Below the pieces are notes generated by a model. It saw nothing but the letters and a program-made list of their open reading frames with translations, had not been told where the DNA came from and made no database searches. Positions 1 to 32,000 of a stretch of 32,000 nt of DNA are shown here, piece after piece; positions within the stretch are counted from its first letter, which is position 1, and every line of letters starts with the position of its first letter. The position numbers and the translations under genes were made by a program. The stretch is taken from NCBI GenBank assembly GCA_964638435.1, contig CAZXAY010000003.1, positions 8,431 through 40,430 on the forward strand. The letters are read 5' to 3'. Source of the stretch: an uncultured Candidatus Saccharibacteria bacterium. GTDB lineage: Bacteria > Patescibacteriota > UBA1384 > JAMDBS01 > CAZXAY01.

Positions 1-438
1 ATCAAATTTATTAATTAATAAATATTTTTCATCACTAAATGTCGGCTCCATAGCATCTCCAGATACAATAAAAGGTTGAAAAAAAGTATTATGAATAGTA
101 GATGTAAATGTTAACGCTAGTAAAATGTTGAATATCCCAAAAACGATGTAAATTAATATAATTTTTGATACATTTATTTGAAAATATTTCTTTAACAATA
201 AATAGAAAGCAAATAATATAATTGCTATATTAAATATTGATATGGATAATAAGTCGAATTTAGACTGTAAATACGCTAGCGGAATCGCTATGATATTTAA
301 AATAGCAATTATTTTTAATGATGAGATAAAATTTGCTCTGTCAACCTTTAGCATCTTAAGAACTAACAATAAAATTAATGAATCAATGACTATTAGTAGC
401 ACACAAATTAATAACATCGCTAAAATTAAATTTAACAT
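1..438 (-). CDS. Signal-peptidase-I-like (S26/S24 box) membrane protein, N-terminal 146 codons only; CDS runs off the window start
   Basis: Absent from the ORF track because it is open-ended. My translation from ATG at 438 (AGGAGG at 443-448) gives MLNLILAMLLICVLLIVIDS...TFFQPFIVSGDAMEPTFSDEKYLLINKFD. The SGDxMxPT...LLxNK box is typical of signal peptidase I / LexA-like peptidases. It is preceded by several hydrophobic segments. Confidence 0.5.
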   Translation of the reverse strand, partial: MLNLILAMLLICVLLIVIDSLILLLVLKMLKVDRANFISSLKIIAILNIIAIPLAYLQSKFDLLSISIFNIAIILFAFYLLLKKYFQINVSKIILIYIVFGIFNILLALTFTSTIHNTFFQPFIVSGDAMEPTFSDEKYLLINKFD

Positions 439-456
439 TTTGCCTCCTGAAATAAT

Positions 457-639
457 TTACACAAATAACAACCAAATTCTCCAAATTGTTATAGCTACGA
501 TCAATATTGTTAAGACTATTTTCAATTTTGAATTCCATTGAGTGTAATTCCACATTAAATACAGTCCAGCTGGCCAAAAAAATATTAATAACAGTATCGT
601 AATTAAATCATATCTACCAGTTTGATTTTTGTTTTTCAT
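457..639 (-). CDS. Small hydrophobic membrane protein (60 aa)
   Basis: ORF with GGAGG 5 nt upstream of the ATG (cctcc at 645-649) and two predicted TM segments. No family recognised. Confidence 0.5.
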   Translation of the reverse strand: MKNKNQTGRYDLITILLLIFFWPAGLYLMWNYTQWNSKLKIVLTILIVAITIWRIWLLFV

Positions 640-680
640 TAATCCTCCGAATATTAGTTTCTTTGAATAAAAATTATTTA

Positions 681-959
681 TTAACTAAATGGGTAGTAAT
701 TTACATAAAGGTAGAATACCAACCCTAGTGTCCCTAATATACCCATAATAAGCCCAAAGATTGCGCGACCTTTCCCAAATTTTTCAGGATGTTTTTTGAG
801 ATCTTTTAATGCAATAATGCTCATAATAATTGCTAACGGTCCAAAAACTAGAATTAACGAAAATATTCCGGCATATCCTGCTGCAATTGCCCAACCAGAT
901 CTACCAACTGGTAACATCGCTCTAGCAATCGGATCCTTACTCAAATTTTTTTCCTCCAT
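681..959 (-). CDS. DUF4190-like small membrane protein
   Basis: 92 aa, GGAGG upstream. Gly/Ile/Leu-rich double TM pattern (AGYAGIFSLILVFGPLAIIMSIIAL...GRAIFGLIMGILGTLG) resembles DUF4190 proteins as I remember them. Confidence 0.5.
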   Translation of the reverse strand: MEEKNLSKDPIARAMLPVGRSGWAIAAGYAGIFSLILVFGPLAIIMSIIALKDLKKHPEKFGKGRAIFGLIMGILGTLGLVFYLYVNYYPFS

Positions 960-1011
960 TTTTACCTCCTTGTTAATTAGTGTTTATGAAAATAATTTTG
1001 CCATCTAAAAT

Positions 1012-1159
1012 ATGGATAACGGGGACGGTTCTCTTTTACTCTGGAGTTTTACAATTTTATTAATTACCAAATCCAAATTATTATTATGGATAACGGGGAC
1101 GGTTCTCTTTTACTCTGGAGTTTTACAATTTTATTAATTACCAAATCCAAATTATTATT
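1012..1159. repeat. Perfect 74-bp tandem duplication (2 copies: 1012-1085, 1086-1159)
   Basis: Both copies read atggataacggggacggttctcttttactctggagttttacaattttattaattaccaaatccaaattattatt with no mismatch. Copy 2 overlaps the stop codon of the 1155..1766 CDS. Confidence 0.95.
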
Positions 1160-1766
1160 CTTGCAGACTGAATTTGATTAATTCTTTTTCTATTGTTTTA
1201 TCGTCAACCCTAAATCCTTTTTTCCAGATAATTTCCTCAGATTTATCGATATCTTTAAAATAAGCTAGTTGAGTGCGAAAAATCTTTTCATTGAATTCAT
1301 TACCAAAAATTTCTTGAGCTCTTTTGATTATTTCCTTGATTGAATGATAATCTTTGATAATGAAGTATAAATCCACATAATCTTTCCACTTGGCGCGTTG
1401 TCCTAAAGCGTGTACTTTCATCACTGATAATGTTAGCAAATTCGGCAACTTTATTCCTTCAAAATTTTCTGAAAAATCAATTTTATAGGGGTAATGAAAA
1501 AAAGTAAATCTGACATTGTTGCCAATGAAGGTTAACTCATCTGATTCATTTACTAATATCTCATCAATTGTTATTTTTTTATTTATTTTATTTTTGATAG
1601 ATAAATTTCCAAATTTTTTTAAACTAAATAGATCAAAATCGATAGATTCTCTATGACCAATGTGTAGAGCAATAGCAGTTCCGCCCACTAAACCAAAATC
1701 TTTAGAAAAAGATTTAATAATTGGTAAATTTTTTATTTGATCTTGAGTTAATATTTCTTTATGCAT
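1155..1766 (-). CDS. AbiEii-like nucleotidyltransferase (putative TA toxin family)
   Basis: LVGGTAIALHIGHRESIDFDLF matches the GG..(x)n..D.D nucleotidyltransferase signature of the AbiEii/DUF1814-type family. Its start overlaps the stop of the upstream 94-aa gene by one nucleotide. Confidence 0.55.
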   Translation of the reverse strand: MHKEILTQDQIKNLPIIKSFSKDFGLVGGTAIALHIGHRESIDFDLFSLKKFGNLSIKNKINKKITIDEILVNESDELTFIGNNVRFTFFHYPYKIDFSENFEGIKLPNLLTLSVMKVHALGQRAKWKDYVDLYFIIKDYHSIKEIIKRAQEIFGNEFNEKIFRTQLAYFKDIDKSEEIIWKKGFRVDDKTIEKELIKFSLQE

Positions 1767-2050
1767 TAGACCTTCATTAATTTGTTCTTATGAGCAAAAT
1801 ATAATTTAAAATAATTGATTACTTCTGGCCGATAATTAATTCTTTGCCTATCTATTTGCTTATTAAAAATAGAAGTGGTCTTTTTAATTCCCAAAATAGA
1901 AAGAAGTTTTTGCACATCATCCCAGTCACCGTAATTTAAAGTATGCTCCACAATTGATTCGGCAGATAGTTTTTGATAATTTTTAACATACCATATTAAA
2001 TATGGCCGCGATTTGATAAAGTTGGTTAATTGACTTCTTGTATTTTGCAT
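1766..2050 (-). CDS. Hypothetical protein, probable partner of the downstream nucleotidyltransferase
   Basis: 94-aa ORF whose stop overlaps the start of the 1155..1766 gene by one nucleotide (position 1766). No motif recognised. Confidence 0.45.
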   Translation of the reverse strand: MQNTRSQLTNFIKSRPYLIWYVKNYQKLSAESIVEHTLNYGDWDDVQKLLSILGIKKTTSIFNKQIDRQRINYRPEVINYFKLYFAHKNKLMKV

Positions 2051-2176
2051 AATTTAGTAAATATTTTAGGTATTTTATAAGTTAATTATACCATATTTTT
2101 TGCTTAATTACCAACCAAAATTCTTAGATTTTCTCATTTGATTAAATTGTTAATCCATAATTTGTAATCAATAATC

Positions 2177-2242
2177 TTAATGATGTTGATGTTGGCAGGA
2201 TTTAATCATACCGAGTATTGTTTTTGCCTCACTTTCATCGAT
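2177..2242 (-). pseudogene. Ghost 3' end of a hypC-like gene (21 codons plus stop)
   Basis: Encodes IDESEAKTILGMIKSCQHQHH*, against IDESEAKTILGMIKSCQHQH* at the end of hypC (3359-3421). 45 nt are identical, followed by 6 differences that are all synonymous. A stop lies 8 codons upstream in that frame. Confidence 0.8.
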
Positions 2243-2243
2243 T

Positions 2244-2627
2244 CTATCTAATAAATTGATCTTTTCTTTTTAATAGATAAATCGTAAAAAATATCAAAAT
2301 AATAACTGAAATTATATCAATCCAATATGAACTTATAACACTAATACCAGCAAGTAATAGATAATAAACAATTGATCCCATTCCTACCATGGCAAAGATA
2401 ATGTATCCATATAAAGCCCATGTTTTACGTTTTAATAATCCAATACCAACTATTATTCCTATTGTACGTAAAATAATATTCAATAAATCAACAAATAACA
2501 AAGAACCCAAAAGCTGGAAAGATGCACCAATTATCAGTAACCAAGCAATAGTGTCGATCCCAAAAAAAGGTTTTTTTGTTGAACTGGGTTGGGTTTTTAA
2601 TTCTTGATTTTGAATTTGATTTTCCAT
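2244..2627 (-). CDS. Multi-pass membrane protein, unknown function
   Basis: 127-aa ORF with 3-4 hydrophobic helices and GGAGGG upstream of the start (ccctcc at 2631-2636). Confidence 0.55.
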   Translation of the reverse strand: MENQIQNQELKTQPSSTKKPFFGIDTIAWLLIIGASFQLLGSLLFVDLLNIILRTIGIIVGIGLLKRKTWALYGYIIFAMVGMGSIVYYLLLAGISVISSYWIDIISVIILIFFTIYLLKRKDQFIR

Positions 2628-2635
2628 TTTCCCTC

Positions 2636-3331
2636 CTAATTATTAATTTGTTGTTTATTAAAAAAATGCGCGAATAAGCTTGTAATACTATAAATTGAAA
2701 AAGTATAAATAATAAAAGTTTCTAAGGAATTAATATATCGAAAATTTATATAAGTTTGAAATGGAATCAATATCGTTACTATTATTATTTGAACTAATTT
2801 AGCATTGTTACCAGAATAATAAATCTTTTTTATTACATTCGCGTCTTCTACTGTATATATTATGATGGCATTAAGAATAGTTTTAGCAAAATTATAATAA
2901 ATCATAATGATTAACAAAATGTTTAAAATACTTTTGTTACCCAAAATTTTATCAAAATGTAAGTAAAAAAATGCAAAGAATGTAAGAATGGTTATTAAGA
3001 ATGCATTAATATTCGTAACACTCGTTTGTTTGTTATAAGGTATGGTTTCATTTATTTTGAAAGTATAATAAGTTCCTATTATTAAGTTATATAAAATAAT
3101 TAATAGAATTATTACTTTCCACAAATCTTTTGATATTATCTCTAGCAATATATTTCTTAACGATGGCAAAGATATTACTAAACAAAGAATTATTAATAAT
3201 AAAATATATGAATCTAATTCGTCATATTTGGGTAGATATTTGATAAAAAAATAATTAGCTTTATCTATAAAAGCATTAAACTTATTTATTTGTTTTTGGC
3301 TCTTTTTTTGATCGTATTTAAACATCATCAA
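2636..3331 (-). CDS. Multi-pass membrane protein, unknown function
   Basis: 231-aa ORF, strongly hydrophobic with Ile/Leu/Phe-rich helices. No motif recognised. Confidence 0.55.
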   Translation of the reverse strand: MMMFKYDQKKSQKQINKFNAFIDKANYFFIKYLPKYDELDSYILLLIILCLVISLPSLRNILLEIISKDLWKVIILLIILYNLIIGTYYTFKINETIPYNKQTSVTNINAFLITILTFFAFFYLHFDKILGNKSILNILLIIMIYYNFAKTILNAIIIYTVEDANVIKKIYYSGNNAKLVQIIIVTILIPFQTYINFRYINSLETFIIYTFSIYSITSLFAHFFNKQQINN

Positions 3332-3358
3332 TAATTCCTTACTATCCGTTTATTAATA

Positions 3359-3577
3359 TTAATGTTGATGTTGGCAGGATTTAATCATACCGAGTATTGT
3401 TTTTGCTTCTGACTCATCAATTTTATTAATCGCCAAATCTCCATGACAAAGTAGCCAGTCGCCCTTTTTGGCTTTTGGCACAAGAGAAATATCAACTTCC
3501 TTATCACCATCAACAATAACTTTTAGTTTTTCGTTTTTAGTTTTTAGTTTTATTTGTACTGGTGTTGCTAGACACAT
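3359..3577 (-). CDS. hypC: HypC/HybG/HupF-family hydrogenase maturation chaperone-like protein
   Basis: 72 aa. Starts MCLATP (the family begins MCL(A/G)IP with an essential Cys2). GDWLLCHGDLAI..IDE.EA matches the conserved GDxVLVHxGxAI..IDexeA region. Confidence 0.7.
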   Translation of the reverse strand: MCLATPVQIKLKTKNEKLKVIVDGDKEVDISLVPKAKKGDWLLCHGDLAINKIDESEAKTILGMIKSCQHQH

Positions 3578-3672
3578 ATTTACTCCAGTTAATATTGGTT
3601 AATATCTGTTAATAGAAGTTAATATTAGTTATATAACCGTTATTAACAATTTTTAACCATTGTTAACTATTA

Positions 3673-4632
3673 TTAACCTTTCTTCGAAAGGAGTTTACAC
3701 AAATCCACTAATCGATGAGAATAACCCATTTCATTATCGTACCATGCTGTAATGTGAACAAGGTTACTGTCAACAACTTCAGTTAACTCACTATCAACAA
3801 TTGATGAATATGCGCTACCTCTAAGGTCTGATGATACAAGCGGCTCATCACTTACTAATAATATCCCCTGCATCTTGCCGCTAGCATATTCGCGCAAGAT
3901 ATCATTAACTTCCTGTTTAGTTGTTTTATGCTTTACTAAACAAACTAATTCTACCACTGATACAGTTGGAGTTGGCACTCTAAGTGCAATACCATGCATC
4001 TTACCTGCGAGCTCAGGGATTACTTGTGATATAGCTTTAGCAGCCCCAGTAGACGTTGGTATGATGTTTTCTACAGCGCTACGACCACGACGAGGATCTT
4101 TTTTGTGTGGACCGTCTACAAGGTTTTGATCAGCAGTATACGAGTGTACCGTAGTCATCCAACCTTTTTCTATCACAAACTCTTTGTTAATAGCATAGGC
4201 AATTGGCGCAAGACAATTAGTAGTGCACGATCCCATCGAAATTACATTATGTAATTCAGGATCATATTTTTCTTCATTAACACCCATTACTAGAGTTATG
4301 TCTGCGTCTTCCGATGGAGCCGAAATAATTACCTTCTTAGCCCCAGCTTTAATGTGAGCACTGGCAGCTTCTCTTTTAGTAAAAAATCCTGTTGACTCAA
4401 TAACTAGCTCAACGCCCATTTTTTCCCATGGCAACCTAGCAGGATCTTTCTCAGCTAAAAATGCTAGGTTAATATCTTTATCATACTTACCATAAACAGT
4501 ATCATATTTTAATAAATATTTAAGTTGTTCTATCTCGCCTAAATCATTAGCAACCATAATTGGCAACTCACCATCATTTGCACGATAAAAAGTCCTACCT
4601 ATTCTACCAAATCCATTAATGGCTATGTTCAT
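3673..4632 (-). CDS. gap: Glyceraldehyde-3-phosphate dehydrogenase, type I
   Basis: INGFGRIGR NAD-binding motif, catalytic SCTTNCLAP box, WYDNEMGYS near the C-terminus, AGGAGG upstream. Confidence 0.95.
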   Translation of the reverse strand: MNIAINGFGRIGRTFYRANDGELPIMVANDLGEIEQLKYLLKYDTVYGKYDKDINLAFLAEKDPARLPWEKMGVELVIESTGFFTKREAASAHIKAGAKKVIISAPSEDADITLVMGVNEEKYDPELHNVISMGSCTTNCLAPIAYAINKEFVIEKGWMTTVHSYTADQNLVDGPHKKDPRRGRSAVENIIPTSTGAAKAISQVIPELAGKMHGIALRVPTPTVSVVELVCLVKHKTTKQEVNDILREYASGKMQGILLVSDEPLVSSDLRGSAYSSIVDSELTEVVDSNLVHITAWYDNEMGYSHRLVDLCKLLSKKG

Positions 4633-4650
4633 TATAAGCCTCCTGATAAA

Positions 4651-4740
4651 CCTACCAAATACGAAATTAACTAAATACTAAAGTAAATAAGAAAATTTTA
4701 GTACCATTTTTAGTATTTCGCTAAATTAGTATTTCGTAGG
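4651..4740. repeat. Long imperfect AT-rich hairpin ('cctacgaaatac/aatactaaa' word family) between tpiA and gap
   Basis: cctaccaaatacgaaattaactaaatactaaa pairs with tttagtatttcgctaaattagtatttcgtagg. A related hairpin lies at 12375-12448. Confidence 0.8.
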
Positions 4741-4744
4741 ATAA

Positions 4745-5512
4745 TTATTTACTAGCTGCTATATTACAAATCTTTATAAATTCCCTAGCTTTAAGTGACG
4801 AGGCACCAACTAATACCCCATTAATTTCTTTTTGATGTAAAAATTCTTGGGCATTTGATGCATTTACACTGCCACCATATAAAATTCTTGTGTGATGCGC
4901 TATTTCTGACCCATATTTTCTGGTAATTTTTTCTCTCATCTTCTCAACAACCATGTTAGCATATATACCAGATGCTGGCTCACCTCCAACATTTGTACTA
5001 ATTGCCCAAACTGGCTCATAAACTAAAATAATATTTTCCATCTCTTTTTTATTAATACTTCTTAAAATCTCATTCATCTGATCAAAAATTTGATCAAAAT
5101 TTGGTTTGGTTAAATTGGTTTTTTTATTTTCGCCAATGCAAAGTATAACTCTTAGATCATTTTTTACTGCAACTTTTACTTTTTTAGCAACTTCTAAAAA
5201 ACTTTCGTGAAGATATTTTTTCCTCTCACAGTGACCAACAATTACATAATTTGCCAGTGATTTAATCATAACTGGTGAAACTTCGCCAGTGTAAGCTCCT
5301 TTTTCTTCATAAAAAATATTCTGAGCCCCAAGATGGATATTTTTTGCCCTTTTTTCTAAAATCTCTTGCATTGGATAAAGCCAAACAAAAGGTGGACAAA
5401 GTACTACTTCTGACTGAGAATCTTCAAAATTATTCTTTAGATATTGTGTTAGTACTATAGCGTCAGATAAACTGGTATTCATTTTCCAATTAGCAACAAC
5501 TAGTGGTTTCAT
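4745..5512 (-). CDS. tpiA: Triosephosphate isomerase
   Basis: VVANWKMN, GHCERK (family GHSERR), YEPVWAIST (family YEPxWAIGTG), YGGSV. Confidence 0.92.
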   Translation of the reverse strand: MKPLVVANWKMNTSLSDAIVLTQYLKNNFEDSQSEVVLCPPFVWLYPMQEILEKRAKNIHLGAQNIFYEEKGAYTGEVSPVMIKSLANYVIVGHCERKKYLHESFLEVAKKVKVAVKNDLRVILCIGENKKTNLTKPNFDQIFDQMNEILRSINKKEMENIILVYEPVWAISTNVGGEPASGIYANMVVEKMREKITRKYGSEIAHHTRILYGGSVNASNAQEFLHQKEINGVLVGASSLKAREFIKICNIAASK

Positions 5513-5524
5513 AGAATCCTCTCT

Positions 5525-5776
5525 TTAAAATTCAAAATTCCCCCACTTCGCTCAATAGAGCTTCGAGGGACAAGCAATTTTTAATTTTTAATCAATGTTC
5601 AAAACTAAAATCTTAAATCTAAAAGTTAAAATTATAGTATTGAGTTTTTAAATTTAAGTTGTGGCTTTAAGTTTTTCGTTTTTACTTTTAAGTTAATAAC
5701 ATTTGAATTTGATCCGCCTAGGCATCGCTTATGGCGAGACTGGTTAAAAATTACAAATTAAAAATTTGAATTTAAA
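5525..5776. repeat. Composite of three hairpin modules filling the proS-tpiA spacer, two with GC-rich cores (5541-5575, 5714-5743)
   Basis: Module 1: aaaattcaaaattcc + ccccacttcgctcaatagagcttcgagggacaagc + aatttttaattttt. Module 2: aaaactaaaatcttaaatctaaaagtt ... aagtttttcgtttttacttttaagtt. Module 3: tttgaatttgat + ccgcctaggcatcgcttatggcgagactgg + ...aaatttgaattt. Confidence 0.75.
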
Positions 5777-7099
5777 TTACTTCATTAAGTAATTAATTAC
5801 ATCCTTTATCTCCACCAACTTCCCTTTTTCTTGATCACGTTTTTTAATTTCCACTGAATTCTCTTGTAATGTCCTCTCACTTATAATTATTCGCGTTGGG
5901 CAACCAATCAAATCAGCATCAGCGAACTTTTCCCCAGCACTAACTTCCCGATCATCATATAAAACTTCAACCCCAGCATCATATAGCTGATTATATAATT
6001 TCTCTACCTTAGTTTTTGGTTTTGAGTTTTGCTTGTCCCGCGAAGCTTTAGCGGAGTGGGAAGTTTTTAATTCTATCAGATGTACCTGATATGGTGCTAC
6101 CGATTCAGGCCAAACAATCCCTTTGTCATCATAATTACTCTCCACGATCGCACCCATATTTCTGCTAATACCAATCCCATAACAACCCATCAATACTGGC
6201 TGCCTTTGCCCTTTATCATCAATAAAATAATAATTAAATGATTTAGAAAATTTATCGTTGAGCTTAAATATGTTACCAACCTCAATGGTTCTATCAATTT
6301 TTCTGAGCTTTTTATTACCACACTGGGGACATACCCCCTTTTGTTTACCCTGACCTGCCCCGAGTATTCGCGAGGGGGCTGTGTCAAAGGGCTTCTCAGT
6401 AATCTCTTTATTAACTGCAATATTACATTTGTCACATACATGAATTTCATCTTCACCCGCCTCACATGGAACCTGAAATTCATGAGAATATTTACTAAAA
6501 GTTCCACCTGAGGCAAATGTTAAATAAACCTCTTTAAAACCTAACCTTTTAAAGATTTTAACGTAAGCTTTAGTCGCTTTTTCGTAATATTTATCAAGAT
6601 CTTCACTATCTTTATGAAATGAATATAAATCCTTCATCAAAAATTCTCTACCGCGGAGTAAACCTGATTTTGCCCTCACCTCATTACGAAATTTGTTTTG
6701 AATTTGATACACATAACGCGGTAAATCTTTGTAGGAACTAGCAAATTGTTGAACAAGTGGGGTTATAACCTCTTCATGGCTTTGATTTAGCACAAATTCA
6801 CTACCAGAATAAAGTTTTGTTTTAAAAAGTACATCAATATTCTCGCGACCAGTTGTCTTATATTTCTCAATTGATGTCAGAGTTGGCATTAATACCTCTA
6901 CACCACCAATATTATTAATTTCTTCCCGAACGATGTTCTCTATCTTTCTAAGAACCTTTAAACCTAATGGCAAAAAGGTATAAACTCCAGCCATTTCTTT
7001 ATCAATAAACCCACCTTTAATTAAAAGTTGGGCATTTAGTGATGTTTCCTCTTTTGGCACATTTTTTCGGGTTTTAGTAAAAAGCTGACTTAGTTTCAT
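5777..7099 (-). CDS. proS: Prolyl-tRNA synthetase (short form without large editing insertion)
   Basis: Class II motifs FRNEVRAKSGLLRGREFLMKDLYSFH and GCYGIGISR, CxxC...CxxC zinc ribbon, C-terminal anticodon-binding-like domain. Confidence 0.92.
   Translation of the reverse strand: MKLSQLFTKTRKNVPKEETSLNAQLLIKGGFIDKEMAGVYTFLPLGLKVLRKIENIVREEINNIGGVEVLMPTLTSIEKYKTTGRENIDVLFKTKLYSGSEFVLNQSHEEVITPLVQQFASSYKDLPRYVYQIQNKFRNEVRAKSGLLRGREFLMKDLYSFHKDSEDLDKYYEKATKAYVKIFKRLGFKEVYLTFASGGTFSKYSHEFQVPCEAGEDEIHVCDKCNIAVNKEITEKPFDTAPSRILGAGQGKQKGVCPQCGNKKLRKIDRTIEVGNIFKLNDKFSKSFNYYFIDDKGQRQPVLMGCYGIGISRNMGAIVESNYDDKGIVWPESVAPYQVHLIELKTSHSAKASRDKQNSKPKTKVEKLYNQLYDAGVEVLYDDREVSAGEKFADADLIGCPTRIIISERTLQENSVEIKKRDQEKGKLVEIKDVINYLMK
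6011..6068. repeat. In-frame repeat module inside proS (encodes KTSHSAKASRDKQNSKPKT)
   Basis: agtttttggttttgagttttgc + ttgtcccgcgaagctttagcggagtggg + aagttttt. The core is near-identical in pattern to intergenic cores at 5541-5575 (reverse orientation), 22623-22666 and 29970-30020. Confidence 0.75.
6325..6392. repeat. GC-rich in-frame module inside proS (encodes FDTAPSRILGAGQGKQKG)
   Basis: Contains acctgccccgagtattcgcgagggggct. It shares the ACCTGCC(C/T)CG word with gatA 28468-28479 and 28877-28887, and with the reverse complement of 19793-19804. Confidence 0.55.
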
Positions 7100-7103
7100 A
7101 ATT

Positions 7104-7189
7104 TTGTGTTAATCTCCACCAATCATATCTCACTAATTTCACTAACAATATTTTTAGTGAAATTCGTGTAAAAATATTAGTGGAGTTTA
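7104..7189. repeat. About 85-bp hairpin element (family ttgtgttaatctYcaccaatc ... atattagtggagttta), copy 1
   Basis: Ends match the copy at 11913-11993. Internal cactaat/attagtg and ttcactaa/ttagtgaa pairings. Lies between the rseP stop and the proS start. Confidence 0.8.
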
Positions 7190-7221
7190 AATCATTATCA
7201 TTCTATTCTGATTATATCAAA

Positions 7222-8274
7222 CTACCTATTCATTATCCACTTTATAATATCCTGATAGGTTACCAGAGCCATTAAAATTAATAAAAAGATAAAACCAAGC
7301 CAGTGTAAAAAATTTTCTACTTCCGACTTAACAACCTTTTTACCACCAATTCCTTCGAGAACCAAAAATACTAATCTTCCTCCGTCAAGCGCTGGCAATG
7401 GCAAAATATTAAAAAATCCAATAACAATCGAAAGTAAGGCAATAAATCTTAAGACATACAACCAACCAAAACCCACTACTTGGTAAAGTAAAGCAAATAC
7501 TCCGATTGGCCCCGATACTGCCTCAGTAGGAGCCTTAACAGAAGTAAACACCGAACTAATCAATTTCCAAATAAATAATAAATTAAGCCAAATTACCGAA
7601 CCAATTTCTTTGATTGCCTCTATTGGCGCCGTATACCATGGACCCTTGTTAATTTTGCCACCAGTTTCCGCCATGGAAATACCCAGTGGAGCTGTTGCAT
7701 TATTACTTAGTGTAGCTTCTTTGACAATTTCCTTATTAAAACGCTTAATTTTAATTACTATTTTTTCGCCCGAATGCGCAATATTATATTTTGTTACATC
7801 TTCAGCACTAGAAAATACTTGATCATTAATATTGATGATAAAATCATTAGCTCTGATATCTACTAATTGCGCCGGATACCCTTTTTCTACTCCAGTTATT
7901 ACAATTTGATTGGGTAATTCGCTAGGTAAAACCCAAAACCAAATAGTCATTAAAACCCAAGCTAGTACTAGATTTAAAATCACTCCAAAAGTAACAATTT
8001 TGATACGATTCCAAACACTTGCATTAGAAAATGACTTTGGATGATTAATATGCTCTTCTTCGCCAAGCATAGCGCAATACCCACCAATTGGTATAGCATT
8101 AATTGCATAAGTAGTTTCTTTAATCTTCTTTTTCCAAATAGTTGGCTTAAAACCAAAAGCAAATTCCTGAACCTCCACTCCAGCACGCTTAGCCATTATA
8201 AAATGACCAAACTCATGCACCATCACAAGTAAGCCGATAGTAAAAAGAAAGATTATTATAGTAAGAATTAACAT
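7222..8274 (-). CDS. rseP: RIP metalloprotease RseP (site-2 protease, M50)
   Basis: HEFGHF (HExxH) in the first TM region, central PDZ-like segment, C-terminal FNILPLPALDGG motif. Confidence 0.88.
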   Translation of the reverse strand: MLILTIIIFLFTIGLLVMVHEFGHFIMAKRAGVEVQEFAFGFKPTIWKKKIKETTYAINAIPIGGYCAMLGEEEHINHPKSFSNASVWNRIKIVTFGVILNLVLAWVLMTIWFWVLPSELPNQIVITGVEKGYPAQLVDIRANDFIININDQVFSSAEDVTKYNIAHSGEKIVIKIKRFNKEIVKEATLSNNATAPLGISMAETGGKINKGPWYTAPIEAIKEIGSVIWLNLLFIWKLISSVFTSVKAPTEAVSGPIGVFALLYQVVGFGWLYVLRFIALLSIVIGFFNILPLPALDGGRLVFLVLEGIGGKKVVKSEVENFLHWLGFIFLLILMALVTYQDIIKWIMNR

Positions 8275-8383
8275 GATAAATATTTGTTATTTATTGTGAT
8301 TAATAGTTATACATGGTTATTCCTTGTAATTCATTAAATAACAATGAATAACGCAAAGCAAATAACTACAAATAACTCTTATT

Positions 8384-8941
8384 TTACACTTTCATCAACT
8401 CCGCGCTTTTTTTATCTGTTTCTTCTTCAATTTTACGATTAAAGTCATCAATAATTTTATTAAGCTCTTCTTCTGCTCGATAGCGATCATCTTCGGTTAA
8501 TTTGCTATCTTTTTCTAAAGCTTTTATTTGATTCCATGAATCTTGTCTAACATTCCTAAGCATTACTCTGGCCTCCTCCGCAACTACCTTAATATGTTTA
8601 ACTAATTCCTGGCGTCTTTCCTCGGTAAGTGGGGGTAAATTTATTACTACTGAGCTACCGTTGTTTACTGGGTTTAAACCTAATCCAGCATTTCTAACTG
8701 CTAACTCAATATCCCCTAAATTATTACGATCCCATGGTTGGATTGAGATAGTTTTCGCATCTGGGATAGATATGGTAGCCATTTGCCTAATAGGTGTTAA
8801 TGTCCCATAGTATTCTACTTTGATATCATCTACTAACGAACTATTAGCTTTACCAATTCTTAAATTTTTGAATTCACCCAGCATTTTGTCAATTACTAAC
8901 TGCATTTTTGGTTTAATACCACTAATGATAGATTGATACAT
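8384..8941 (-). CDS. frr: Ribosome recycling factor
   Basis: 185 aa, with the family pattern ...VEYYGTLTPIRQMATISIPDAKTISIQPWD... and a charged C-terminal helix. Conserved pyrH-frr synteny. Confidence 0.92.
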   Translation of the reverse strand: MYQSIISGIKPKMQLVIDKMLGEFKNLRIGKANSSLVDDIKVEYYGTLTPIRQMATISIPDAKTISIQPWDRNNLGDIELAVRNAGLGLNPVNNGSSVVINLPPLTEERRQELVKHIKVVAEEARVMLRNVRQDSWNQIKALEKDSKLTEDDRYRAEEELNKIIDDFNRKIEEETDKKSAELMKV

Positions 8942-8960
8942 AACAACCTCCAGTTGAACT

Positions 8961-9047
8961 AAAAACTTAAAACGTAAAACTCAAATGTTCATAAATTTTA
9001 ATTTTTAAGTTGTAATTTTTTAGATTTTAGTTTTTACTTTTAAGTTT
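8961..9047. repeat. AT-rich 'ttttagtttt/aaaactaaaa' word hairpin between pyrH and frr
   Basis: aaaaacttaaaacgtaaaactcaaa pairs with tttagattttagtttttacttttaagttt. Confidence 0.7.
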
Positions 9048-9756
9048 AATTTATGACTGTCCCTACATCTTCTCCCATTGCAGCTTTAACAATATTATCT
9101 CGCCCAAATATATTAAAAACCTTAATGGGTATGTGATTCTGTTGACAAATTTTAAATGCTTCTTGATCCATCACCTTTAAATTTTGGTCTATTGCCTCTT
9201 GATAAGATAGCCTATCATATTTCTTTGCATTTTTATTAATCATTGGATCAGCACTATAAACTCCATCGACTTTAGTACCCTTTAATATCATATCACAATT
9301 TAACTCATGTGCTAAATTTGCACTGATAGTGTCTGTAGAAAACCTGGGTTTCCCCATTGCTACAGAAATTATGATTTTATTATCTTTTAAATCTTTGTTC
9401 GTTTTATCTAAATCAAACTTTTCAATTATTTCTTGGTATGAATAAAATGAAACAATCTGTGATTTTTTATTAAATCGATTTTCTAACGCATATTTTAAAA
9501 CTATTCCATTTAAAATAGTAGCATTCAGCCCTATCCAATCTGCTTCTTCTTGCTTTAAGAATGAAAGCTTATTTTCTCTGCCACGATAAATGTTTCCTCC
9601 ACCAACTACTACAATAATTTCTATCCCTTTATTGCTTATTTGCGTAATTTCTTGTGCATAGTTTAAAATCTTCCTATCATCAAAAAATTCACTCTTATCA
9701 CTTGAGGCAAACACCTCTCCTGAGAGTTTAAATAAAATTCTTTTTGATTTATCCAT
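9046..9756 (-). CDS. pyrH: UMP kinase
   Basis: ILFKLSGEV and VVGGGNIYRG amino-acid-kinase motifs, correct size, synteny with tsf and frr. Confidence 0.9.
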   Translation of the reverse strand: MDKSKRILFKLSGEVFASSDKSEFFDDRKILNYAQEITQISNKGIEIIVVVGGGNIYRGRENKLSFLKQEEADWIGLNATILNGIVLKYALENRFNKKSQIVSFYSYQEIIEKFDLDKTNKDLKDNKIIISVAMGKPRFSTDTISANLAHELNCDMILKGTKVDGVYSADPMINKNAKKYDRLSYQEAIDQNLKVMDQEAFKICQQNHIPIKVFNIFGRDNIVKAAMGEDVGTVIN

Positions 9757-9774
9757 TAATTCTCCAGTAAAAAT

Positions 9775-9805
9775 AAAATCTGCTAATTTAATGTTAGCAG
9801 ATTTT
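9775..9805 (-). terminator. Rho-independent-like terminator after the tsf/114-aa unit
   Basis: Stem aaaatctgctaa / ttagcagatttt with a 7-nt loop. The minus-strand transcript has a following T-run (ttttatttttac). Sits just downstream of the stop at 9827. Confidence 0.6.
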
Positions 9806-9826
9806 ATTTATTAGAACAAGATAATA

Positions 9827-10171
9827 TTATTCTTTAATCAGATTTTTAGATTCTTCTAATACCTTTTCCCAATCACTCATTATTAATCCAAATCTTTCTT
9901 GTCCGAATTCTCTTATCTTGATATCTAATTCTCTAGATTTTTCTTCAAACCATTTTTTTTGAAAAAAACCCAAATTAAAATCATTAATTCCCTCTAATTC
10001 CCTAGCGAGAAATACAAGCTTTACATCATCTAAATCATTAGGATCTTTTAAATCATACCCTAATTCTTCGGCCACTTTCTGTTCCCTTGGAGTCATAGTG
10101 TTAATAAATAGTTGTTCTTCTGACAACTCGAGATTTGCAATTGATCCTTCGATACTTGGTTTATTCTCCAT
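9827..10171 (-). CDS. Acidic hypothetical protein (114 aa) inside the rpsB-tsf-pyrH cluster
   Basis: ORF with GGAGG-like upstream sequence, 14 nt downstream of tsf. No motif recognised. Confidence 0.5.
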   Translation of the reverse strand: MENKPSIEGSIANLELSEEQLFINTMTPREQKVAEELGYDLKDPNDLDDVKLVFLARELEGINDFNLGFFQKKWFEEKSRELDIKIREFGQERFGLIMSDWEKVLEESKNLIKE

Positions 10172-10185
10172 TTTTACCTCCCTAT

Positions 10186-10776
10186 TTACTTAATTTGGTA
10201 TCTAGCAAATTTTGCAACAACGATATTTTCACCAATTTTTTGGATCGCAGATTGAATCAATTCTTCTATAGTTTGATCTTGATCTTTAATATATGGTTGG
10301 TTTAACAAACAAACTTCTTCATAAAATTTAGCAAGCTTACCTTCAACAATTTTATCAACTATATTAGAGGGTTTTCCTTCAGCTGATGCTTGTTCTTTAT
10401 ATATCTCTTTTTCTTTATCAATAACTTCCTGAGATATATCTTTTGCTGATACATAAAGTGGAGCACTTGCTGCAATATGCAAACAAATGTCGTGTGCTAA
10501 GACTTGAAATTGCTCGTTTTTAGCTACAAAATCTGTTTCACAATTTAATTCTAAAAGCACGCCAACTTTACCGCCGGCATGAATATAACTTGTAATTATA
10601 CCTTGATTGGCAGATCTATCAGCTTTTTTAGCTGCTTTAATCGCGCCTTGTTTGCGTAATAATTCTTCGGCTTTATTAATATCACCACCTGCTTCTTCAA
10701 GCGCTTTTTTGCAATCCATCATACCTACGCCAGTTTTTTCTCTTAGTTCTTGAATATCTTTAGTTGTGATAGACAT
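10186..10776 (-). CDS. tsf: Elongation factor Ts (short form)
   Basis: N-terminal UBA-like TKDIQELREKTGVGMMDCKKALEEAGGDINKAEELLRKQG, then LLELNCETDFVAKN. Confidence 0.92.
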   Translation of the reverse strand: MSITTKDIQELREKTGVGMMDCKKALEEAGGDINKAEELLRKQGAIKAAKKADRSANQGIITSYIHAGGKVGVLLELNCETDFVAKNEQFQVLAHDICLHIAASAPLYVSAKDISQEVIDKEKEIYKEQASAEGKPSNIVDKIVEGKLAKFYEEVCLLNQPYIKDQDQTIEELIQSAIQKIGENIVVAKFARYQIK

Positions 10777-10976
10777 ATAACCTCCTTAAATTATCTAATT
10801 TCTAATTGACCTAATTGCACTAAATAAATTCCAAATCCCAAGCACCAAATTACAAATAATTTTTAAAATATCAATTATCAAATTCTTAATAAGAAAAAAT
10901 ATTTGTCCCAGTTTTAATCATTGTAATTTAAGTAATTATAATTTATTTGAGATCTGTTATTTGAAATTTAATATAA

Positions 10977-11135
10977 TAGACTTGTTACGTAATAATTTTT
11001 GTAGCGAAAGCTAAGGATTTTGAGTGAAAATAATGAAGAGTGAGCAAGTTGTAACAGAGTTACACTGACGAACTATGAATTATTTTTTAACCAAAATTCT
11101 TAGTTTGCAGTAAAAATGTTATTTCGTAATAAGTC
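10977..11135. mobile_element. MITE-like element, copy A (159 bp), in the rpsB-tsf spacer
   Basis: About 95% identical to 19726-19914 apart from a 30-nt insertion in that copy. Imperfect terminal inverted repeats tagacttgttacgtaataa... / ...ttatttcgtaataagtc(ta). Flanked by TAA/TAA (10974-10976, 11136-11138). Confidence 0.8.
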
Positions 11136-11146
11136 TAAGGTTATAT

Positions 11147-11899
11147 TTATTCTTCAGATTTTTCTGTTTTAGTATCTTTTTTATCTTCAACTACTTTATC
11201 AGATTTTTTTTCTAAATCTTTTTTCGCTCCAACTATAGTTTCTGCGATTAAATTCATAACTATTTCTACTGAAGATTTAGCATCATCATTAGCTGGGATA
11301 AACCAATCAACTTTGTTTGGGTTGGCATCAGTATCACAAACTGCAACTATCGGAATATGTTTCTTTTTTGCTTCACTGACGGCATTATGCTCTTTAACAG
11401 GATCAATAATTAATAGATAATCAGGTAATTCCTTCATTTTTCTAATACCATCGTAAATCTCTTTTTGTTTATTAACTTCTTTATCGAGTAGTGTTCGTTC
11501 TTTTTTAGTTAAGTCAGAACTCTCATCAGCTATCTTTGCCTCTGAATCTTCTAAATATTTTATGCCCTTACGAATGGTTTCAAAATTGGTAAGAATTCCT
11601 CCTAACCATCTTTGAGCAATATATGGCATTTCACTCTTAACAGCTGCATCTTTTACAGATTGTTTAATTTGTTTTTTTGTCCCAACAAATAAAAATACTT
11701 TGCCTATTTTTACTTCTCTTACAATAAATTCTAAAACAAGCTTTAAGAATTCTTGAGTTTTAGTTAAATCAATTACATTAACACCATCACGTAATCCAAA
11801 AATATACTCTTTGGCCTTAGGATGTGAGTGCTCTTTTTTATGACCAAAATGCATACCTGCTAAAAACATTTCTTTAATTTCGGGGATTTTTACTGACAT
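11147..11899 (-). CDS. rpsB: 30S ribosomal protein S2
   Basis: MHFGHKKEHSHPKAKEYIFG..., QRWLGGILTNF, acidic/lysine-rich C-terminal tail. Confidence 0.95.
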   Translation of the reverse strand: MSVKIPEIKEMFLAGMHFGHKKEHSHPKAKEYIFGLRDGVNVIDLTKTQEFLKLVLEFIVREVKIGKVFLFVGTKKQIKQSVKDAAVKSEMPYIAQRWLGGILTNFETIRKGIKYLEDSEAKIADESSDLTKKERTLLDKEVNKQKEIYDGIRKMKELPDYLLIIDPVKEHNAVSEAKKKHIPIVAVCDTDANPNKVDWFIPANDDAKSSVEIVMNLIAETIVGAKKDLEKKSDKVVEDKKDTKTEKSEE

Positions 11900-11912
11900 C
11901 TTATAATCCTTA

Positions 11913-11993
11913 TTGTGTTAATCTTCACCAATCTTTTTGCACGAATTTCACGAAATATTAGTGATATTAGTGTAATGATATTAGTGGAGTTTA
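11913..11993. repeat. About 85-bp hairpin element, copy 2 (same family as 7104-7189)
   Basis: ttgtgttaatcttcaccaatc ... atattagtggagttta. Lies between the rpmE stop and the rpsB start. Confidence 0.8.
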
Positions 11994-12212
11994 TTACTTA
12001 TTCAATACTTTTGCTTTTTCAAGTCTTGCCTTAAATTTATCAACTCTTCCAGCAGTGTCAATTAATTTTTGTGTACCTGTATAAAATGGGTGGCATGCCG
12101 AGCAGATTTCTACATAAATACTCTCTTGGGTTGATCCTAACTCAAAGTTATTGCCACAGCTACAAGTTATTTTTGATTTTGGATAATATTTTGGGTGAAT
12201 ATCTTTCTTCAT
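11994..12212 (-). CDS. rpmE: 50S ribosomal protein L31
   Basis: [15 protein letters not shown]...[10 protein letters not shown] zinc motif, 72 aa. Confidence 0.93.
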
Positions 12213-12374
12213 AATAAATCTCCGATAAATCTAATTAATTTACAAATATACAAATTAAAAAATATTAGAATTTTCTCAATTCACAATTCTCGATTCACAA
12301 TTCATAATTTAATATACACTAATTATTATATTCTTGCAAGTACCCGTCGTTTTTGATATAATATGCCTAAACTA

Positions 12375-12448
12375 CCTACGAAATACGAAAGTAGCAAAAT
12401 ACTAAAATATATATTATTTCGTATTTAGTTTATTTAGTATTTAGTAGG
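12375..12448. repeat. AT-rich hairpin of the 'cctacgaaatac' word family, directly upstream of prfA
   Basis: cctacgaaatacgaaagtagcaaaatactaaaata pairs with tattatttcgtatttagtttatttagtatttagtagg. Related to 4651-4740. Confidence 0.75.
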
Positions 12449-12454
12449 AACTTT

Positions 12455-13351
12455 ATGACTAAAGAAGAAATATTTACTCAGCTTAAAGAAACCAAAAATT
12501 TGCTTAAAACCACTACTGATCCTGATTTAATGCAAATGGCCCAAGAAGAGATCTCACGTCTCAAGATTTTATTGTTGCCAAAAGATACCAACGACAATCG
12601 TAATATTATTTTAGAAATCCGCGCTGGAGCAGGTGGAGACGAGGCAGAGCTTTTTGCGAGCCAGCTTTTTAGGATGTATCAAAAATATGCAGAGATTAAG
12701 GGTTGGAAAACAACACTACTCGACTCAAATATCTCGAGCCTAGGAGGAATAAAGTCATTAGTAGCAGAAATCTCTGGTGAAAATGTTTTTAAGTTTTTAA
12801 AATACGAATCTGGGGTCCATCGTGTTCAACGAGTCCCAGAAACCGAAAAATCTGGTAGGTTACACACTTCTACTGCCACTGTAGCAGTACTCCCTGTTGC
12901 CCAAGAAGTAGATCTTCAAATTAATCCCGGTGATTTAAGAATTGATACATTTTGTTCAGGCGGTCATGGTGGTCAATCTGTTAATACTACTTACTCAGCC
13001 GTTAGAATAACTCATATACCCACAAATACCGTAGTTCAATGTCAAGACGAGCGATCACAAATCAAAAATAAAGAAAAAGCTATGAGTGTGCTTCGATCAA
13101 GGTTATTGGAGAAAAAACAAGAAGATGAGCATAAATCTCGTGGCGACGCTAGACGTAATCAAATTGGTACCGGAGATCGGTCAGAAAAAATAAGAACTTA
13201 TAACTTTCCACAAGATCGCATCACCGACCATCGCATTCAAAAATCTTGGGGTAATATCGAAGCTATTATAGATGGTAATATACAAAAAATCCCTTTGTCT
13301 CTTATTGAAGAAGACCAAAAACGTCAGCTAGAAGAAATAATGTCTAATTAA
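12455..13351 (+). CDS. prfA: Peptide chain release factor 1 (N-terminally short)
   Basis: GGQ loop [28 protein letters not shown] carries an RF1-type PxT tripeptide (PET), not the RF2 SPF. It is the only convincing plus-strand gene. Confidence 0.87.
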
Positions 13352-13385
13352 AATATCGCTAATTAATAGCTAATTATTAGTGTTG

Positions 13386-14594
13386 TTATTCCATCTCCGC
13401 CAATGTTAAATCAACTTTCATCTCTTTACCTTTTCTCAGCAAAGTTAACCCGACTTTATCACCTACATTATATTTTTGTAATATTTGCAGTAATGTTTGC
13501 TTCTCGGTTATATTATCACCATTAATAGCAGTAATTATGTCATTTTCTACAATCCCAGCTTTGTCAGCTGGACTACCAGGCACAACTGCCACATCACTTC
13601 TACTAGTCCCACGCAAGACCCATATACCATAATCAACCGAAAGTTGATTAGCTTTAGCAATTTCTTTAGTAATAGGCACGTAACGAACTCCCATCATTGG
13701 CCGACTAATTTTACCTGATTTTTTAATACTGTCAATTGCTTTTTTTGCAGAATTTATTGGAATAGCAAAGCCGATATTTTGGGCATTTCCTGCTACAGCA
13801 GTATTTATTCCGATTACTTGTCCCTTAATATTGATAAGTGGTCCACCAGAATTACCAGAATTAATAGCAGTATCAGTTTGCAGCAGTCCTGCCAAATTTT
13901 CTGTTAGACCACTGCCACCAGTAGCCGTAATCTGTCTTTCGGTTGCAGAAATTACTCCAACTGTTACAGTGTTAGAAAATTCACCCAACGCATTACCTAT
14001 AGCCACAACCCATTGGCCGATTTCGATATTATCTGAATCGCCCAGTTCCACAGTTGGTAATCCGCTTGCCTCAATCTTAATAACTGCTAAATCATTAAAA
14101 GCGTCTTTAGCAATAATCTTTGCCAAGTAATCTTTGCCATCAGATGTAAATACAGTGTAGGTAGCACTATCACTTTCTACAACGTGTTTATTAGTAACAA
14201 TCATACCATCATTTGTAATAATGAATCCTGTTCCACCACCTTTTTCCTCAATAGTTCGCCCAAAAAAATCAGTTACATTATCACTGGTTGAGATCGAAAC
14301 TACGGCAGGAGATACTTTTTTAACGCTATCTATTATTGCGGATGATTCTTCTAATACTACCTTTTCAGTCTTGGTAGTATTAATGTTTAAATCTTTTAAT
14401 CCAAGATTATCGCGAATACTCTCATTGGTAGTAAGAAGTATGGTTGAACCAACTCCACCTACTATACCCATTAAAAAGGCAAAAAACAAAAAGAAAACAA
14501 TAAATAATGCACCTTTTTTACCACGTTTATGTTTTTTATCAAACTCTGGTATATCACCATTTTCGTCGGCATAAATAATTTTTGGTTCACTCAT
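13386..14594 (-). CDS. HtrA/DegP-family serine protease with N-terminal TM anchor and C-terminal PDZ
   Basis: Triad contexts TNKHVV, DLAVIKI and GNSGGPL. PDZ-like C-terminus (GSPADKAGIVENDIITAING). Confidence 0.88.
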   Translation of the reverse strand: MSEPKIIYADENGDIPEFDKKHKRGKKGALFIVFFLFFAFLMGIVGGVGSTILLTTNESIRDNLGLKDLNINTTKTEKVVLEESSAIIDSVKKVSPAVVSISTSDNVTDFFGRTIEEKGGGTGFIITNDGMIVTNKHVVESDSATYTVFTSDGKDYLAKIIAKDAFNDLAVIKIEASGLPTVELGDSDNIEIGQWVVAIGNALGEFSNTVTVGVISATERQITATGGSGLTENLAGLLQTDTAINSGNSGGPLINIKGQVIGINTAVAGNAQNIGFAIPINSAKKAIDSIKKSGKISRPMMGVRYVPITKEIAKANQLSVDYGIWVLRGTSRSDVAVVPGSPADKAGIVENDIITAINGDNITEKQTLLQILQKYNVGDKVGLTLLRKGKEMKVDLTLAEME

Positions 14595-14793
14595 AAAATA
14601 TCTCCTCCCAGTATATCAACTTTTAGTAATAATCTACTAATGTTTATAATTTGTTAAGCTATTTTATATGATTATATTGTTTAACTTTTTAACCGTTTGT
14701 ATAACCTATTAGATTATTATAAACATTCTAAAAGTTGTATTACTTGGTCCTTAATTTATTTTAACTTATCAATAATTACTACAATTATAATAA

Positions 14794-15057
14794 TTATTTT
14801 ATTTCATCCTTAGGACCTTCTAGTTTTTTGGCAACTGAATTTATTTGCATAATAGCTAAAATTGCTATTACAGTTACTATAAATGCATAAATTAGTTGAG
14901 ATTTTAGTCCATCTCCAGCACTAAAATAACGCTTAATAATACCTTGGATAGCCTCATTCCAGGCAAGACCAGCTACAAAAGTAAAAGCCCCAGCAATCAG
15001 TGTTGCAAAACGTTCAAAAAACTCTTTTCTTAATTCTTTAGGAATTTTTGCTGGCAT
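14794..15057 (-). CDS. Small two-TM membrane protein (LAWNEAI motif)
   Basis: 87-aa ORF with GGAG upstream. Resembles a small DUF family common in CPR and archaea; I am not certain of the Pfam name. Confidence 0.5.
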   Translation of the reverse strand: MPAKIPKELRKEFFERFATLIAGAFTFVAGLAWNEAIQGIIKRYFSAGDGLKSQLIYAFIVTVIAILAIMQINSVAKKLEGPKDEIK

Positions 15058-15089
15058 ATGACTCCTTAATAAATTTTTAACTTTTAATT

Positions 15090-16652
15090 TTAAACTTTTA
15101 ACTTATTATTAAGTATCTCATTTACAACTTGTGGATTAGCTTGCCCCTTACTCTCCTTCATCACGCATCCAACTAAAAATCCTACAATTTGAGTTTGACC
15201 GCCTTTTATTTTAGCCACCACGTCAGGATTTTTACTAATAACTTTCTCCACAATTTTTTCTAACTCACCAATATCAGAAATTTGTTCTAAACCTCTTTCT
15301 TTAATAATCTCTGATGGTTTTTTACCTTTATACAACTCTGACAAAATTTCTTTAGCTACTGATTTAGAAATTTTTCCAACTTTAATAGTACAAATAAGTT
15401 CTACAAACCATGCTGGGTTAATAGAAAAATCTTTGATATCGTTAATTATCCAAACAGCTAATTCAACTTTTGAATCGTCTGATATTAAATTTGCACATTT
15501 ATCAAATAATTTTGATCGCTCGCTATCAGATATAATCAAATTAGCATCAATTTTATTTAAACCAAATTTATTTTGATATCTATCTAAAACCTCTTCAACA
15601 GTCTCTGGTAATTGCTTAATAATCTCATTTATATTAATTATGTTTTTAGTTTTGAATTTTGGATTTTGGATTTGTTTAGAATTTAGAGTTTCGTGCTTAG
15701 AGTTTCCACCAATTACTACTGGTGGAAGATCTGGTTCCGGAAAATACCTATAATCAGCACTAGTTTCTTTAACTCGCATTATATAGGTTTTGTTTTTTAC
15801 CTCATCCCAACCGCGGGTTTCTTGAACAATTTTACCACCATTTTCAATCTCATCAATTTGTCGCTCAAGCTCAAATTCAATCGCCTTTTCAACTGATTTA
15901 AATGAATTAAGATTCTTAACCTCAACTTTAGTCCCAAATTCCTTTTGCCCTATTGGTTTAACGGAAATATTCGCTTCGCAACGCATTTGTCCCTTTTCCA
16001 TATCAGCGTCTGATACATCAAGCTTGCGAAGTCGCAATTGATAGCTCTGGCAAAACAATTTAGCAATTCTACCAGCCTCATCAATTGGCAAAGTTACAGC
16101 GTCCGTGACCAATTCCATTAGCGGTACGCCAGCCCTATTATAATCCATCAATGAGTAATCTACATCTGCCCTACCCTCCGGGTGTTTGCTTGTCCCAGTA
16201 TCTTCTTCCAAATGAATTCTGGTTATTCCAAAAGTTATTAGTTTTTCGTTTTCAGTTTTTAGTTTGAGCAAACCGCCAGTAACAATTGGTAAATCATATT
16301 GAGATATCTGATATCCTTTTGGTAAGTCTGGATAAAAATAGTTTTTTCGATCCCATTTAGTAAAGGTAGCAATATTGTCGGCTTTTTTATTATTTAAATA
16401 TAATCCAGTTTTTATGGTCATTTCAATCGCCTGTTTATTAAGTACAGGCAACATTCCAGGCATTCCCAAACACACCGGACAAATATTCATATTTTGTTCA
16501 GTTGGTTTAGATTCGCGTCTATTCGTGTTTTCATTCGGCATTATTCGTGTTGTGCTATTTGCACACGAGCAGAACATCTTTGACTGTGTTTTAAGCTCTG
16601 CATGAATCTCCAGCCCAATCACCGCTTCATATTTTTGATTGCTTTTTTTCAT
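15090..16652 (-). CDS. gatB: Asp/Glu-tRNA(Asn/Gln) amidotransferase subunit B
   Basis: YEAVIGLEIHAELKT, GMPGMLPVLN, RIHLEEDTG, YRYFPEPDLPP, C-terminal YqeY-like domain. Confidence 0.93.
   Translation of the reverse strand: MKKSNQKYEAVIGLEIHAELKTQSKMFCSCANSTTRIMPNENTNRRESKPTEQNMNICPVCLGMPGMLPVLNKQAIEMTIKTGLYLNNKKADNIATFTKWDRKNYFYPDLPKGYQISQYDLPIVTGGLLKLKTENEKLITFGITRIHLEEDTGTSKHPEGRADVDYSLMDYNRAGVPLMELVTDAVTLPIDEAGRIAKLFCQSYQLRLRKLDVSDADMEKGQMRCEANISVKPIGQKEFGTKVEVKNLNSFKSVEKAIEFELERQIDEIENGGKIVQETRGWDEVKNKTYIMRVKETSADYRYFPEPDLPPVVIGGNSKHETLNSKQIQNPKFKTKNIININEIIKQLPETVEEVLDRYQNKFGLNKIDANLIISDSERSKLFDKCANLISDDSKVELAVWIINDIKDFSINPAWFVELICTIKVGKISKSVAKEILSELYKGKKPSEIIKERGLEQISDIGELEKIVEKVISKNPDVVAKIKGGQTQIVGFLVGCVMKESKGQANPQVVNEILNNKLKV
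15642..15704. repeat. In-frame AT-word module inside gatB (encodes NSKHETLNSKQIQNPKFKTKN)
   Basis: gtttttagttttgaattttggattttggatttgtttagaatttagagtttcgtgcttagagtt. Shares the tttagaatttaga and ggattttggattt words with gatA 28495-28533. Confidence 0.75.
16510..16550. repeat. In-frame 'attcgtgtt' word module inside gatB (encodes TRIMPNENTNRRES)
   Basis: gattcgcgtctattcgtgttttcattcggcattattcgtgt. The same cacgaat/attcgtg words occur in the intergenic hairpins at 7104-7189 and 11913-11993. Confidence 0.6.
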
Positions 16653-16721
16653 AATTCATAATTCCCTGCCCGCCATCGCAAGCTCAGGCGTTGCGGGCGT
16701 GGCTAATTCATAATTCTGAAT
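16653..16721. repeat. GC-core hairpin (16664-16703) flanked by direct aattcataattc words
   Basis: aattcataattc + cctgcccgccatcgcaagctcaggcgttgcgggcgtgg + ctaattcataattc. Core stem gcccgc/gcgggc. The core resembles 5714-5743 (reverse orientation) and 19774-19803. Confidence 0.8.
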
Positions 16722-16775
16722 TTATTTTAACTCCGCATGTATCTCTAATCCAATAACCGCCTCGTATTTTGGCAT
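16722..16775 (-). pseudogene. Ghost 5' end of gatB (17 codons plus stop)
   Basis: ATG CCA AAA TAC GAG GCG GTT ATT GGA TTA GAG ATA CAT GCG GAG TTA AAA TAA gives MPKYEAVIGLEIHAELK*. Across YEAVIGLEIHAELK it differs from the real gatB at 10 of 42 nt, all synonymous. Confidence 0.8.
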
Positions 16776-16804
16776 TTTATTCCTTCAATGTCTAAAAAAC
16801 AAAT

Positions 16805-19399
16805 CTATATTTGATAAATACTGTTAATATTAGTACCCGTTGTAATGGTAAAACTAAAATTGACTCTATGAGCGTCCTTTAAATATCTCTTTAAATAATT
16901 AGCAATTTTTTCGCGATTGCTTAAAGCATGATAACTACCTTCTTGACCGGTAATATAAACCCCTGCTAAATTATTATCTTGCTGAAACTTTTTGGCAATC
17001 TCTAGCACTGACTCACAAAAAGCACCGGCATCAATTTTATCTAACCAATCCACATTGGGATTAAATCCCCGCAATAGTAGCGCCTTTTGTCCATTGATTT
17101 TTACAATATAAGCCTGGATATTAGCTCGCACGGATTGTTCATTCTCCACAATATTAATATGCAAATGATCATTTCTGTTAAATAGATTAGCATCCGAAGC
17201 AGTGCAAACTCCCGCTGAGGCTTTGGCGAAAAATGAACCAATATTTTTAGAAAAATATGCTTTTAATCCGCTAGTGGTAGTAACTACTTTTTCGCCTATA
17301 TCACTTTTTTCAAATTTATTAATTTCTTGGCTAATTTTTTCTCTATAAGATTTTAATACTTTTTCAAAAAGTACCTTGCCAAAAAGTTTGGCCATCCCCT
17401 CAATGGTATTTATTGACTGCCAGTCGATTTTCTCTTTTTCACTGCCAAATAATTTTTTTATTGCTTGCTGTCTCTTCGGAGTATTTAACAGTTCCTGTAT
17501 TTCTTTTGTTAAAATATCATTTCCTAGCAAATAATTTTTTAAAGCTGTTTGATAATTATCTTTAAAATATACTCCTAATATTTCTTTTAATTCCATAAGA
17601 TAGTTGTAGCTGTTTTGATTATCTAATTTGGAGTATCTTAAAATAAAATTTGTTACTAAATCATCTTGACTAATTAAACTAAGCAATTCTCCTAGTTCTG
17701 TTAGATTAAAATCCGTTTTGGACTTGGCTAAACCTAATAATAATTTATCCCATTCGATTTTAGGATTAGATTCTTGCGAATTTTCCCGCAAAAATAATTG
17801 TTTAAAGGAATTAAGAACATTAAAATCTGTTGTTTTATTTTCTTTTAATCTAAGTGATTTGTGGCTAGTTATTGTTAAAGGGTAACCTTCTTTGGGAAAA
17901 ATGTAATTTTTTATATCTCCAGTTTTATCCTCGAGTTGATCAATCATTTTTTTTACTTGCTCAAAACTCATCCCTATTGGTTTGTATGCTGAATAAACCA
18001 TTTCAACTAGAATATCCTCGTCCTTGGCAGGTAGTATATTTTTTATAGGTTCATTCTGAAAGAATTTGGGTTTTAATTGCCTAATTTGAGCGGATAATTC
18101 ACTTTTACCAGCATGGTCGGCATGACGATAACGATCAAAGATTATTGGCGTTAATGAATCTAAGTCAGTAAGGGCTTGAAAAATTTCTTGTTGATTACCC
18201 AGTACTGAGTAATCCGTCAATCTTGTATCGCACAAAGTATCAATAACAGTATTAAACTGATTAGGATATTCGGCAATTAATTTTCTTAAAAAGGGCAAAT
18301 GATTATCATCGCCAAGGAATTTTTGTAAATTGCTTGTCAAAAAATTCTTGTTGATTAAATTTAAACAAAAATATCTAAAAAATCGAGCGGGTATCTCTTT
18401 TTTACCCAAAAATTTCATAACCAAGCTACTACCTTTAGCGCTATCAATTTCTGCCAATTCTTTGATTATACGCGCCTCAAAAGAAATCTTTTTGAGATGT
18501 TTTTCTAAATCTTTTTCACTTGCTAGACCTTGAAAACCTAATTTCTGCAATAATTTAATGCTGTCATCTGATTCGATATGCTTTAAAGTTTCACATAATA
18601 ATTTAACAGTGGGTTTATCAACAGCAAATTGTAAATTAACAGCTTTTCCCAAATCTCTTGACGCTCTATCTTGCACTAATAGTTGTTGCCATTTATCTTT
18701 TTCATTAATGTATTTTTCTTTTAAAAACGGTGCTAATTCATGATCCATAATTATTGAGGCCATCTGTCTCTGATTTTCAGGCATTAAGTTGATAAAATCC
18801 TCTCTCTTATTTTCGTCTAAAACTAAAGCGTAGTTTTTTAATAAATCTGGATCACTTGCAACCGAGCTGGCAATTTTTTCCATTGCTGGCATTGGCATTT
18901 TTTCAGTTTCCCTTTTTTGGATTCCTAAAATCATTGCCTCCGCAAGCATACTTGAGGGATTAAATTTAGGTATCCCAGATGCCTGGTCAAGCATTTTTTT
19001 AGCGTAATTTATCGTTTCGCCGAAATTTAACTCCGCCAATTGCTCATGCTTAGCAACATCCGCCAATAAATAGGCGCTTAAATTTGGTGCCACATCTGCC
19101 ATTAACATTGCCTTTTGGCGATTTTTTTCACCCTTTTCATTCAAATAATTTTGTGCCTCTTCTTTGGTGACAACTACATTCCCATCGACCTCATTTTTAA
19201 CTAACGCCAAAGTTTCGTGATATTTATTTTTTAAACTTTCTAATTCAGGTGGTGGCAAGTTTAAAACTAATATTTTTAGTTCCTGTGATTTTTTTCTTAA
19301 ATCAGCCATCATAAAAATCATTGATTTTTCATCACTAGATAAAAATTGCGCTTGTTGATTTTCTATATTTTGATTATTGTTAATAAATTCATTCATCAT
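16805..19399 (-). CDS. Large hypothetical protein (864 aa), no recognisable domain
   Basis: Long uninterrupted ORF. Its ATGATG start overlaps the TGA stop of the RT remnant (ATGATGAATGA, 19389-19399). Mostly helical-looking, Lys/Glu/Leu-rich. The C-terminal 160 aa are more globular (GVCTASD...LLLRGFNP...ITGQEGSYHALSNR). Confidence 0.7.
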   Translation of the reverse strand: MMNEFINNNQNIENQQAQFLSSDEKSMIFMMADLRKKSQELKILVLNLPPPELESLKNKYHETLALVKNEVDGNVVVTKEEAQNYLNEKGEKNRQKAMLMADVAPNLSAYLLADVAKHEQLAELNFGETINYAKKMLDQASGIPKFNPSSMLAEAMILGIQKRETEKMPMPAMEKIASSVASDPDLLKNYALVLDENKREDFINLMPENQRQMASIIMDHELAPFLKEKYINEKDKWQQLLVQDRASRDLGKAVNLQFAVDKPTVKLLCETLKHIESDDSIKLLQKLGFQGLASEKDLEKHLKKISFEARIIKELAEIDSAKGSSLVMKFLGKKEIPARFFRYFCLNLINKNFLTSNLQKFLGDDNHLPFLRKLIAEYPNQFNTVIDTLCDTRLTDYSVLGNQQEIFQALTDLDSLTPIIFDRYRHADHAGKSELSAQIRQLKPKFFQNEPIKNILPAKDEDILVEMVYSAYKPIGMSFEQVKKMIDQLEDKTGDIKNYIFPKEGYPLTITSHKSLRLKENKTTDFNVLNSFKQLFLRENSQESNPKIEWDKLLLGLAKSKTDFNLTELGELLSLISQDDLVTNFILRYSKLDNQNSYNYLMELKEILGVYFKDNYQTALKNYLLGNDILTKEIQELLNTPKRQQAIKKLFGSEKEKIDWQSINTIEGMAKLFGKVLFEKVLKSYREKISQEINKFEKSDIGEKVVTTTSGLKAYFSKNIGSFFAKASAGVCTASDANLFNRNDHLHINIVENEQSVRANIQAYIVKINGQKALLLRGFNPNVDWLDKIDAGAFCESVLEIAKKFQQDNNLAGVYITGQEGSYHALSNREKIANYLKRYLKDAHRVNFSFTITTGTNINSIYQI

Positions 19400-20140
19400 C
19401 TAATACCTCCATTATTTCCCAGCTAAATTCATTTAATTTATGCTTGGAATGTTGTTTTATTAAACCATAATAACTTGACGCATTATTTATGTTTAGCCTG
19501 CTCTTAATCCTTTTTAAATTTCGTTTGTTCAAACTCCTTTTATCTGGGTATATTACAACTCCTAAAAATTTTATTCCGCGCCTAGCTTTAACTATAATGT
19601 CATTTTTTAAATTAATCTTTAAAAGTAAACTATTTTCTATAAACCTAATTGTATTTTCTCGTATTTCTTCTAATTTAGCAAGATCCTTATCTAAAATTAT
19701 AAAATCATCTCCATAGCGCAAATATTAGACTTGTTACGTAATAATTTTTGTAGCGAAAGCTAAGAATTTTGAGCCCGCCTTGACTCGGATCAGGCGAGGC
19801 AGGTGAAAATAATGAAGAGCGAGGAAGTTGTAACAGAGTTACGCTGACGAACTATGAATTATTTTTTAACCAAAATTATTAGTTTGTAGTAAAAATGTTA
19901 TTTCGTAATAAGTCTATTGTTTTATTTTTAATTTATGTTTAATAAACCTGTCTAACTCGTTCAAATAAATATTGGCAAAAATCTAACTAGTTAGGTTGCC
20001 AATTGGCAAGCCCTTTCTATTAAGACCCCCCCCCAATGTCTGTTGAATTGTCATTCTGAGCTTGCGAAGAATCTCTATTATAACCATCAATAACAAAATT
20101 GATTATCTTTTTAACATTTGGACAATCAACTCGTCTAAAA
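19389..20140 (-). pseudogene. DGR-type reverse transcriptase, decayed (5'-truncated, frameshifted, nonsense codon, split by MITE)
   Basis: My minus-strand translation gives ...RRVDCPNVKKIINFVIDGYNRDSSQAQNDNSTDIGGG (frameshift in the G9 run) LNRKGLPIGNLTS*IFANIYLNELDRFIKHKLKIKQ | MITE | YLRYGDDFIILDKDL...FLGVVIYPD...SSYYGLIKQHSKHKL. This covers RT motif 4 with the DGR-typical IGxxxSQ (Q codon is TAG here), motif 5 YGDD, and motifs 6-7. Confidence 0.8.
19726..19914. mobile_element. MITE-like element, copy B (189 bp), inserted in the RT gene, carrying a nested 30-nt GC hairpin (19774-19803)
   Basis: Same termini as copy A, flanked by TAT/TAT (19723-19725, 19915-19917). Deleting 19726-19917 (192 nt) joins ...KHKLKIKQ to YLRYGDDF in frame. 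Confidence 0.85.
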
Positions 20141-20161
20141 ATAAAATAATAAAATTAAAGA

Positions 20162-21283
20162 TTAAAGTCCAATGGTTTGTGGTAACATTACCGAGGAGCG
20201 AACGCCGGAGCCGGAAACGCCGAGATTGTCCCCGCTCAAATCAGCCTGACAGCCGTAGCGATCCCAACGGCAGACCGGCGCCCCACCGGAAACCAAAGAA
20301 GCTATTAAATAACAAGCTCTTGCTTGATCATCTATTTGCTGGTTAGTTTGTTGTAAATGAATAATTGCATAAATTAACCAATCTTGGATAACTAAACCCA
20401 TTTCATTAGCATATTGGGGATCTTCTTGAAGTTTTTTCAGATAATCTATTGGTGATTGGTTGGCTTCCAATTGTTTCCTTGCCTGACCTGAGCTATGTCG
20501 AAGGGTTTTACCCTGACCCTTTGCTGGTAAGTCTGGCAAATTTTCTATCAGTTTAATAGACCAGCCATTAGTGGGCTTAACTTTGTTAAGATACGCTTGA
20601 TATTGTTTATTCTTTTCTTTAGTAATTCCAGTAAGAAGCTCATTAAGGGTAAAACCTTTAAAGCTTGGATCAGTAAAGTCTTTGGGGTAATAGGTCATTT
20701 TAGTATTGCCATCTTGGTCTTCTTGATCACAATTAAGGTATCCATCCCAAATAAAGATTGGATCAAATTTAGTAGAATCATTATCATCTTCTTTGAGTTC
20801 TAAGGACGAGCCATCTGTAGATAGGAGTTTACCTTCTTTATGTTTTTTAATGATTAACTGTTTGTATCTTGATATTAGTATTTCCAGTGGTAGAACCATA
20901 GGAGTAAGAAGCAATTTAGTAAATCCTTGAGATTCTTTAAGTTCAAGTATTTGCAGTTGTTCGGGGGTGATTTGGGAAAGGATTTCTTCATAGGTGGGAA
21001 TAGGATATTCTTTGATTTTAGTACTGTCATGGGGGTCAACTCCAAGAACACCAATATCTTGGCAGTCTAGGAGTATGTCAATAACTCCTGTTTCATTAAG
21101 AGTTTTAACTTGGGACTCCCATTGAACTTTAAGCTGGAGCTTTTCTGAAAGAGCTTCTAGTTTAACTTGATGCTCAGTTTTTTCTGGAGTATCAGTAAGG
21201 CTGAGATCCTTCGCTCCACTAAGACTAACATCGGGTTGAGTTTCTTGAGCTTGATTAAATTGTTGGGGTAATTGTTCGGACAT
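20162..21283 (-). CDS. Candidate DGR variable protein, paralog A (373 aa)
   Basis: Paralogous to 22752..23816 over most of its length. The C-terminal ~40 codons are GC-rich, A-poor and hyperdivergent, ending in a conserved VMLPQT. The stop lies about 20 nt from the RT remnant. Confidence 0.75.
   Translation of the reverse strand: MSEQLPQQFNQAQETQPDVSLSGAKDLSLTDTPEKTEHQVKLEALSEKLQLKVQWESQVKTLNETGVIDILLDCQDIGVLGVDPHDSTKIKEYPIPTYEEILSQITPEQLQILELKESQGFTKLLLTPMVLPLEILISRYKQLIIKKHKEGKLLSTDGSSLELKEDDNDSTKFDPIFIWDGYLNCDQEDQDGNTKMTYYPKDFTDPSFKGFTLNELLTGITKEKNKQYQAYLNKVKPTNGWSIKLIENLPDLPAKGQGKTLRHSSGQARKQLEANQSPIDYLKKLQEDPQYANEMGLVIQDWLIYAIIHLQQTNQQIDDQARACYLIASLVSGGAPVCRWDRYGCQADLSGDNLGVSGSGVRSSVMLPQTIGL
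20193..20311 (-). other. Putative variable region (VR) of paralog A
   Basis: Roughly two-thirds G+C by eye, in a ~30% GC genome. In the 75-nt core, A is the rarest coding-strand base (8/75 by my count). Bounded 3' by a block identical to paralog B (ggtttgtggtaacattacc, 20174-20192). Confidence 0.6.
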
Positions 21284-21287
21284 AATA

Positions 21288-21974
21288 TTATTTTGAATTT
21301 AATTTTAATAAAAATAACAGTTCTGGAATTAGTTGATCTTTTATCCAAATTTTTTGTTTACTATCAACAACCTCACCCAAACTATGTAAAATGTTGATAT
21401 TTGATTTTTTTTCTAACAACTTTATGATTTCTTTTAAATACTCTTTAGTATTTTTACCTGTTCTCAATTTTATAATATTTTCATTAATAGGCCAATTATT
21501 TTTTAAGAAAAAATATACATCAAACAAATCTCGGTTAGCGAGTTTTTTCCTATCCAATACGGCTACCAATTTATTAGCAAAAATACAATCTTTTGTCATA
21601 GTTAAAATTGGCAATCCTAAATAATTTTTTATCTCAAAAGTATTTTCATTAATCAATCTTGTAGAAATTTCTATCTTAATATTATGGGCCTCATTTTTGT
21701 ATGACAATAAAAAGTAAATCGTATTAGCTTTTATTTTTTTGTCCTTTATTTCTCCAATGTCTACTAAAATTCCTAATAACTTTTTGAATACAAAATCGAC
21801 TCTGTCTAACTGCGACAAATTAAAATCTAAGTCGGTAGAAAACCTAGGTAAGTTATAAAAAAGATAACAAGCCGTCCCGCCTTTAAAACCTAAAATTGGC
21901 GCTAGATCTCTATCAGAATAAATAGCATATAATATTTTGCTTAACACTACTTCATGTTCCTTTTTATCAAGCAT
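21288..21974 (-). CDS. AbiEii-family nucleotidyltransferase toxin (pair 1)
   Basis: GFKGGTACYLFYNLPRFSTDLDFN signature. Overlaps the upstream AbiEi-like gene by 8 nt. Paralog of 25203..25913. Confidence 0.8.
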   Translation of the reverse strand: MLDKKEHEVVLSKILYAIYSDRDLAPILGFKGGTACYLFYNLPRFSTDLDFNLSQLDRVDFVFKKLLGILVDIGEIKDKKIKANTIYFLLSYKNEAHNIKIEISTRLINENTFEIKNYLGLPILTMTKDCIFANKLVAVLDRKKLANRDLFDVYFFLKNNWPINENIIKLRTGKNTKEYLKEIIKLLEKKSNINILHSLGEVVDSKQKIWIKDQLIPELLFLLKLNSK

Positions 21975-22554
21975 ATAATTTCCTTAATTTAGCTAATTTT
22001 TTTTCTAAACTCTTATTATCATAAATTTTAACTATTTCACTGCAAATCTGCCAATCAATTTTTGCCAAATTGTCAAAATAAAAATCACCATATAGGTATA
22101 GGGTGTCGAGCAAGGCTCTCTCACAAGACGCAACATCATAATTCTCCTTTCTTACAATTCCACTTGAATTTAATAATACTGAATCTTTGATTTTTTTATA
22201 AACATATTTTTGTTTATCAATTATAATTTCTTTTGATAATTTAGAAATAGAATAAATTGCGCTATCATATTGGAATATTATTCCCGCCCTTAATAAAACA
22301 GTTTGTAAACTAATATATGATGGAATAATTATTTTATTTGCAAGTTCATCTTTTAAATAATTACTATCAATTGCATACAATCCATTTCTTACTCTATTTA
22401 GTTGGCCATTTTTGACTAACCGATATATTTTAGTTTTTAAATAATTTGGCTCAGGTATTTGCCAAATTAAAATTAGGTCTTTAGTACTAAAAACCGTTTT
22501 TTTACTTTTTAACAGTAGTGTTATAGAATTATCTATCATATGTTTGTATCTCAT
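21967..22554 (-). CDS. AbiEi-family antitoxin/transcriptional regulator (pair 1); true start probably the ATG at 22539
   Basis: N-terminal wHTH-like region (TKDLILIWQ...YRLVKNGQLNRVRNGLY), C-terminal ...CERALLDTLYL. Aligns with pair 2 from MIDNS. Confidence 0.75.
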   Translation of the reverse strand: MRYKHMIDNSITLLLKSKKTVFSTKDLILIWQIPEPNYLKTKIYRLVKNGQLNRVRNGLYAIDSNYLKDELANKIIIPSYISLQTVLLRAGIIFQYDSAIYSISKLSKEIIIDKQKYVYKKIKDSVLLNSSGIVRKENYDVASCERALLDTLYLYGDFYFDNLAKIDWQICSEIVKIYDNKSLEKKLAKLRKLYA

Positions 22555-22556
22555 AA

Positions 22557-22574
22557 GTAATCATATTTGATTAC
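22557..22574. promoter_or_regulatory. Inverted repeat gtaatca-tatt-tgattac upstream of AbiEi pair 1 (candidate operator)
   Basis: Perfect 7-bp arms. The consensus AAGTAATnATATTTGnTTAC is shared with the repeat upstream of pair 2 (26492-26516). Confidence 0.55.
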
Positions 22575-22751
22575 ATTTATATTATACATCCTAATAAATA
22601 TACTTGCAACTTTTGGCACCTCGCCCCACTTGTCCCGCGTAGCTTTATGCGAAGTGGGAAGACGGGTTTATTTACCAAATTATTCAATTGAAAAAAAATC
22701 TTTTTTAAAGTTCAAAATTAAAGGTTAAATATTAAAATCAAAATTCAAAGT

Positions 22752-23816
22752 TCAATTGGTTTGTGGTAACATTACCACGGGACGGGAACCGCAGTCCCCG
22801 TACGAGAAGTCAGGGAAGTCTCCGTACAAGTCCGCCCGACGGTTGTCGCGACTCCAATAGTAGCGCAGCACTTTGCCAGCTAGGTATGATCCAGTTAACC
22901 AACAAGCTTTCCCTTTGCTTCGCCAGTCATCTATTTGCTGATTGGTTTCTTGTAATTGGGTAATAGCGTAAATGAGCCAACTTTCTAAGGTTAAACCTTG
23001 TTCGTGGGTATATTGTGGGTCTGTTTGGAGTTGGTTTAGATAATCTATTGGGGTTTGGTTGGCTTCTAATTGTTTTCTTTCATTAAGGGTTTTGCCTTGG
23101 TTTTGGGCAGGTAAATCAGGGTTGTCTTCGATAAATAGTATTTGCCAACCATTAGTGGATTTAAGCTTATCAAGTCTTAGTTGATGTTGGTGATTATTAG
23201 CTTTTCCTGATATTAATTCTGATTTAACAAAGCCTTGGTGATTATCTTTATCAAATTGCTCTGGATAGTAAATTAGTCTGCCATCAGTGTCAGCATTCTT
23301 AATATCATCCCAAACATAGACTGGGTCAAATTTAGTAGAATCATTATCATCTTTTTTGAGTTCTAAAGACGAGCCATCAGTAGCTAAGAGTTTACCTTCT
23401 TGATGTTTTTTAATGAGTAATTGCTTGTATCTATCGATTAAGGTTTCAAGGTGCGCGCCAATTGGAACTAGTAGCATTTTAGTAAAGCCTTGTTCTTGTT
23501 TAGTTTCTAATACTTTAAGTTGTTCTGGGGTAATTTTAGATAAGATTTCTTCATAGGTGGAAATAGGATATTCTTTGATTTTAGTACTGTCATGGGGGTC
23601 AACTCCAATAACACCAATATCTTGGCAGTCTAGGAGTATGTCAATAACTCCTGTTTCATTAAGAGTTTTAACTTGGGACTCCCATTGAACTTTAAGCTGG
23701 AGCTTTTCTGAAAGAGCTTCAAGACGTAGGAGGTGTTCAGATTCTCTTGTTTCGGTGTTAGTCTGAGATAAGTCTGGGTCAGTCGGTATTAAGTTGTAAG
23801 GCAATTGTTCTGGCAT
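22752..23816 (-). CDS. Candidate DGR variable protein, paralog B (354 aa)
   Basis: Same family as 20162..21283, with a GC-rich hypervariable C-terminus ...LRYYWSRDNRRADLYGDFPDFSYGDCGSRPVVMLPQTN. The W...RA...P...G(x)RPVV pattern resembles C-type-lectin/FGE-type DGR VR scaffolds. Confidence 0.75.
   Translation of the reverse strand: MPEQLPYNLIPTDPDLSQTNTETRESEHLLRLEALSEKLQLKVQWESQVKTLNETGVIDILLDCQDIGVIGVDPHDSTKIKEYPISTYEEILSKITPEQLKVLETKQEQGFTKMLLVPIGAHLETLIDRYKQLLIKKHQEGKLLATDGSSLELKKDDNDSTKFDPVYVWDDIKNADTDGRLIYYPEQFDKDNHQGFVKSELISGKANNHQHQLRLDKLKSTNGWQILFIEDNPDLPAQNQGKTLNERKQLEANQTPIDYLNQLQTDPQYTHEQGLTLESWLIYAITQLQETNQQIDDWRSKGKACWLTGSYLAGKVLRYYWSRDNRRADLYGDFPDFSYGDCGSRPVVMLPQTN
22777..22901 (-). 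other. Putative variable region (VR) of paralog B
   Basis: GC-rich, with 14/75 A on the coding strand in the core. Bounded 3' by the identical block ggtttgtggtaacattacc (22758-22776). Confidence 0.6.
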
Positions 23817-23820
23817 AATA

Positions 23821-25095
23821 TTATTTTAGATTTAATAACCACTTATAAGTTGGCAAAACTTTTATTGTTTTATTGTTAATATTAATTATTTTTTCTTTAT
23901 CAGTTGTTAATATTATACTACTTTTAAGATCTAGCTCATCCATTGCTTGAATTAATGCCTTTATTTCTCTTTCTCTCGTATCGGTTTTTTCGATACTTTC
24001 ACAAACCTGAATTAATTCTATTATATCCCTTCCTTTTCTAATAACAAAATCAACTTCTAAATTATTTTTTGTTTTATAGTAATAAATTGAGTCGCCTCGC
24101 CGCTTAAGCTCAATAAAAACCATATTTTCCAAAAATTTTCCACTATTTTTAGAAAAACTAAATGAAATGGCGTCAGCAAGCCCGTTATCAATTGAATATA
24201 TCTTTTTAGGCGCAATAAATTGTTGTGAAACTTTATAAGAAAAAATATTCACTGTAAAAAATAAGTAACTATTTTCAAAATAATCTGTATAGCTTTTTAC
24301 CGTATTAACACTACCCAATTTTAAAATTTCTTTTAATTTATTAAAGGAAGTTAAGTTTCCCAGGTTACTAAAATAATATAACGCTAATTCGCGAAGTGAT
24401 TTTACTTCCTGAACATCATAACGAGTTACAATGTCACGATACAAAATATCTTCGTAAATTCTTTTTAAAATATCTTTATTTTCAAACTTTAAATATTCTG
24501 GTAATCCACCAGATTTTAAATATTGGTTGAAATATGATTTTAATTTTGCTCTTTCTTTAGTATAAGATGTGGCATTACTTGGTACTATATATCCCTTAAA
24601 ATCAAGATATTCTCTAAAAGAAAACGGATATAGTTCATAAGGAATATATCGACCCGTTAATTTTGTGCCCAACTCACGACTCAACATTGAGGCATTGGAG
24701 CCTGTTAAGTAAAATTTGAAACCTTTATCCTGCATTCTTCTAACAAAATTTTCCCAACCAATAATATTTTGAATTTCATCAAAAAAGAAAACTGTTTTTT
24801 CTCCAAACAATTCTAACAATATTTCATATAACTTATTAAAATCTTCTTTTTGAAAATTAATTAATCGTTCATCCTCAAAATTAAAATAATAACACTTGTT
24901 CTTATAAAATTTATTCATTATCTGCATTAATAATGTTGATTTACCCACTCTTCTTAAGCCAGAAATAACGATACTATGTGGAATTTTCAATGATTCCTCT
25001 AATTTAAGCATTGTATCTCTTTCAATCCCCACATCTTTTTTTTCTAAATCTTTGGCTTGCTCCATGATTATTTCTTTAAGTAAATTTAAATCCAT
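23821..25095 (-). CDS. AAA-type ATPase with DUF4143-like C-terminus
   Basis: Walker A GLRRVGKST, Walker B FFFDEIQ, 424 aa. Architecture typical of the COG1373-type 'ATP-binding protein'. Confidence 0.8.
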   Translation of the reverse strand: MDLNLLKEIIMEQAKDLEKKDVGIERDTMLKLEESLKIPHSIVISGLRRVGKSTLLMQIMNKFYKNKCYYFNFEDERLINFQKEDFNKLYEILLELFGEKTVFFFDEIQNIIGWENFVRRMQDKGFKFYLTGSNASMLSRELGTKLTGRYIPYELYPFSFREYLDFKGYIVPSNATSYTKERAKLKSYFNQYLKSGGLPEYLKFENKDILKRIYEDILYRDIVTRYDVQEVKSLRELALYYFSNLGNLTSFNKLKEILKLGSVNTVKSYTDYFENSYLFFTVNIFSYKVSQQFIAPKKIYSIDNGLADAISFSFSKNSGKFLENMVFIELKRRGDSIYYYKTKNNLEVDFVIRKGRDIIELIQVCESIEKTDTREREIKALIQAMDELDLKSSIILTTDKEKIININNKTIKVLPTYKWLLNLK

Positions 25096-25140
25096 ATATT
25101 CCTCAATGTTTTCGCTACTAATGCAATTATATCATTAATT

Positions 25141-25161
25141 GTTTTCATTGTCAATGAAAAC
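25141..25161. promoter_or_regulatory. Perfect 21-bp palindrome gttttcattg-t-caatgaaaac between AbiEii pair 2 and the ATPase gene
   Basis: 10-bp arms around a single central base, 46 nt upstream of the ATPase start. Confidence 0.4.
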
Positions 25162-25202
25162 ATTCATAATGTTAATTTATGATTGTTCAAACATAATAAT
25201 CA

Positions 25203-25913
25203 TTATTTAATAACTGATTGATAATTTTTAAGCATAAAAACTGTTTCTAATTTTAATTTATTTTTAACCCAAATTTTTTCTTTTTCACCTAATAGCTCTC
25301 CAAGTCCTTGTAAAATTTGATTATTTTCTATCTTTTCTATCTCAACAATACAATCAGATAAATAGTTTTTAATGTTTTTCCCTGTTCTATTCTTGATTAT
25401 TTCAAGGTCGATATCCCAACTATTTTTGCTAAAATAATAGATATCATAAACATCACGCGTAACCACTCTACTTCGTTGAGTTAATGCCACTAGTTTACTA
25501 GCAAAAAGATAGTTTTTTTTAGCAATTAACATTGAAATACCAAGATATTCTTTTAATTCATAATGATCTCTAATATTTTTGATAAGTTTTCTAATATTAA
25601 TTTCAATCTTAATATTGTGATCACCATCACCATAGGAAAGAAGAAAAAAAATAGTATATCTTTCTATTCGCTGGTCTTTTACTTCGCCATATTTTTTTAA
25701 AATAGCTAATATCTTTTTAAATAATATCTCGACAATTAATTTATCAGCAGTTAGTAAATCAAAATCTAAATCCACTGAAAATCGTGGTAAATTATAGAAA
25801 AAATAGGCGCAGGTACCGCCCTTAAACCCTAAATACGATGAAATAGACATATCACTATAAATGTCCTTTAATATTTGACCCATAATTAATTGGTGATTTT
25901 CTTTATTTAACAT
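25203..25913 (-). CDS. AbiEii-family nucleotidyltransferase toxin (pair 2)
   Basis: GFKGGTCAYFFYNLPRFSVDLDFD signature. Overlaps the upstream antitoxin gene by 11 nt. Confidence 0.8.
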   Translation of the reverse strand: MLNKENHQLIMGQILKDIYSDMSISSYLGFKGGTCAYFFYNLPRFSVDLDFDLLTADKLIVEILFKKILAILKKYGEVKDQRIERYTIFFLLSYGDGDHNIKIEINIRKLIKNIRDHYELKEYLGISMLIAKKNYLFASKLVALTQRSRVVTRDVYDIYYFSKNSWDIDLEIIKNRTGKNIKNYLSDCIVEIEKIENNQILQGLGELLGEKEKIWVKNKLKLETVFMLKNYQSVIK

Positions 25914-26475
25914 AGTTTTGATGATATTTATTTAAACGTTTAATTAATTGTTGATTATCATAAATCTTAACTAATTCAAAACATTTTTGCCAATCAAGTG
26001 GTTGGAGATTGTCAAAATAGTATTCATCAAAAAGGTAAAGCGTATCCAAAAAAGCTCTTTCTGGTGATGCGATGCTATAGTTACCTTGATTAATTATTCC
26101 ATTTGAATTATATAATAAGTTATTTTTTAGTTTTCTAAAATTAATAGAATGCTTATCAACAATTATCGTTTTTGACCAAGGACCGACAACAAAAATTGTA
26201 TCATAATGTTGAAAGATAATGCCAGCCCCTCGCAAAACAGTTTCGAAACTAATATATGATGGGATATAAATACTTGTGGCTAATTCTTTGGAATCATAAT
26301 TTCTGTCTTTAGCAAATATGCCTCTAGTAAGTCTGATTAACAAACCTTTTTTTATGTAATAGTAAATTTTAGCTTTCAAATTTTTCGAATTAGTTTCTTG
26401 CCAAATTAAAGCTAGATCTTTATTAGTCAAGATTGTTTTGGGATTCTGATAGAGTTTAGCAATTAGATTATCCAT
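25903..26475 (-). CDS. AbiEi-family antitoxin/transcriptional regulator (pair 2)
   Basis: Paralog of 21967..22554 (NKDLALIWQ..., ...PERAFLDTLYL). Confidence 0.75.
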   Translation of the reverse strand: MDNLIAKLYQNPKTILTNKDLALIWQETNSKNLKAKIYYYIKKGLLIRLTRGIFAKDRNYDSKELATSIYIPSYISFETVLRGAGIIFQHYDTIFVVGPWSKTIIVDKHSINFRKLKNNLLYNSNGIINQGNYSIASPERAFLDTLYLFDEYYFDNLQPLDWQKCFELVKIYDNQQLIKRLNKYHQNYVK

Positions 26476-26491
26476 AGTAACTTTGTTGGAT

Positions 26492-26516
26492 GGAAGTAAT
26501 AATATTTGTTACTTCC
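26492..26516. promoter_or_regulatory. Inverted repeat ggaagtaa-taatatttg-ttacttcc upstream of AbiEi pair 2 (candidate operator)
   Basis: 8-bp arms, 17 nt upstream of the start codon. Core similar to 22557-22574. Confidence 0.55.
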
Positions 26517-26699
26517 ATTATATAAAATATCTTATTGATTGTCAAATTCACTTTAAAAAGATGATAACTCATAATTATTCAATTAGCATTTGTATACTCC
26601 AACATCGTATAATTTGCCAATATATTATACGATTACAACATATATCCAGTATACAATTTATCCTAGAAATGATCATTTTTGATTACTTTTAGATCATAT

Positions 26700-27689
26700 C
26701 TATTGTAATAAACTTATTATTATTTTTATCATTACATCTTTTTCTTTTGGATCACTAGTAGCAACCAAAAGTGCCAAAGAAACAAGTGTATTGTTATTTA
26801 TTTTCCTTTGTAAATCTAGGGTATATAAATAATTATTTTCTTTTAAAAAATAAACAAATAGTATAGAGGCGATTCGTTTATTGCCATCTGCAAAGGGGTG
26901 ATCTTTAATGGTTAAATACAACAAATTTGCTGCTTTTTCTTCTATATTATTATATAACTCTTTACTATCAAAAGTTTGATAAATAGAGCTAATTATCGCC
27001 TCGAATTTATGATCATATTCTTGACCAAATAAATCACCTGCTTGACCATCACTTTTTAACTCAGCTTTAATAGCAATAATGGTATTTTTACATTTTTCAT
27101 AGTCTAGCGCAAATTTTGCTTTTGTAGTTTTAGCAATTTTAATTTTACCCTGATCATATTCATCAAGTAATTTTAAAGATTTAGCAAATTCACCTAGTAA
27201 TGATAACAATTCTCGTGATTTATCTTGCAAAACATAGTTATCTGCCTTTTTTTCGATAAAAGTAATCGTTTCTTTGAGTAAAACTAATTTATCTTTATAC
27301 TCTAACATTTTTTTGTCATTAACAGCATAACCACTTAATAAATAATTTTTTAGAGTATTGGTTGCCCAAATTCTAAACTGGGTTGCTCTTTTTGAGTTAA
27401 CGCGATAACCAACAGATATAATAGCATCTAGATTATATAATCTAGTTTTATATTTTTGTCCAGTAACACCCACATGTTCCAAAATGGAACATGTGCTTTG
27501 CTCAGAAAGTTCATTCGACTTATAAACATTAGCTAAATGTTTAGTAATAGCAGGTCTCTGAATATCGAATAATTGAGCAATTTGATCTTGACCTAACCAA
27601 ACCGTTTCCTTATCAACTTTAACATCAATCTGTGCATTCCCAGATTCATCTTTATATATTATTATTTTGTTTGTTTCTTCTTTTTTCAT
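26700..27689 (-). CDS. RhuM-like N-terminal domain fused to a Fic/Doc domain
   Basis: N-terminus ...WLGQDQIAQLFDIQRPAITKHLANVY...YNLDAIISVGYRVNSKRATQFRIWAT (RhuM family). C-terminus HPFADGNKRIA matches the Doc-type HxFx(D/E)(A/G)NKR variant of the Fic motif. Confidence 0.8.
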   Translation of the reverse strand: MKKEETNKIIIYKDESGNAQIDVKVDKETVWLGQDQIAQLFDIQRPAITKHLANVYKSNELSEQSTCSILEHVGVTGQKYKTRLYNLDAIISVGYRVNSKRATQFRIWATNTLKNYLLSGYAVNDKKMLEYKDKLVLLKETITFIEKKADNYVLQDKSRELLSLLGEFAKSLKLLDEYDQGKIKIAKTTKAKFALDYEKCKNTIIAIKAELKSDGQAGDLFGQEYDHKFEAIISSIYQTFDSKELYNNIEEKAANLLYLTIKDHPFADGNKRIASILFVYFLKENNYLYTLDLQRKINNNTLVSLALLVATSDPKEKDVMIKIIISLLQ

Positions 27690-27857
27690 ATTTGTTCTTT
27701 TTGAGTTATCCGGAAATTCCTGATAATTGAACTGTTTACCAAGCTTTCAGTATATTCCATTTTGGAAACAACTGACTATTTAATCCACATTGTGCATTTT
27801 TTGCACATACTGAAATTTTATTATACTTAATACTTACTACATAATACTAAATACTTA

Positions 27858-28310
27858 TTATATCGCTCCCAAATTATGTAATCCTAACTTAAAATTATTT
27901 AAAGTTTTCCCTGCTTCGATACTAGTTAATTTATAACCCATTTCATGCGATATTTGATTACGAACTTTATGAGAATTCCAAACTTGCTGATATTTATTGT
28001 AGTCCATTTTCGATTCCAAACTTCTTAACCGATCAGCAAAGCTATCACCCTTTGCCCCAACCTGTTTCATCATACTATCAAAAAATTTATCAGCCTCGAT
28101 TATAGCTTGTTTGGCATGAATTTCGTCTCCACTTTCTAACATTTTTTCGATAATAAGCCAATTAGCTAAATTTTGAACTTTATTTATATTTTCGTTTTTA
28201 GTTTTTAGTTTTAAGATTTTCTTAATCGGCCAACATAATAAAAACCATAAACCTCTCAAGAGACTAAGTACTAATGTTTCTATTAAACTAGTTTGTTTTT
28301 TTCTCTTCAT
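27858..28310 (-). CDS. Membrane-anchored hypothetical protein (150 aa)
   Basis: N-terminal TM segment. Contains the repeat-encoded LKLKTKNENI stretch (28189-28215). No family recognised. Confidence 0.5.
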   Translation of the reverse strand: MKRKKQTSLIETLVLSLLRGLWFLLCWPIKKILKLKTKNENINKVQNLANWLIIEKMLESGDEIHAKQAIIEADKFFDSMMKQVGAKGDSFADRLRSLESKMDYNKYQQVWNSHKVRNQISHEMGYKLTSIEAGKTLNNFKLGLHNLGAI

Positions 28311-28332
28311 ATTTTTGTTCTTGTGTTACATG

Positions 28333-29949
28333 TTATATGTTACATGATTTCATATGCCAATCTGTTTCTTGTTGATATTGATGCGCAATAGAAAGAATAA
28401 TTTCTTCCCCAAATTGTGGCCCTAAAATTTGCATCCCAATTGGAAGATATGTGATTTGTGATTTGTGACCTGCCTCGCCGACGGACGGGTTTGTGATTTT
28501 TTTAGAATTTAGAACTTCGGATTTTGGATTTTCCACGTATCCACAAGGAATTGAAACTCCCGGGATTCCTGCGATATTGGCTGTAACAGTGTAAATATCC
28601 TCCAAATACATTTGCACTGGGTCTTTAACTTTATCTCCAAATTTAAATGGCATTGTTGGTGTTGTTGGAGTTAAAATCGCATCAACTTTTTCATATGCTT
28701 TTTTAAAATCTTCTATTACCAAAGTTCTAACTTTCATCGCTTTTTTGTAATATTTATCGTAATATCCCGCAGACAAAACATATGTTCCCATCATAATTCG
28801 TCGCTTAGCTTCAGCACCGAAACCCTGAGCTCGATTAAAATTATAATAATCAACCAAAGTTTTTAGTTTTTCATTTCCTGCCTCGAGCGTAGTCGAGAAG
28901 CTAGTTTTTAGTTTGTCTGCCGAAAACCCATATTTAATTCCGTCGTATCGAGCTAAGTTTGACGATACTTCAGCAGGTTGAATAATATAATAACATGCTA
29001 AACCATAATCCGTCATTGGTAAACTAATTTCTACAAATTTTGCTCCTAGTTTTTCTAATACTTTCTTTGCCTCATCAATTTTTCCAGCAATTCTTGAATC
29101 TAATCCTTTAGCAAAATATTCTTTTGGTAATCCAATCTTAAAAGTTTTTAAATTTAAACTGTGGTTTTTAGTTTTAAGCTTTAAATTTTTAGTTATATTT
29201 TCAGCTGAAAATATTTTATTCGGCACCGTTGTCGAATCCAGTGGATCATGTCCTCCAATAATTTCTTGTATTATTGCCACATCTTCAGCACTCCTTGCAA
29301 ATGGCCCAGGACAATCTAGACTAGAAGCCATAGCAATAATCCCAAATCTAGAATTTCGGCCATAAGTTGGTTTTAAACCAGTTATTCCGCAATATGCAGC
29401 TGGCTGACGGATTGAGCCACCAGTGTCCGTTCCAATAGAAGCAAAACCCATATTTACGGCGACGGCAACAGCCGATCCACCAGAAGAACCACCAGGCACC
29501 CTTTCTAAATCCCATGGATTTTTTGTTGGTCCAAAATCAGAATTCTCGGTTGATGATCCATGTGCCCAAGCATCTAAATTATTTTTGCCAATTATTACAG
29601 CGCCAGCATCTTTAAGTCTTTTAACTACAGTTGCATCATATGGCGGTATAAAATCTTCAAGCATTTTACTAGCTGCTGTAGTTTTTATACCATTTGTACA
29701 AAATAAATCTTTAATTGATATCGGCACACCATCTATTTGGCTTCTCTGCTCACCGCTCACCCTTCTCAAATCAGACTTCTGAGCCTGTTCAAGCGCCTCT
29801 TTTTCAGTCAAAGTTATAAATGCATGAACTTTTGGTTCAACTTCTTTAACACGCTCAAAAACCATCTTCGTTAATTCTACCGAAGAAATCTTTTTTTCAT
29901 CTAACATTTGGGAAATTTTTTTAATTGTTTTGTTTAAAATTACATTCAT
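28333..29949 (-). CDS. gatA: Asp/Glu-tRNA(Asn/Gln) amidotransferase subunit A
   Basis: Amidase signature GGSSGGSAVAVA..GTDTGGSIRQPA, KDLFCT..TTAASKML, C-terminal LPIGMQILG. Confidence 0.93.
   Translation of the reverse strand: MNVILNKTIKKISQMLDEKKISSVELTKMVFERVKEVEPKVHAFITLTEKEALEQAQKSDLRRVSGEQRSQIDGVPISIKDLFCTNGIKTTAASKMLEDFIPPYDATVVKRLKDAGAVIIGKNNLDAWAHGSSTENSDFGPTKNPWDLERVPGGSSGGSAVAVAVNMGFASIGTDTGGSIRQPAAYCGITGLKPTYGRNSRFGIIAMASSLDCPGPFARSAEDVAIIQEIIGGHDPLDSTTVPNKIFSAENITKNLKLKTKNHSLNLKTFKIGLPKEYFAKGLDSRIAGKIDEAKKVLEKLGAKFVEISLPMTDYGLACYYIIQPAEVSSNLARYDGIKYGFSADKLKTSFSTTLEAGNEKLKTLVDYYNFNRAQGFGAEAKRRIMMGTYVLSAGYYDKYYKKAMKVRTLVIEDFKKAYEKVDAILTPTTPTMPFKFGDKVKDPVQMYLEDIYTVTANIAGIPGVSIPCGYVENPKSEVLNSKKITNPSVGEAGHKSQITYLPIGMQILGPQFGEEIILSIAHQYQQETDWHMKSCNI
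28450..28533. repeat. In-frame repeat module inside gatA (encodes ENPKSEVLNSKKITNPSVGEAGHKSQIT)
   Basis: gtgatttgtgatttgtg + acctgcctcgccgacggacggg + tttgtgattttt + ttagaatttagaacttcggattttggattttc. The 12-mer acctgcctcgcc is the reverse complement of ggcgaggcaggt in MITE copy B (19793-19804). Confidence 0.8.
28858..28917. repeat. In-frame repeat module inside gatA (encodes KLKTSFSTTLEAGNEKLKT)
   Basis: agtttttagttttt + catttcctgcctcgagcgtagtcgagaagct + agtttttagttt. A GC core lies between direct copies of the AT word. Confidence 0.8.
29141..29195. repeat. In-frame AT-word stretch inside gatA (encodes KNLKLKTKNHSLNLKT)
   Basis: aaagtttttaaatttaaactgtggtttttagttttaagctttaaatttttagtt, the same ttttagtttt word family. 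Confidence 0.55.
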
Positions 29950-30071
29950 ATTATTTAAAAATTATTTATCCCACGAAACTTTCTTGACCAGCGTAGCATT
30001 AGCGAAAGTAGTGAAGTGGGAAAAAATTGAATTTTGAATTTGTTTTGTACCTAAAATACAAAAAAAATATA

Positions 30072-31049
30072 TTATACCTCGCTAATAATATCGAAACCTC
30101 TAAAACTACCTGTTATTGATAACCCAACTACTTTCCCTTTACAAATATTTTTATCCTTAATCTGTTTGGCGGTTTCATTAAGAGTTGCTCCAGATCCTAC
30201 TGCATCATCAATTAGTAATATATTTTTGCATGATGCTATTTTTTCAACAATTATAGTTTTTTGCGCGTTTTCAACCCTATCATTTAACTTTGATAATGTT
30301 TTTTGAGGAACTATTACAGGGGTTTTTAATTTAATTAAAGAAATTGTTTTAGATTTTAGTGCAAGATTTTTTTCTAATTCGCGCATAAATTGAATCTCTC
30401 TTTTAACAGTTGGTGGAATAAACCCAACAGAATCAATTTTGTTTTTTTTGATAATATCATCAATTTTTGGTTTTATACCATGTGATAATTCTCTGATTAA
30501 TTTAATATTCTGACTTTGTTTAGCATACAACAATTGTTGTCCTAATTTTGTTTTCCCAAATCTCTCAATAGAATAAAAATCTAGATAATATAATTGATCT
30601 AGATATACATCTTTAAAAGTATTTTGAATTTTTTTCAAACCATTAATTAAACCATTTTTTTTAAATTGACCATACTTTTTAATAATTTTAATATAATCAT
30701 CAGCCGTCTTATCGACTTTTTGATTATTCTTATTACACCAATAAGCAAACCCATCCCAACCCTGTTTTATTTCGCCTGCAGAAGAAATTAAATAATAATT
30801 ATCATCAATAACTCTTTTAATTTTCATCGAAATCTTGATTTCTAATCCAATTTGTTGTTCATCTGTTAAATAATAATATACTATTGGTGGTAACCCGGAT
30901 TTATAAATAACTTTTTTATTAATGAGGTTTTTAAGCTGCTTAAAGACTGCTCTTTGAGAAATACTAAGATATTCAACCAATTGGTGAGCAGTTGCGTGTT
31001 TATTTTTCTTAATAAATTTTATAATTTTTTTTGATGTGTCGGTTTTCAT
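30072..31049 (-). CDS. ComF-like phosphoribosyltransferase with N-terminal wHTH
   Basis: C-terminal PRPP-binding loop ILLIDDAVGSGATLNE. N-terminal HTH-like ATAHQLVEYLSISQRAVFKQLKNL. Confidence 0.7.
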   Translation of the reverse strand: MKTDTSKKIIKFIKKNKHATAHQLVEYLSISQRAVFKQLKNLINKKVIYKSGLPPIVYYYLTDEQQIGLEIKISMKIKRVIDDNYYLISSAGEIKQGWDGFAYWCNKNNQKVDKTADDYIKIIKKYGQFKKNGLINGLKKIQNTFKDVYLDQLYYLDFYSIERFGKTKLGQQLLYAKQSQNIKLIRELSHGIKPKIDDIIKKNKIDSVGFIPPTVKREIQFMRELEKNLALKSKTISLIKLKTPVIVPQKTLSKLNDRVENAQKTIIVEKIASCKNILLIDDAVGSGATLNETAKQIKDKNICKGKVVGLSITGSFRGFDIISEV

Positions 31050-31162
31050 ATATTTATAATATCACAGTTTGTTGATAGTTCATAGTTCACAGTAAACTAT
31101 GAACTATGATAATCATTTTTTCTTTCAAAACTATAAAAATATGCACTTTTGCTCGAACCTCA

Positions 31163-31306
31163 TTAACACATTAGACTTGTTAAACCAAACCTTTCATCAC
31201 AAGGAAAATCTTTACAAATTTTATAAATTAATAAAACTAACTTATGTGCTTCCTGCCAAGTAATCAAATCTGTAAACGATTTTATTCTCTTTTTATTGTT
31301 ATCCAT
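31163..31306 (-). pseudogene. Truncated four-helix-bundle (23S rRNA IVS / Avd-like family) gene, 47 codons
   Basis: My translation: MDNNKKRIKSFTDLITWQEAHKLVLLIYKICKDFPCDERFGLTSLMC*. The family normally continues GLTSQ(I/L)RRAAvSI... for about 70 more residues. Confidence 0.65.
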
Positions 31307-31335
31307 ACTAAATACTAACTTCTAAATACTTGATA

Positions 31336-31650
31336 CTATTCTAATATCTGTTTAACCTTAATGTATCCATCTTTTTGAGCCGGGGCGTTGGATAAAAGTC
31401 CCTCACGATTAACTTTTTTATCTGCATTAATCTGTGTCTGTCCATCAGCGATATCCTCCCTAAACACATTTTCTAACCCTGTAACTTGTGATGTTTCCTC
31501 AATCCCATCTGTTTTGACTTCTTCTAATTTTTCCACAAACTTCAAAATTCCCGAAAGCTGTTCGGAGTATAATTGTTTTTCTTCATCTGATAATTCAATC
31601 CGAGCAAGTCGTGCAATACTGTCAACTTGATCTTTGGATAATTTACTCAT
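31336..31650 (-). CDS. gatC: Asp/Glu-tRNA(Asn/Gln) amidotransferase subunit C
   Basis: LARIELSDEEKQLYSEQLSGILKFVEKLEEV. I prefer the ATG at 31650 (GGAGA 5 nt upstream) over the track start at 31689. Confidence 0.88.
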   Translation of the reverse strand: MSKLSKDQVDSIARLARIELSDEEKQLYSEQLSGILKFVEKLEEVKTDGIEETSQVTGLENVFREDIADGQTQINADKKVNREGLLSNAPAQKDGYIKVKQILE

Positions 31651-31715
31651 TATTTTCTCCAAAAGCAATACGTGCCCCGTATACGACACTTCTGTTATAA
31701 CAGGACGTAGTCAGT

Positions 31716-31772
31716 TTAACAGAAAGGAATTATACTGGGGTCCTCAACTTGCTCTTTAGTTAGCTTATTCAT
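31716..31772 (-). pseudogene. Ghost 5' end of gatC (18 codons plus stop)
   Basis: ATG AAT AAG CTA ACT AAA GAG CAA GTT GAG GAC CCC AGT ATA... gives MNKLTKEQVEDPSI.., against real gatC MSKLSKDQVD--SI... Same codon register; the substitutions are conservative or synonymous. Confidence 0.55.
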
Positions 31773-31834
31773 GATATTTTTAGTATATCAATTCTATCTT
31801 TAAAATCAAATAGATAAAAAATCATTATAAATAG

Positions 31835-31999
31835 GACTTACGCCTTTGATTATTGTTCGAGGTAATCAGTTTATCTCGAGTATCTTTGAGAGAAGAACTA
31901 CAGCTGTTGTAAATTTATTTCGATTATTACCGAGAGACTTCTCATTCGATTACTCGTTCGAAGAATAAAAGAGTTTTTTAACGTTTAATCGCGTAAGTC
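31835..31999. repeat. 165-bp segment bounded by a perfect 9-bp inverted repeat gacttacgc / gcgtaagtc
   Basis: Termini at 31835-31843 and 31991-31999, with internal partial pairings (ggtaat/attacc, cttc/gaag). Could be a second small element or a structured RNA. It abuts the window end. Confidence 0.35.
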
Positions 32000-32000
32000 G

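Follow-up and report, generated by a model that had tools for sequence, protein, structure and literature searches.

The two GC-rich, in-frame inserts in the proS gene (positions 5777 to 7099, minus strand, of the 32,000-nucleotide stretch of DNA analyzed here, referred to as the window) are likely to be insertions of miniature noncoding hairpin repeats that belong to a single superfamily of 24- to 30-nt elements; mobilization in trans is inferred, and the mobilizing enzyme was not found. Comparisons of DNA and protein sequences showed that the islands are insertions, that they belong to a repeat family whose copies nest and lie in frame in many genes, and that they are patchily present at orthologous sites. 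In the plan proposed for the superfamily, a 5' CYTG precedes a C-rich stem, a sheared G.A mismatch pair (GA/GA or GWA/GAA) joins this stem to a short second one, and the loop is variable. The host gene was predicted, based on its open reading frame (ORF) and on Pfam domains tRNA-synt_2b and HGTP_anticodon, to encode a 440-amino-acid prolyl-tRNA synthetase (ProRS). This ProRS is identical to EKD56689.1 and lacks the INS editing domain, with a four-cysteine knuckle occupying that position.

Insert 1 has the layout CTTGTCCCKCGWAGC-loop-GCGAAGTGGGA and represents one 30-nt copy of the type designated type A. Its core, the hairpin CTTGTCCCGCGAAGC-TTTA-GCGGAGTGGGA (6032 to 6061, plus strand), runs antisense to proS, and its translation gives S347 to K356 (SHSAKASRDK). 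The wider plus-strand segment from 6031 to 6063 reads gcttgtcccgcgaagctttagcggagtgggaag, and the reverse complement of 5541 to 5575, in the spacer between proS and tpiA, reads gcttgtccctcgaagctctattgagcgaagtgggg. The encoded peptide, KTSHSAKASRDKQNSKPKT, is located where the anticodon-binding domain begins, with VHLIEL on one side and VEKLYNQL on the other. The core is preceded by AT-rich heptad words (tagtttttggttttgagtttt g; 6011 to 6031, plus strand) that encode QNSKPKT and is followed by an AT-rich word read from the sequence (agtttttaattcta; 6062 to 6075, plus strand). These agttttt-type words are members of AT-rich families (D2, D5, and D6) of dispersed words, and an identical TTTGAGTTTTG flank also precedes a copy at another locus (L023).

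With as many as 3 mismatches permitted, the 17-mer GCTTGTCCCGCGAAGCT was found at three places in the window (5559 to 5575, minus strand; 6031 to 6047 and 22628 to 22644, plus strand), compared to 0.01 expected from shuffled sequences. Covariance model scores were 52.9 bits for 6029 to 6064, 52.3 bits for 22626 to 22662, and 48.2 bits for 5538 to 5577, with all three segments forming part of the training alignment of the model. The two intergenic type A copies among these were delimited at 5541 to 5574 (minus strand), where the apical stem is extended (GCTC-tatt-GAGC), and at 22629 to 22659 (plus strand), about 90 nt downstream of the ORF at 22752 to 23816. A degenerate type A copy at 29962 to 30024 (plus strand; 15.5 bits, E value of about 0.005) harbors another degenerate copy within its own apical loop. 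Other intergenic hairpins included one with a CCTGCCTCG leader (19770 to 19807, minus strand) and a CCTG-CCCGC...GCGGG hairpin (16660 to 16710, plus strand) whose fold was the strongest in the set (z = -3.0). By direct reading, the spacer between proS and tpiA contains a second GC core (CCAGTCTCGCC...GGCGGA; 5713 to 5745, minus strand) that resembles the CCTGCCTCGCC type at 19770 to 19807, although this type assignment is inferred. Separately, two paralogous ORFs have GC-rich 3' ends, and these were compared to see whether they might be the variable regions of a putative diversity-generating retroelement.

The proximity of the spacer copy, 450 nt away, raises the alternative that the proS copy derives from it through local gene conversion or duplication rather than from a dispersing element. 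The short distance and inverted orientation of the two copies favor this, and the AT-rich words common to their flanks could have provided microhomology. This explanation is nevertheless very unlikely. The proS copy and its neighbor differ at the K position and in the length of the loop (TTTA in proS versus TCTATTGA). Of the two, the proS copy is the better match to the consensus of copies from other genomes, agreeing at 29 of 30 positions. The element also occurs in unrelated genes of other genomes, and the second island in proS has no local donor.

Insert 2 is built of two 24-nt elements, one nested in the other, of a type (type C; CYTG-CCCC-GAG-loop-CGAG-GGGG) that is a sister to type A. 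The GC island from 6353 to 6380 encodes APSRILGAGQGK and lies between the invariant cysteine pairs C222/C225 and C257/C260. Within it, the inner element (CCTG-CCCC-GA-GT[ATTC]GC-GA-GGGG; 6354 to 6377, plus strand, boundaries ambiguous by 1 to 2 nt) is translated as P242 to G249 (PSRILGAG). The outer element is split by the inner one into a 5' part (TTTACCCTGA; 6344 to 6353, plus strand) encoding QGK and a 3' part (GCTGTGTCAAAGGG; 6378 to 6391, plus strand) encoding PFDTA, and it is collinear with uninterrupted 24-nt inserts in two other loci (L122 and L123) that contain the outer element alone. Insert 2 is best read as a type C copy that landed within an older, decayed 24-nt copy. The leader CCTGCCYCG occurred four times in the window compared to 0.03 times expected. 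At least three unrelated lineages of ProRS (P0059, P0080 with P0110, and P0041) had the outer element at the identical junction between E and Q codons, with the nearest relatives of each lacking it. A further ortholog (L002) contained a CCTGCCCCG...GGGGA element in the loop corresponding to the site of insert 1 (site 1), with TTTTGATTTTTG words on its flanks. All three orthologous inserts at sites 1 and 2 for which DNA was read (L002, L122, and L123) were elements of the same kind; the remainder are known as peptides only.

Both inserts were missing from nearly all of the 120 ProRS orthologs compared. The closest ProRS (P0002; 80% identity by BLASTP and ~86% over conserved columns) and 23 other aligned ProRS sequences were without both segments, and codon alignment to the locus of that closest relative (L001) placed an additional 51 nt at site 2 and 27 nt at site 1 in the window proS. 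The spacer between proS and tpiA was 264 nt long with two cores in the window versus 98 nt with no cores in the syntenic L001 locus. In an AlphaFold model of the ProRS, the only internal positions with pLDDT values of <50 were residues 239 to 252 and 350 to 361, corresponding to the two insert regions. The inserts are thus predicted by the model to form floppy extra loops, with translation inferred from the intact reading frame rather than observed. An alternative is that the inserts are lineage-specific, adaptive loops of ProRS whose likeness to intergenic DNA is coincidental, and both sites are indeed loops of variable length in the ProRS of this clade. This alternative is all but excluded by the DNA-level identity with intergenic copies and by copies in other genes, frames, and orientations, compared to a chance expectation of 0.01 to 0.03.

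The initial annotation, made from sequence alone, had described both proS modules, a nearly base-for-base match of 6031 to 6063 to the intergenic segment 5541 to 5575, a likeness to 22623 to 22666 and 29970 to 30020, flanking agttttt words, and placement of the modules beside the anticodon-binding domain and between the two CxxC pairs. All of these claims held: the sequences and coordinates of the modules were confirmed by direct reading, the match by the 17-mer and the covariance model, and the two further likenesses by their model scores, the latter being the degenerate copy. Its implication that an intergenic repeat family had inserted in frame into proS was supported by the insertions seen in the ortholog alignment. 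Conservation of the same residues in lineages without the repeats would have refuted that reading, and the opposite was found. Mapping onto a structural model, which it had proposed, gave the low-confidence loops.

Type A copies were found well beyond the window. At least 44 nearly identical copies were present in other metagenome-assembled genomes, mostly of Patescibacteria, and contigs labeled Bacteroidia, Verrucomicrobiota, Gammaproteobacteria, and one DPANN archaeon also contained copies. The right half, GCGAAGTGGGA, was independent of the search pattern and was present in 47 copies across the window and the scanned genomes, with further copies within the same loci. Pairing was observed in 93.6% of cells compared to 44 to 56% when the partner was slid. 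Length variants had apical stems lengthened by complementary bases, such as GCTC-gaa-GAGC and GCTCTTTAC-gaa-GTAAAGAGC. Covariation statistics were weak because the sequences hardly vary and the search pattern had predetermined the left half. Single-copy folds were not significantly better than shuffled sequences, and the argument for structure therefore rests on comparative data. A generic scan for GA hairpins recovered the CYTG leader in 7 of 63 hits, compared to 0.4 expected, and the abundance of type C was gauged from retrieved loci only. Nesting was seen in island 2 of proS, at 29962 in the window, and in three other loci (L060, L024, and L082), and flanking stems of ≥6 bp, indicating copies within the loops of larger hairpins, were associated with 15% of copies versus 4% of controls. 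Plasmids in PLSDB and phages in INPHARED produced no match, and the vector search matched one IMG/VR contig. Literature searches by DNA sequence, encoded peptide, and topic found no description of the elements.

ORFs containing the elements in frame included many genes other than proS. At least 10 type A copies were in frame within other genes, and at least four copies of the CCTG type were inside ORFs. Putative miaA genes contained in-frame copies at two different sites (L042 and L098), with L042 being empty at the site occupied in L098. Further in-frame copies were located in genes annotated as ileS (L084), rnhB (L062), a gdh-type gene (L060), a methyltransferase gene (L027), and polA (L111), among others; these gene names were assigned by reading translations, without Pfam. 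Within the window, gatA contained two CCTGCCTCG-leader cores in frame: one at 28877 to 28901 (plus strand; SFSTTLEAG), flanked by AT words and corresponding to a 15-amino-acid insert relative to solved GatA structures, and one at 28469 to 28489 (plus strand; PSVGEAG), within a 27-amino-acid insert relative to those structures. The gatB gene of the window also has inserts, but their nature as elements is unconfirmed because the DNA level was not covered. The initial annotation had missed the inserts in these two genes, as well as the wide distribution of the core across phyla, the nested double insertion in island 2, and the relationship of the two islands as sister types.

All copies within long ORFs were 30 or 33 nt in length and free of stop codons in the frame used, whereas intergenic copies also had lengths of 31, 32, 34, 35, 37, 38, 41, and 43 nt. 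Coding copies used four frames, with stops in the other two. These observations bear on the possibility that the inserts are present in DNA but not in the mature protein, through ribosomal bypass or RNA removal. GC-rich hairpins in an AT-rich coding context are reminiscent of the byp elements of yeast mitochondria, but restriction of coding copies to stop-free multiples of 3 nt, with variable intergenic lengths, is a pattern expected only under translation. Bypass is thus considered very unlikely, although there is no protein-level evidence.

The hairpin could instead be a functional nucleic acid signal under host selection that accumulates because it is useful, with coding copies tolerated as by-products; it might serve in termination, transcript stability, protein binding, or DNA uptake. 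Favoring this explanation are the striking sequence conservation across phyla, the location of some intergenic copies at the tips of terminator-like stems followed by T runs (such as L107 and L092), and the formation of the GA-stabilized hairpin on one strand only. However, copies arise as clean insertions of 24 to 30 nt rather than by point mutation, and they nest in each other. No orientation bias relative to neighboring genes was detected (18 versus 15), and in most coding copies, the strand that forms the GA hairpin is antisense to the mRNA. Rfam 15 returned nothing at the gathering threshold for the window and 17 loci and only noise, in two copies, at E values of up to 10. Type A copies were also absent from 308 kb of other Patescibacteria DNA (80 RAYT-like loci), and there is therefore no clade-wide requirement for them. 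Taken against the evidence for insertion, a host signal is unlikely, and mobile hairpin repeats remain the preferred explanation.

The mobilizing enzyme was sought among the genes near the copies. No Y1 homolog was found in the window, no recurrent neighboring protein family emerged from an all-against-all ORF comparison of 47 carrier loci, and the neighborhoods of the copies showed no TnpA, TnpB, or IS91 transposase. A RAYT was considered as the mobilizer, as a Y1_Tnp gene adjoining proS in L123 looked promising, but this gene was flanked by other REPs and the candidate was rejected. The Y1 genes of L123 and L098 and those of 66 of 80 metagenome RAYT-like loci (those with flanks examined) had other, perfectly palindromic REPs on their flanks. 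The absence of a cognate RAYT is not proven, since the carrier genome is incomplete. In L123, the REP flanking the RAYT-like gene was also inserted in frame within that same gene, which provides a precedent in this clade.

The proposed explanation is that the elements move as folded, single-stranded DNA through an unlinked, trans-acting enzyme of the HUH/tyrosine transposase type, as has been proposed for REPs; this is inferred, and the mobilization step is the weakest because the enzyme was looked for and not found. Landing places would include AT-rich spacers, coding DNA, and hairpin loops, whether those of terminators or those of other copies of the element. Within genes, the surviving copies would be those that add multiples of 3 nt in a stop-free frame where the protein tolerates them, and these would then be translated as extra surface loops. 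Flank analysis, together with comparison of filled and empty sites, revealed neither a target site duplication nor a conserved target sequence; direct repeats of ≥6 nt flanked 10% of copies versus 3% of controls, without any consistent duplication. The lack of a gene orientation bias counts against the proposal, in that a single-strand mechanism coupled to replication might predict one. To our knowledge, REPs are lineage specific, and near-identity of a 30-nt element across phyla is unusual for them; it could point to a function at the level of the host or to some mechanism outside those considered. A bolder reading, offered only as a possibility, is that an undescribed CYTG superfamily with G.A mismatches is spreading nearly unchanged among uncultured ultrasmall bacteria, other phyla, and possibly DPANN archaea, with a preference for single-stranded hairpin loops and a few hot spot codon junctions of essential genes. 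In that case, the mover would be neither a linked transposase nor one of the RAYT-like enzymes examined, which would leave either repair, replication, or another host process or a trans-acting enzyme that is new.

Patescibacteria genomes are among the smallest and most streamlined in bacteria, and yet two to three essential translation genes in one window (proS, gatA, and probably gatB) are interrupted by selfish hairpins that are inferred to be translated. The elements provide a concrete, datable source for the lineage-specific loops that puzzle protein aligners of Patescibacteria, and they may also influence how genes are called and how homology is scored in genomes of this kind. Near-identity across phyla, nesting in loops, and recurrence at identical codon junctions make REP-like target choice and the identity of the mover directly testable, and the elements could mark recent DNA exchange in groundwater communities.

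Among known systems, REP/REPIN-RAYT elements share with the window elements a length of 20 to 40 nt, an imperfect hairpin, a conserved 5' tetranucleotide beside the stem, many dispersed copies, and a lack of terminal inverted repeats, target duplication, and coding capacity, and REP-flanked RAYT-like genes do exist in Patescibacteria. The elements differ from REPs in their leader (CYTG versus GTAG), the tandem G.A mismatches of the stem, and their near-identity across phyla. They are also frequent inside genes, so that the criterion of extragenic location is not met, and no RAYT flanked by hairpins of this type was found in the loci examined. Bacterial MITEs, such as the Correia elements of Neisseria, are likewise small, nonautonomous, multicopy, and occasionally intragenic but have terminal inverted repeats and target site duplications, neither of which was present here. 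IS200/IS605-derived PATEs and IS91-type rolling-circle elements have hairpin ends, produce no target duplication, and insert beside a short specific sequence. IS91 targets CTTG or GTTC, and the resemblance to the CYTG leader is a lead only. Those elements, however, span hundreds of bases and have a left end that differs from the right end, whereas CYTG here is part of the inserted DNA and not a preexisting target. For DNA uptake sequences (USS/DUS), which are short overrepresented motifs that arise by substitution, are shared within a lineage, and are linked to a competence receptor, the evidence is mixed: the motif here is overrepresented, but its copies arise as insertions and are absent from the 308 kb of other Patescibacteria DNA. 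The GC clusters of yeast mitochondria, including byp elements, which are GC rich and bypassed by the ribosome, likewise comprise short GC-rich hairpins that have spread through a strongly AT-rich genome, coding regions included. The byp elements are untranslated and need not be in frame, unlike the ORF copies described here, and the yeast clusters belong to another host domain with no known sequence relation. Rickettsia palindromic elements (Ogata et al. 2000) are ~100 to 150 bp in length and confined to Rickettsia. Like the window elements, they are selfish palindromes in frame in housekeeping genes of a small AT-rich genome, are translated as surface segments, and are patchy in orthologs; the elements described here differ in being 24 to 30 nt long, self-nesting, and labeled from many phyla. 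The window elements are REP-like in anatomy and similar to Rickettsia palindromic elements in behavior.

The proS ORF (5777 to 7099, minus strand) lies in an AT-rich window (31% G+C) in which the minus strand carries nearly all genes, and it encodes a prolyl-tRNA synthetase (ProRS) of 440 amino acids with the Pfam domains tRNA-synt_2b and HGTP_anticodon. The product was identical to EKD56689.1 from the AMFJ01 "uncultured bacterium" assembly, and its relatives were Patescibacteria proteins of about 405 to 416 amino acids. Both GC islands of proS (insert 1, 6032 to 6061; insert 2, 6344 to 6391) are insertions. In an alignment of 25 ProRS sequences, the loop after VHLIEL was 9 to 10 residues longer than in the closest relative, P0002, and EKPFDTAPSRILGAGQGKQKG, between the invariant cysteine pairs, stood for four residues (NDQN) of that protein. 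Without its exact 30-nt core, site 1 comprised 12 codons, compared to 13 in L001, the locus of P0002. The type-A element (a hairpin with a CTTG leader) was absent from this syntenic proS-tpiA locus, where the proS-tpiA spacer measured 98 nt; the window spacer, at 264 nt, holds two GC cores. An AlphaFold prediction from this alignment (pTM, 0.80) had a pLDDT of <50 in just two internal segments, residues 239 to 252 and 350 to 361, which correspond to the two inserts. Unrelated inserts, known only as peptides, were found in the site-1 loop of eight other ProRS, and the site-1 loop of locus L002 contained a CCTGCCCCG...GGGGA element between TTTTGATTTTTG words. The loop is a hot spot for inserts, as is the island-2 junction.

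The initial annotation had claimed two GC-cored modules in frame within proS, one of them resembling intergenic cores. The sequences that it quoted for the proS islands and the intergenic core were exact, and its interpretation was supported: the finding is real, and the closest ProRS relative lacks the inserts. The likeness to intergenic cores also held, with the 17-mer GCTTGTCCCGCGAAGCT (≤3 mismatches) occurring at three window sites (5559 to 5575, minus strand; 6031 to 6047 and 22628 to 22644, plus strand) versus 0.01 expected from shuffles. At a fourth proposed site (29962 to 30024), the copy was degenerate, and its loop enclosed a second degenerate one. CCTGCCYCG, the leader of island 2, was counted four times in the window, versus 0.03 expected; two of these sites are in gatA, one is in proS, and one is in a spacer.

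Two further features of proS were observed. The bacterial INS editing domain was missing in all 25 aligned ProRS of the clade, and its position held four invariant cysteines (C222, C225, C257, and C260) that, judged from sequence alone, apparently form a zinc knuckle, at the tip of which both hot-spot inserts of island 2 are located. Directly upstream of proS lies a palindromic AT-rich region (7098 to 7201; inverted repeat I5) that has in common with the spacer at 11911 to 11958 a 42- to 48-nt motif, TTGTGTTAATCTCCACCAATC...TTTCAC (repeats D20 and I4), which could be a common promoter or operator.

Insert 1 is a member of a widespread element, type A. A scan of one genome per GTDB species with the pattern CTTGTCCCKCGWAGCT returned chance matches in GC-rich genomes, plus dozens of loci with the pattern, a loop, and then GCGAAGTGGGA, a right half that was not part of the query. 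Counting those of the window, 47 type-A copies were collected, with more than one in several loci. The shortest form, CTTG-TCCCKC-GWA-GC-TTTA-GC-GAA-GYGGGA, has 30 nt, and in longer forms added complementary bases extend the apical stem (for example, GCTC-gaa-GAGC, GCTCT-gaatta-AGAGC, and GCTCTTTAC-gaa-GTAAAGAGC). The proposed pairing was satisfied in 93.6% of cells versus 44 to 56% with the partner slid; the near-invariance of the sequence kept formal covariation weak, and individual copies did not fold significantly better than shuffles. According to depositors' labels, which were unverified, the main carriers were Patescibacteria (Zambryski-, Roizman-, Levy-, Uhr-, Jorgensen-, Peri-, and Saccharibacteria and Parcubacteria), and others were Bacteroidia, Rikenellaceae, Verrucomicrobiota, Gammaproteobacteria, Lentisphaerae, Rickettsiales, and one Nanoarchaeia MAG. 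Perfect palindromes, CCTGCCTGC(G)GCAGGCAGG, also recurred in several carrier genomes (L070, 4439 to 4460; L103, 1828 to 1846; L056, 3057 to 3085; L064, ~6555) and may be a further branch of CCTG-leader hairpins.

At least 10 type-A copies lay within long ORFs of carrier loci, with gene names read from translations without Pfam. In-frame copies were found in miaA at two different positions (L042 and L098), the L098 site being empty in L042. Others lay in ORFs for IleRS (L084), RNase HII (L062), a methyltransferase (L027), a PduO-type adenosyltransferase (L097), a glycosyltransferase (L070), a DUF45-like hydrolase (L023), the N terminus of DNA polymerase I (L111), and, as a nested pair, a glutamate dehydrogenase-type protein (L060). 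Copies in long ORFs were always 30 or 33 nt, while intergenic lengths also included 31, 32, 34, 35, 37, 38, 41, and 43 nt. Elements antisense to the gene encoded SHFAKASRDK or PTSLKLRGT, those in sense orientation encoded LVPRSFSEVG or LSREALAKW, and the third frame on either strand contains a stop. Such limits on length and frame mark the copies as insertions that have passed a translational filter. The L060 gene also had another in-frame expansion, three tandem GFTLKEVHPE repeats. About 2 kb from the L111 copy is a reverse transcriptase gene (6816 to 7739) with the LGNLTSQ motif; this motif is typical of diversity-generating retroelements, and the link to the copy is probably coincidental.

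Insert 2 consists of two nested 24-nt copies of type C, a sister type. The window codons, CCC TTT GAC ACA GC[C CCC TCG CGA ATA CTC GGG GCA GG]T CAG GGT AAA, aligned with CCC TTC GAC ACG GCT CAG GGT AAA in L122 and CCC CTC GAC GCG GCT CGG GGC AAG in L123, and this position was empty in L001 and L002. PFDTAQGK is the translation of the outer 24 nt; in L123, the outer element reads, as its reverse complement, CTTG-CCCC-GA-GCCGCGTC-GA-GGGG. The inner 24 nt (6354 to 6377), CCTG-CCCC-GA-GTATTCGC-GA-GGGG, are of the same kind and are placed after CCCTGA of the outer copy; in the type-A nested pairs of L060, L024, and L082, the inner copy occupies the corresponding position (CGCGA^...^AGCC). Carriers of the outer element on a ProRS distance tree were the window lineage, P0041, P0059, and P0080 with P0110, and the nearest relatives of each carrier were without it. 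This patchiness therefore implies that the element was gained three or more times at one E|Q codon junction or else was repeatedly and seamlessly lost. A generic scan of 664 kb of AT-rich loci for C-rich stem/GA/loop/GA/stem hairpins found 63, of which 7 were preceded by CYTG (0.4 expected). Among these were additional copies of type C, in L019 and L123, and copies of type B, in L019 and L062; the latter, CCTG-CCCT-GA-GCGCAGTC-GA-AGGG, encode PFDCAQGR.

Inserts were also found in other window genes. Compared to solved GatA structures, gatA (28333 to 29949, minus strand) had three, of about 10 amino acids (AT-word-encoded KNLKLKTKN), 15 amino acids (core, 28877 to 28901), and 27 amino acids (core, 28469 to 28489); the latter two hold CCTGCCTCG cores between AAAAACT-type words, and this leader is common with proS island 2. 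Compared to solved GatB, at the protein level, gatB (15090 to 16652, minus strand) had inserts of 15 amino acids between zinc-ligand cysteines (STTRIMPNENTNRRESKP) and 26 amino acids between domains (GGNSKHETLNSKQIQNPKFKTKNIIN), and an AT-word repeat lies inside the gene at 16233 to 16270. Such AT-rich heptad words (AGTTTTT/CGTTTTT runs; families D2, D5, and D6) were dispersed in spacers and ORFs (3518 to 3555, 5656 to 5693, 9015 to 9052, 16233 to 16270, 28186 to 28223, and 29163 to 29200), often surrounded GC cores, and within ORFs encoded LKLKTKN-like stretches. Other window repeats included a 74-nt unit perfectly duplicated in tandem (1011 to 1158; D7) and an ~190-nt repeat in spacers 8.8 kb apart (10973 to 11161 and 19722 to 19940; 90 to 96% identical; D4, D8, and D15) with internal inverted segments I1 and I3. 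Duplicated cassettes (20162 to 22554 and 22752 to 26475; D1, D3, D10, and D17) each comprised a paralogous ORF of 354 to 373 amino acids, then a pair of about 230 and 190 amino acids; the large ORFs had ends of 60 to 63% G+C (20185 to 20302 and 22769 to 22858) that differed strongly between paralogues and were considered, tentatively, as possible retroelement-diversified regions.

No terminal inverted repeats, consistent target duplication, or conserved target was found for the elements in filled and empty sites or flanks. Stems of ≥6 bp between flanks accompanied 15% of copies versus 4% of controls, the element lay clearly in the loop of a terminator-like stem in L107, L092, and L064, and in Bacteroidia it was inside a conserved CCCCC...GGGGG outer stem. 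Flank pairing and nesting therefore suggest that elements integrate into unpaired hairpin loops, i.e., single-stranded DNA. As inferred from the sequence, a G·A-stabilized hairpin could be formed only by the CYTG strand, and the complement would have pyrimidine mismatches.

In anatomy, the elements match REPs, for which RAYT transposases are the proposed movers in trans (PMC3337134). Patescibacteria have genes for RAYT-like Y1 proteins, matched by Pfam Y1_Tnp and, below the cutoff, by NCBIfam REP_Tyr_transpos, and one such gene carries its own REP in frame. A link of these genes to the elements was tested and gained no support: the REPs that flank them are of another, perfectly palindromic kind, and no type-A copy was found in 308 kb around 80 of them. 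In L123, a RAYT-like gene is flanked by TTTACGAGGCT(T/A)AGCCTC(A/G)TAAA hairpins, and one more hairpin of this type is in frame within the gene (LYEAKPRKV), the three copies being at 3625 to 3650, 4190 to 4215, and 4405 to 4430; the L098 homologue is without the in-frame segment. Across carrier loci, no gene recurred near type-A copies, and no orientation bias relative to genes was found. PLSDB plasmids and INPHARED phages gave no match, and IMG/VR contained the element in one contig only. The mobilizing activity remained unidentified after these searches. REP-like transposition of single-strand hairpins in trans is retained as the likeliest mechanism; confidence in the enzyme involved is low.

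The elements matched no Rfam family, and literature searched by sequence, peptide, and keyword gave no description of them; subscription journals were outside its scope, so novelty is unproven. MITEs are defined by inverted terminal repeats and target duplication, neither of which was met. The elements look like REPs but fail the strict-sense tests of extragenic location and a cognate RAYT, and in behavior they resemble Rickettsia palindromic elements (RPEs), in-frame selfish inserts in housekeeping genes. They are best regarded as REP/RPE-like miniature hairpin repeats that stand out for their nesting, their sequence conservation across phyla, their recurrence at hot-spot junctions in essential genes, and the lack of an identifiable transposase.

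What the first reader, a model, noticed from the sequence alone, without database searches (positions are those of the whole stretch)
15642..16550. gatB carries the same kind of in-frame modules, sharing words with gatA
15642-15704 encodes NSKHETLNSKQIQNPKFKTKN between the conserved FPEPDLPPVVI and the LPE segment. It uses tttagaatttaga and ggattttggattt, the same words as gatA 28495-28533 (peptides LNSK and NPK in both). 16510-16550 encodes TRIMPNENTNRRES between the FCSC and CPVC zinc-ligand pairs, and it is made of attcgtgtt words seen in the intergenic hairpins. 16238-16268 (KLKTENEKL) matches ttagtttttcgttttt, which is also present in hypC (3521-3551), in the 150-aa ORF (28189-28215) and in intergenic DNA (5669-5694). 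Two subunits of one enzyme thus carry related repeat-derived peptides.
Basis: partly seen in the sequence, partly recalled or inferred. Interest (0 to 1): 0.7.

Follow-up and report, generated by a model that had tools for sequence, protein, structure and literature searches.

The report
Dispersed repeat copies inside gatB/gatA
Two extra loops in the essential enzyme subunit GatB, and matching ones in GatA, of this candidate-phylum bacterium are in-frame copies of short-period repeat DNA; the main one is one arm of an AT-rich hairpin repeat that also occurs, nearly unchanged, in bacteria of many other phyla.

Summary
gatB (15090-16652, minus strand) is an intact GatB. It carries +14 aa in the zinc-ligand loop and +22 aa in the linker after PEPDLPPVVI, relative to its own family and to solved structures. 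Both segments are predicted to be disordered. KLKTENEKL is a folded beta-hairpin of normal length.

The window, and related Berkelbacteria loci, have a unique excess of period-7 DNA tracts: 9 against 0.04 expected, with other periods at background.

The linker insert is nine heptamers (63 nt). It is one arm of a roughly 180-nt palindromic, heptamer-phased, AT-rich repeat. I found more than 120 copies in genomes of 31-64% GC, including Desulfobacterota, Planctomycetota, Aminicenantes and several CPR groups. Most copies are intergenic hairpins. Some sit in frame in UvrA, TopA, MnmA and LigA.

gatA carries a partial copy in the same reading frame. The zinc-loop insert belongs to a second widespread family, ACACGAAT units 10-12 nt apart.

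Most likely these are selfish or mutational repeat copies that survive only in permissive surface loops, as Rickettsia palindromic elements do. No name, Rfam or Pfam family, or paper was found for the heptamer element. The phenomenon is not specific to GatCAB.

The parts
15090..16652 (-). gatB coding sequence, 520 aa, intact
   Evidence: Pfam GatB_N 7e-102 and GatB_Yqey 8e-38. Identical to P0001, named by NCBI as uncultured bacterium ACD_58C00036G0003. The AlphaFold model matches GatB chains at TM 0.74-0.85.
15642..15704 (-). Linker insert, residues 317-337. Nine heptamers (63 nt) forming one arm of the widespread heptamer-phased palindromic repeat, read in frame
   Evidence: Heptamer layout. 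nhmmer 45.6 bits, E 2.6e-13, over 15646-15716. A flank-only matrix that excludes the 24-nt search core scores 28.4 bits, rank 1 of 63,784 positions. +22 aa over the family mode. pLDDT below 50 at residues 317-335.
16509..16550 (-). Zn-loop insert, residues 35-48. Four ..CGAAT units spaced 10, 12 and 10 nt, of the ACACGAAT repeat type
   Evidence: +14 aa between C30 and C58 against the family mode of 13 residues. Absent from Aquifex and Thermotoga GatB. The orthologous insert in L003 has four GACACGAAT units at the same spacing. More than 120 such arrays occur in metagenomes, with dominant spacing 10 nt. pLDDT below 50 at residues 35-41 and 44-49.
16239..16265 (-). KLKTENEKL beta-hairpin, written in AAAAACK heptamers. 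Normal length, not an added loop
   Evidence: Period-7 tract. 86% identical over 37 nt to hypC 3514-3550 (family D5). Same length as the Aquifex hairpin. Strands 128-132 and 138-150 with pLDDT about 87-91. The site varies from 11 to 30 residues among relatives and holds different heptamer arrays.
28441..28536 (-). gatA C-terminal insert, residues 472-503: a partial arm copy, a GC-rich centre, then TCACAAA heptamers
   Evidence: nhmmer 22.0 bits, E 5e-6, at 28496-28546. 27-aa insertion against 4wj3_A. Absent from most relatives. Period-7 tract at 28445-28473.
29131..29202 (-). gatA insert, residues 250-273 (NLKLKTKNHSLNLKT), of the AAAAACT/TTAAA heptamer family
   Evidence: 53 nt at 81% identity to intergenic 5643-5695 (family D4). 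+10 aa against 4wj3_A.
28846..28920 (-). gatA insert, residues 344-368: AAACTAAAAACT direct repeats flanking a GC-rich 26-nt core
   Evidence: 15-aa insertion against 4wj3_A. Sequence.
30027..30045 (-). Intergenic remnant of the arm core (AAACAAATTCAAAATTCAA) upstream of gatA, followed by a hairpin
   Evidence: 19/19 match to the consensus, 10.1 bits, which is at the level of shuffled controls.
5597..5695 (-). Intergenic hairpin whose two arms are heptamer arrays
8957..9047 (-). Intergenic hairpin of inverted heptamer arrays
   Evidence: Inverted repeats I6, I8 and I12. Period-7 tracts.
3517..3555 (-). AAAAACK heptamer array inside hypC (QIKLKTKNEKLKV)
   Evidence: The orthologous hypC in L002 has a period-7 tract at the same place.
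28183..28221 (-). AAAAACK heptamer array inside the 150-aa ORF

Best explanation
The extra segments of GatB and GatA are in-frame copies of short-period repeat DNA that pervades this lineage.

**The linker module.** The segment at 15642-15704 is one arm, nine 7-nt units, of a non-coding AT-rich palindromic repeat of roughly 180 nt. The arm consensus is AAATCCG AAATCCG AATWTCG AAATCCG AAACAAA TTCAAAA TTCAAAT GTYCAAA ATTCAAA AC. This repeat is dispersed within genomes and occurs in many bacterial phyla. The Zn-loop module comes from a second family of ACACGAAT units spaced 10-12 nt.

**Why only some copies survive in genes (inferred).** A copy persists in a gene only under three conditions:
- its length is a multiple of three;
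- the A-rich strand is the sense strand, in a stop-free frame that yields a hydrophilic Lys/Asn/Gln/Ser peptide;
- the site is a solvent-exposed loop that tolerates extra length.

The peptides are then disordered passengers, and the arrays go on changing by gain and loss of units.

**What is shown.** Homology of the modules to the repeat families. Their status as insertions. The period-7 excess. The predicted disorder. Lineage-specific presence and absence.

**What is inferred.** That the peptides are neutral passengers, and how the repeat spreads. No transposase or target duplication was found. Candidate routes are mobilisation in trans, ectopic recombination, or hairpin or slippage templating.
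For: **Period 7 is the only over-represented period.**
- Window: 9 tracts against 0.04 in shuffles, with lags 4-12 otherwise 0-1.
- Non-coding autocorrelation peaks at lags 7, 14 and 21.
- Related loci L001-L004 show the same.
- Inside ORFs: 9 against 1.1 after codon shuffling.

**One ordered module recurs at different sites and in different proteins.**
- [ANYCKAA]x4-ACAAATY-[CAAAATY]x2-3 occurs at three different GatB sites in L001, L002 and L003.
- The peptide ETLNSKQ also sits in the GatA insert of relative P0124.

**The repeat is widespread and defined.**
- A 24-nt pattern gives more than 120 hits in one-genome-per-species contigs from many phyla, with locus GC 0.31-0.64.
- These copies share about 20-nt flanks on each side of the pattern.
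- In 77 of 113 copies the core pairs with a downstream inverted arm.
- Two copies in one genome share arms and loop over about 180 nt.

**The gatB and gatA modules match it.**
- A profile built from those copies scores gatB at 45.6 bits and gatA at 22.0 bits. The best shuffled window scores 10.3 bits.
- A flank-only matrix scores gatB at 28.4 bits, rank 1 of 63,784 positions.

**In-frame copies occur elsewhere.** UvrA, TopA, ATP-dependent ligase, MnmA and a helicase-like protein carry one arm. LigA of L001 carries both arms.

**The segments are lineage-specific insertions.**. They are predicted to be disordered.

**The Zn-loop family is real.**
Against: - No mobilising enzyme, target-site duplication or empty-versus-filled site pair was found, so 'mobile' is inferred from distribution only.
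- The linker insert occupies the same site in four GatB lineages that are 57-59% identical to the window's GatB (the window, P0010, P0014, P0017). Against L001 it is 75% identical at nucleotide level, compared with 67% for the whole gene. That is more conserved than a neutral loop should be, although the A-rich composition inflates identity.
- Five of the nine in-ORF period-7 tracts in the window lie in gatA or gatB. This could hint at something specific to this enzyme.
- The search pattern was derived from these modules, so the core match of gatB to the profile is circular. Only the flank test, the gatA hit and the structure of the external copies are independent.
- Expression of the inserts as protein is not shown.
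Confidence: 0.7

Rival explanations
1. There is no dispersed element. Each segment arose on the spot by polymerase slippage of 7-nt (and 10-nt) units in an AT-rich genome. The modules then converged because only a few stop-free hydrophilic unit sequences are tolerated. This would resemble the low-complexity inserts of Plasmodium proteins.
For: - Heptameric simple repeats are reported as over-represented in many bacteria. [quoted passage not shown]
- Unit numbers vary between copies.
- Some arrays are homogeneous and local, for example CTAACAG in L001 GatB and TCACAAA in gatA.
- Pure ATTCTAA arrays would create an in-frame TAA every third unit, so selection alone would force some mosaicism (read directly from the sequence).
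Against: - The arm is an ordered series of different units. The order is conserved over about 65 nt in genomes of 31-64% GC and in unrelated proteins and sites.
- It includes the non-A-rich unit AAGCACG at a fixed position.
- Intergenic copies face no reading-frame selection, yet they have the same order.
Confidence: 0.15
2. The inserts are selected, functional appendages. For example, Lys/Asn-rich flexible segments at the GatB cradle-to-helical-domain hinge and near the GatA C-terminus might increase tRNA binding or tune the domain movement of GatCAB in these reduced-genome bacteria.
For: - The linker insert has net positive charge (five Lys, one His, one Glu), read from the sequence.
- It sits at the boundary where HMMER splits GatB into two aligned domains.
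- It is retained at the same site in four lineages.
- Nucleotide identity is above the gene average.
- gatA and gatB hold 5 of the 9 in-ORF tracts.
Against: - Sixteen of 34 close GatB relatives have no extra residues at this linker site.
- The sequence varies between lineages.
- The identical module occurs in enzymes that do not bind tRNA, namely UvrA, TopA and ligases, and in intergenic DNA.
- The segment is predicted to be disordered.
Confidence: 0.1
3. The segments are ancestral loops of ordinary length, and the word sharing is a by-product of AT-rich composition.
For: - The KLKTENEKL hairpin has the same length as in Aquifex GatB and is well folded.
- CACGAAT is not enriched in the window.
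Against: - The Zn loop is +14 aa and the linker +22 aa over the family mode and over solved structures.
- Dinucleotide, local and codon shuffles all fail to reproduce the words or the period-7 tracts.
Confidence: 0.03

Closest known systems
Rickettsia palindromic elements (RPE); Ogata et al. 2000, as summarised in PMC10969869
   Same: - A dispersed, non-autonomous palindromic repeat of about 100-200 nt.
- Found in frame in many unrelated housekeeping genes.
- Adds peptides compatible with the host fold.
- No known transposase.
   Different: - RPEs are confined to Rickettsia. This repeat occurs across many phyla.
- Its arms are built of phased 7-nt units.
- Most genic copies here are a single arm.
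- Sequence relatedness to RPE families was not tested.
Bacterial MITEs with intragenic in-frame copies (ERIC, BOX, Coxiella QMITE; PMC10969869, PMC5896051)
   Same: Small size, inverted arms, many copies, no coding capacity, and occasional in-frame fusions.
   Different: - No target-site duplication and no parent insertion sequence were found.
- The inverted arms are about 65 nt of tandem sub-repeats, which is closer to eukaryotic foldback elements (my own knowledge).
Heptameric simple repeats: cyanobacterial STRR, Nostoc GGGGA(T/C)T, Xanthomonas GGGAATC (PMC4692102), and the Geobacter metallireducens four-heptamer element at 49 inter- and intragenic sites (PMC2700814)
   Same: - Period 7.
- Mostly intergenic.
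- Often in inverted pairs.
- Variable unit number.
- Some copies inside genes.
- Function unknown.
   Different: - Those arrays are near-homogeneous, G-rich and specific to a genus.
- This arm is AT-rich.
- It is an ordered series of different units, conserved between phyla.
Tandem repeats that create disordered regions in proteins of Borg elements, and Asn/Lys-rich low-complexity inserts of Plasmodium proteins (my own knowledge, not checked here)
   Same: Nucleotide-level repeats give hydrophilic disordered loops in otherwise conserved proteins of AT-rich genomes.
   Different: Those arise locally by tandem expansion. Here a defined sequence recurs at unrelated loci and in unrelated organisms.

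Membership tests
GatB (Asp/Glu-tRNA amidotransferase subunit B) | GatB_N catalytic (cradle) domain plus the GatB/YqeY tail domain, with the GatB fold | tested here: met
   Pfam 7e-102 and 8e-38. PDB sequence hit 3h0l_B at 9e-115. Foldseek TM 0.74-0.85 to GatB chains.
Rickettsia palindromic elements | Dispersed repeat inserted in frame in unrelated housekeeping genes | tested here: met
   GatB (three sites), GatA, LigA, UvrA, TopA, MnmA and an ATP-dependent ligase.
Rickettsia palindromic elements | The inserted unit is itself a palindrome of about 100-150 bp | tested here: not met
   The gatB and gatA copies are single arms of 63 and about 50 nt. Intergenic copies and the LigA copy are palindromic.
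Rickettsia palindromic elements | Sequence belongs to one of the described RPE families | not tested
MITE | Terminal inverted repeats, small size, no ORF, multiple copies per genome | tested here: met
   77 of 113 copies pair with an inverted arm. Element about 180 nt. Several genomes have 2-3 copies among the first 120 hits.
MITE | Target-site duplication | tested here: inconclusive
   No direct repeat is visible at the ends of two same-genome copies. The ends are blurred by the variable number of units.
MITE | A related autonomous element with a transposase between the same arms | tested here: inconclusive
   In 133 loci only one distant arm pair was found, and it flanks murC, not a transposase. 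Whole genomes were not searched.
Heptameric simple-sequence repeats (STRR type) | Head-to-tail arrays of 7-nt units | tested here: met
   TRF lists about 25 period-7 arrays. Lag-7 statistics.
Heptameric simple-sequence repeats (STRR type) | One unit sequence repeated (homogeneous array) | tested here: not met
   The arm is an ordered series of different units. Some local arrays in the window are homogeneous.
Any Rfam RNA family | Match at the curated gathering score | tested here: not met
   No hit in the window. No hit on the element in 15 loci that carry it.

The most novel reading that the evidence does not exclude
The heptamer-phased AT-rich hairpin may be a single non-coding element that moves between bacterial phyla and multiplies within genomes without a transposase of its own. 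It would do so through its hairpin or by unit slippage. It would then act as a general source of new disordered Lys/Asn-rich loops in essential proteins. It might also account for part of the long-noted, unexplained excess of 7-nt repeats in bacterial genomes.
Probability: 0.3. Interest if true: 0.8.

Novelty: new variant of a known kind. Interest (0 to 1): 0.62.

Why it matters
**Origin of the extra loops.** The result explains where lineage-specific loops in conserved CPR proteins come from. It shows that length differences among GatB and GatA orthologues of this clade are repeat insertions at five hot spots, not gradual divergence.

**A concrete sequence handle.** It gives a roughly 65-nt arm consensus for a repeat that occurs from Patescibacteria to Planctomycetota and Desulfobacterota. 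That repeat has no Rfam or Pfam entry, and I found no paper on it. Databases hold it only as unnamed 30-75-aa 'hypothetical proteins'.

**Practical value.**
- Such modules can be masked in alignments, phylogenies and structure prediction.
- The spurious small ORFs called on them can be flagged.
- Assemblies that break at them can be recognised.

**Scientific value.** This makes the mechanism behind period-7 repeats, and the tolerance of essential enzymes to random peptide insertion, directly testable.

Tried and rejected
**Searches that found nothing**
- Rfam and tRNA scans of the window, and Rfam on 15 loci carrying the element. No family covers the element; the only hit in those loci was an unrelated DUF3800-V RNA in L111.
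- Pfam on six-frame translations of the element.
- BLAST of a consensus hairpin against PLSDB plasmids. No match, but the low-complexity filter may have masked the query.
- IMG/VR scan: only 13 hits, so the element is not typically phage-borne.
- Full-text searches for the DNA and peptide strings and for several keyword sets. No paper describes this element.

**Ideas tested and dropped**
- A transposase between distant arms. The only pair found flanks murC.
- Insert lengths quantised in 7-aa (21-nt) steps. The 7-, 14- and 21-aa cases fit, but +15, +16 and +18 aa are also common.
- GC-rich hairpins ending in GGCAGG as an obligate partner of the arms. There is no enrichment near arms across phyla (0.71 against 0.81 per kb), and only marginal enrichment in the window (6 against 2.2).
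- Unusual DNA conservation of the hairpin segment between the window and L004. It is 86% against 68% gene-wide, but within the range of the best-conserved windows.
- Two plus-strand flank-matrix hits near 7380 and 8169. On inspection they are ordinary A-rich antisense sequence.

**Technical failure**
It was rerun as a doubled 42-aa profile.
Full report
**Source and gene.** The window is about 31% G+C, and nearly all genes are on the minus strand. The ORF at 15090-16652(-) is a full GatB: Pfam GatB_N at 7e-102 and GatB_Yqey at 8e-38. Its protein is identical to P0001, which NCBI names 'uncultured bacterium ACD_58C00036G0003'. The named close relatives are Candidatus Berkelbacteria and Patescibacteria. 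From my own knowledge, ACD58 was the earlier label of Berkelbacteria. gatA is 28333-29949(-).

**Check of the observation.**
- TTTAGAATTTAGA occurs only in gatB and gatA (2 hits against 0.41 expected).
- GGATTTTGGATTT gives 3 hits against 0.15 expected.
- The two genes share a collinear 33-nt stretch at 82% identity (family D19).
- TTAGTTTTTCGTTTTT with up to 2 mismatches gives 10 hits against 0.35 expected. They fall in hypC, intergenic DNA, gatB and the 150-aa ORF.
- The exception is ATTCGTGTT. It occurs only at the two gatB sites, and the 7-mer CACGAAT is not enriched in the window (4 against 2.15).

**Are the segments insertions?**
- Against Aquifex, Thermotoga and Staphylococcus GatB, the stretch between the two Cys pairs is about 15 residues longer. 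HMMER breaks the alignment after PPVVI and resumes about 26 residues later. KLKTENEKL aligns without gaps.
- In an alignment of 34 relatives, five sites vary in length. The window's GatB is +14 aa at the Zn loop, where the family mode is 13 residues in 21 of 34 sequences. It is +5 aa at the hairpin and +22 aa at the linker, where the mode is 16 residues in 16 of 34 sequences.
- An AlphaFold model (mean pLDDT 80.7) has pLDDT below 50 at residues 35-41, 44-49 and 317-335. The hairpin at 128-150 is confidently folded. The model superposes on GatB structures at TM 0.74-0.85.
- GatA has three insertions against 4wj3_A, of +10, +15 and +27 aa. They are lineage-specific among relatives.

**A 7-nt phase.**
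- Tandem Repeats Finder lists about 25 period-7 arrays in 32 kb.
- Non-coding DNA shows autocorrelation peaks at lags 7, 14 and 21.
- Stringent lag-7 tracts number 9 against 0.04 in locally shuffled sequence. Lags 4-12 otherwise give 0-1.
- Four related, syntenic loci from other samples show the same lag-7 excess, and there too the tracts lie in GatB inserts.
- Inside ORFs the count is 9 against 1.1 after codon shuffling. Five of the nine are in gatA or gatB.
- A 7-nt unit returns to the same frame every 21 nt, so such arrays are read in all three phases.

**The linker module is an arm of a widespread repeat.**
- Laid out in sevens, 15642-15704 reads ACTCTAA GCACGAA ACTCTAA ATTCTAA ACAAATC CAAAATC CAAAATT CAAAACT AAAAACA.
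- The same ordered series occurs at three different GatB sites in L001, L002 and L003. The peptide ETLNSKQ also sits in the GatA insert of relative P0124.
My rough estimate of the chance expectation, assuming equal base frequencies, is about 0.5 hits in 596 Gb.
- The records carrying hits are named as Desulfobacterales, Syntrophobacteria, Planctomycetia, Aminicenantes, Omnitrophica, Nitrospirota, Dehalococcoidia, Verrucomicrobiota, Saccharibacteria, WWE3, Sungbacteria and others. Locus G+C ranges from 0.31 to 0.64.
- The copies share about 20 conserved bases on each side of the pattern. In 77 of 113 copies the core pairs with a downstream inverted arm.
- Two copies in one genome are alike over about 180 nt, covering arm, loop and arm, and differ outside that.
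- A profile built from these external copies scores gatB at 45.6 bits (E 2.6e-13) and gatA at 22.0 bits (E 5e-6). The best score in 60 locally shuffled windows is 10.3 bits.
- The pattern came from gatB-type modules, so the core match is circular. I therefore scored only the 41 flanking columns. gatB gets 28.4 bits, rank 1 of 63,784 positions; the next unrelated position scores 15.1. The non-A-rich unit AAGCACG sits at the same place in gatB as in many external copies.

**Behaviour of the repeat elsewhere.**
- Of 112 copies, 91 are intergenic. The four orientations of flanking genes are equally frequent (20, 18, 18, 17). This does not fit a dedicated terminator or promoter element.
- No transposase lies between arms.
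- It is rare in viral contigs (13 hits) and absent from plasmid records.
- It has no Rfam family, and its translations have no Pfam family.
- A profile of the module peptide retrieves mainly unnamed 30-75-aa 'hypothetical proteins'. These are small ORFs that gene callers place on the repeat.
- True in-frame copies occur in UvrA (L014), TopA (L060), an ATP-dependent ligase (L062), MnmA (L099) and a helicase-like protein (L076). A T-rich arm lies in a non-ribosomal peptide synthetase (L035). I assigned these protein identities from sequence motifs; they were not run against Pfam.
- LigA of L001 carries both arms in frame.
- All but LigA among the A-rich genic copies use the frame that gives ..SEI(R/L)N(S/P)KQIQN(S/P)K... 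This is the most hydrophilic of the three open frames, by reading the consensus.

**The Zn-loop module.**
- It contains four ..CGAAT words spaced 10, 12 and 10 nt. The orthologous insert of L003 has four GACACGAAT units with the same spacing. The insert is therefore internally repetitive and is shared by a subclade: P0001, P0002, P0004-6, P0008 and P0011.
- Arrays of three or more ACACGAAT units 10-12 nt apart are abundant in metagenomes. Some arrays have an inverted partner.

**The hairpin.**
- KLKTENEKL is written in AAAAACK units. It is 86% identical over 37 nt to the array in hypC (family D5). AAAAACKAAAAAC occurs 5 times against 0.02 expected.
- The hairpin is of normal length and is folded. 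In relatives the same tip holds other arrays: the arm in L002 and L003, and CTAACAG units in L001.
- I read this as a permissive tip whose sequence has been overwritten by repeat DNA, not as an added loop.

**Mechanism and rivals.**
- My best explanation (0.7) is that repeat copies land, or are copied, into genes and are filtered by selection for frame, strand and site. This leaves disordered hydrophilic passengers at permissive loops. The arrays then drift by unit gain and loss.
- Purely local slippage (0.15) fits the literature on heptameric repeats (PMC4692102). It does not explain an ordered about 65-nt series that is conserved in intergenic DNA across phyla.
- A selected role in tRNA binding or hinge tuning (0.1) is suggested by the positive charge, the hinge position, retention in four lineages, and 75% against 67% nucleotide identity. 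Against it, the same module occurs in unrelated enzymes and is absent from many GatB relatives.
- Ancestral loops and chance (0.03) are excluded for two of the three segments.

**Comparison with known systems.** The closest parallel is the Rickettsia palindromic element (PMC10969869). Other parallels:
- MITEs with in-frame copies;
- heptameric repeats of Nostoc, Xanthomonas and Calothrix (PMC4692102);
- the Geobacter metallireducens four-heptamer element at 49 inter- and intragenic sites (PMC2700814).

The differences are three: the cross-phylum distribution of one defined sequence, arms built of phased 7-nt units, and mostly single-arm genic copies. I found no description of this element. My literature access is limited, so I rate it a new variant of a known kind.

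**Limits.**
- Only 32 kb of this genome was available.
- The taxon names of the external hits are those of the metagenome bins.
- Mobility, translation of the inserts and their neutrality are inferences.

Noticed in passing
window 16648-16775 (minus strand): Just upstream of gatB lies a mini-ORF with its own ribosome-binding site. It encodes MPKYEAVIGLEIHAELK followed by a stop, and so duplicates the gatB N-terminus. It is 35/45 nt identical, and all ten differences are synonymous. After it come a GC-rich hairpin (CACGCCCGC...GCGGGCAGG) and AATTATG heptamers that supply the present start codon. L001 keeps the AATTATG start context but has no such relic; L002 has neither.
   Followed up: partly
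window 16665, 28469 and 28877 (minus strand): Three GC-rich inserts of 20-40 nt end in RGGCAGG and sit directly against heptamer arrays. One is upstream of gatB and two are inside gatA. RGGCAGG is marginally enriched in the window (6 against 2.2 expected). It is not enriched near arms in other phyla.
   Followed up: partly
L001 4451-4594: The NAD-dependent DNA ligase of a related bacterium carries a complete two-arm hairpin of the repeat in frame (..EKFEARSKKHETNSKHLENSNFENFKIVSDFGFRNSKI..).
   Followed up: partly
window 1011-1158: A perfect tandem duplication of a 74-nt unit (2.0 copies, 100% identity) lies between two minus-strand ORFs. It could be real or an assembly artefact (family D6).
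   Followed up: no
window 3587-3678: Two inverted arrays of a 10-nt unit (AGTTAATATT x4.5 and TTATTAACCA x4.9) form a long palindrome between GAPDH and hypC.
   Followed up: no
window 7098-7201 and 11913-11993: A palindromic intergenic element of about 100 nt is present twice at 83-89% identity, upstream of proS and of ORF 11147-11899. It contains the CACGAAT/ATTCGTG words (20 families D13 and D15).
   Followed up: partly
window 10973-11161 and 19722-19940: Two stretches of 52 and 138 nt are repeated 8.7-8.8 kb apart at 90-96% identity (families D3 and D10).
   Followed up: no
window 20162-21283 and 22752-23816: Two neighbouring ORFs of 373 and 354 aa share 76-82% identical DNA over 150-300 nt. 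They are probably tandem paralogues (families D1 and D2).
   Followed up: no
window 28333-29949: The protein collection holds this GatA only as a 372-aa fragment (P0122, 100% identity, 69% coverage), named ACD_58C00213G0010. gatB is on contig ACD_58C00036. The original assembly therefore appears to have broken inside gatA.
   Followed up: no
window 5777-7099, residues 355-364: ProRS contains a period-7 tract encoding DKQNSKPKTK. ProRS lengths differ among relatives: 440 aa here, 404 in L001 and 474 in L002.
   Followed up: no
L082 around 4617; L169: ACACGAAT decamer arrays lie directly next to the heptamer arm in some genomes. The two repeat types may be parts of composite elements.
   Followed up: no

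Follow-up and report, generated by a model that had tools for sequence, protein, structure and literature searches.

Why an intact housekeeping gene should be preceded by a second copy of its own start is the question raised by this locus. In the 32,000-nt stretch of DNA analysed here (the window), gatB lies downstream of a short open reading frame that repeats the first codons of the gene and then stops. We refer to this fragment as the ghost.

A second gatB start ahead of the live gene

The junction comprises the following features:

16781..16786, minus strand: ribosome-binding site of the ghost, GAAGGA, 5 nt 5′ of the ghost ATG
16722..16775, minus strand: ghost gatB start, ATG plus 16 sense codons plus TAA, reading MPKYEAVIGLEIHAELK and a stop
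16704..16716, minus strand: upstream copy of the AT-rich GAATTATGAATTA, belonging to the Fic–gatB spacer common to relatives L004 and L089
16665..16703, minus strand: GC-rich hairpin core of 39 nt, between both copies of GAATTATGAATTA
16652..16664, minus strand: downstream copy of GAATTATGAATTA, its final base being the A of the live gatB ATG
15090..16652, minus strand: live gatB, 520 aa, with Pfam domains GatB_N and GatB_Yqey, beginning MKKSNQKYEAVIGLEIHAELKT

Read from 16775 to 16722, the ghost runs ATG CCA AAA TAC GAG GCG GTT ATT GGA TTA GAG ATA CAT GCG GAG TTA AAA TAA, with 16725 as its final gatB-derived base and TAA occupying 16724..16722. The sequence-only reading of the window had recognized this second gatB-like start, and it is found here as described, on the minus strand. 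Placed 29 nt past an 864-aa gene and 69 nt ahead of gatB (ghost stop to live ATG; 70 nt by the count of the earlier reading), the ghost has an operon-like position. It keeps all 15 conserved residues, the ATG, the frame and the ribosome-binding site, the GAAGGA being homologous to the AAGGA 5′ of intact gatB in the relative L001. The ghost had been credited with a better ribosome-binding site than the live gene: GAAGGA does lie 5 nt from its ATG, but the comparison was overstated, as live gatB has a ribosome-binding-site-like AGGGA 10 nt ahead of its own. Also at 10 nt from the gatB ATG are AAGGA in L089 and GGAGA in L004; with a purine-rich element at this distance in all three genomes, live gatB does not lack a ribosome-binding site.

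From ghost to live gene the sequence reads TAA-ATTCA, GAATTATGAATTA, the 39-nt core and GAATTATGAATTA again, both 13-nt copies being exact. The core (16703..16665) is the GC-core hairpin already noted between the two starts. It folds at −19.9 kcal/mol (z = −2.1) and has no U-tract, and the hairpin and leader region contains no terminator-like site and no Rfam match. Occupying the same site in L004 (47 nt) and L091 is an unrelated core, and in L089 there is none; by this comparison the core is a separate, optional insert. The hairpin as creator of the duplication was considered and rejected: deleting the core and one motif copy leaves both starts in place. Nor is it the cause of the duplication, because L004 holds a different core and L089 none.

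The GAAYTATGAATTA motif occurs four times in the window (11070–11082, 16652–16664, 16704–16716 and 19849–19861), against 0.4 copies expected. It also flanks the core upstream of gatB in L004 and forms a tandem pair in L089, and may be a regulatory or target site. Within gatB itself, codons ~35–49 (window 16505–16548) hold a 22-nt tandem repeat with copies 73% identical, encoding part of a GatB insertion between the CSC and CPVC zinc-motif cysteines (ANSTTRIMPNENTNRRESKPTEQNMN), a site at which the relatives carry different insertions.

The two copies diverged as working alleles

Across the 14 codons of YEAVIGLEIHAELK, ghost and live copy show 10 nucleotide differences in 42 nt yet encode identical residues, a count made in the sequence-only reading and reproduced here. 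Eight of the differences fall at third positions and two at first positions of Leu codons. This is not a chance pattern: 10 random substitutions were drawn 200,000 times, whether transitions were favoured or not, and no draw was entirely synonymous. With 10 differences per 9.2 synonymous sites, divergence between the copies has reached saturation. The segment KYEAVIGLEIHAELKT is near-invariant in the best 120 GatB homologues, even in those ~45–57% identical overall, and zero amino-acid differences are therefore expected of any functional allele. Ghost and live copy each evolved under purifying selection within a working gene.

Over 45 nt, the ghost is identical to live gatB at 35 positions, to L004 at 38 and to L001 at 37, and live gatB over the same 45 nt matches L001 and L004 at 36 each. 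No long exact word is common to the two copies. Being as distant from live gatB as from the gatB of other species, the ghost is no local duplicate; a tandem duplication that then decayed was rejected on the count of 10 synonymous to 0 non-synonymous differences and on a ghost–live identity (35/45) not above that between ghost and orthologues (37–38/45). The earlier proposal that the ghost comes from another functional gatB allele is thus upheld, the divergence being of species level and all synonymous. The donor lineage that the comparison with gatB 5′ ends of relatives was meant to reveal did not emerge: no near-identical sequence is present among the 84 listed loci, the best reaching 38/45 nt. 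Also rejected was a template and variable repeat pair of a diversity-generating retroelement, whose copies should differ only where one of them has adenine: of the 10 differing positions, just 4 carry A in the ghost and 2 in the live copy, with C/T or T/G at the rest.

With residues, ATG and ribosome-binding site intact, the event that produced the ghost is either recent or, less likely, has left an open reading frame that is under selection. Decay since loss of function would amount to less than ~0.09 substitutions per site (95% bound, with ~35 non-synonymous sites as an estimate), far below the divergence to any available relative.

A block of about 10 kb ends in the ghost

Upstream of the ghost, the window is organized as follows:

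31336..31689, minus strand: gatC, then an HTH gene
28333..29949, minus strand: gatA, then a 150-aa gene and Fic/RhuM
26700..27689, minus strand: Fic/RhuM gene, 81% identical to L004 and to L089, its stop forming the left block edge
26675..26690, minus strand: AAAAGTAATCAAAAAT, 10–25 nt past the Fic stop, a 15/16 match to live gatB codons 2–7
16725..26699, minus strand: block of ~10.0 kb that L004, L089 and L091 lack, with the truncated gatB start at its end
16805..19399, minus strand: 864-aa gene, ending 29 nt before the ghost ATG, with no family match

Past gatB, the minus-strand order continues with DUF5654, htrA, prfB, rpmE and rpsB. The limits of the 11.7-kb island at whose boundary the ghost had been placed proved wrong: the GC core at 28460–28496 lies in frame within gatA, and the segment missing from relatives measures ~10.0 kb (26699..16725). 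The 150-aa and Fic/RhuM genes belong to the conserved backbone, both being present in L004 and Fic also in L089. Contained in the block are two AbiEi/AbiEii pairs, a PDC-S01 (AAA_14/DUF4143) ATPase, the 864-aa gene and the ghost, together with two paralogous open reading frames with GC-rich C-termini and reverse-transcriptase remnants. No integrase, recombinase or transposase was found in 16805..26475 by Pfam, NCBIfam or PADLOC. By codon usage and GC3, neither the block nor gatB is separable from the backbone. The match of AAAAGTAATCAAAAAT to gatB, the only gatB-like match in a test of what continues past the left junction, is weak and A-rich (empirical p about 0.02) and may be a coincidence.

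The 864-aa protein (ACD_58C00036G0002 at NCBI, where GatB is ACD_58C00036G0003) is 55% identical to the 865-aa product of the gene directly 5′ of gatB in L001. It belongs to a conserved family of ~850–900 aa that occurs only in Patescibacteria and has no Pfam, NCBIfam or PADLOC match. The neighbours of its homologues (L001, L006, L007 and L008) vary and include Fic, AbiEii and TraG-like genes, contexts that fit mobile cargo. In several independent assemblies the contig ends 40–200 nt upstream of the homologue; when metagenomes were scanned with the 864-aa protein, a single locus came up, short and distant.

Remnants resembling diversity-generating retroelements lie at window 19389–20093, 20162–21283 and 22752–23816, and at 1–1591 of L001. 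One is a C-terminal piece of a reverse transcriptase, 110 aa long, that overlaps the 864-aa gene at its start; in another, degenerate stretch of reverse transcriptase a stop codon interrupts the frame (GLPIGNLTS, stop, IFANIYLNELDRF). The GC-rich 3′ ends of the two paralogous open reading frames match the first 200 nt of L001. No template repeat of a diversity-generating retroelement was detected in the window.

The window joins two gene arrangements

A scan of a genome collection with a GatB alignment gave at least 80 loci, the closest 59% identical among the matches listed. GatB identity to the window is 66–70% for L001, L002 and L003, 64–66% for L004 and 72% for L089, the closest of these relatives. 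Only the window has a second copy of the gatB motif (1 of 85 gatB-bearing sequences, the 84 listed loci plus the window); L001, L004, L089 and L091 are without it.

Two arrangements meet at the ghost. In L001, L002 and L003, bAvd, a split reverse transcriptase and the 865-aa gene are followed by 17 nt including AAGGA and by an intact gatB. Aligned by blastn, window 19725..16725 matches L001 1258..4270, a span that includes ribosome-binding site and ghost as well as the 864-aa gene; the order of the 373-aa open reading frame, reverse-transcriptase remnant and 864-aa gene is likewise collinear. The alignment stops at the last base of ghost codon 17, and live gatB aligns apart, from 16647. The second arrangement, found in L004, runs gatC, gatA, 150-aa gene, 308-aa gene, Fic/RhuM, a 77-nt spacer and gatB, and L091 and L090 are arranged as in L004. 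With this order the window is collinear from gatC to the Fic stop (about 26700–26701) and again from 16664. In L089, Fic with an identical C-terminus is followed by TAG, AGGAGATTCTG, GAATTATATGAATAA, G, GAATTATGAATT and the gatB ATG, with no GC core, so that in L004, L091 and L089 alike Fic/RhuM and gatB are neighbours, with a short AT-rich spacer between them. The DNA that close relatives lack ends within a gene homologue and not at a gene boundary (16725, the L004 match resuming at 16664).

Taken together, the alignments indicate that the window joins two arrangements each intact elsewhere, that of L001 and that of L004, L091 and L089. The earlier suggestion of a recombination junction with DNA of a diverged relative agrees with this order, in which collinearity with L001 ends at ghost codon 17 and an L004-type spacer follows. 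By HtrA, PrfB, L31, S2, Tsf, Frr and M50 the window is much nearer L004 than L001 (HtrA identity 73–74% aa for L004 and L089, 60% for L001), and GatB identities among window, L001, L004 and L089 are star-like, at 65–72%.

Prolyl-tRNA synthetase, elsewhere in the window (5777–7099), is syntenic with a 478-aa enzyme with ProRS-C_1 in L004 (19804–21240) to which it is 26% identical, against 52% identity between window and L001; this indicates replacement of the gene in one lineage.

Assembly support for the junctions

Two co-occurring strains or species joined by the assembler, with no real molecule carrying both ghost and live start, would also account for the locus. The contig was assembled from short metagenomic reads (ACD_58C00036), the community sampled being rich in related Patescibacteria, and the right junction rests on this single 2012-era assembly. 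Independent Logan contigs of SRR446575 break within gatB at window 15919, and neither the exact GatB nor the exact 864-aa product (863- and 864-aa versions) is on record among them; searches with exact GatB, the exact 864-aa protein or the N-terminal half of GatB gave no independent contig across the ghost. The gene numbers G0002 and G0003 further suggest that the NCBI contig begins near 20 kb, so that the window may come from a longer, joined record. Against an artefact, gatB (...AAA ACN) and the Fic spacer (...TTACAATAAATTC) probably share only ~2–4 nt at the join of GAGTTAAAA to TAAATTCAG, far below any assembly k-mer, and ghost and live copy have no long exact word in common. The 864-aa gene and gatB are numbered consecutively on one contig, the left junction is matched at 100% identity by Logan contig L092 (window 29350..25589), and the gene order ahead of the ghost is that of L001. 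On these sequence comparisons an assembly chimera is unlikely, and we give very little credence to a molecule that never existed.

A run of nine G lies at window ~20022–20030, in non-coding DNA between the 373-aa open reading frame and the reverse-transcriptase remnant; the presumed start of the NCBI contig is near.

Origin of the ghost and direction of transfer

The ghost is probably a recombination scar, consisting of the ribosome-binding site and first 17 codons of a second, species-level diverged gatB allele, with block and ghost imported together. The source allele would have been part of a whole gatB under normal purifying selection until recently. In the donor, as in L001, a reverse-transcriptase remnant, the 864-aa gene and a ribosome-binding site would have preceded gatB, and the recipient would have had the order of L004, L091 and L089, namely gatA, 150-aa gene, Fic/RhuM, short AT-rich spacer and gatB. 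Into the spacer between Fic and gatB would then have come a ~10-kb block bearing the genes for AbiE, reverse transcriptase and the 864-aa protein, with 51 nt from the start of the donor gatB attached. One end of the block, in or left of Fic, was probably joined by homology, for which Fic, 81% identical to its relatives, could be the anchor. The other end would be an illegitimate join, with a possible microhomology between TTAAAATA on the ghost side and TTACAATA on the Fic side; the two agree at 7 of 8 positions, a short and AT-rich match. The resident gatB would have been left intact and functional, along with the spacer, hairpin and ribosome-binding site that belong to it. We infer the direction of transfer, the one-sided homology with its illegitimate join, and the recency of the event. 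Since Fic, spacer and gatB adjoin in L004, L091 and L089 and HtrA groups the window with these relatives, the order Fic–spacer–gatB is expected to be native, and one insertion explains the window. With no recombinase in the block, homology-facilitated illegitimate recombination (HFIR) would be the best available mechanism.

Transfer may also have run the other way, the resident having had the 864-aa gene, ribosome-binding site and gatB of the L001 type and the live gatB being the import, with the ghost as the displaced resident start. Donor DNA with Fic, spacer and gatB would have been anchored by homology inside or downstream of gatB, and its upstream end, which starts just past the Fic stop (TAA ATTCA...), would have been linked by an illegitimate join to codon 17 of the resident gene. 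The 55% identity of the 864-aa proteins of window and L001, compatible too with the block having descended vertically in the lineage of the window, is within the range of neighbouring housekeeping genes (41–70%), GatB is anomalously distant between window and L004 (66%, against 74–77% for HtrA, Frr and M50), and replacement of alleles within gatB is documented between L004 and L091. Yet the lineages of L004 and L089 would have had to lose the block, or never to have had it, although HtrA groups them with the window; the window would have had to keep gatA, the 150-aa gene and Fic at the far left, at a cost of at least one extra event; and live gatB has an ANSTTRI insertion and the spacer motif in common with L004 and L089, as expected of a native gene. 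Parsimony thus favours import of the block and ghost over import of live gatB. Because GatB is star-like, the 864-aa divergence fits vertical descent and codon usage is uninformative, we retain the reverse transfer as an unlikely but serious alternative.

The ghost could instead be a functional upstream open reading frame, acting as a leader peptide or in translational coupling, in which selection after a local duplication had confined divergence to synonymous sites. Its intact ribosome-binding site, ATG and frame, its operon-like position and the stable hairpin between it and gatB would suit such a role. The frame is not conserved, however, in the gatB-bearing sequences compared above; the hairpin has no U-tract, terminator-like site or Rfam family and is absent in L089; live gatB has its own conserved ribosome-binding-site position; and collinearity with L001 explains the origin of the ghost without selection on a peptide. 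We therefore regard such a function as highly improbable, and the ghost as probably a short leftover open reading frame, predicted to be translated, with no demonstrated role. Equally hard to sustain, and if anything still more remote, is duplication of an attachment site, with the block as a site-specific integrative element that targets the gatB start and carries a gatB-like site. The 864-aa gene is directly 5′ of gatB in two lineages, window and L001, a 15/16-nt repeat of live gatB codons 2–7 lies just past the Fic stop at the far block end, and contigs of several assemblies end just upstream of 864-aa homologues. In integration of the Campbell type, though, two copies of the target flank the element, whereas ghost and live start are on the same side of the block, 69 nt apart. 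The block is moreover without integrase, recombinase or transposase, the 16-mer match is A-rich with p about 0.02, and 864-aa homologues elsewhere do not adjoin gatB.

Exchange of gatB alleles in relatives

L004 and L091, whose HtrA proteins are 97% identical, show how gatB alleles can be exchanged at a similar position. Between the end of Fic and gatB nt 47, spacer included, the two sequences agree at every base (100% identity); past nt 47, identity falls to 80–85% for ~1.15 kb and then returns to 95–100%. This 5′ breakpoint is within the same conserved motif as the ghost end and ~15 nt from it. A sliding identity profile of the window gatB against L001 and L004 was noisy, with no clear breakpoint. 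Compared with L091 and L090, L004 9841–11500 records allelic replacement inside gatB by an allele 15–20% diverged.

Because the two breakpoints, window codon 17 and L004/L091 nt 47, are ~15 nt apart, the near-invariant 45-nt coding motif at the gatB start (KYEAVIGLEIHAELK) might be a preferred landing site for swapping gatB alleles and upstream defence and reverse-transcriptase islands in Patescibacteria, the ghost being a by-product. We hold this wider reading to be unlikely. If it were true, the ghost might be translated, helping to couple gatB translation to the upstream island genes.

Relation to known systems

Duplicated gene ends, such as the 3′ ends of tRNA genes, occur at attachment sites of integrative elements; they flank the element and depend on an integrase. 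The window resembles them in that part of the adjoining gene is repeated, in diverged form, at an island boundary, but the block has no integrase and a single edge holds both ghost and live start, separated by 69 nt.

The import of block and ghost proposed here has its closest counterpart in HFIR during natural transformation, summarised for Acinetobacter, Streptococcus pneumoniae and Pseudomonas stutzeri in PMC3240628 and through references 41, 42 and 47 of PMC5361080. In this process, homology at one end is combined with a microhomology join at the other, the insert carries no recombinase gene, and truncated or duplicated gene pieces may remain at the illegitimate junction. The window differs in that its mechanism is read from the end product in a metagenome assembly, and in an insert of ~10 kb, above the size of typical experimental events. 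Rhs, CDI and T6SS effector–immunity loci offer another parallel: there, an incoming diverged allele or module displaces part of the resident gene, and a short, recognizable but non-functional piece of a homologous gene stays beside the working copy (PMC5361080). Such orphans would mirror the displaced resident start of a transfer in the reverse direction. They are, however, variable 3′ ends that come with immunity genes, and some can function (PMC5361080), whereas the ghost is the conserved 5′ end of a housekeeping gene and has no evident function.

Short GC-rich palindromic cores such as that ahead of gatB are found in spacers of these genomes of ~30% GC, and also in frame inside housekeeping genes:

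window 28469–28498: GC-rich core within gatA
window 16665–16703: GC-rich core ahead of gatB
window 19770–19805: GC-rich core
window 22610–22645: GC-rich core
window 6347–6386: GC-rich core
L004 9945–9988: GC-rich core
L001 ~4305–4335: GC-rich core

The core in gatA is a 27-aa in-frame insert in the window that L004 lacks, and the L001 core lies within gatB, past the CSC motif. Several cores are flanked by short AT-rich direct repeats, and GGCGAGGCAGG, for which chance predicts 0.13 copies, ends two of those in the window. In appearance the cores are similar to the Rickettsia type of mobile palindromic mini-insert.

Implications

The ghost is a clear case of a known kind of event and calls for no new mechanism. 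For annotation, it is a warning that this 17-codon open reading frame is a pseudogene fragment and not a new small gene. The interval between gatA and gatB emerges as a variable hot spot, with gatB itself a mosaic in relatives, into which a block of defence and retroelement genes would have moved without a recombinase of its own. As a clean, datable footprint, the ghost would record exchange between diverged, uncultivated, small-genome Patescibacteria of the ACD58 group.

What the first reader, a model, noticed from the sequence alone, without database searches (positions are those of the whole stretch)
19389..20140. A DGR-type reverse transcriptase with four independent lesions
The minus strand encodes RT motif 4 as GLPIGNLTS*IFANIYLNELDRF and motif 5 as YLRYGDDFIIL, followed by a ...FLGVVIYPD... 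/ SSYYGLIKQH tail. The I-G-x-x-x-S-Q signature in motif 4 distinguishes diversity-generating retroelement RTs from group II intron and retron RTs. The gene appears to be dead four times over. (a) Motifs 1-3 are missing: homology starts about 20 nt after the stop of the upstream gene. (b) A run of nine G (C9 on the plus strand, 20026-20034) puts the upstream part out of frame; G8 or G11 would restore it. (c) The diagnostic Q codon is TAG (19988-19990), one transition from CAG. (d) A 189-bp MITE separates motifs 4 and 5.
Basis: partly seen in the sequence, partly recalled or inferred. Interest (0 to 1): 0.8.

Follow-up and report, generated by a model that had tools for sequence, protein, structure and literature searches.

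The report
Dead DGR reverse transcriptase with repeat-switch fossil
This is the broken remnant of a diversity-generating retroelement in a Candidatus Berkelbacteria chromosome, and its run of nine G's is an inherited simple-repeat tract that, in many intact relatives of this enzyme, shifts the reverse-transcriptase gene in and out of frame.

Summary
Window 19389-20136 (minus strand) encodes the 3' ~55% of a DGR-type reverse transcriptase (RT), from just after motif 3 to the stop.

It has three genuine lesions:
- A deletion removed the template repeat (TR), avd and about 150 RT codons.
- The invariant Q of IGNLTSQ is TAG.
- A 191-nt MITE (19726-19916) sits between motifs 4 and 5. A second copy lies at 10977-11137.

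The fourth "lesion", the G9 run, is not independent decay. The syntenic orthologue L195 has an otherwise intact RT with G8 at the same site, also out of frame.

Across 81 non-redundant CPR-type DGR RT loci:
- 31 carry a simple-sequence repeat (SSR) in this loop: (AG)4-16, (CT)22, (AC)10, G8-13 or (GACA)n.
- All 10 frame-split genes are split there; none of the 50 genes without a repeat is split.
- Both halves of the split genes stay intact, with dN/dS about 0.1.
- Most still have adenine-specific TR/VR pairs.
- Only 2 of 73 viral DGR RTs have such a repeat.

The window's DGR is dead, and geneA's variable region (VR) is frozen at 8% A. The repeat tract looks like a phase-variation switch on the RT, which I did not find described in the paper library I searched. 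No reads were available, so within-population switching is untested.

The parts
19389..20136 (-). Remnant of a CPR-type DGR reverse transcriptase gene. It runs from after motif 3 to the stop codon and is interrupted by a G9 tract, a TAG and a MITE.
20137..20161 (-). Deletion scar. The 3' flank of geneA, which is still alignable with geneB's 3' flank, abuts RT codon ~150. TR, avd and the RT 5' half (roughly 1.1-1.3 kb in relatives) are missing.
20080..20136 (-). RT helix segment RRVDCPNVKKIINFVIDGY, in the upstream frame. It is homologous to RRVSDPKALNLMREVIQSY in P0017 and KRKITCCKTLEILGKIIDSY in L195.
20026..20034 (-). G9 simple-sequence tract in the loop before motif 4. G8 would be in frame. 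It is orthologous to the G8 tract of L195 and is the only G/C homopolymer of 6 or more in the window.
19983..20012 (-). RT motif 4, GLPIGNLTS*. The invariant Gln codon is mutated to TAG at 19983-19985.
19726..19916 (.). 191-nt MITE with terminal inverted repeats, inserted between RT motifs 4 and 5. Excising 192 nt restores the spacing seen in relatives.
10977..11137 (.). Second copy of the same MITE: 90-96% identical, with a 30-nt internal deletion, between tsf and rpsB.
19389..19721 (-). Residual 110-aa ORF (motif 5 YLRYGDDF through the thumb domain). It is annotated in GenBank as hypothetical protein ACD_58C00036G0001. Its stop overlaps the start of the 864-aa gene.
20162..21283 (-). geneA, a DGR target-family protein. 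Its C-terminal variable region at ~20196-20299 is 7.7% A, against 37.5% A in the gene body. It is now frozen.
22752..23816 (-). geneB, a paralogous target-family protein with a VR-like C-terminus at ~22771-22889 (17.6% A). Its match to the orthologous TR is weaker.
16805..19399 (-). 864-aa protein of unknown function. Its family lies directly downstream of the RT in many CPR DGR cassettes and in the syntenic orthologue L195.

Best explanation
The window carries the fossil of a chromosomal diversity-generating retroelement of the Patescibacteria/CPR type, in Candidatus Berkelbacteria ACD58.

Ancestral cassette (shown by synteny with relatives and the orthologue L195): target gene with a C-terminal VR, then TR, then avd on the opposite strand, then the RT, then an ~865-aa protein, all next to gatB.

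Three events killed it:
1. A deletion of roughly 1.1-1.3 kb, starting about 25 nt after the geneA stop, removed TR, avd and RT codons 1 to ~150.
2. A C-to-T change turned the invariant Gln of motif 4 (IGNLTSQ) into TAG.
3. A 191-nt MITE inserted between motifs 4 and 5.

With no TR and no RT, geneA's adenine-depleted VR is frozen.

The G9 run is different in kind. It is an inherited simple-sequence tract at a loop where this RT clade characteristically carries poly-G, (AG)n, (CT)n, (AC)n or tetranucleotide repeats.

Inferred: in living copies, slipped-strand length changes at this tract move the catalytic half of the RT in and out of frame. That would act as a stochastic ON/OFF (contingency) switch on the mutagenic enzyme. 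In the window only the tract survives, one G longer than its in-frame length.
For: DGR identity:
- Best PDB match is 8ub7 at E 2e-15, with the alignment starting exactly at GLPIGN.
- There are 1410 database relatives at E <= 1e-10.
- Motif GPIGNLTSQ is invariant in 43 full-length relatives.
- Relatives have bAvd next to the RT.
- Relatives have TR/VR pairs in which 816 of 883 mismatches (ON loci) are at TR adenines.

Synteny:
- The geneA/B family lies directly upstream and the 864-aa family directly downstream of the RT in many loci.
- L195 has avd, RT, an 865-aa gene, gatB, htrA, RF, L31 and S2 in the window's order.

Loss:
- No TR-like copy of either VR exists in the window.
- No RT N-half or Avd exists in the window.

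Frozen VR:
- Against L195's TR, geneA's VR is mismatched at 21 of 29 TR adenines but only 22 of 74 other bases (Fisher p = 1.2e-4).
- The VR is 7.7% A.

MITE:
- It has terminal inverted repeats and a second copy.
- An independent assembly, L196, is 100% identical to the window and ends 27 nt inside it.

G tract inherited:
- L195 has G8 at the same site in an intact two-half RT that is out of frame by one nucleotide; G9 would read CVGGGLERKGIAIGN.

Clade-wide repeat:
- 31 of 81 non-redundant loci have an SSR in the loop.
- All 10 out-of-frame genes have one there, and 0 of 50 genes without one are out of frame. Five are shifted +1 and five -1.
- SSR density is 3.6 per kb at the loop against 0.09 per kb elsewhere in the same loci.
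- In one subclade the tract is (AG)4, 6, 7, 9, 10 or 16, or G8, between conserved flanks. It is in frame only at n = 6 or 7.
- In a sample not biased by frame there are 45 full-length and 59 split relatives, interspersed on a tree.
- Both halves of split genes are intact.
- dN/dS for OFF-OFF pairs is 0.05-0.17, the same as ON-ON pairs.
- Only 2 of 73 viral DGR RTs have an SSR there.
Against: - No read-level data were available, so tract-length heterogeneity within a population (the defining property of phase variation) is untested.
- In two lineages the same OFF length, (GA)5 or (GA)4, is fixed in every one of 9-10 contigs from different samples. It also stays constant across strain variants that differ elsewhere. 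Short tracts therefore do not switch fast.
- No pair of near-identical RT genes with different tract lengths was found.
- OFF loci carry somewhat more non-adenine TR/VR mismatches (17% against 8%, driven by L168). Some OFF copies may truly be decaying.
- dS is near saturation, so dN/dS mostly reflects older history.
- The 80 metagenome loci were ranked by full-length match and under-sample split genes.
- For the window itself, the order of the lesions is unknown. Whether the tract was ON or OFF when the gene died is also unknown.
Confidence: 0.8

Rival explanations
1. All four defects, including the G9 run, are independent decay mutations in a pseudogene, and the homopolymer is simply a frameshift that happened after the gene died.
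For: The gene is certainly dead. In the window the tract is one G off the in-frame length.
Against: The orthologue L195 has a G8 tract at the identical position in an RT whose two halves are both intact. A G/C run of 9 or more is expected 0.005 times in this window, and no other run of 6 or more exists. 31 of 81 clade members carry a repeat at this loop.
Confidence: 0.05
2. The repeat is a neutral mutational hotspot. The loop before motif 4 tolerates insertions, simple repeats expand there without selection, and frame-shifted alleles are freshly dead DGRs on their way to deletion. On this view there is no switch function.
For: The loop varies widely in length and sequence, with motif 3 to motif 4 distances of 117-189 nt. 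OFF loci show more non-adenine TR/VR mismatches (17% against 8%). OFF lengths are fixed in sampled populations. L191 has a second lesion in its N-half. The window shows that such DGRs do die.
Against: SSRs are 39-fold enriched at the loop relative to flanking DNA, including intergenic DNA. At least five different repeat motifs occur at the same site. Only 2 of 73 viral DGR RTs have one there, although they have the same loop. More than half of sampled alleles are OFF, yet both halves remain full-length with dN/dS about 0.1. Several OFF loci have perfectly clean adenine-only TR/VR pairs (L178 24/24, L165 15/15). Length change at such tracts is mechanistically reversible whether or not it is selected.
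Confidence: 0.25
3. Frame-split alleles are expressed anyway. This could happen by transcriptional slippage or ribosomal frameshifting on the repeat. It could also happen as a two-piece enzyme, with the C-terminal half initiating at the Met of G-M-PIGN. On this view the DNA-level 'OFF' state is not off.
For: Met occupies that position in 8 of 10 OFF alleles but only 15 of 71 ON alleles. 41 of the 120 closest relatives are ORFs starting exactly at M-PIGNLTS. The N-half ORF stops within about 20 nt before to 50 nt after that ATG. One subclade is about 88% OFF, more than the 67% expected from random tract length. Purifying selection persists.
Against: Shifts of +1 and -1 are equally common and there is no shared slippery motif, which argues against programmed ribosomal frameshifting. 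From my own knowledge, (AG)n is a poor Shine-Dalgarno match. The Met enrichment is confounded by phylogeny and by gene callers needing a start codon. Split alleles without that Met exist (P0002/L195, P0027, P0065). I know of no precedent for an RT split between motifs 3 and 4.
Confidence: 0.15
4. Assembly or sequencing artefact. The homopolymer length, the TAG, or the join next to geneA are errors, and the real gene is less damaged.
For: Homopolymers are error-prone, and the window comes from an early metagenome assembly. The independent assembly L196 covers only 18649-19751, so it does not reach the tract, the TAG or the deletion junction.
Against: The MITE is flanked on both sides by consecutive RT sequence with exact codon spacing, so that join is real. 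L196 confirms the 3' part and the MITE edge at 100% identity. There is no repeat at 20137 that could cause a chimeric join. In relatives the same out-of-frame tract lengths recur in up to 10 independent assemblies (also L001-L003).
Confidence: 0.05

Closest known systems
Bordetella phage BPP-1 DGR (bRT, Avd, TR, mtd); PDB 8ub7 is the bRT entry (identity of the entry from my own knowledge)
   Same: The same RT clade signature: GxPIGxLTSQ...ANxY and YxRYxDD. It is the best solved-structure match, E 2e-15. Relatives use an Avd partner and adenine-specific TR-to-VR mutagenesis.
   Different: The window copy lacks TR, avd and RT motifs 1-3. In the CPR type, avd is on the opposite strand between TR and the RT, and a large (~865-aa) conserved gene follows the RT. 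bRT is not reported to carry a repeat tract before motif 4.
Patescibacteria/CPR DGRs ('DGR clade 2' of Roux et al. 2021, PMC8144416; the CPR set of Wu et al. 2018, PMC5758913)
   Same: The same organisms, chromosomal location, usually a single target, and target proteins without recognisable domains. The window's RT remnant is 50-66% identical to members.
   Different: The passages of those surveys that I searched mention neither a repeat tract in the RT gene nor recurrent frame-splitting at one site. The window's copy is a remnant.
Sporadically inactivated DGR RTs (Schillinger et al. 2012, PMC3521204, Fig. 4: nonsense mutation, IS insertion, frameshift)
   Same: The window shows the same kinds of lesion: a nonsense codon and a mobile-element insertion. 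Its VR also outlives the RT.
   Different: Those were isolated cases with TR/VR still present. Here TR is gone, and the apparent frameshift sits in a clade-wide repeat tract.
Simple-sequence contingency loci, such as poly-G tracts in Campylobacter and Neisseria and (AG)n/(CT)n tracts in Helicobacter (own knowledge; see also PMC4081817 and PMC6625227 listed)
   Same: An intragenic poly-G or dinucleotide tract that is rare for the genome's composition. Unit number differs among relatives, both +1 and -1 OFF states occur, and the gene is otherwise intact and under purifying selection.
   Different: Classical contingency loci mostly encode surface structures or restriction-modification enzymes. 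Here the switched gene would be the enzyme of another hypermutation system. Switching within a population has not been shown.

Membership tests
Diversity-generating retroelement (DGR) | An RT of the DGR clade with the motif-4 signature [ILV]GxxxSQ. | tested here: met
   The window reads GLPIGNLTS(TAG). The Q is invariant in 43 relatives. The best PDB hit is 8ub7. Non-DGR RTs read QGxxxSP. The SQ signature is described in PMC3521204.
Diversity-generating retroelement (DGR) | A TR/VR repeat pair whose mismatches fall at TR adenines. | tested here: not met
   No TR-like copy of either VR exists in 32 kb. Relatives have such pairs. The orthologous TR from L195 matches geneA's VR with an adenine bias, p = 1.2e-4.
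Diversity-generating retroelement (DGR) | An intact RT open reading frame (motifs 1-7). | tested here: not met
   Motifs 1-3 are absent from the window. There is a TAG at the invariant Q and a MITE between motifs 4 and 5.
Diversity-generating retroelement (DGR) | An accessory Avd gene next to the RT (typical, not universal). | tested here: not met
   There is no Avd by Pfam or tblastn in the window. It is present in L195 and other relatives.
Diversity-generating retroelement (DGR) | A target protein with its VR at the C-terminus of a C-type-lectin (or Ig) fold. | tested here: inconclusive
   Homologues of geneA/B carry the VR at the same place in active cassettes. The AF2 model of geneB has pLDDT 93.5, but all PDB matches have E > 0.1. 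Many of the weak local hits are CLec-fold proteins: Mtd, TvpA, FGE, EgtB.
SSR-mediated phase-variable (contingency) gene | A simple-sequence tract inside the coding region that is unexpected for the genome's composition. | tested here: met
   G9 is the only G/C run of 6 or more in the window; the expected count is 0.005. There is a 39-fold SSR enrichment at this loop across the clade.
SSR-mediated phase-variable (contingency) gene | Tract length differs among related alleles and sets the reading frame, while the gene is otherwise intact. | tested here: met
   G8 in L195 against G9 in the window. (AG)4-16 in one subclade. All 10 frame-split genes are split at the tract. Both halves are intact with dN/dS about 0.1. 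This is met in relatives only; the window copy is not intact.
SSR-mediated phase-variable (contingency) gene | Reversible length heterogeneity within one population. | not testable with these tools
   No reads were available. Consensus assemblies of two lineages show one fixed OFF length. No near-identical pair with different tract lengths was found.
Programmed ribosomal frameshift site | One conserved shift direction and a conserved slippery/stimulator motif. | tested here: not met
   Five +1 and five -1 cases, with different repeat motifs.
MITE (non-autonomous DNA transposon) | Short, no ORF, terminal inverted repeats, multiple copies, target-site duplication. | tested here: met
   It is 191 nt with terminal inverted repeats (TIRs) and two copies in the window. 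An independent assembly breaks inside it. The target-site duplication is ambiguous: 1 nt, or TA.

The most novel reading that the evidence does not exclude
CPR/Patescibacteria DGR reverse-transcriptase genes carry a selected, hypermutable simple-sequence tract just upstream of catalytic motif 4. The tract would act as a stochastic ON/OFF switch for the whole diversity generator, so that one hypermutation device (a contingency locus) gates another (mutagenic retrohoming). Most natural alleles sit in the OFF frame yet are kept intact by selection. The window's G9 is a fossil of that switch. A more radical variant of this reading is that OFF alleles work as a two-piece RT, with the C-terminal half initiating at the Met of G-M-PIGN.
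Probability: 0.5. Interest if true: 0.8.

Novelty: new variant of a known kind. Interest (0 to 1): 0.6.

Why it matters
On its own, the window's element is an ordinary dead DGR. It is useful mainly as a dated example of how these cassettes decay: loss of TR, avd and the RT 5' half, a nonsense codon and a MITE insertion. A frozen, adenine-depleted variable region remains in a still-open target gene.

The wider point is the tract. How DGR activity is regulated is largely unknown, and uncontrolled mutagenic retrohoming should be costly for organisms with ~1-Mb genomes. A repeat that flips the RT in and out of frame would give CPR bacteria population-level bet-hedging: a few cells diversify their target protein while the rest keep a working allele.

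There are also practical consequences:
- Surveys that require an intact RT ORF will miss or misclassify roughly half of this clade.
- Estimates of 'inactive' DGRs may confound OFF with dead.
- Gene callers systematically annotate these RTs as two ORFs, a ~180-aa piece and a 144-aa piece.

The hypothesis can be tested directly with existing metagenomic reads.

Tried and rejected
1. Scan of the window for a TR, treating TR adenines as wildcards: only self-matches.
2. Genome-collection scan with the single protein P0003. The pattern DIEKFFDN pulled in group II/retron-like RTs (L009-L087) with QGxxxSP motifs. Only L008 was a close DGR RT. I first mislabelled these loci as distant DGR RTs and corrected that.
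3. NCBIfam and PADLOC have no DGR RT model. The best hits (group II RT 58.9 bits against a cut-off of 300; RT_UG26 58 bits) are uninformative.
4. Programmed frameshift. I looked for a prfB-like context (G-run, then TCT TAA in the window; GAG TAA A in L168/L178). Shift directions and motifs are inconsistent across loci.
5. dN/dS between split alleles is clearly below 1, but dS is near or beyond saturation, so it cannot date the frame shifts.
6. Search for near-identical RT pairs with different tract lengths: none found. The L168-L177 and L178-L186 contig sets are identical at the tract.
7. The 405-aa against 422-aa difference in the gene downstream of the RT in L168/L171 is a 51-nt in-frame indel in a proline-rich repeat. 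It is not an SSR frameshift.
8. Promoter and terminator scan of the remnant: at chance level.
9. The RF gene at 12455-13351 was checked for a programmed frameshift: nothing.
10. Fold search of the target protein: no significant PDB match.
11. Literature searches for phase variation, SSRs or frameshifts in DGR RT genes found only sporadic inactivation cases.
12. I misread the TAG coordinate and corrected it.

Full report
**1. What is in the sequence**

Reading the minus strand from the stop of the upstream gene (geneA, 20162-21283) gives the following:
- 25 nt of spacer.
- RRVDCPNVKKIINFVIDGY (20136-20080) and a loop, in one frame.
- A run of nine G (20034-20026).
- In the +1 frame, LNRKGLPIGNLTS-TAG (motif 4, 20012-19983; the TAG is at 19985-19983).
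- IFANIYLNELDRF...KLKIKQ.
- A 191-nt element (19916-19726).
- YLRYGDDFIIL (motif 5, 19724-19692), FLGVVIYPD, SSYYGLIKQH and the stop codon at 19391-19389.

The inserted element is 191 nt rather than 189.

Deleting one G, changing TAG to CAG and excising 192 nt gives a continuous 190-aa product. That product:
- Passes Pfam RVT_1 (34.4 bits, cut-off 29.6).
- Has as its best solved-structure match the 328-aa RT of PDB 8ub7, E 2e-15, with the alignment starting exactly at GLPIGN. The next best hits, group II and retron-type RTs, are at 2.8e-10 or worse. I recognise 8ub7 as the Bordetella phage DGR bRT from my own knowledge.
- Finds 1410 relatives at E <= 1e-10 in the large protein collection.

The window's own 110-aa ORF is GenBank protein ACD_58C00036G0001. 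ACD58 is the lineage later named Candidatus Berkelbacteria (PMC13293708).

**2. Is it a DGR RT?**

Yes.
- In an alignment of 43 full-length relatives, G-P-I-G-N-L-T-S-Q and Y-R-Y-G-D-D are invariant.
- The SQ signature of DGR RTs is described by Schillinger et al. 2012 (PMC3521204).
- RTs of other classes, which I fetched by accident, read G-x-x-Q-G-x-x-x-S-P at the same place.
- Relatives lie next to bAvd genes.
- In 48 in-frame loci with a detectable repeat pair, 816 of 883 TR/VR mismatches are at TR adenines.
- Roux et al. 2021 place Patescibacteria DGRs in their 'clade 2' (PMC8144416).

**3. Context and what was lost**

The window is chromosomal. Genes gap, tpi, an M50 protease, frr, pyrH, tsf, rpsB, an RF, htrA and gatB lie on one side, and gatA on the other.

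The island between gatB and gatA holds:
- The 864-aa ORF and the RT remnant.
- geneA, an AbiEi/AbiEii pair, and geneB (a paralogue of geneA).
- A PDC-S01-type ATPase.
- A second AbiE pair and a Fic/RhuM protein.

In relatives, the geneA/B family lies directly upstream of the cassette and the 864-aa family directly downstream.

The best comparator is L195. It is the contig encoding P0002, the closest relative of the window's RT (64% identity). Its gene order is avd(-), RT, an 865-aa gene, gatB, DUF5654, htrA, RF(-), L31, S2, the same as the window's. Its first ~125 nt are an AAC-rich template repeat.

The window has no TR-like copy of either VR. It also has no RT N-half and no Avd.

geneA's 3' flank is still alignable with geneB's for ~35 nt and then abuts RT codon ~150. 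So one deletion, of roughly 1.1-1.3 kb judging from relatives, removed TR, avd and RT motifs 1-3.

geneA's C-terminal ~104 nt are 7.7% A, against 37.5% in the rest of the gene. Against L195's TR they are mismatched at 21 of 29 adenines but only 22 of 74 other positions (Fisher p = 1.2e-4). This is a genuine variable region, now frozen. geneB's VR-like end gives a weaker signal (16/31 against 32/87, p = 0.2).

**4. The MITE and the TAG**

The MITE:
- It has terminal inverted repeats (TAGACTTGTTACG / CGTAATAAGTCTA).
- A second copy at 10977-11137 is 90-96% identical with a 30-nt internal deletion.
- Excising 192 nt restores K-L-K-I-K-Q-Y-L-R-Y-G-D-D, exactly the spacing of relatives (P0062: KLKIKAYLRYGDD).
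- The target-site duplication is ambiguous: a single nucleotide, or TA. The TA option would imply a pre-existing in-frame TAA.
- An independent assembly of SRR446575 (L196) is 100% identical to window 18649-19751 and ends 27 nt inside the element, as expected for a multi-copy repeat.

The TAG: it ends 4 of 25 long ORFs in the window (TAA 19, TGA 2), so the genetic code is standard and the TAG at the invariant Gln is a true nonsense codon.

**5. The G9 run is not a decay lesion**

*First hint.* Forty-one of the 120 closest relatives are ~144-aa proteins starting exactly at the Met of G-M-PIGNLTSQ, many on long contigs. In total, 59 are split or short and 45 are full-length. The query was the C-terminal part only, so this sample is not biased by frame.

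*DNA of relatives.* The N-half and C-half are both present but in different frames, with the junction at a simple repeat in the loop before motif 4:
- G8 in L001-L003, and (AG)4 in L004.
- (GA)5 in L168-L177, and (GA)4 in L178-L186.
- (AG)10 in L188, (AG)16 in L191, and (AG)9 in L192-L194.
- One extra unit restores reads such as QRERTFIGMPIGN, matching intact relatives (QRERAFIGMP in P0017; RERERESK... in others).

*In-frame relatives carry repeats at the same site too:* (AG)4-13, (CT)22, (AC)10, G10, G13 and (GACA)n.

*Numbers for 81 non-redundant loci:*
- 31 have an SSR in the loop.
- All 10 out-of-frame genes have one there.
- None of the 50 genes without a repeat is out of frame.
- Five are shifted +1 and five -1.
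- Nine of the ten have no internal stop in either half.

*Controls:*
- SSR density is 3.6 per kb at the loop against 0.09 per kb in the remaining 347 kb of the same loci, and the loop repeats are far longer.
- Only 2 of 73 non-redundant viral DGR RT loci have a repeat there. One of them, L197, is the hit closest to this clade and carries (CAGA)23.

*The window's own orthologue settles the local question.* L195 has G8 at the same codon position, between homologous flanks. Its N-half is full-length with no internal stop and its C-half is a complete ORF (P0002). It is out of frame by one nucleotide; G9 would read CVGGGLERKGIAIGN. In the window, the in-frame length is G8 (GGG GGG GGT CTT = GGGL). 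The tract was therefore inherited as a tract. Being one G off says nothing about decay.

**6. What the tract does in living copies (inference)**

*Split genes are not old pseudogenes:*
- Their N-halves run uninterrupted from the start Met to the tract in 13 of 14 loci examined. The exception is L191.
- dN/dS for OFF-OFF pairs is 0.05-0.17 in both halves, the same as ON-ON pairs (0.13-0.19). dS is near saturation.
- Split and intact alleles are interspersed on a tree. For example, intact P0050/L190 with (AG)7 sits among split alleles with the same C-terminal tail.
- Several split loci keep perfectly adenine-specific TR/VR pairs (L178 24/24, L165 15/15).

I conclude that slipped-strand length change at this tract most likely toggles RT translation, giving a contingency-type switch. 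Length change at such tracts is mechanistically reversible whether or not it is selected. The occurrence of at least five unrelated repeat motifs at one loop, and their near absence from phage DGR RTs with the same loop, argue that the repeat itself is selected.

*Caveats:*
- No reads were available, so heterogeneity within a population is untested.
- Two lineages show one fixed OFF length in 9-10 assemblies each. The tract stays constant across strain variants that differ by a 51-nt indel elsewhere.
- No near-identical pair with different tract lengths was found.
- OFF loci have more non-adenine TR/VR mismatches (24/141 against 67/883, mostly from L168), so some OFF copies are probably decaying.
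- The 80 metagenome loci were ranked in a way that favours intact genes.

*Rival readings:*
- A neutral hotspot in a permissive loop.
- Expression despite the shift, either by slippage or as a two-piece enzyme initiating at the Met of G-M-PIGN. That Met is present in 8 of 10 OFF alleles but 15 of 71 ON alleles, though this is confounded by phylogeny and by gene-caller behaviour.
- A single programmed ribosomal frameshift, which is unlikely because both shift directions and many motifs occur.

**7. Comparison with what is known**

Dead DGR RTs with a nonsense codon, an IS insertion or a frameshift have been described as isolated cases (PMC3521204).

Full-text searches of the held library, and targeted reading of the two large surveys (PMC5758913, PMC8144416), found no description of a repeat tract or recurrent frame-splitting in DGR RT genes. 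Paul et al. 2017 is not in the searchable library, so I could not check it.

Both ingredients are well known: the DGR, and the SSR contingency locus. Their combination, with the repeat gating the mutagenic enzyme itself, would be a new variant.

**8. Verdict**

The finding is real. It is a DGR RT and it is dead, by three lesions rather than four.

On its own it is an ordinary remnant. The interest lies in what the fourth 'lesion' revealed: a clade-wide repeat tract at which about half of the sampled CPR-type DGR RT genes are frame-split while otherwise conserved.

My confidence levels:
- About 0.95 that this is a dead DGR remnant.
- About 0.9 that the G tract was inherited.
- About 0.5 that the tract works as a selected ON/OFF switch.

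**9. Target protein**

Sixty-eight relatives have no Pfam domain. An AlphaFold2 model of geneB is confident (pLDDT 93.5, pTM 0.91) but has no significant PDB match. The weak local hits are dominated by C-type-lectin-fold proteins, including the DGR targets Mtd and TvpA. That fits a CLec-type VR scaffold but does not prove it.

Noticed in passing
window 16805-19399 (minus); L178 2919-5435; L195 1458-4055; L005 6974-10060: A large protein (864-1028 aa) with no Pfam, NCBIfam, PHROG or PADLOC match lies directly downstream of the RT in many CPR DGR cassettes. In the window its start overlaps the RT stop (ATGATGA), with a GGAGG 8 nt upstream. It may be an unrecognised DGR-associated gene.
   Followed up: partly
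window 22752-23816 (geneB) and 20162-21283 (geneA): The target-family protein gives a very confident AF2 model (pLDDT 93.5) with no significant PDB fold match. Only weak local hits to CLec-fold proteins (Mtd, TvpA, FGE, EgtB) appear at the C-terminus. The N-terminal two-thirds may be a new fold.
   Followed up: partly
window 21288-23816 and 25203-26475; also 1155-1766: The AbiEi/AbiEii toxin-antitoxin pair is duplicated within the island. One copy sits between the two DGR target paralogues, and a third AbiEii-like ORF lies at 1155-1766.
   Followed up: no
window 23821-25095 (minus): An AAA_14/DUF4143 ATPase matches the PADLOC candidate defence family PDC-S01 at E = 4e-119. The neighbourhood (AbiE pairs, Fic/RhuM at 26700-27689) looks like a defence island between gatB and gatA.
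   Followed up: no
window 1011-1158: A perfect tandem duplication of a 74-nt unit (2.0 copies, 100% identity) immediately downstream of the AbiEii-like ORF at 1155-1766.
   Followed up: no
L155 4092 (G10); L157 4087 (G11) and 313 (G9); L147 2832 (G9): Further long poly-G tracts lie within ~100-250 nt downstream of the RT gene end in some relatives. Neighbouring genes may therefore carry repeat tracts as well.
   Followed up: no
L168 versus L171/L173, ~1600-1680 nt downstream of RT motif 4: Near-identical strain variants differ by a 51-nt in-frame indel in a proline-rich repeat of the gene after the RT (405 aa against 422 aa), while the RT (GA)5 tract is unchanged.
   Followed up: yes
G-x-PIGN position of RT genes, loci L001-L195: Met occupies the residue before PIGN in 8 of 10 frame-split alleles but only 15 of 71 in-frame alleles. 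This is compatible with internal initiation of the C-terminal half, but is confounded by phylogeny and gene-caller bias.
   Followed up: partly
P0017, residues ~158-178: A full-length relative has a 20-aa insertion (GMPVRSYLPDRALAAAGTKAGMP) that duplicates the GMP just before motif 4. This is another kind of length change in the same loop.
   Followed up: no
window 7098-7201 and 11911-11993; 4633-4745 and 12357-12448; 3521-3551, 8992-9052, 16233-16265, 28189-28220: Other repeated short elements: a ~100-nt palindromic repeat in two places, an AATACGAAA/TACTAAA-rich repeat in two places (at least one copy intergenic), and TTTTAGT heptamer arrays at several sites.
   Followed up: no
L009-L087: The genome-collection scan with a single RT protein returned mostly group II/retron-like RTs (motif 4 QGxxxSP), not DGR RTs. 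They are useful only as a contrast for the IGxxxSQ signature.
   Followed up: yes

What the first reader, a model, noticed from the sequence alone, without database searches (positions are those of the whole stretch)
19726..19914. MITE-like element whose excision restores the RT reading frame
Two copies (10977-11135 and 19726-19914) share about 95% identity and imperfect terminal inverted repeats that extend about 45 bp (tagacttgttacgtaataatttttgtagcgaaagctaag... / ...cttagtttgYagtaaaaatgttatttcgtaataagtc). With one consistent boundary choice each copy is flanked by a 3-bp direct duplication (TAA for copy A, TAT for copy B). The frames of RT motif 4 and motif 5 are fixed independently by homology and lie exactly 192 nt (189 + 3) apart. 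Deleting that stretch yields KHKLKIKQ-YLRYGDDF, the expected RT spacing. This is direct evidence of transposition into a coding gene. No transposase is present in the window. Because the ends are TA-rich, the exact boundary and TSD length are ambiguous by 1-2 nt.
Basis: seen in the sequence. Interest (0 to 1): 0.7.

Follow-up and report, generated by a model that had tools for sequence, protein, structure and literature searches.

The report
Small transposon inside a dead RT gene
A 189-base non-coding hairpin transposon (MITE), from a multi-copy family found so far almost only in groundwater Berkelbacteria, sits inside the remnant of a diversity-generating-retroelement reverse transcriptase gene that was also broken in three other ways; it is a real but fairly ordinary mobile-DNA insertion.

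Summary
Two copies (10977-11137 and 19726-19916) match at 155 of 161 aligned bases. Copy B has one extra 30-nt GC-rich module, and each copy folds into one long hairpin.

Public-data scans found the same termini at 35 independent sites. These are in Candidatus Berkelbacteria MAGs and groundwater metagenomes, with element sizes of 75-264 nt.

Across the family the best register is AGACTY...RAGTCT with a 3-bp duplication, mostly ATT/AAT: 23 of 35 sites are perfect and 9 match at 2 of 3. Copy B is therefore 19727-19915, flanked by ATT/ATT.

Removing 192 nt gives KIKQ-YLRYGDDF, the spacing seen in all 14 aligned homologs that cover this stretch. The repaired DNA aligns without gaps to a related RT gene.

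The RT is not an intact gene:
- its N-terminal ~165 residues, bAvd and the template repeat are missing;
- the conserved Q of motif 4 is a TAG stop;
- a G9 run shifts the frame.

No autonomous partner or transposase was found. Verdict: a new MITE family of a known kind, inserted into a decaying DGR.

Seen in passing: related CPR DGR RT genes carry a simple-sequence repeat at one loop that breaks or restores the frame. This may be a phase switch.

The parts
19727..19915 (.). MITE copy B, 189 nt, ends AGACTTGTTACG...CGTAATAAGTCT; it interrupts the RT remnant between motif 4 and motif 5
   Evidence: sequence and identity; family register; gapless alignment of the repaired site to the L117 RT
19724..19726 (.). 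Left copy of the 3-bp target-site duplication (ATT)
   Evidence: family statistics
19916..19918 (.). Right copy of the 3-bp target-site duplication (ATT)
19774..19803 (.). 30-nt GC-rich hairpin module present in copy B and absent from copy A. It marks a roughly 191-nt subfamily and is not a private later insertion.
   Evidence: indel; same module in L105, and partly in L063, L036, L080; weak hairpin
10978..11136 (.). MITE copy A, 159 nt in the family register, in the rpsB-tsf spacer about 10 nt after the rpsB stop. Flanks are AAT (10975-10977) and AAG (11137-11139).
19389..19723 (-). RT remnant, part downstream of the insertion: YLRYGDDF (motif 5) to the stop codon, 110 codons open
   Evidence: (P0001 99% identical)
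19919..20136 (-). RT remnant, part upstream of the insertion: from RRVDCPNV... through motif 4 GLPIGNLTS*IFANIYLNELDRFIKHKLKIKQ, in two frames
19983..19985 (-). TAG stop replacing the invariant Q of RT motif 4 (CAG in relative L117)
20026..20034 (-). G9 run (C9 on the + strand) at the frame break in the loop between RT motifs 3 and 4; G8 would join the two frames
   Evidence: same position as the repeats in relatives
20162..21283 (-). Putative DGR target gene 1 (373 aa) with a GC-rich, divergent 3' variable-region-like end; it abuts the truncated RT
   Evidence: homologous to the genes upstream of bAvd-RT in L117 and L118
22752..23816 (-). Putative DGR target gene 2 (354 aa), a paralog of target 1
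   Evidence: (D1, D2)

Best explanation
[quoted passage not shown] It is a non-coding, almost fully palindromic DNA transposon, found so far almost only in Candidatus Berkelbacteria (a CPR lineage from groundwater).

A transposase supplied in trans (not identified) presumably recognises the conserved termini AGACTYATTACGAAATAA. It would cut the target with a 3-nt stagger at A-W-T and paste the element in, which duplicates the 3 bp.

One such event placed the ~191-nt subfamily member into the palm-domain coding region of a diversity-generating-retroelement (DGR) reverse transcriptase, at ATT within ...AAA CAA T|AT TTG... (K Q Y L). The element carries stop codons in the RT frame, so it splits the gene.

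The same RT has also lost its 5' half together with bAvd and the template repeat, and it carries a nonsense codon and a frame-breaking G9 run. The cassette is a decaying DGR, and the MITE is one of several inactivating lesions.

Shown: repeat family, termini, 3-bp duplication, insertion point, empty homologous site, other lesions. Inferred: the cut-and-paste mechanism, the trans-acting transposase, and the order of the lesions.
For: Two copies at 96.3% identity.

Family:
- 4 hits in 3 Berkelbacteria MAGs.
- 103 metagenome stretches.
- 55 complete elements at 35 independent sites, sizes 75-264 nt.
- At least 14 further ends, 95-100% identical in their terminal matches to the window copies, on 12 AMFJ01 contigs. 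Many are at contig ends, as expected for a repeat.

3-bp duplication: 23 of 35 sites are perfect and 9 match at 2 of 3 in one register, against 0-3 of 35 in six shifted registers. Where the usual T or A differs (L019, L075, L103, L069), both flanks change together as a direct repeat.

Empty site:
- The repaired window aligns without gaps over 210 nt (about 80% identity) to the L117 RT, across the junction.
- All 14 aligned homologs that cover this stretch have the same K-x-K-x-YLRYGDDF spacing.

No coding capacity: the RT frame through the element has 5 stops.

Most other insertions lie at gene ends or in spacers.

Independent assemblies confirm the junction.

DGR context: bAvd lies next to the RT in relatives, and the order target - bAvd - RT - large protein is shared with the window's flanking genes.
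Against: No autonomous element with matching ends was found:
- no terminal-motif pair 400-6000 nt apart in about 750 kb of fetched loci;
- no transposase in the window.

No orthologous filled/empty polymorphism was seen. The empty site is in a homologous RT at about 80% DNA identity, not in the same strain.

Copy A fits the family register only at 2 of 3 positions.

The hairpin is conserved along its whole length with compensatory changes. A plain deletion derivative of an IS does not need this.
Confidence: 0.9

Rival explanations
1. The element is a TA-targeting MITE of the IS630/Tc1-mariner type (like Correia or RUP). Its ends would be GACTT...AAGTC and the duplication 2 bp (TA).
For: Nearly every copy reads TA-GACT...AGTC-TA, which looks like a TA duplication.
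Against: Removing the element plus one TA (189 nt) leaves an extra in-frame TAA codon between KQ and YL. None of the 14 homologs covering this stretch has an extra residue there. The base outside each TA is the same on both sides at most sites, and the 'invariant' T and A co-vary with the flanks as direct repeats in L019, L075 and L103.
Confidence: 0.05
2. The insert is an intervening sequence removed at the RNA or protein level (a small intron, or an in-frame translated palindromic element like the Rickettsia RPEs), so the RT is still made.
For: The insert plus one duplicate is a multiple of three (192 nt). It forms a strong hairpin.
Against: No Rfam family matches, even at E up to 10. At 189 nt it is far below group I or II intron size. 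There are five stop codons in the RT frame. The same element sits in spacers with 3-bp duplications at dozens of sites. The RT is dead for other reasons.
Confidence: 0.02
3. The apparent insertion is an assembly chimera produced by a repeated sequence.
For: Repeat copies commonly end contigs in these data sets.
Against: An independent assembly of the raw run has the MITE end joined to the motif-5 side. Both flanks belong to one RT gene, and they re-join exactly with a 3-bp duplicate. A random chimera would not do that.
Confidence: 0.02
4. The family is kept by the host as a functional RNA or DNA hairpin (transcript stabiliser, attenuator or processing site), and its spread by transposition is secondary. 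This does not exclude the best explanation.
For: Base pairing is preserved along the whole element, with both-sided compensatory changes at 6 predicted pairs, plus the apical stem GTAAC/GTTAC changing to GTCCC/GGGAC or GTAAT/ATTAC. Most copies lie just beyond gene ends. Copy A sits about 10 nt after the rpsB stop, inside the rpsB-tsf operon.
Against: No terminator-like or promoter-like signal above the shuffled expectation. Symmetry can also be kept by the needs of a transposase that binds both ends, or by repair between the arms of a palindrome. The RT copy has no plausible host function.
Confidence: 0.15

Closest known systems
Bacterial hairpin MITEs: Correia/NEMIS (Neisseria), RUP (Streptococcus, linked to IS630-Spn1), ERIC (enterobacteria) - from my own knowledge of these families
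   Same: About 100-200 nt, non-coding and nearly palindromic over their whole length. Many copies per genome, mostly in spacers and at gene ends. They come in size variants with internal insertions or deletions. For some (Correia, ERIC) the mobilising enzyme is unknown.
   Different: Those elements duplicate TA. This family duplicates 3 bp, mostly ATT/AAT. There is no sequence similarity. The host is a CPR lineage with a very small genome.
MITEs of 3-bp-duplicating transposons: IS5-family groups (IS1031, ISL2, IS427) and PIF/Harbinger 'Tourist' elements - from my own knowledge
   Same: A 3-bp target-site duplication at a short, AT-rich, self-complementary target.
   Different: The targets reported for those are TNA or TWA. 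Here the target is A-W-T. No transposase or matching IS ends were found, so membership is untested.
MITE-like and IS-mediated decay of DGR loci in Thiohalocapsa PB-PSB1 (bioRxiv 10.1101/2023.09.22.558884, read)
   Same: Hairpin-forming MITE-like repeats and IS elements interrupt or replace DGR reverse transcriptase genes and template repeats. This leaves orphan targets and partial cassettes.
   Different: That case is a gammaproteobacterium, with arrays of repeats matched to identified IS elements. Here a single element sits in a CPR genome, with no partner IS identified.
Rickettsia palindromic elements (RPE) - from my own knowledge
   Same: Palindromic repeats found inside protein-coding genes.
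   Different: RPEs are in frame and translated. This element has 5 stops in the RT frame and cannot be read through.

Membership tests
MITE (non-autonomous DNA transposon) | Terminal inverted repeats | tested here: met
   34-35 of 45 terminal positions are complementary in the window copies. The 19-nt terminus is conserved across the family.
MITE (non-autonomous DNA transposon) | Small size and no coding capacity | tested here: met
   Sizes are 75-264 nt. Stops are present in the RT frame, and no listed ORF of 60 aa or more lies within either element.
MITE (non-autonomous DNA transposon) | Many dispersed copies in one genome and in related genomes | tested here: met
   35 independent sites. 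At least 14 near-identical ends on 12 AMFJ01 contigs, plus 2 copies in the window. 3 Berkelbacteria MAGs.
MITE (non-autonomous DNA transposon) | Target-site duplication of fixed length | tested here: met
   3 bp: 23 of 35 perfect and 9 of 35 at 2 of 3, against 0-3 of 35 in shifted registers.
MITE (non-autonomous DNA transposon) | Empty sites lacking the element and one duplicate | tested here: met
   The homologous RT gene in L117 aligns without gaps across the repaired junction, and 14 protein homologs share the spacing. No same-strain polymorphic empty site was found.
MITE (non-autonomous DNA transposon) | Autonomous partner with the same termini, encoding a transposase | tested here: inconclusive
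   None in about 750 kb of fetched loci or in the window.
IS630/Tc1-mariner-type MITE | TA dinucleotide duplication | tested here: not met
   A TA model leaves an extra stop codon in the RT. The flanks support 3 bp.
IS5-family / PIF-Harbinger-type MITE | 3-bp duplication at TNA or TWA, and a DDE transposase of that family | tested here: inconclusive
   The length of 3 bp is met. The target sequence is AWT (19 AAT/ATT, 3 ATA/TAT, 1 ACT), not TWA. No transposase was found.
IS200/IS605-derived palindromic elements (PATE, REP/BIME) | No terminal inverted repeats, no duplication, insertion next to a fixed 4-5 nt motif | tested here: not met
   Long inverted termini and 3-bp duplications are present.
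Self-splicing intron (group I or II) | Conserved ribozyme core | tested here: not met
   No Rfam match at gathering score, or at E up to 10. The element is 189 nt.
Diversity-generating retroelement (the interrupted gene's system) | RT with the DGR-type motif 4 (I/LGxxxSQ) and an adjacent Avd | tested here: met
   The remnant reads GLPIGNLTS(*)IFANIYL. bAvd lies next to the RT in 8 related loci. bAvd itself is absent from the window.
Diversity-generating retroelement (the interrupted gene's system) | Template repeat paired with a variable repeat, plus a complete RT | tested here: not met
   No third copy of the variable-region-like segments exists in the window. The RT lacks its N-terminal ~165 residues. 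The cassette is degenerate.

The most novel reading that the evidence does not exclude
The family may not be a simple deletion derivative of a known IS. It may instead be a self-standing, structure-constrained palindromic element, so far seen almost only in Berkelbacteria/CPR. The points that suggest this are:
- the whole-length hairpin is kept by compensatory changes;
- it has a modular build, with nested GC-rich hairpin cassettes;
- its 3-bp target is a symmetric A-W-T;
- no autonomous partner was found.

If so, it would be moved by a transposase not yet recognised, possibly supplied by a phage or by the host organism of these episymbionts.
Probability: 0.2. Interest if true: 0.55.

Novelty: new member of a known kind. 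Interest (0 to 1): 0.35.

Why it matters
It documents an active or recently active MITE family in CPR bacteria, whose genomes are about 1 Mb and are usually described as poor in mobile DNA. I found no description of it in the searchable literature.

It gives exact ends, a 3-bp A-W-T target and size variants, which can be used to search for the missing transposase.

It explains why Berkelbacteria assemblies break at these points.

It is a clean, base-resolved example of how DGR cassettes are dismantled: deletion of bAvd, template repeat and the RT 5' half, a nonsense codon, and a MITE. This leaves two orphan variable-protein genes.

None of this changes current understanding of transposons.

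Tried and rejected
- Rfam, on the whole window at gathering thresholds and on 19600-20050 at E up to 10: nothing credible.
- Viral contigs: 7 hits to the 19-nt terminus. None extends beyond about 20 nt, so they are chance.
- Plasmid and phage collections, distant blastn with copy A: no match.
- Search for a long element bounded by the termini (400-6000 nt apart) in all fetched loci: only two adjacent 92-nt elements.
- Interior 'solo' termini. L021/L081/L106, L037/L062 and L004 match only about 23 nt and look like chance. L033/L042/L057/L066 and L044/L060/L104 are truncated or rearranged copies.
- Search for same-strain empty sites among fetched loci: none apart from the homologous RT.
- Promoter and terminator scans around both copies: not above shuffled expectation.
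- Recoding of TAG to Q, considered for the TAG in motif 4: rejected. The window's long housekeeping ORFs read normally with the standard bacterial code, and the RT has other lesions.
- Looked for the RT N-terminal half elsewhere in the window (tblastn with six full-length homologs): absent.
- Looked for a template repeat: absent.
- The MAFFT alignment of the interrupted RT against L117 misplaced the large gap.

Full report
**1. What is in the sequence**

The window is AT-rich (about 30% GC). It carries housekeeping genes on the minus strand; the names gap, tpiA, proS, rseP, frr, pyrH, tsf, rpsB, gatB, gatA and gatC are read by eye from the translations, with only gatA and rpsB checked against a database.

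The 110-aa ORF at 19389-19721 is 99% identical to 'ACD_58C00036G0001'. The element's relatives are in Candidatus Berkelbacteria MAGs. The source is therefore a Berkelbacteria (CPR) genome from groundwater.

- They match at 155 of 161 aligned bases, and copy B has one extra 30-nt GC-rich segment at 19774-19803.
- Their first and last 45 bases are 34-35/45 complementary.
- Each copy folds into a single long hairpin, well beyond shuffled controls: z = -7.3 for A and -3.8 for B.

**2. The interrupted gene**

On the minus strand, one frame reads ...GLPIGNLTS*IFANIYLNELDRFIKHKLKIKQ. It then runs through the element, with five stops, and continues YLRYGDDFIILDKD... to a stop at 19389.

The repaired protein matches Pfam RVT_1 only over model positions 110-205 of 205. 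It has more than 1,500 homologs, mostly from CPR genomes.

In an alignment with 15 other sequences (14 homologs plus the window's own 110-aa ORF, P0001):
- the segment K-x-K-x-YLRYGDDF has the same length in all 14 that cover it;
- the Q of GNLTSQ is conserved in the 12 that reach motif 4.

Deleting 192 nt therefore restores exactly the expected spacing, whereas deleting 189 nt would leave an extra codon (TAA).

At the DNA level, the repaired window aligns without a gap over 210 nt (about 80% identity) to the closest RT gene I could fetch (L117). The alignment runs straight across the junction. That gene has CAG where the window has TAG.

The RT is DGR-type:
- motif 4 is I-G-N-L-T-S-Q;
- in eight related loci a bAvd gene lies next to the RT;
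- the gene order is target - bAvd - RT - large protein.

The window's 373-aa and 354-aa paralogs (20162-21283 and 22752-23816) are homologs of those target genes. The 864-aa protein downstream is a homolog of the large protein in L117.

Compared with this order, the window has lost bAvd, the template repeat and about 165 N-terminal codons of the RT:
- tblastn with six full-length RTs finds nothing upstream of residue ~165;
- there is no third copy of the variable-region-like segments.

RT homology begins at about 20136, some 25 nt after the stop of target gene 1. The two targets differ mainly in their GC-rich 3' ends, as expected for variable regions. The cassette is a degenerate DGR.

**3. 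The element is a member of a repeat family**

A scan of one genome per species with a 22-nt terminal pattern gave six loci. Four of them are in three Berkelbacteria MAGs and are full elements of 75, 162, 168 and 238 nt.

A scan of JGI/ENA metagenome contigs gave 103 stretches. By their names these are groundwater samples: Hainich H43, Ga02100xx, and AMFJ01.

With a fuzzy terminal motif I found:
- 55 complete elements, which reduce to 41 distinct sequences and 35 independent sites;
- size classes of 75, 92, about 162, 168, 183-192, 238 and 263-264 nt;
- many single termini lying within 20-70 nt of contig ends, the usual signature of a repeat that breaks assemblies.

Twelve AMFJ01 contigs carry ends whose terminal matches are 95-100% identical to the window's copies. 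I take these to be the same population or a very close one; that is an inference.

The 30-nt module of copy B recurs in L105 (92% identical) and in part in L063, L036 and L080. Copy B therefore belongs to a ~191-nt subfamily that has itself spread. It did not acquire the module after landing in the RT.

Other members carry different GC-rich hairpin cassettes at other internal positions, so the family is modular.

Independent Logan assemblies of SRR446575 stop inside the element next to the RT fragment and next to rpsB. One of them shows the junction ...CGTAACAAGTCTAATATTTGCGCTATGGAGATGAT.

**4. Ends and duplication**

The symmetric register AGACTY...RAGTCT is perfect in 26 of 40.

After removing repeated sampling of the same site, that becomes 23 of 35 perfect and 9 of 35 with 2 of 3. 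Six shifted registers give 0-3 of 35.

The duplicated triplets are AAT/ATT (19), ATA/TAT (3) and ACT (1). The target is thus the self-complementary A-W-T.

The T and A next to AGACT...AGTCT are almost invariant and could be mistaken for part of the element. However:
- in L019, L075 and L103 they differ, and the opposite flank changes with them as a direct repeat (ATA/ATA, TAT/TAT);
- in L069 it is the middle base that differs, and it changes on both sides (ACT/ACT);
- the middle base is identical, not complementary, on the two sides at most sites.

This is what a target duplication predicts and what a longer palindrome does not.

Copy A gives AAT/AAG. A TA-only duplication is rejected, because it leaves an extra stop codon in the RT.

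**5. Where the family lands and what constrains it**

When each site is repaired in silico, most insertions fall a few codons outside a start or stop. The RT insertion is one of the few clearly inside a reading frame. Another is L038, which lies inside an ORF containing the peptide NIAEGFGR. I recognise that peptide from memory as typical of the four-helix-bundle/Avd-like family; I did not test this.

An alignment of 13 members of about 162 nt shows that pairing is kept along the whole length. Both-sided compensatory changes occur at six predicted pairs, for example T/A to C/G at position 7 and its partner. The apical stem changes from GTAAC/GTTAC to GTCCC/GGGAC or GTAAT/ATTAC.

This can reflect a transposase that needs matching ends, repair between the arms, or selection on a DNA or RNA hairpin. 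I cannot separate these.

**6. What I could not find**

- No element with these termini 0.4-6 kb apart exists in the ~750 kb fetched.
- No transposase domain is present in the window.
- There is no match in plasmid or phage collections, and viral-contig hits are chance.
- The searchable literature has no description of MITEs in CPR or Berkelbacteria.
- The nearest precedent is the report of MITE-like repeats and IS elements degrading DGR loci in Thiohalocapsa PB-PSB1.

**7. Mechanism and verdict**

Most likely (0.9), a trans-acting transposase inserted a ~191-nt MITE at an ATT in the RT palm-domain coding region and duplicated the ATT.

The order of this event relative to the 5' deletion and the nonsense mutation is unknown. 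The 110 codons after the element are still open and about 73% identical to the closest homolog, so all the lesions are probably recent.

A simple excision that leaves both ATT copies would give an in-frame TAA. Only loss of the element plus one ATT restores KQ-YL, and even then the gene stays dead.

This is a new family of a well-known kind of element, so its interest is moderate.

**8. Seen in passing, possibly more interesting**

Of the 120 best RT homologs, 54 start at MPIGNLTSQ (plus two just before motif 4) and about 10 more start inside a RERERESK stretch. These are C-terminal half-ORFs.

In all eight independent loci I inspected, the break between the N- and C-terminal ORFs lies in a simple-sequence repeat in the loop between motifs 3 and 4:

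| Repeat | Loci |
|---|---|
| (GA)9 | L117, L118/L121, L122 |
| (GA)7 | L123 |
| (GA)5 | L125-127 |
| G9 | L124 |
| (CA)10 | L128 |

Further observations:
- The frame offset is +1 in some loci and -1 in others, which argues against one fixed ribosomal frameshift.
- L131 has (GA)9 in frame and encodes a full-length 316-aa RT.
- The window's remnant has G9 at the same place, out of frame by one base.
- Different repeat units at one site suggest a contingency (phase-variation) switch of the mutagenic RT.

Against this, the same repeat length was seen in every sample shown for two of the proteins, and I could not look at reads. I found no paper linking DGR RTs with such repeats.

Noticed in passing
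window 20026-20034 (G9 on the minus strand); L117, L118, L121-L128, L131 at the junction of the two RT ORFs: Related CPR DGR reverse transcriptase genes are mostly called as two ORFs. In all 8 independent loci inspected, the frame break lies in a simple-sequence repeat in the loop before motif 4: (GA)5-9, (CA)10 or G9. L131 has (GA)9 in frame and a full-length RT. The window's remnant has G9 at the same spot, one base out of frame. This may be a phase-variable on/off switch of the DGR RT. I found no paper describing it.
   Followed up: partly
window 19389-23816: The DGR cassette is degenerate. Two paralogous target genes have divergent GC-rich 3' ends. bAvd, the template repeat and the 5' half of the RT are missing compared with the order in L117 and L118. 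An AbiEi/AbiEii toxin-antitoxin pair sits between the two targets.
   Followed up: yes
window 7098-7201 and about 11905-11995: A second palindromic repeat of about 100 nt: two 52-nt arms with no spacer, 73% complementary. It has two copies at 83-89% identity. One lies just upstream of the proS start and the other just upstream of the rpsB start. It may be another MITE-like family (I2, I3, D11, D13).
   Followed up: no
window 3498-3550, 5643-5695, 8995-9047, 16229-16265, 28175-28211, 29143-29195: AT-rich repeats of the TTTTAGTTTTT type occur in spacers and also inside coding regions. The copy at 29143-29195 lies in gatA, where the protein has extra segments (such as KNLKLKTKNHSLN and NPKSEVLNSKKITNPSVGEAGHKSQIT) that are absent from solved GatA structures. 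A similar copy lies in gatB.
   Followed up: partly
window 1011-1158: A perfect tandem duplication of a 74-nt unit (100% identical), next to the 3' end of an AbiEii-like gene (D6, 77).
   Followed up: no
L038 393-555: Another member of the MITE family lies inside an ORF containing NIAEGFGR. I recall that peptide as typical of the four-helix-bundle/Avd-like family, so this may be a second hit in a DGR-associated gene type. The family assignment was not tested.
   Followed up: no
L008, L009, L023, L039, L044, L061, L066 (internal parts of family members): Larger members of the family carry different short GC-rich hairpin cassettes at various internal positions, for example GAATACCTCGGAGCTTGCTCCGAGG and GTCCCGACAAAATGTCGGGAT. 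This suggests a second layer of small mobile or recombining hairpins nested in the MITEs.
   Followed up: no
L003 4433-4476: A contig binned as 'Gammaproteobacteria' ends in a 44-nt piece of this otherwise Berkelbacteria-associated element. The contig is probably mis-binned.
   Followed up: no

What the first reader, a model, noticed from the sequence alone, without database searches (positions are those of the whole stretch)
20162..23816. Two paralogous genes with GC-rich, adenine-poor hypervariable 3' ends next to the RT: candidate DGR variable proteins without a visible template repeat
Genes A (20162..21283) and B (22752..23816) are clear paralogs. Their last ~40 codons before a shared VMLPQT tail are very different: ...SGGAPVCRWDRYGCQADLSGDNLGVSGSGVRSSV versus ...AGKVLRYYWSRDNRRADLYGDFPDFSYGDCGSRPVV. 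The divergent block is sharply bounded at its 3' side by a 19-nt identical sequence. It is GC-rich in an AT-rich genome, and A is depleted on the coding strand (8/75 and 14/75 by my count). In 13 of the 25 aligned core codons, changes are confined to positions 1-2 with position 3 unchanged (gtc/cgc, tgc/tac, cgt/tat, gat/agt, tac/gac, ggc/aac, tgt/cgt, agc/tac, ggc/gac, gcg/gtg, ccg/ctg, cag/cgg). This is what A-specific mutagenesis of AAY/NAN template codons produces. The conserved scaffold W..R...(R/Q)ADL.GD....S....G.R..V resembles C-type-lectin/FGE-type VRs that end in GFRxV. Five synonymous third-position differences also occur, so ordinary paralog divergence is not excluded. I found no TR by eye anywhere in the window.
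Basis: partly seen in the sequence, partly recalled or inferred. Interest (0 to 1): 0.85.

Follow-up and report, generated by a model that had tools for sequence, protein, structure and literature searches.

The report
Orphaned DGR targets beside dead retroelement
Two sister genes end in hypervariable tails of the kind written by a diversity-generating retroelement, but the retroelement next to them has lost its template and its enzyme gene is wrecked, so the tails are most likely frozen relics of a known kind of system.

Summary
Genes A (20162-21283, minus strand) and B (22752-23816, minus strand) are 64% identical paralogs. Each ends in a 99-105 nt block that is GC-rich and adenine-poor, bounded 3' by 20 identical bases. 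No template repeat (TR) exists in the window.

The DGR reading is supported by relatives. A and B belong to an unannotated family (about 960 clusters at 50% identity) whose last ~35 codons vary throughout. In at least eight related loci the same tail pairs with a downstream TR, mismatches fall almost only at TR adenines, and a reversed bAvd gene and an RT follow.

In this window that cassette is dead:
- About 1.1 kb (TR, avd and the first ~148 RT codons) is missing just after gene A.
- The RT remnant is frameshifted at a G9 tract.
- A TAG replaces the Q of IGNLTSQ.
- A 191-nt MITE is inserted.

A and B differ at 33% of sites where relatives' TRs never carry A; a live two-target relative shows 0/84. 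One TR therefore cannot be maintaining both.

Verdict: a new member of a known kind, most likely orphaned variable proteins. A remote DGR acting in trans is not excluded.

Side observation: RT genes of this clade are routinely split at a simple-sequence repeat.

The parts
20162..21283 (-). Gene A: 373-aa member of an unannotated family of DGR variable (target) proteins. The ORF is intact.
   Evidence: ORF. 48 homologs, E down to 1e-125. 961 representative clusters match the family profile. No Pfam hit. AF2 model has pLDDT 90.
20192..20290 (-). VR-A: 99-nt variable region (33 codons, SGGAPVCRWDRYGCQADLSGDNLGVSGSGVRSS). It lacks 6 nt relative to the family and to an older assembly.
   Evidence: 8% A and 68% GC. 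Codon register matches relatives' TRs. P0049 has two extra residues, GY.
20173..20192 (-). 20-nt 3' boundary identical in A and B (GGTAATGTTACCACAAACCA). It sits where TR/VR identity ends in relatives, so it is an IMH-like candidate.
   Evidence: The functional role is inferred, not tested.
22752..23816 (-). Gene B: 354-aa paralog of gene A. The ORF is intact.
   Evidence: (P0003).
22776..22880 (-). VR-B: 105-nt variable region of canonical family length (AGKVLRYYWSRDNRRADLYGDFPDFSYGDCGSRPV).
   Evidence: 15% A and 62% GC. Alignment to relatives' TRs.
22757..22776 (-). Copy of the 20-nt 3' boundary in gene B.
19389..20139 (-). DGR reverse-transcriptase pseudogene. Only residues ~148-318 of a ~320-aa RT remain, carrying four separate lesions.
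   Evidence: tblastn of intact relatives' RTs covers only residues 166-207 and 210-318. Three-frame translations. The stitched remnant hits RVT_1 at profile positions 118-205.
20113..20161 (-). Deletion junction. Homology between the A and B downstream flanks ends at about 20131, and RT resumes at about residue 148 (FRRVDCPNVKKIINFVIDGY). TR, avd and the RT 5' half are absent.
   Evidence: Alignment A2. Frame-2 translation. No avd remnant by tblastn. Relatives place TR and bAvd here.
20026..20034 (-). G9 tract in the RT linker between motif 3 and motif 4. The reading frame changes here.
   Evidence: Relatives carry G9, G11, (GA)n or (TC)n at the same position.
19983..19985 (-). TAG stop codon in place of the Q of the DGR-RT motif IGNLTSQ.
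19726..19916 (-). 191-nt MITE-like insertion with ~20-nt terminal inverted repeats. It splits the RT between KIKQ and YLRYGDD.
   Evidence: Relatives' RTs align continuously across this point. A second copy lies at 10977-11137.
21288..22554 (-). AbiEi-like plus AbiEii toxin-antitoxin pair between genes B and A. This is context, not part of the DGR.
   Evidence: Pfam PF08843 and PF13338.

Best explanation
Genes A and B are two paralogous variable proteins of a diversity-generating retroelement (DGR) lineage typical of CPR bacteria.

In the ancestral, working state the cassette read target gene - TR - (bAvd on the opposite strand) - RT. TR RNA was reverse-transcribed with misincorporation opposite adenines. 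The cDNA then overwrote the last ~35 codons of the target up to a fixed 3' boundary. That randomised roughly a dozen AAY codons and left an adenine-poor, GC-rich tail.

In this genome the cassette downstream of gene A has decayed. A deletion of about 1.1 kb removed TR, avd and the first ~148 RT codons. The RT remnant also carries a frameshift at a G9 tract, a stop codon in motif 4 and a MITE insertion.

The two tails are therefore most likely frozen records of past mutagenesis in genes that are still intact and presumably still used.

Shown here: family membership; TR/VR pairs with adenine-specific mismatches in relatives; absence of TR and avd from the window; the RT lesions; and the incompatibility of A and B with one common TR.

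Inferred: that the deletion is real rather than an assembly artefact, that no other DGR in the genome rewrites these tails, and what the proteins do.
For: Family:
- 48 homologs, all with a hypervariable C-terminal ~35 residues on the scaffold SG.VP...W.R..R.A.L....P.......G.RSSV.I.
- 961 representative clusters match the profile.

Relatives:
- RT homologs lie 1-7 kb downstream of family genes in 11 loci.
- TR/VR pairs with mismatches at TR adenines: L025 19/20, L046 21/25, L073 18/24, L008 21/31 and L043 25/37. In L008 and L043 nearly all of the other mismatches lie in the flanks beyond the repeat. L016, L024 and L005 pair in the same way.
- bAvd (PF22296, 51.6 bits) sits reversed between TR and RT. 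This is architecture B3 of Wu et al. 2018 (PMC5758913).

Window:
- No TR and no avd.
- Intact RTs align only from about residue 166 onward, with an in-frame stop and a 201-nt gap.
- That gap is a repeated MITE.
- A-versus-B discordance is 16/23 at proxy TR-adenine sites against 19/57 at non-A sites (p = 0.0055).
- The codon-position pattern is inverted in the VR.
- A live two-target relative, L046, shows 0/84 discordance at non-A sites and 17/28 at A sites.
- Two assemblies of this organism have the same VRs apart from a 6-nt indel.
Against: - The rest of the genome could not be searched. The degenerate TR pattern found nothing in the metagenome collection, not even the VRs themselves, so that scan is uninformative.
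- Remote targets served in trans do occur in this family. One Uhrbacteria genome has a single TR and more than 20 dispersed paralogs, some with only 2-8 non-adenine mismatches.
- The VRs show no compositional decay: 8-15% A, the same as live VRs in relatives. Inactivation is therefore recent, or rewriting continues.
- Older assemblies broke between gene A and the RT fragment, and a Logan contig starts inside the MITE. Only the 40-kb contig supports the stretch 19917-20161.
Confidence: 0.68

Rival explanations
1. The tails are still live DGR targets. A second, intact DGR elsewhere in the genome (TR, avd and RT) rewrites VR-A or VR-B in trans, and the local RT remnant is a dead duplicate.
For: Trans targets exist in this family: Uhrbacteria LCMS01 has one TR and many remote VRs with few non-adenine mismatches. 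Both VRs keep the composition of freshly written VRs. They share an identical 20-nt 3' boundary plus about 45 nt of similar flank, as expected if a targeting signal is under selection.
Against: A and B differ at 19/57 sites that are non-A in all five relatives' TRs, so at most one of them can match any single TR. The VRs are identical in two assemblies except for an indel that homing would erase. The only other DGR recovered from the same dataset (L128, AMFJ01024789.1) has an unrelated TR.
Confidence: 0.22
2. Assembly artefact. The real genome has TR, avd and a full RT after gene A, and the 40-kb contig skipped about 1.1 kb when joining two older contigs.
For: In the 2012 assembly gene A is the first gene of one contig and the RT fragment is the first gene of another. 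A Logan contig begins inside the MITE. Repeats (the MITE, the G9 tract, VR/TR) are classic break points.
Against: The MITE flanks are contiguous in RT coordinates (residue 207 | 210) and in the same frame, which argues for a true insertion. The remnant carries independent lesions (the TAG in motif 4, the frame change at G9) that a skipped segment would not create. A VR/TR collapse would join VR to the sequence after TR, not to RT codon ~148.
Confidence: 0.07
3. No DGR was ever involved. The tails diverged by ordinary mutation under diversifying selection.
For: A third of the non-adenine sites also differ, and synonymous differences are present.
Against: Homologous tails in at least eight relatives have a TR with adenine-specific mismatches. 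A DGR-type RT remnant lies directly downstream. Differences are enriched at relatives' TR-adenine positions, and the codon-position pattern is inverted.
Confidence: 0.03

Closest known systems
CPR-type DGR cassettes of architecture B3, TR-(avd)-RT (Wu et al. 2018, PMC5758913; DGR clade 2 of Roux et al. 2021, PMC8144416)
   Same: Relatives of genes A and B show exactly this layout: a target with a C-terminal VR, then TR, a reversed bAvd and an RT. As both papers report for CPR targets, the target has no recognisable Pfam or transmembrane domain.
   Different: The window keeps only the two targets and the 3' half of the RT as a pseudogene. TR and avd are gone.
Bordetella phage BPP-1 DGR (Mtd / TR / Avd / Brt), the prototype (from my own knowledge of the literature)
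   Same: VR at the 3' end of the target. Adenine-specific TR-to-VR changes centred on AAY codons. A sharp 3' boundary where TR/VR identity ends. An IGxxxSQ-type RT motif.
   Different: Chromosomal CPR context. The avd gene is on the opposite strand. The target has no sequence similarity to Mtd, and its C-type-lectin fold is not demonstrated here. The element is inactive.
Multi-target DGRs with remote variable genes, here Candidatus Uhrbacteria GW2011_GWE2_46_68 (LCMS01 loci)
   Same: The same protein family occurs as several paralogs per genome. VRs range from near-perfect adenine-only matches to heavily diverged ones.
   Different: That genome still has a TR and both RT halves, whereas the window has neither. 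With only two paralogs and no TR, the position of A and B on that gradient cannot be measured directly.
Decayed DGR cassettes in relatives: L024 and L018
   Same: The RT is reduced to its C-terminal ~110 residues next to a family target gene.
   Different: L024 keeps its TR and a clean adenine-only TR/VR pair. The window lost the TR and kept more of the RT.

Membership tests
Diversity-generating retroelement (complete system) | Reverse transcriptase of the DGR clade with the (I/L/V)GxxxSQ motif | tested here: met
   The remnant reads GLPIGNLTS*IFANIYLNELD...YLRYGDD. It hits RVT_1 at 30.7 bits. It is 50-62% identical to RTs that sit next to TR/VR pairs. It is a pseudogene: the Q codon is TAG and the N-terminal ~148 residues are missing.
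Diversity-generating retroelement (complete system) | A template repeat that matches the variable region except at TR adenines | tested here: not met
   No TR in the 32-kb window. The feature is met in relatives L005, L008, L016, L024, L025, L043, L046 and L073. The rest of the genome was not searchable.
Diversity-generating retroelement (complete system) | Variable region at the 3' end of a target ORF, adenine-poor relative to its TR | tested here: met
   VR-A is at 20192-20290 and VR-B at 22776-22880, with 8% and 15% A against 37-39% in the rest of the genes. They lie in the same register as relatives' VRs.
Diversity-generating retroelement (complete system) | Accessory protein Avd | tested here: not met
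   tblastn of three relatives' bAvd proteins against the window gave nothing below E = 0.8. Relatives have bAvd, PF22296.
Diversity-generating retroelement (complete system) | IMH-type 3' boundary that directs homing | tested here: inconclusive
   A 20-nt identical block and a similar ~45-nt flank follow both VRs. Without a TR, the IMH/IMH* relation cannot be checked.
Diversity-generating retroelement (complete system) | Ongoing site-restricted diversification in the population | not testable with these tools
   No read data were available. Two assemblies give identical VRs apart from a 6-nt indel.
Unannotated CPR/archaeal DGR target family (~300-aa C-terminal module) | Full-length homology to family members that have a proven TR/VR pair | tested here: met
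   phmmer E-values from 1e-15 to 1e-125. tblastn finds 106 relatives in genome contigs. Profile search gives 798 clusters at E <= 1e-10, with the module always ending at the protein's C-terminus.
C-type-lectin-fold DGR variable proteins (Mtd, TvpA, AvpA type) | VR displayed on a C-type-lectin fold | tested here: inconclusive
   The AF2 model is confident (pLDDT 90, pTM 0.88), but Foldseek finds no PDB match at E <= 1e-3. The best non-significant matches are C-type lectins (4uxm TM 0.42, 5b1w TM 0.46). Nothing was found in BFVD. The model of the C-terminal part alone is poor (pLDDT 61).
FGE-sulfatase / DUF1566 VR domains | Pfam match to PF03781 or PF07603 | tested here: not met
   No Pfam family at E <= 0.01 for A or B. 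None shared among the 24 C-terminal domains at E <= 1. PDB sequence profile search found nothing.

The most novel reading that the evidence does not exclude
The RT lineage to which the window's dead RT belongs carries a slippage-prone simple-sequence repeat inside the RT gene, in the loop between motif 3 and motif 4. The repeat is (GA)7-22, (TC)16-22, G9 or G11. In most assembled genomes it holds the two RT halves in different reading frames.

This could be a built-in switch for hypermutation. It might act by slipped-strand ON/OFF phase variation, or by transcriptional or translational slippage that yields a trickle of full-length RT. On this reading the window's G9 tract (20026-20034) is the relic of that switch in a cassette that has since died.

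I found no description of this in the searchable literature.
Probability: 0.4. Interest if true: 0.7.

Novelty: new member of a known kind. Interest (0 to 1): 0.36.

Why it matters
The result gives a functional label, DGR variable protein, to two hypothetical genes and to a large family with no Pfam model (about 960 clusters at 50% identity). The family is found in CPR bacteria and in some MAGs labelled as archaea.

It also documents a clear end-state of a DGR: the targets outlive the TR, avd and RT.

In practical terms, tools that find DGRs through the RT and TR will miss such orphan targets. An adenine-poor, GC-rich 3' tail in an AT-rich genome is a usable marker for them.

The side observation on repeat-split RT genes, if real, would bear on how cells restrain a costly mutator.

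Tried and rejected
- Degenerate TR pattern (VR base or A at each site, with anchors at conserved non-A sites) against metagenome contigs: 0 hits, and not even the VRs themselves. The scan is uninformative. The pattern itself works on the window.
- Exact-protein look-ups meant to recover the rest of the contig or older contigs mostly failed. Two returned only short contigs.
- Rfam and tRNA scans of the window: nothing.
- The first two relatives fetched (L001, L002) had no TR or RT within 8 kb. This shows remote or orphan members are common, not that the family is unrelated to DGRs.
- The GC-rich hairpin downstream of gene B was considered as a DGR target-recognition hairpin and rejected. It folds no better than 12 of 200 shuffles (z = -1.7), and it is a 30-nt repeat found three times in the window.
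- The 201-nt gap in the RT was considered as a displaced TR and rejected. It is a MITE with terminal inverted repeats and a second copy.
- Modelling the C-terminal domain alone gave pLDDT 61, so its fold search is meaningless.
- A single TR for both VRs was rejected on the non-adenine discordance.
- No homology was found between the large genes that follow the RT: 864 aa in the window, 714 aa in L158 and 829 aa in L170.


Full report
**What is in the sequence.** Both genes lie on the minus strand: gene A at 20162..21283 (373 aa) and gene B at 22752..23816 (354 aa). They are 64% identical in protein.

The variable blocks are VR-A at 20192-20290 and VR-B at 22776-22880. Each is followed by 20 identical bases, GGTAATGTTACCACAAACCA. 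VR-A has 8% A and 68% GC, and VR-B has 15% A and 62% GC. The rest of the two genes has 37-39% A and 36% GC, and the window as a whole has 31% GC.

Outside the tails the paralogs differ at codon positions 1/2/3 by 0.30/0.20/0.46, which is the usual pattern. Inside the tails the values are 0.52/0.52/0.39. No TR is present on either strand. An adenine-tolerant sliding scan and a degenerate pattern hit only the two VRs.

**What the genes are.** Neither protein matches Pfam. A database search found 48 homologs. In the alignment, every one ends in about 35 hypervariable residues on a fixed scaffold, SG.VP...W.R..R.A.L....P.......G.RSSV.I. A profile search of 1.84 billion representatives found 961 clusters, 798 of them at E <= 1e-10. 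The ~300-aa module always sits at the protein's C-terminus.

Related loci come mostly from CPR bacteria, with some from MAGs labelled Asgard or Bathyarchaeota. One Uhrbacteria genome holds more than 20 copies.

**Why this is a DGR target family.** A stitched translation of the window's RT remnant finds RT homologs 1-7 kb downstream of family genes in 11 related loci. Between target and RT these loci hold a repeat of the tail in which the mismatches fall at the repeat's adenines:
- L025: 19 of 20
- L046: 21 of 25
- L073: 18 of 24
- L008: 21 of 31 and L043: 25 of 37, with nearly all of the remaining mismatches in the flanks beyond the repeat
- L016, L024 and L005 pair in the same way

A 114-aa gene on the opposite strand between TR and RT is bAvd (PF22296, 51.6 bits). 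This is architecture B3, TR-(avd)-RT, which Wu et al. report for 90% of CPR DGRs (PMC5758913). Roux et al. note that CPR targets usually lack recognisable domains (PMC8144416).

**What happened in this window.** Intact RTs from relatives are 318-351 aa. They align to the window only at residues ~166-207 (20057-19926) and 210-318 (19724-19395). The lesions, in order along the minus strand, are:
- Deletion junction. Homology between the A and B downstream flanks ends near 20131, about 30 nt after gene A's stop. The RT resumes there at about residue 148.
- G9 tract at 20026-20034, where the reading frame changes.
- TAG at 19983-19985, replacing the Q of IGNLTSQ.
- A 191-nt element at 19726-19916, which has ~20-nt terminal inverted repeats and splits KIKQ from YLRYGDD. 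A second copy lies at 10977-11137.

No avd remnant exists. By comparison with relatives, the missing stretch covers the spacer, TR, avd and 444 nt of RT, about 1.1 kb in total. That size is an estimate from spacings in L008, L016 and L043.

**Are the tails still being written?** I placed A and B in codon register with five relatives' TRs. A and B differ at 16/23 sites where at least four TRs have A, and at 19/57 sites where none does (Fisher p = 0.0055). The enrichment fits past adenine mutagenesis.

The 33% discordance at non-adenine sites is close to the paralogs' background divergence of 32%. It contrasts sharply with a live relative that has two targets and one TR: in L046 the two VRs differ at 0/84 non-A sites and 17/28 A sites. 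One TR therefore cannot be maintaining both tails.

Two assemblies of this organism give identical VRs except for a 6-nt indel in VR-A. These are records EKD56358.1 and EKD56361.1, contigs ACD_58C00213 and ACD_58C00036. From memory, this is the Rifle aquifer ACD58 lineage, later named Berkelbacteria.

Two things argue against 'frozen'. The VRs keep the composition of freshly written ones. And trans targets are real in this family: in the Uhrbacteria genome, non-adenine mismatches to the single TR range from 2 to about 40.

I could not search the rest of the genome. The metagenome pattern scan returned nothing, not even the VRs, so it says nothing.

**Structure.** The full-length AF2 model is confident (pLDDT 90, pTM 0.88). 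It has no significant neighbour in the PDB or BFVD. The top non-significant PDB matches are C-type lectin domains, with target-normalised TM 0.33-0.46. The predicted order helix-helix-strand-strand-strand-strand over residues ~278-366 is compatible with that fold. The test remains inconclusive. The C-terminal part modelled alone is poor. Sequence searches against the PDB and Pfam found nothing.

**Verdict on the finding.** Genes A and B are DGR variable proteins of a large unannotated family, sitting next to a decayed cassette. This is a new member of a known kind. I put 0.68 on frozen relics, 0.22 on continued rewriting of one tail by an unseen DGR, 0.07 on an assembly artefact and 0.03 on no DGR at all.

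**Side observation: split RT genes.** I recovered both RT halves in 89 loci.
- 12 carry a simple-sequence repeat in the motif 3-4 linker. In 8 of them the halves are in different frames.
- 77 lack the repeat, and 76 of those are in frame.
- No half contains a stop codon.

Several out-of-frame loci have clean adenine-only TR/VR pairs (L016, L046, L005, L073).

Searching the protein database with the RT C-half gave 120 best hits of 110-249 aa, most about 144 aa and several beginning MPIGNLTSQ. None was full length. A Falkowbacteria locus shows the same (GA)10 and the same 194-aa plus 144-aa ORF pair in nine assemblies. Another locus shows G9 in three assemblies, and a third shows (GA)10.

Both +1 and -1 offsets occur. 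L043 and L080 carry (TC)16 and (TC)22, and both are in frame.

Candidate readings are phase variation, transcriptional or translational slippage, or a two-polypeptide RT. I could not discriminate among them. I found no description in the searchable literature.

Noticed in passing
window 20026-20034; L004 17780-17900, L005 13430-13520, L016 4680-4775, L039 16110-16185, L043 1980-2100, L046 4820-4910, L073 14395-14500, L158 2930-3060, L167 3410-3530, L170 2417-2537: RT genes of this DGR clade carry a simple-sequence repeat in the linker between RT motifs 3 and 4: (GA)7-22, (TC)16-22, G9 or G11. In most assemblies the N- and C-halves are in different frames, although both halves are free of stops. 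The nearest 120 database relatives of the RT C-half are all called as short ORFs, mostly about 144 aa.
   Followed up: partly
window 19726-19916 and 10977-11137: A MITE-like element of about 160-190 nt with ~20-nt terminal inverted repeats (TAGACTTATTACG...CGTAACAAGTCTA) is present twice. The copy inside the RT remnant has an extra 30-nt GC-rich segment.
   Followed up: partly
window 22629-22661, 6032-6063, 5542-5574: A GC-rich ~30-nt motif (CCCACTTCGC..TAAAGCT.CGCGGGACAAG) occurs three times in the window. One copy lies downstream of gene B. It folds into a modest hairpin (z = -1.7).
   Followed up: partly
window ~20990-21160 and ~23553-23723: The DNA encoding residues ~51-110 of genes A and B is 98-100% identical, while the rest of the genes differ by about 30%. 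This suggests recent gene conversion between the paralogs. The older assembly of gene B differs by one residue (I/L) in this block.
   Followed up: no
window 21288-22554, 25203-26475, 23821-25095, 26700-27689: Genes A and B are each the last gene of a run of defence-type genes. There are two AbiEi/AbiEii pairs, an AAA_14/DUF4143 ATPase directly upstream of B, and a RhuM/Fic protein. The ~20 nt upstream of both start codons is also duplicated.
   Followed up: no
L035-L072 (LCMS01 contigs of Candidatus Uhrbacteria GW2011_GWE2_46_68); TR at L039 15167-15290: One genome holds more than 20 paralogs of the family on many contigs and a single TR. Non-adenine mismatches to that TR range from 2 to about 40, a gradient from serviced to decayed VRs.
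   Followed up: partly
L024 11235-11919; L018 787-1035: These are further decayed cassettes. In L024 the TR is followed directly by only the last ~107 residues of RT, yet the TR/VR pair is clean and adenine-only.
   Followed up: no
L128 (AMFJ01024789.1) 1-1748: A different DGR from the same metagenome. The VR end is at 1-95 and the TR at ~440-545. An ORF on the opposite strand that may be avd (not checked) lies at ~600-960. A G9 tract at ~953-961 sits just before the RT match, which begins at 987. Its TR is unrelated to VR-A and VR-B.
   Followed up: no
L001 9156-10337: The gene downstream of family member P0039 shares that member's ~60-residue N-terminal segment, then continues with leucine-rich-repeat-like units instead of the variable-protein module.
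   Followed up: no
window 16805-19399; L158 3440-5584; L170 2947-5436: A large gene (864, 714 and 829 aa) starts within a few bases of the RT stop in the window and in two relatives. The L170 protein has a VWA domain. No pairwise similarity between the three was detected by BLASTP.
   Followed up: partly

Follow-up and report, generated by a model that had tools for sequence, protein, structure and literature searches.

Composite heptamer-array and GC-core inserts in frame in gatA of a groundwater CPR bacterium

The gene analysed here stems from a tiny groundwater bacterium and encodes GatA, an essential translation enzyme. Within the stretch of DNA under study (32,000 nucleotides, referred to as the window), this gene carries three in-frame inserts.

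28333..29949, minus strand: gatA, an ORF of 538 aa for a GatA of the amidase-signature type, with three inserts in frame.
28450-28533: site C, translated as ENPKSEVLNSKKITNPSVGEAGHKSQIT.
28858-28917: site B, translated as KLKT-SFSTTLEAGNE-KLKT.
29141-29195: site A, translated as KNLKLKTKNHSLNLKT.

The coordinates, translations and ORF length (538 aa) agree with the preliminary description, which had proposed that repeat modules built from the words of intergenic hairpins were inserted in gatA in the manner of Rickettsia palindromic elements (RPE). Its statement that the extra residues coincide with the modules was borne out by comparison with solved GatA (4wj3, 3h0l, 2df4), against which gaps of ~10, ~15 and ~27 residues are located at exactly these three stretches. 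Alignment with orthologues identified the modules as lineage-specific insertions, the base length being found in solved GatA and in more distant CPR.

We interpret the three stretches, with a probability of roughly 75%, as selfish or slippage-derived DNA that is kept in frame and comprises two layers. The first layer would be tandem heptamer arrays at three indel-tolerant loops of GatA, with unit and length varying between species; the second would be very small GC-rich elements of the hairpin type (21 and 24 nt in gatA, 30-38 nt at other places of the window), inserted precisely into the heptamer arrays and without target duplication. The inserts would be transcribed and translated with GatA to form disordered surface loops, and only versions with a length of a multiple of 3 nt and without stop codons would survive. 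The parts of the three sites are as follows.

28446..28468, plus strand: left heptamer array of site C (GATTTGT/GTGATTT, 3.3 copies).
28469..28489, plus strand: 21-nt GC core of site C, CCTGCCTCGCCGACGGACGGG.
28490..28532, plus strand: right heptamer run of site C (TTTGTGA, TTTAGAA twice, GGATTTT twice).
28858..28877, plus strand: left heptamer array of site B, AGTTTTTAGTTTTTCATTTC, common to the orthologue L110 and an IleRS-like gene of L119.
28878..28901, plus strand: 24-nt GC core of site B, CTGCCTCGAGCGTAGTCGAGAAGC, a discrete indel relative to L110 and a copy of a dispersed element.
28902..28914, plus strand: right heptamer array of site B, TAGTTTTTAGTTT.
29143..29195, plus strand: site A, AT-rich 53-nt module without GC core, 81% identical to intergenic 5643-5695.
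5643..5695, plus strand: intergenic copy of the site A module.

At site B, the orthologue L110 (71% identical) has the array and lacks the 24-nt core, and hence represents an empty site. The GC core between two direct copies of AGTTTTTAGTTT, as first described for this site, is there, the flanks being the heptamer array and the core a discrete 24-nt indel. These AGTTTTTAGTTT copies were also considered as a target-site duplication; this was rejected, since they belong to an older heptamer array that is present without the core in L110. When the 21-nt core of site C is taken out, (GTGATTT)x4 is restored, and core removal restores the heptamer phase also at site B, in proS and at 16665. The indels of the cores are precise, with an ambiguity of at most 1-2 nt and no duplication (site B against L110, and the paralogous 180-nt elements described below). 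The gatA inserts are demonstrably lineage-specific and composite, and their cores discrete indels. Formally, an 'empty' site could also be a precise deletion.

That the modules share their words with intergenic hairpins held for site A, which shares 81% identity with intergenic 5643-5695 along 53 nt (0/300 shuffles), and only weakly within the window for the other two sites. The best single match of site B within the window was not significant (56/300 shuffles); a repeat origin of site B became convincing only with sequence from outside the window. For site C, the best match was of marginal significance (2/300 shuffles) and led to gatB, not to an intergenic hairpin. An alternative null for these window matches, drawn from real ORF segments, contained paralogous sequence and was rejected. 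Beyond gatB as its best match, site C shares the heptamers of its right run with the gatB insert 15650-15691, and the first 11 nt of its core match the 30-nt core at 19774-19803. This 11-mer and similar ends are all that links site C to a family. Furthermore, several AGTTTTT arrays first taken as intergenic are in fact genic, e.g. 3521-3551 in a HypC ORF. The gatA cores are poor hairpins (site B with a 5-bp stem and a DNA fold z = -1.0; site C with z = +0.3), and may therefore be decayed copies; 'palindromic element' was rejected as a name for the gatA copies, since their hairpin energy is not significant. Intergenic cores fold well.

The window contains at least ten cores, with sizes of 21, 24, 30 and 38 nt, and further heptamer arrays, which include the following.

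6011..6075, plus strand: in-frame module in proS (AGTTTTK heptamers and a 30-nt family-2 core at 6032-6061).
15650..15691, plus strand: in-frame heptamer insert in gatB (aa 319-340, lag-7 autocorrelation 0.66).
16233..16265, plus strand: AGTTTTT array in gatB (KLKTENEKL), at a hairpin turn.
16648..16725, plus strand: intergenic module, TTCATAA array split by a 38-nt hairpin core (16665-16702).
19774..19803, minus strand: 30-nt hairpin core CCTGCCTCGCCTGATCCGAGTCAAGGCGGG, carried by one member of a pair of ~180-nt palindromic elements.
22629..22659, plus strand: intergenic family-2 core.
5540..5574, minus strand: intergenic family-2 core with AAAATTC and TAATTTT heptamers as flanks.
5714..5743, minus strand: intergenic family-1-like core, CCAGTCTCGCC...AGGCGG.
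29983..30009, plus strand: family-2-like core in the hairpin 29970-30020 just upstream of gatA.
28189..28220, plus strand: AGTTTTT/CGTTTTT array in frame in a 150-aa ORF, 27858..28310 (LKLKTKNENI).
3521..3551, plus strand: AGTTTTT/CGTTTTT array in frame in the HypC ORF 3359..3577 (KLKTKNEKLK).

The proS core encodes LKTSHSAKASRDKQNSKPKT, a 10-aa insert relative to solved ProRS; the 38-nt core folds with z = -2.7; and in the pair of ~180-nt elements the 30-nt core is precisely inserted in one, with the empty copy at 10976-11153. The gatB array at 16233..16265 represents no net insertion relative to Aquifex GatB, and a different heptamer insert is found at this site in the GatB of L001. The word AGTTTTTAGTTT (at most one mismatch) occurs 19 times in the window (1.56 expected), CCTGCCYCG four times (0.03 expected), and exact tandem 7-mer duplications 23 times (4.6 expected); in relatives, the latter number 11, 7 and 7 (2.9, 1.3 and 2.5 expected), an overall enrichment of 3-5 fold, and period 7 is the commonest period in the TRF output. 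Sharing of words is enriched only 1.3-3 fold once GC content is controlled. We infer that the arrays grow by replication slippage.

Scanning the entire window against Rfam, by gathering and by E-value thresholds, gave no family at any module and matched neither introns nor ribozymes; a search of the window for tRNA and tmRNA yielded none, and no transposase or reverse-transcriptase gene is represented among the Pfam-scanned window ORFs (ORFs 25903-26475, 26700-27689 and 31336-31689 were not covered).

Translation of the gatA inserts is inferred, without proteomics or RNA data; insert-spanning tryptic peptides would be expected, e.g. ITNPSVGEAGHK and TSFSTTLEAGNEK. The inserts examined here and in relatives are all a multiple of 3 nt and without stop codons. 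AGTTTTT arrays in ORFs break exactly where a third perfect copy would give TAA (KLKTKN, then E or H), and stop-free heptamers in ORFs reach up to 4.4 perfect copies. Selfish mini-DNA within core proteins is apparently translated.

Direct observation shows the cores again at other loci of this genome and in distant phyla, frequently within housekeeping genes and in frame there; the phenomenon extends far beyond gatA and this genome. The whole 54-nt module of site B was found again, in frame and 92.6% identical, in an IleRS-like gene (L119, AMFJ01025133.1) from the same metagenome project as the window. A position upstream of the start codon of that gene was considered and rejected, since Pfam places the module inside the anticodon-binding domain. 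The 21-nt centre of the site B core is unchanged in 10 metagenome contigs with GC contents of 0.32-0.65, and two tandem copies of it are in frame in a SucA gene.

For the 30-nt family-2 core, a sister to the gatA cores, 103 loci in diverse phyla were retrieved; the GTDB scan did not return the window's own genome, and no genome-wide copy number is available. Of its copies, 49/104 are located in stop-free stretches of at least 120 aa. Pfam identified the host protein for ten, most of these copies being inside the matched domains (IleRS, PolA, PyrG, MurD, MiaA, KsgA and Tgt), with those of Acs and DprA between domains. The family-2 stem covaries: 95% of its cells are paired, and double changes are seen in 50 cells, compared with 15.8 in shuffled data (0/500); the search pattern had not included the 3' half of the stem. 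Nested copies, in the loops of the element's own copies, were found at L029, L035, L043, L054, L058, L076, L082, L094 and L100. In-phase heptamer flanks accompany 4% of family-2 cores in other genomes against 0.5% in controls, a rarity indicating that the array-core association is lineage-specific; a general association was rejected as weak outside a few lineages. Neither core had a match in 2.9 million viral contigs, and a phage vector is thus not supported.

The loops in question are variable in relatives. In 120 GatA homologues, the anchor-bounded segments (which include flanking conserved residues) have base lengths of 19-21 (A), 11 (B) and 4 (C) residues, with expansions of up to +18, +34 and +58, respectively, and the three insert sites are length-hypervariable hot spots in Berkelbacteria GatA. 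The inserts of relatives are translated heptamer arrays, e.g. (CCATCAG)x4, which one protein has at two of its sites, or (ATTTCCA)x4 + (AATCTCA)x4; some hold an embedded palindrome, CCGCCAGCTGGCGG, at different sites in two genomes. Between syntenic orthologues, indels of at least 6 aa are concentrated in gatA and gatB, and their lag-7 autocorrelation (~0.3-1.0) is mostly the highest among the lags tested. Surface-loop positions had also been suggested, and the AF2 model is compatible with them: pLDDT falls under 50 for residues 256-264, 350-359 and 478-497, each of which lies between elements of secondary structure, and the inserts are predicted to be disordered, with the qualification that the model was built from a shallow alignment and gives low pLDDT outside the inserts as well.

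By analogy, the closest known kind would be the small dispersed repeats (SDR) of cyanobacteria, which Elhai and co-workers reportedly described in 2008 (Genome Res 18:1484) as embedded in heptamer (STRR) arrays. SDR are units of ~21-27 nt, nested in their own copies and found inside mini-transposons, with compensatory stem changes and no target duplication; to our knowledge, the mechanism that mobilises them is unknown. The elements reported here are similarly small (21-30 nt) and dispersed, located in tandem heptamers and in one mini-transposon-like element, nested in loops of their own copies (L029, L035, L043 and others) and without target duplication, and family 2 (not the gatA cores) has a conserved hairpin with compensatory changes. 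They differ in being often in frame inside housekeeping ORFs, and in occurring with identical 21-30-mers in CPR and many other phyla, whereas SDRs are reported as confined to Nostocaceae (PMC5861425).

The preliminary observation is confirmed, and its interpretation supported with corrections: 'RPE-like behaviour' is a fair analogy for the gatA inserts, in that selfish repeats are in frame in essential housekeeping genes at fold-compatible, structurally permissive positions, and also intergenic. RPE are said (Ogata and co-workers, 2000) to be palindromes of ~100-150 bp restricted to Rickettsia. Membership in that family was rejected: the units here are 21-38-nt cores with heptamer arrays (cores of 21 and 24 nt in gatA, whole modules of 53-87 nt, composites of 21-84 nt), and the gatA copies are weak palindromes, as the fold z values above (-1.0 and +0.3) indicate. 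MITEs carry terminal inverted repeats and a target-site duplication and measure 50-500 bp; the precise indels without such duplication and the cores of less than 40 nt do not fit. The GC clusters of yeast mitochondria, short palindromic mobile elements rich in GC, populate a genome that is very AT-rich and can lie in frame in coding sequence; by analogy, they would differ from the elements here in their organellar location, sequence families and lack of a heptamer context.

REP and REPIN sequences, mobilised by RAYT, are GC-rich imperfect palindromes of 20-40 nt that occur in high copy number and in some cases contain GTAG; REPs are extragenic, with GTAG or CGTC as an unpaired end tag (PMC3116915, PMC3733652). 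The well-folding intergenic cores resemble them, and membership was rejected on account of the in-frame copies (gatA, proS, the IleRS-like gene, SucA and others) and of the tag, as GTAG/GAAG is internal here (loop or internal-loop region) and varies A/T. No Y1-transposase (RAYT) gene was found among the Pfam-scanned window ORFs, with three ORFs and the rest of the genome not covered. The TAACTGA arrays of Beggiatoaceae and cyanobacteria consist of a single heptamer, are mostly intergenic (upstream of start codons) or at protein termini and sometimes inside ORFs, with orientations limited by stop codons (PMC4679880). The arrays here are likewise short, tandem and limited in ORF orientation by stop codons, and they satisfy the definition of heptanucleotide repeats as head-to-tail 7-nt units above chance (23 against 4.6 in the window); they differ in the many heptamers used, in lying inside conserved domains of essential enzymes and in carrying GC cores.

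An explanation by slippage alone, as in the low-complexity loops of Plasmodium, would require no dispersed element, with the GC cores and shared words as coincidences of an AT-rich genome. The bulk of the inserts is indeed heptamer array, heptamers are reportedly the commonest long bacterial simple-sequence repeat (Mrazek 2007, cited in PMC4679880), and the insignificant window match of site B and the low enrichment of shared words after GC control are as expected. It leaves unexplained, however, the discrete 24-nt GC indel against the orthologue, the identical 21-mer in unrelated contigs of 32-65% GC, the excess of CCTGCCYCG, the 30-nt core indel between paralogous elements and the covarying stem of the sister family; it is largely refuted for sites B and C, and unlikely overall. 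We also regard as improbable that the inserts are adaptive, lineage-specific extensions of GatCAB recruited from repeat DNA (for contacts with tRNA, non-discriminating aaRS or a host), for which the repeated expansion of the same three sites in Berkelbacteria, and family-2 insertions at identical positions in different species (DprA, L105/L109; MiaA, L015/L106; KsgA, L052/L070), might be adduced. Insert sequence and length are hypervariable even between GatA of 64-77% identity, many close relatives have no insert, the peptide content tracks each genome's own repeat words and not the site, and the inserts are predicted to be disordered; neutral or slightly deleterious inserts are inferred instead.

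Removal before the mature protein, by RNA splicing, translational bypassing or protein splicing, seems very improbable. In its favour, the cores are similar to the GC clusters of AT-rich genomes, the byp elements of mitochondria, which cause translational bypassing, derive from such clusters, and intervening sequences in rRNA are a known feature of CPR genomes. Against this stand the frame and freedom from stop codons of all inserts examined, arrays interrupted precisely at would-be stop codons, the lack of an intron or ribozyme match in Rfam, and lengths far below intein size. An artefact of assembly or binning (chimeric repeat collapse) is conceivable for metagenome-derived sequence, repeats being error-prone in assembly; it can hardly be upheld, as an independent NCBI record, ACD_58C00213G0010, has all three inserts in identical form, analogous inserts are present in independent assemblies from JGI, ENA and Logan, and variant family-2 copies occur in Bradyrhizobium isolate genomes (with 3' stems that do not pair like the consensus). 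For selfish or slippage-derived DNA kept in frame, our preferred reading, we can only guess how cores move: possibly by a single-strand, hairpin-dependent process in trans, with spread within a genome perhaps helped by gene conversion between similar heptamer arrays.

A more speculative proposal, which we consider possible and would not rely on, is that the gatA cores are members of a superfamily, so far unrecognised, of single-hairpin mini-elements of 21-38 nt across phyla. Its design would be C(C/T)TG-NCC-NN-C-G(A/T)AGC...GCGAAG-N'N'-GGN, including the very stable GCGNAGC mini-hairpin motif, with a covarying, strand-specific (G.T-rich) stem. Insertion would be precise and without target duplication, into heptamer arrays, loops of own copies and other small elements, and routinely in frame in essential genes (GatA, GatB, ProRS, IleRS, PolA, PyrG, MiaA, KsgA, Tgt, SucA), with an enrichment in CPR/Patescibacteria. 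If true, these would be among the smallest mobile elements known, with a mover not yet identified.

In the literature searched (CPR with repeats or in-frame insertions), no description of such inserts for CPR was found, nor was the core sequence. The copies of the 24-nt and the related 30-nt element in housekeeping genes of many phyla imply that very small selfish DNA is tolerated in core proteins. In core CPR proteins, filler derived from repeats may account for tens of residues; such filler adds to protein length, gives rise to spurious 'hypothetical' ORFs and can bias phylogenies based on these marker genes. Even streamlined CPR genomes of less than 1 Mb would harbour selfish DNA of the smallest size within genes essential for translation; together with near-identical 21-30-nt elements across organisms of 32-65% GC, this points to an unrecognised mechanism of transfer or propagation, and the empty and filled sites are concrete substrates for testing the movement of elements too small to encode anything. 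As a minor observation, locus L010 has flanks resembling proS; its assignment as proS was rejected, the gene being a metal-dependent hydrolase-like ORF.

The window (GC content about 31%) carries nearly all of its genes on the minus strand, and its gatA product and the NCBI protein ACD_58C00213G0010 have the same sequence (100% identity); the closest named relatives of this protein belong to Candidatus Berkelbacteria, a CPR/Patescibacteria lineage. The preliminary description had placed three in-frame modules in gatA, and the open reading frame, the encoded peptides and the alignment to solved GatA proteins (Pseudomonas, Aquifex, Staphylococcus), which breaks at exactly three places, agree with it.

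Features of gatA, gatB and gatC (window positions; extra residues relative to solved GatA)
28333..29949, minus strand: gatA, 538 aa, encoding the described insert peptides
29143-29195: gatA site A, about 10 extra residues around aa 249-269
28858-28914: gatA site B, 15 extra residues, aa 349-363
28446-28532: gatA site C, 27 extra residues, aa 474-500
15090-16652: gatB
15650-15691: 22-aa insert of gatB, with heptamers GGATTTT and TTTAGAA common to gatA site C
31336-31689: gatC

Sites A, B and C are also the length hot spots in an alignment of 29 CPR GatA proteins and in a survey of 120 sequences; in the latter, the anchor-bounded segments (with some conserved residues on their flanks counted in) have base lengths of 19-21, 11 and 4 residues, respectively, with expansions of up to +18, +34 and +58 residues. 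Many close relatives lack the insert at one site at least, and more distant CPR lack all of them. Given these insert-free relatives and variable lengths, the inserts are lineage-specific, as had been supposed; the separate NCBI ACD record has all three in identical form, hence they are not an artefact of the present assembly.

In three relatives whose DNA was examined, the inserts consist of tandemly repeated heptamers that are read in frame. One protein has (CCATCAG)x4, encoding HQPSAIS, at sites A and C alike, and another has (ATTTCCA)x4 plus (AATCTCA)x4 at site B. Two genomes have arrays of this type that contain a 14-nt palindrome (CCGCCAGCTGGCGG), the one at site A and the other at site B. 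Short tandem arrays of the window most often have period 7, and exact heptamer duplications number 23 where 4.6 are expected, with a similar 3-4x excess in relatives. Among eight syntenic orthologue sets, indels of at least 6 aa are concentrated in gatA and gatB, and the lag-7 autocorrelation of their DNA (roughly 0.3-1.0) is mostly the top value among the lags tested. For bacteria in general, PMC4679880 cites Mrazek (2007) as reporting that heptamers are the most frequent long simple repeats.

Into these arrays are set the cores, GC-rich mini-elements of 21-38 nt (24 nt at site B, 21 nt at site C). The proposal that the gatA modules are built from words of repeats is strong for site A, an AT-rich module of 53 nt with 81% identity to the intergenic stretch 5643-5695 (0/300 shuffles), and for site B, which its outside copies, at the level of sequence, firmly indicate to be a copy of a dispersed element. 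The link is weakest for site C, whose heptamers are common to gatB; CCTGCCTCGCC and a GGNCGGG-type end are common to its core and the 30-nt hairpin core. The site C core, which is similar to an element in the outside locus L022, looks like a shortened, decayed copy. Folded as single-stranded DNA, the intergenic cores reach significance as hairpins (z = -1.9 to -2.7), in contrast to those of gatA (z = -1.0 and +0.3).

The cores are gained or lost as precise units. In P0003, the orthologue from contig L110 (71% identical), site B reads KLKT-R-NEKLKT, with the same AGTTTTT array but without exactly the 24 nt CTGCCTCGAGCGTAGTCGAGAAGC; the direct repeats noted on both sides of the site B core therefore belong to an older array that predates it, and do not represent a target duplication. 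Removal of the 21-nt core from site C yields a perfect (GTGATTT)x4, and heptamer phase is likewise restored on removing the 30-nt core of proS and the 38-nt core at 16665. The 5' end common to cores, CCTGCCYCG, occurs four times (0.03 expected). A precise 30-nt core (ambiguity at most 1 nt) also makes the difference between two paralogous palindromic elements:

10976-11153 and 19725-19946: elements of about 180 nt, about 92% identical, one copy with the 30-nt core

This element has inverted arms of about 47 nt (TTAGACTTGTTACGTAATAA...), contains GCGAAAGC and has partial similarity near 31170-31200; it has no match in Rfam, and looks like a MITE or a long hairpin.

Outside the window, a metagenome scan located the 21-nt centre of the site B core in 10 contigs with GC contents of 0.32-0.65. 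Contig AMFJ01025133.1, from the same ACD project and with further window-type repeats, contains the full 54-nt site B module (92.6% identity) in frame in the anticodon-binding domain of a class I (IleRS-like) synthetase, and a 2-oxoglutarate dehydrogenase E1 gene on a 64%-GC contig contains two tandem in-frame copies of the core centre. The 30-nt core of proS (CTTGTCCCGCGAAGCTTTAGCGGAGTGGGA), which defines a sister family (family 2), is in frame and coincides with a 10-aa insert relative to solved ProRS. A scan of GTDB species genomes with the 5' two-thirds of this core yielded 103 loci with unrelated flanks, about half of them in Patescibacteria and the rest labelled Gammaproteobacteria, Planctomycetota, Bacteroidota, Verrucomicrobiota, Acidobacteriota, Bradyrhizobium and Rickettsiales; neither core was found in 2.9 million viral contigs. 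The 3' end, outside the search pattern, supplies the other side of a 6-bp stem that clearly covaries (95.2% of cells paired; 50 double-change cells versus 15.8 in shuffles, 0/500), a signal that sliding of the stem partners abolishes. Folding is strand-specific, as pair 12-29 is mostly G.U. Some copies are arranged in tandem, and others sit inside the loop of a copy of the same or a related element.

The family-2 element is open in four of its six reading frames, and stop-free stretches of 120 aa or more contain 49 of 104 copies. Pfam named the host protein for ten copies, most of them inside matched domains (IleRS, PolA, CTP synthase, MurD-like ligase, MiaA, KsgA, Tgt); those in Acs and DprA fall between domains. 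Some positions are common to different species, i.e. the locus pairs L052/L070 (KsgA), L015/L106 (MiaA) and L105/L109 (DprA), which points to either old retained insertions or recurrent hot spots; MiaA of L025 has the element at another position. A hydrolase-like ORF of contig L010 (JBGSIU010000023.1, ~110-940) holds the core in a second frame (PTSLKLRGTS) and another mini-element type (VIPA...KAGIQ), itself with a nested insertion. In the 1221-aa IleRS of L074 (2637-6299), the catalytic domain is interrupted by a histidine-phosphatase domain (Pfam His_Phos_1, aa 533-686), and the 30-nt element is at aa 777. In proS of the window, a GC-rich stretch (6302-6406, aa 232-266) at the position of the editing domain of bacterial ProRS includes CCTGCCCCGAGTATTCGCGAGGGGGC (peptide PSRILGAG) beside a CxxC motif, and may be a further in-frame core.

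Every insert has a length that is a multiple of three and no stop codon. In all frames, (AAAAACT)n reaches TAA within seven codons, and its arrays in ORFs are always broken at the would-be TAA (KLKTKN-E/H in gatA, the HypC gene and ORF 27858; likewise KLKTENEK in gatB); heptamers without stops run to as many as 4.4 perfect copies in ORFs. This pattern is as predicted by selection on a translated product and counts against splicing or bypassing of the inserts, though it is indirect evidence from which translation is only inferred. In an AlphaFold2 model of GatA (mean pLDDT 72.6; TM 0.84 to solved GatA) the inserts lie between secondary-structure elements, site C as a beta hairpin loop. All three have pLDDT <50; this is supportive only, because the model derives from a shallow alignment and some conserved segments score low too.

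The observations thus comprise a two-layer anatomy, precise duplication-free indels, dispersal and frequent in-frame carriage. Array length would change via slippage, and the three gatA sites may be hit repeatedly through tolerance of insertion and not targeting. Gene conversion between similar arrays may spread a core within a genome; gatA and the IleRS-like gene have both flanks of the core in common. No transposase or reverse transcriptase was detected among the window ORFs scanned. The strand-specific G.T pairs and the motifs GCGAAGC/GCGTAGC, known as unusually stable DNA mini-hairpins, suggest a putative single-strand hairpin intermediate; the primary insertion mechanism remains unidentified.

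The likeness to Rickettsia palindromic elements (RPE) stands for the in-frame, selfish-repeat behaviour; the defining size and palindromy of RPE are not met by the gatA modules. REP/RAYT elements are extragenic and end-tagged, whereas the cores are neither, and MITEs have terminal repeats and target duplications, which the cores lack. By analogy, without sequence comparison, the best match in kind would be the cyanobacterial small dispersed repeats of Elhai, which are reportedly embedded in heptamer arrays. Their reported range is limited to Nostocaceae (PMC5861425). Rfam has no family for the modules, and the literature searched yielded no paper with the core sequence or describing such inserts in CPR. 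The finding is real and its first interpretation is supported in substance: selfish mini-repeats retained in frame are of a known kind, and what is unexpected is their breadth, with several essential genes affected in a 32-kb window and many phyla elsewhere.

Other features were also observed. The paralogous ORFs 20162-21283 and 22752-23816 (no Pfam match) have 3' ends (20188-20298 and 22772-22856; 85-111 nt) that are anomalously GC-rich for the genome, each preceded by ggtttgtggtaaca; diversification or a repeat-derived origin is possible. The former ORF adjoins an AbiEii/AbiEi pair, and in all the window, 32 kb of a very small genome, has three AbiEii toxin genes (1155-2050, 21288-22554, 25203-26475), at least one of them paired with a recognisable AbiEi antitoxin. 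A perfect 74-nt tandem duplication (1011-1158) is located just downstream of AbiEii ORF 1155..1766, overlapping its 3' end by a few bases. The stretch 20022-20080, a C9 run and then GTCATTCTGAGCTTGCGAAGAATCTC, resembles another hairpin mini-element type that is presumably widespread. Directly upstream of the GAPDH gene, a 10-nt-periodic palindromic array (3587-3678; words GTTAATA/TTATTAAC) looks like an operator or iteron, and contig L111 has a similar one. Between gatC and gatA, the window has an HTH-PRTase ORF (30072-31049), and relatives (L001, 9553-9966; L110, 9594-9968) have a 23S_rRNA_IVP/bAvd-like gene; in L001 and L005 the HTH-PRTase ORF is on the opposite strand, upstream of gatC, and the difference in gene order is a local rearrangement.
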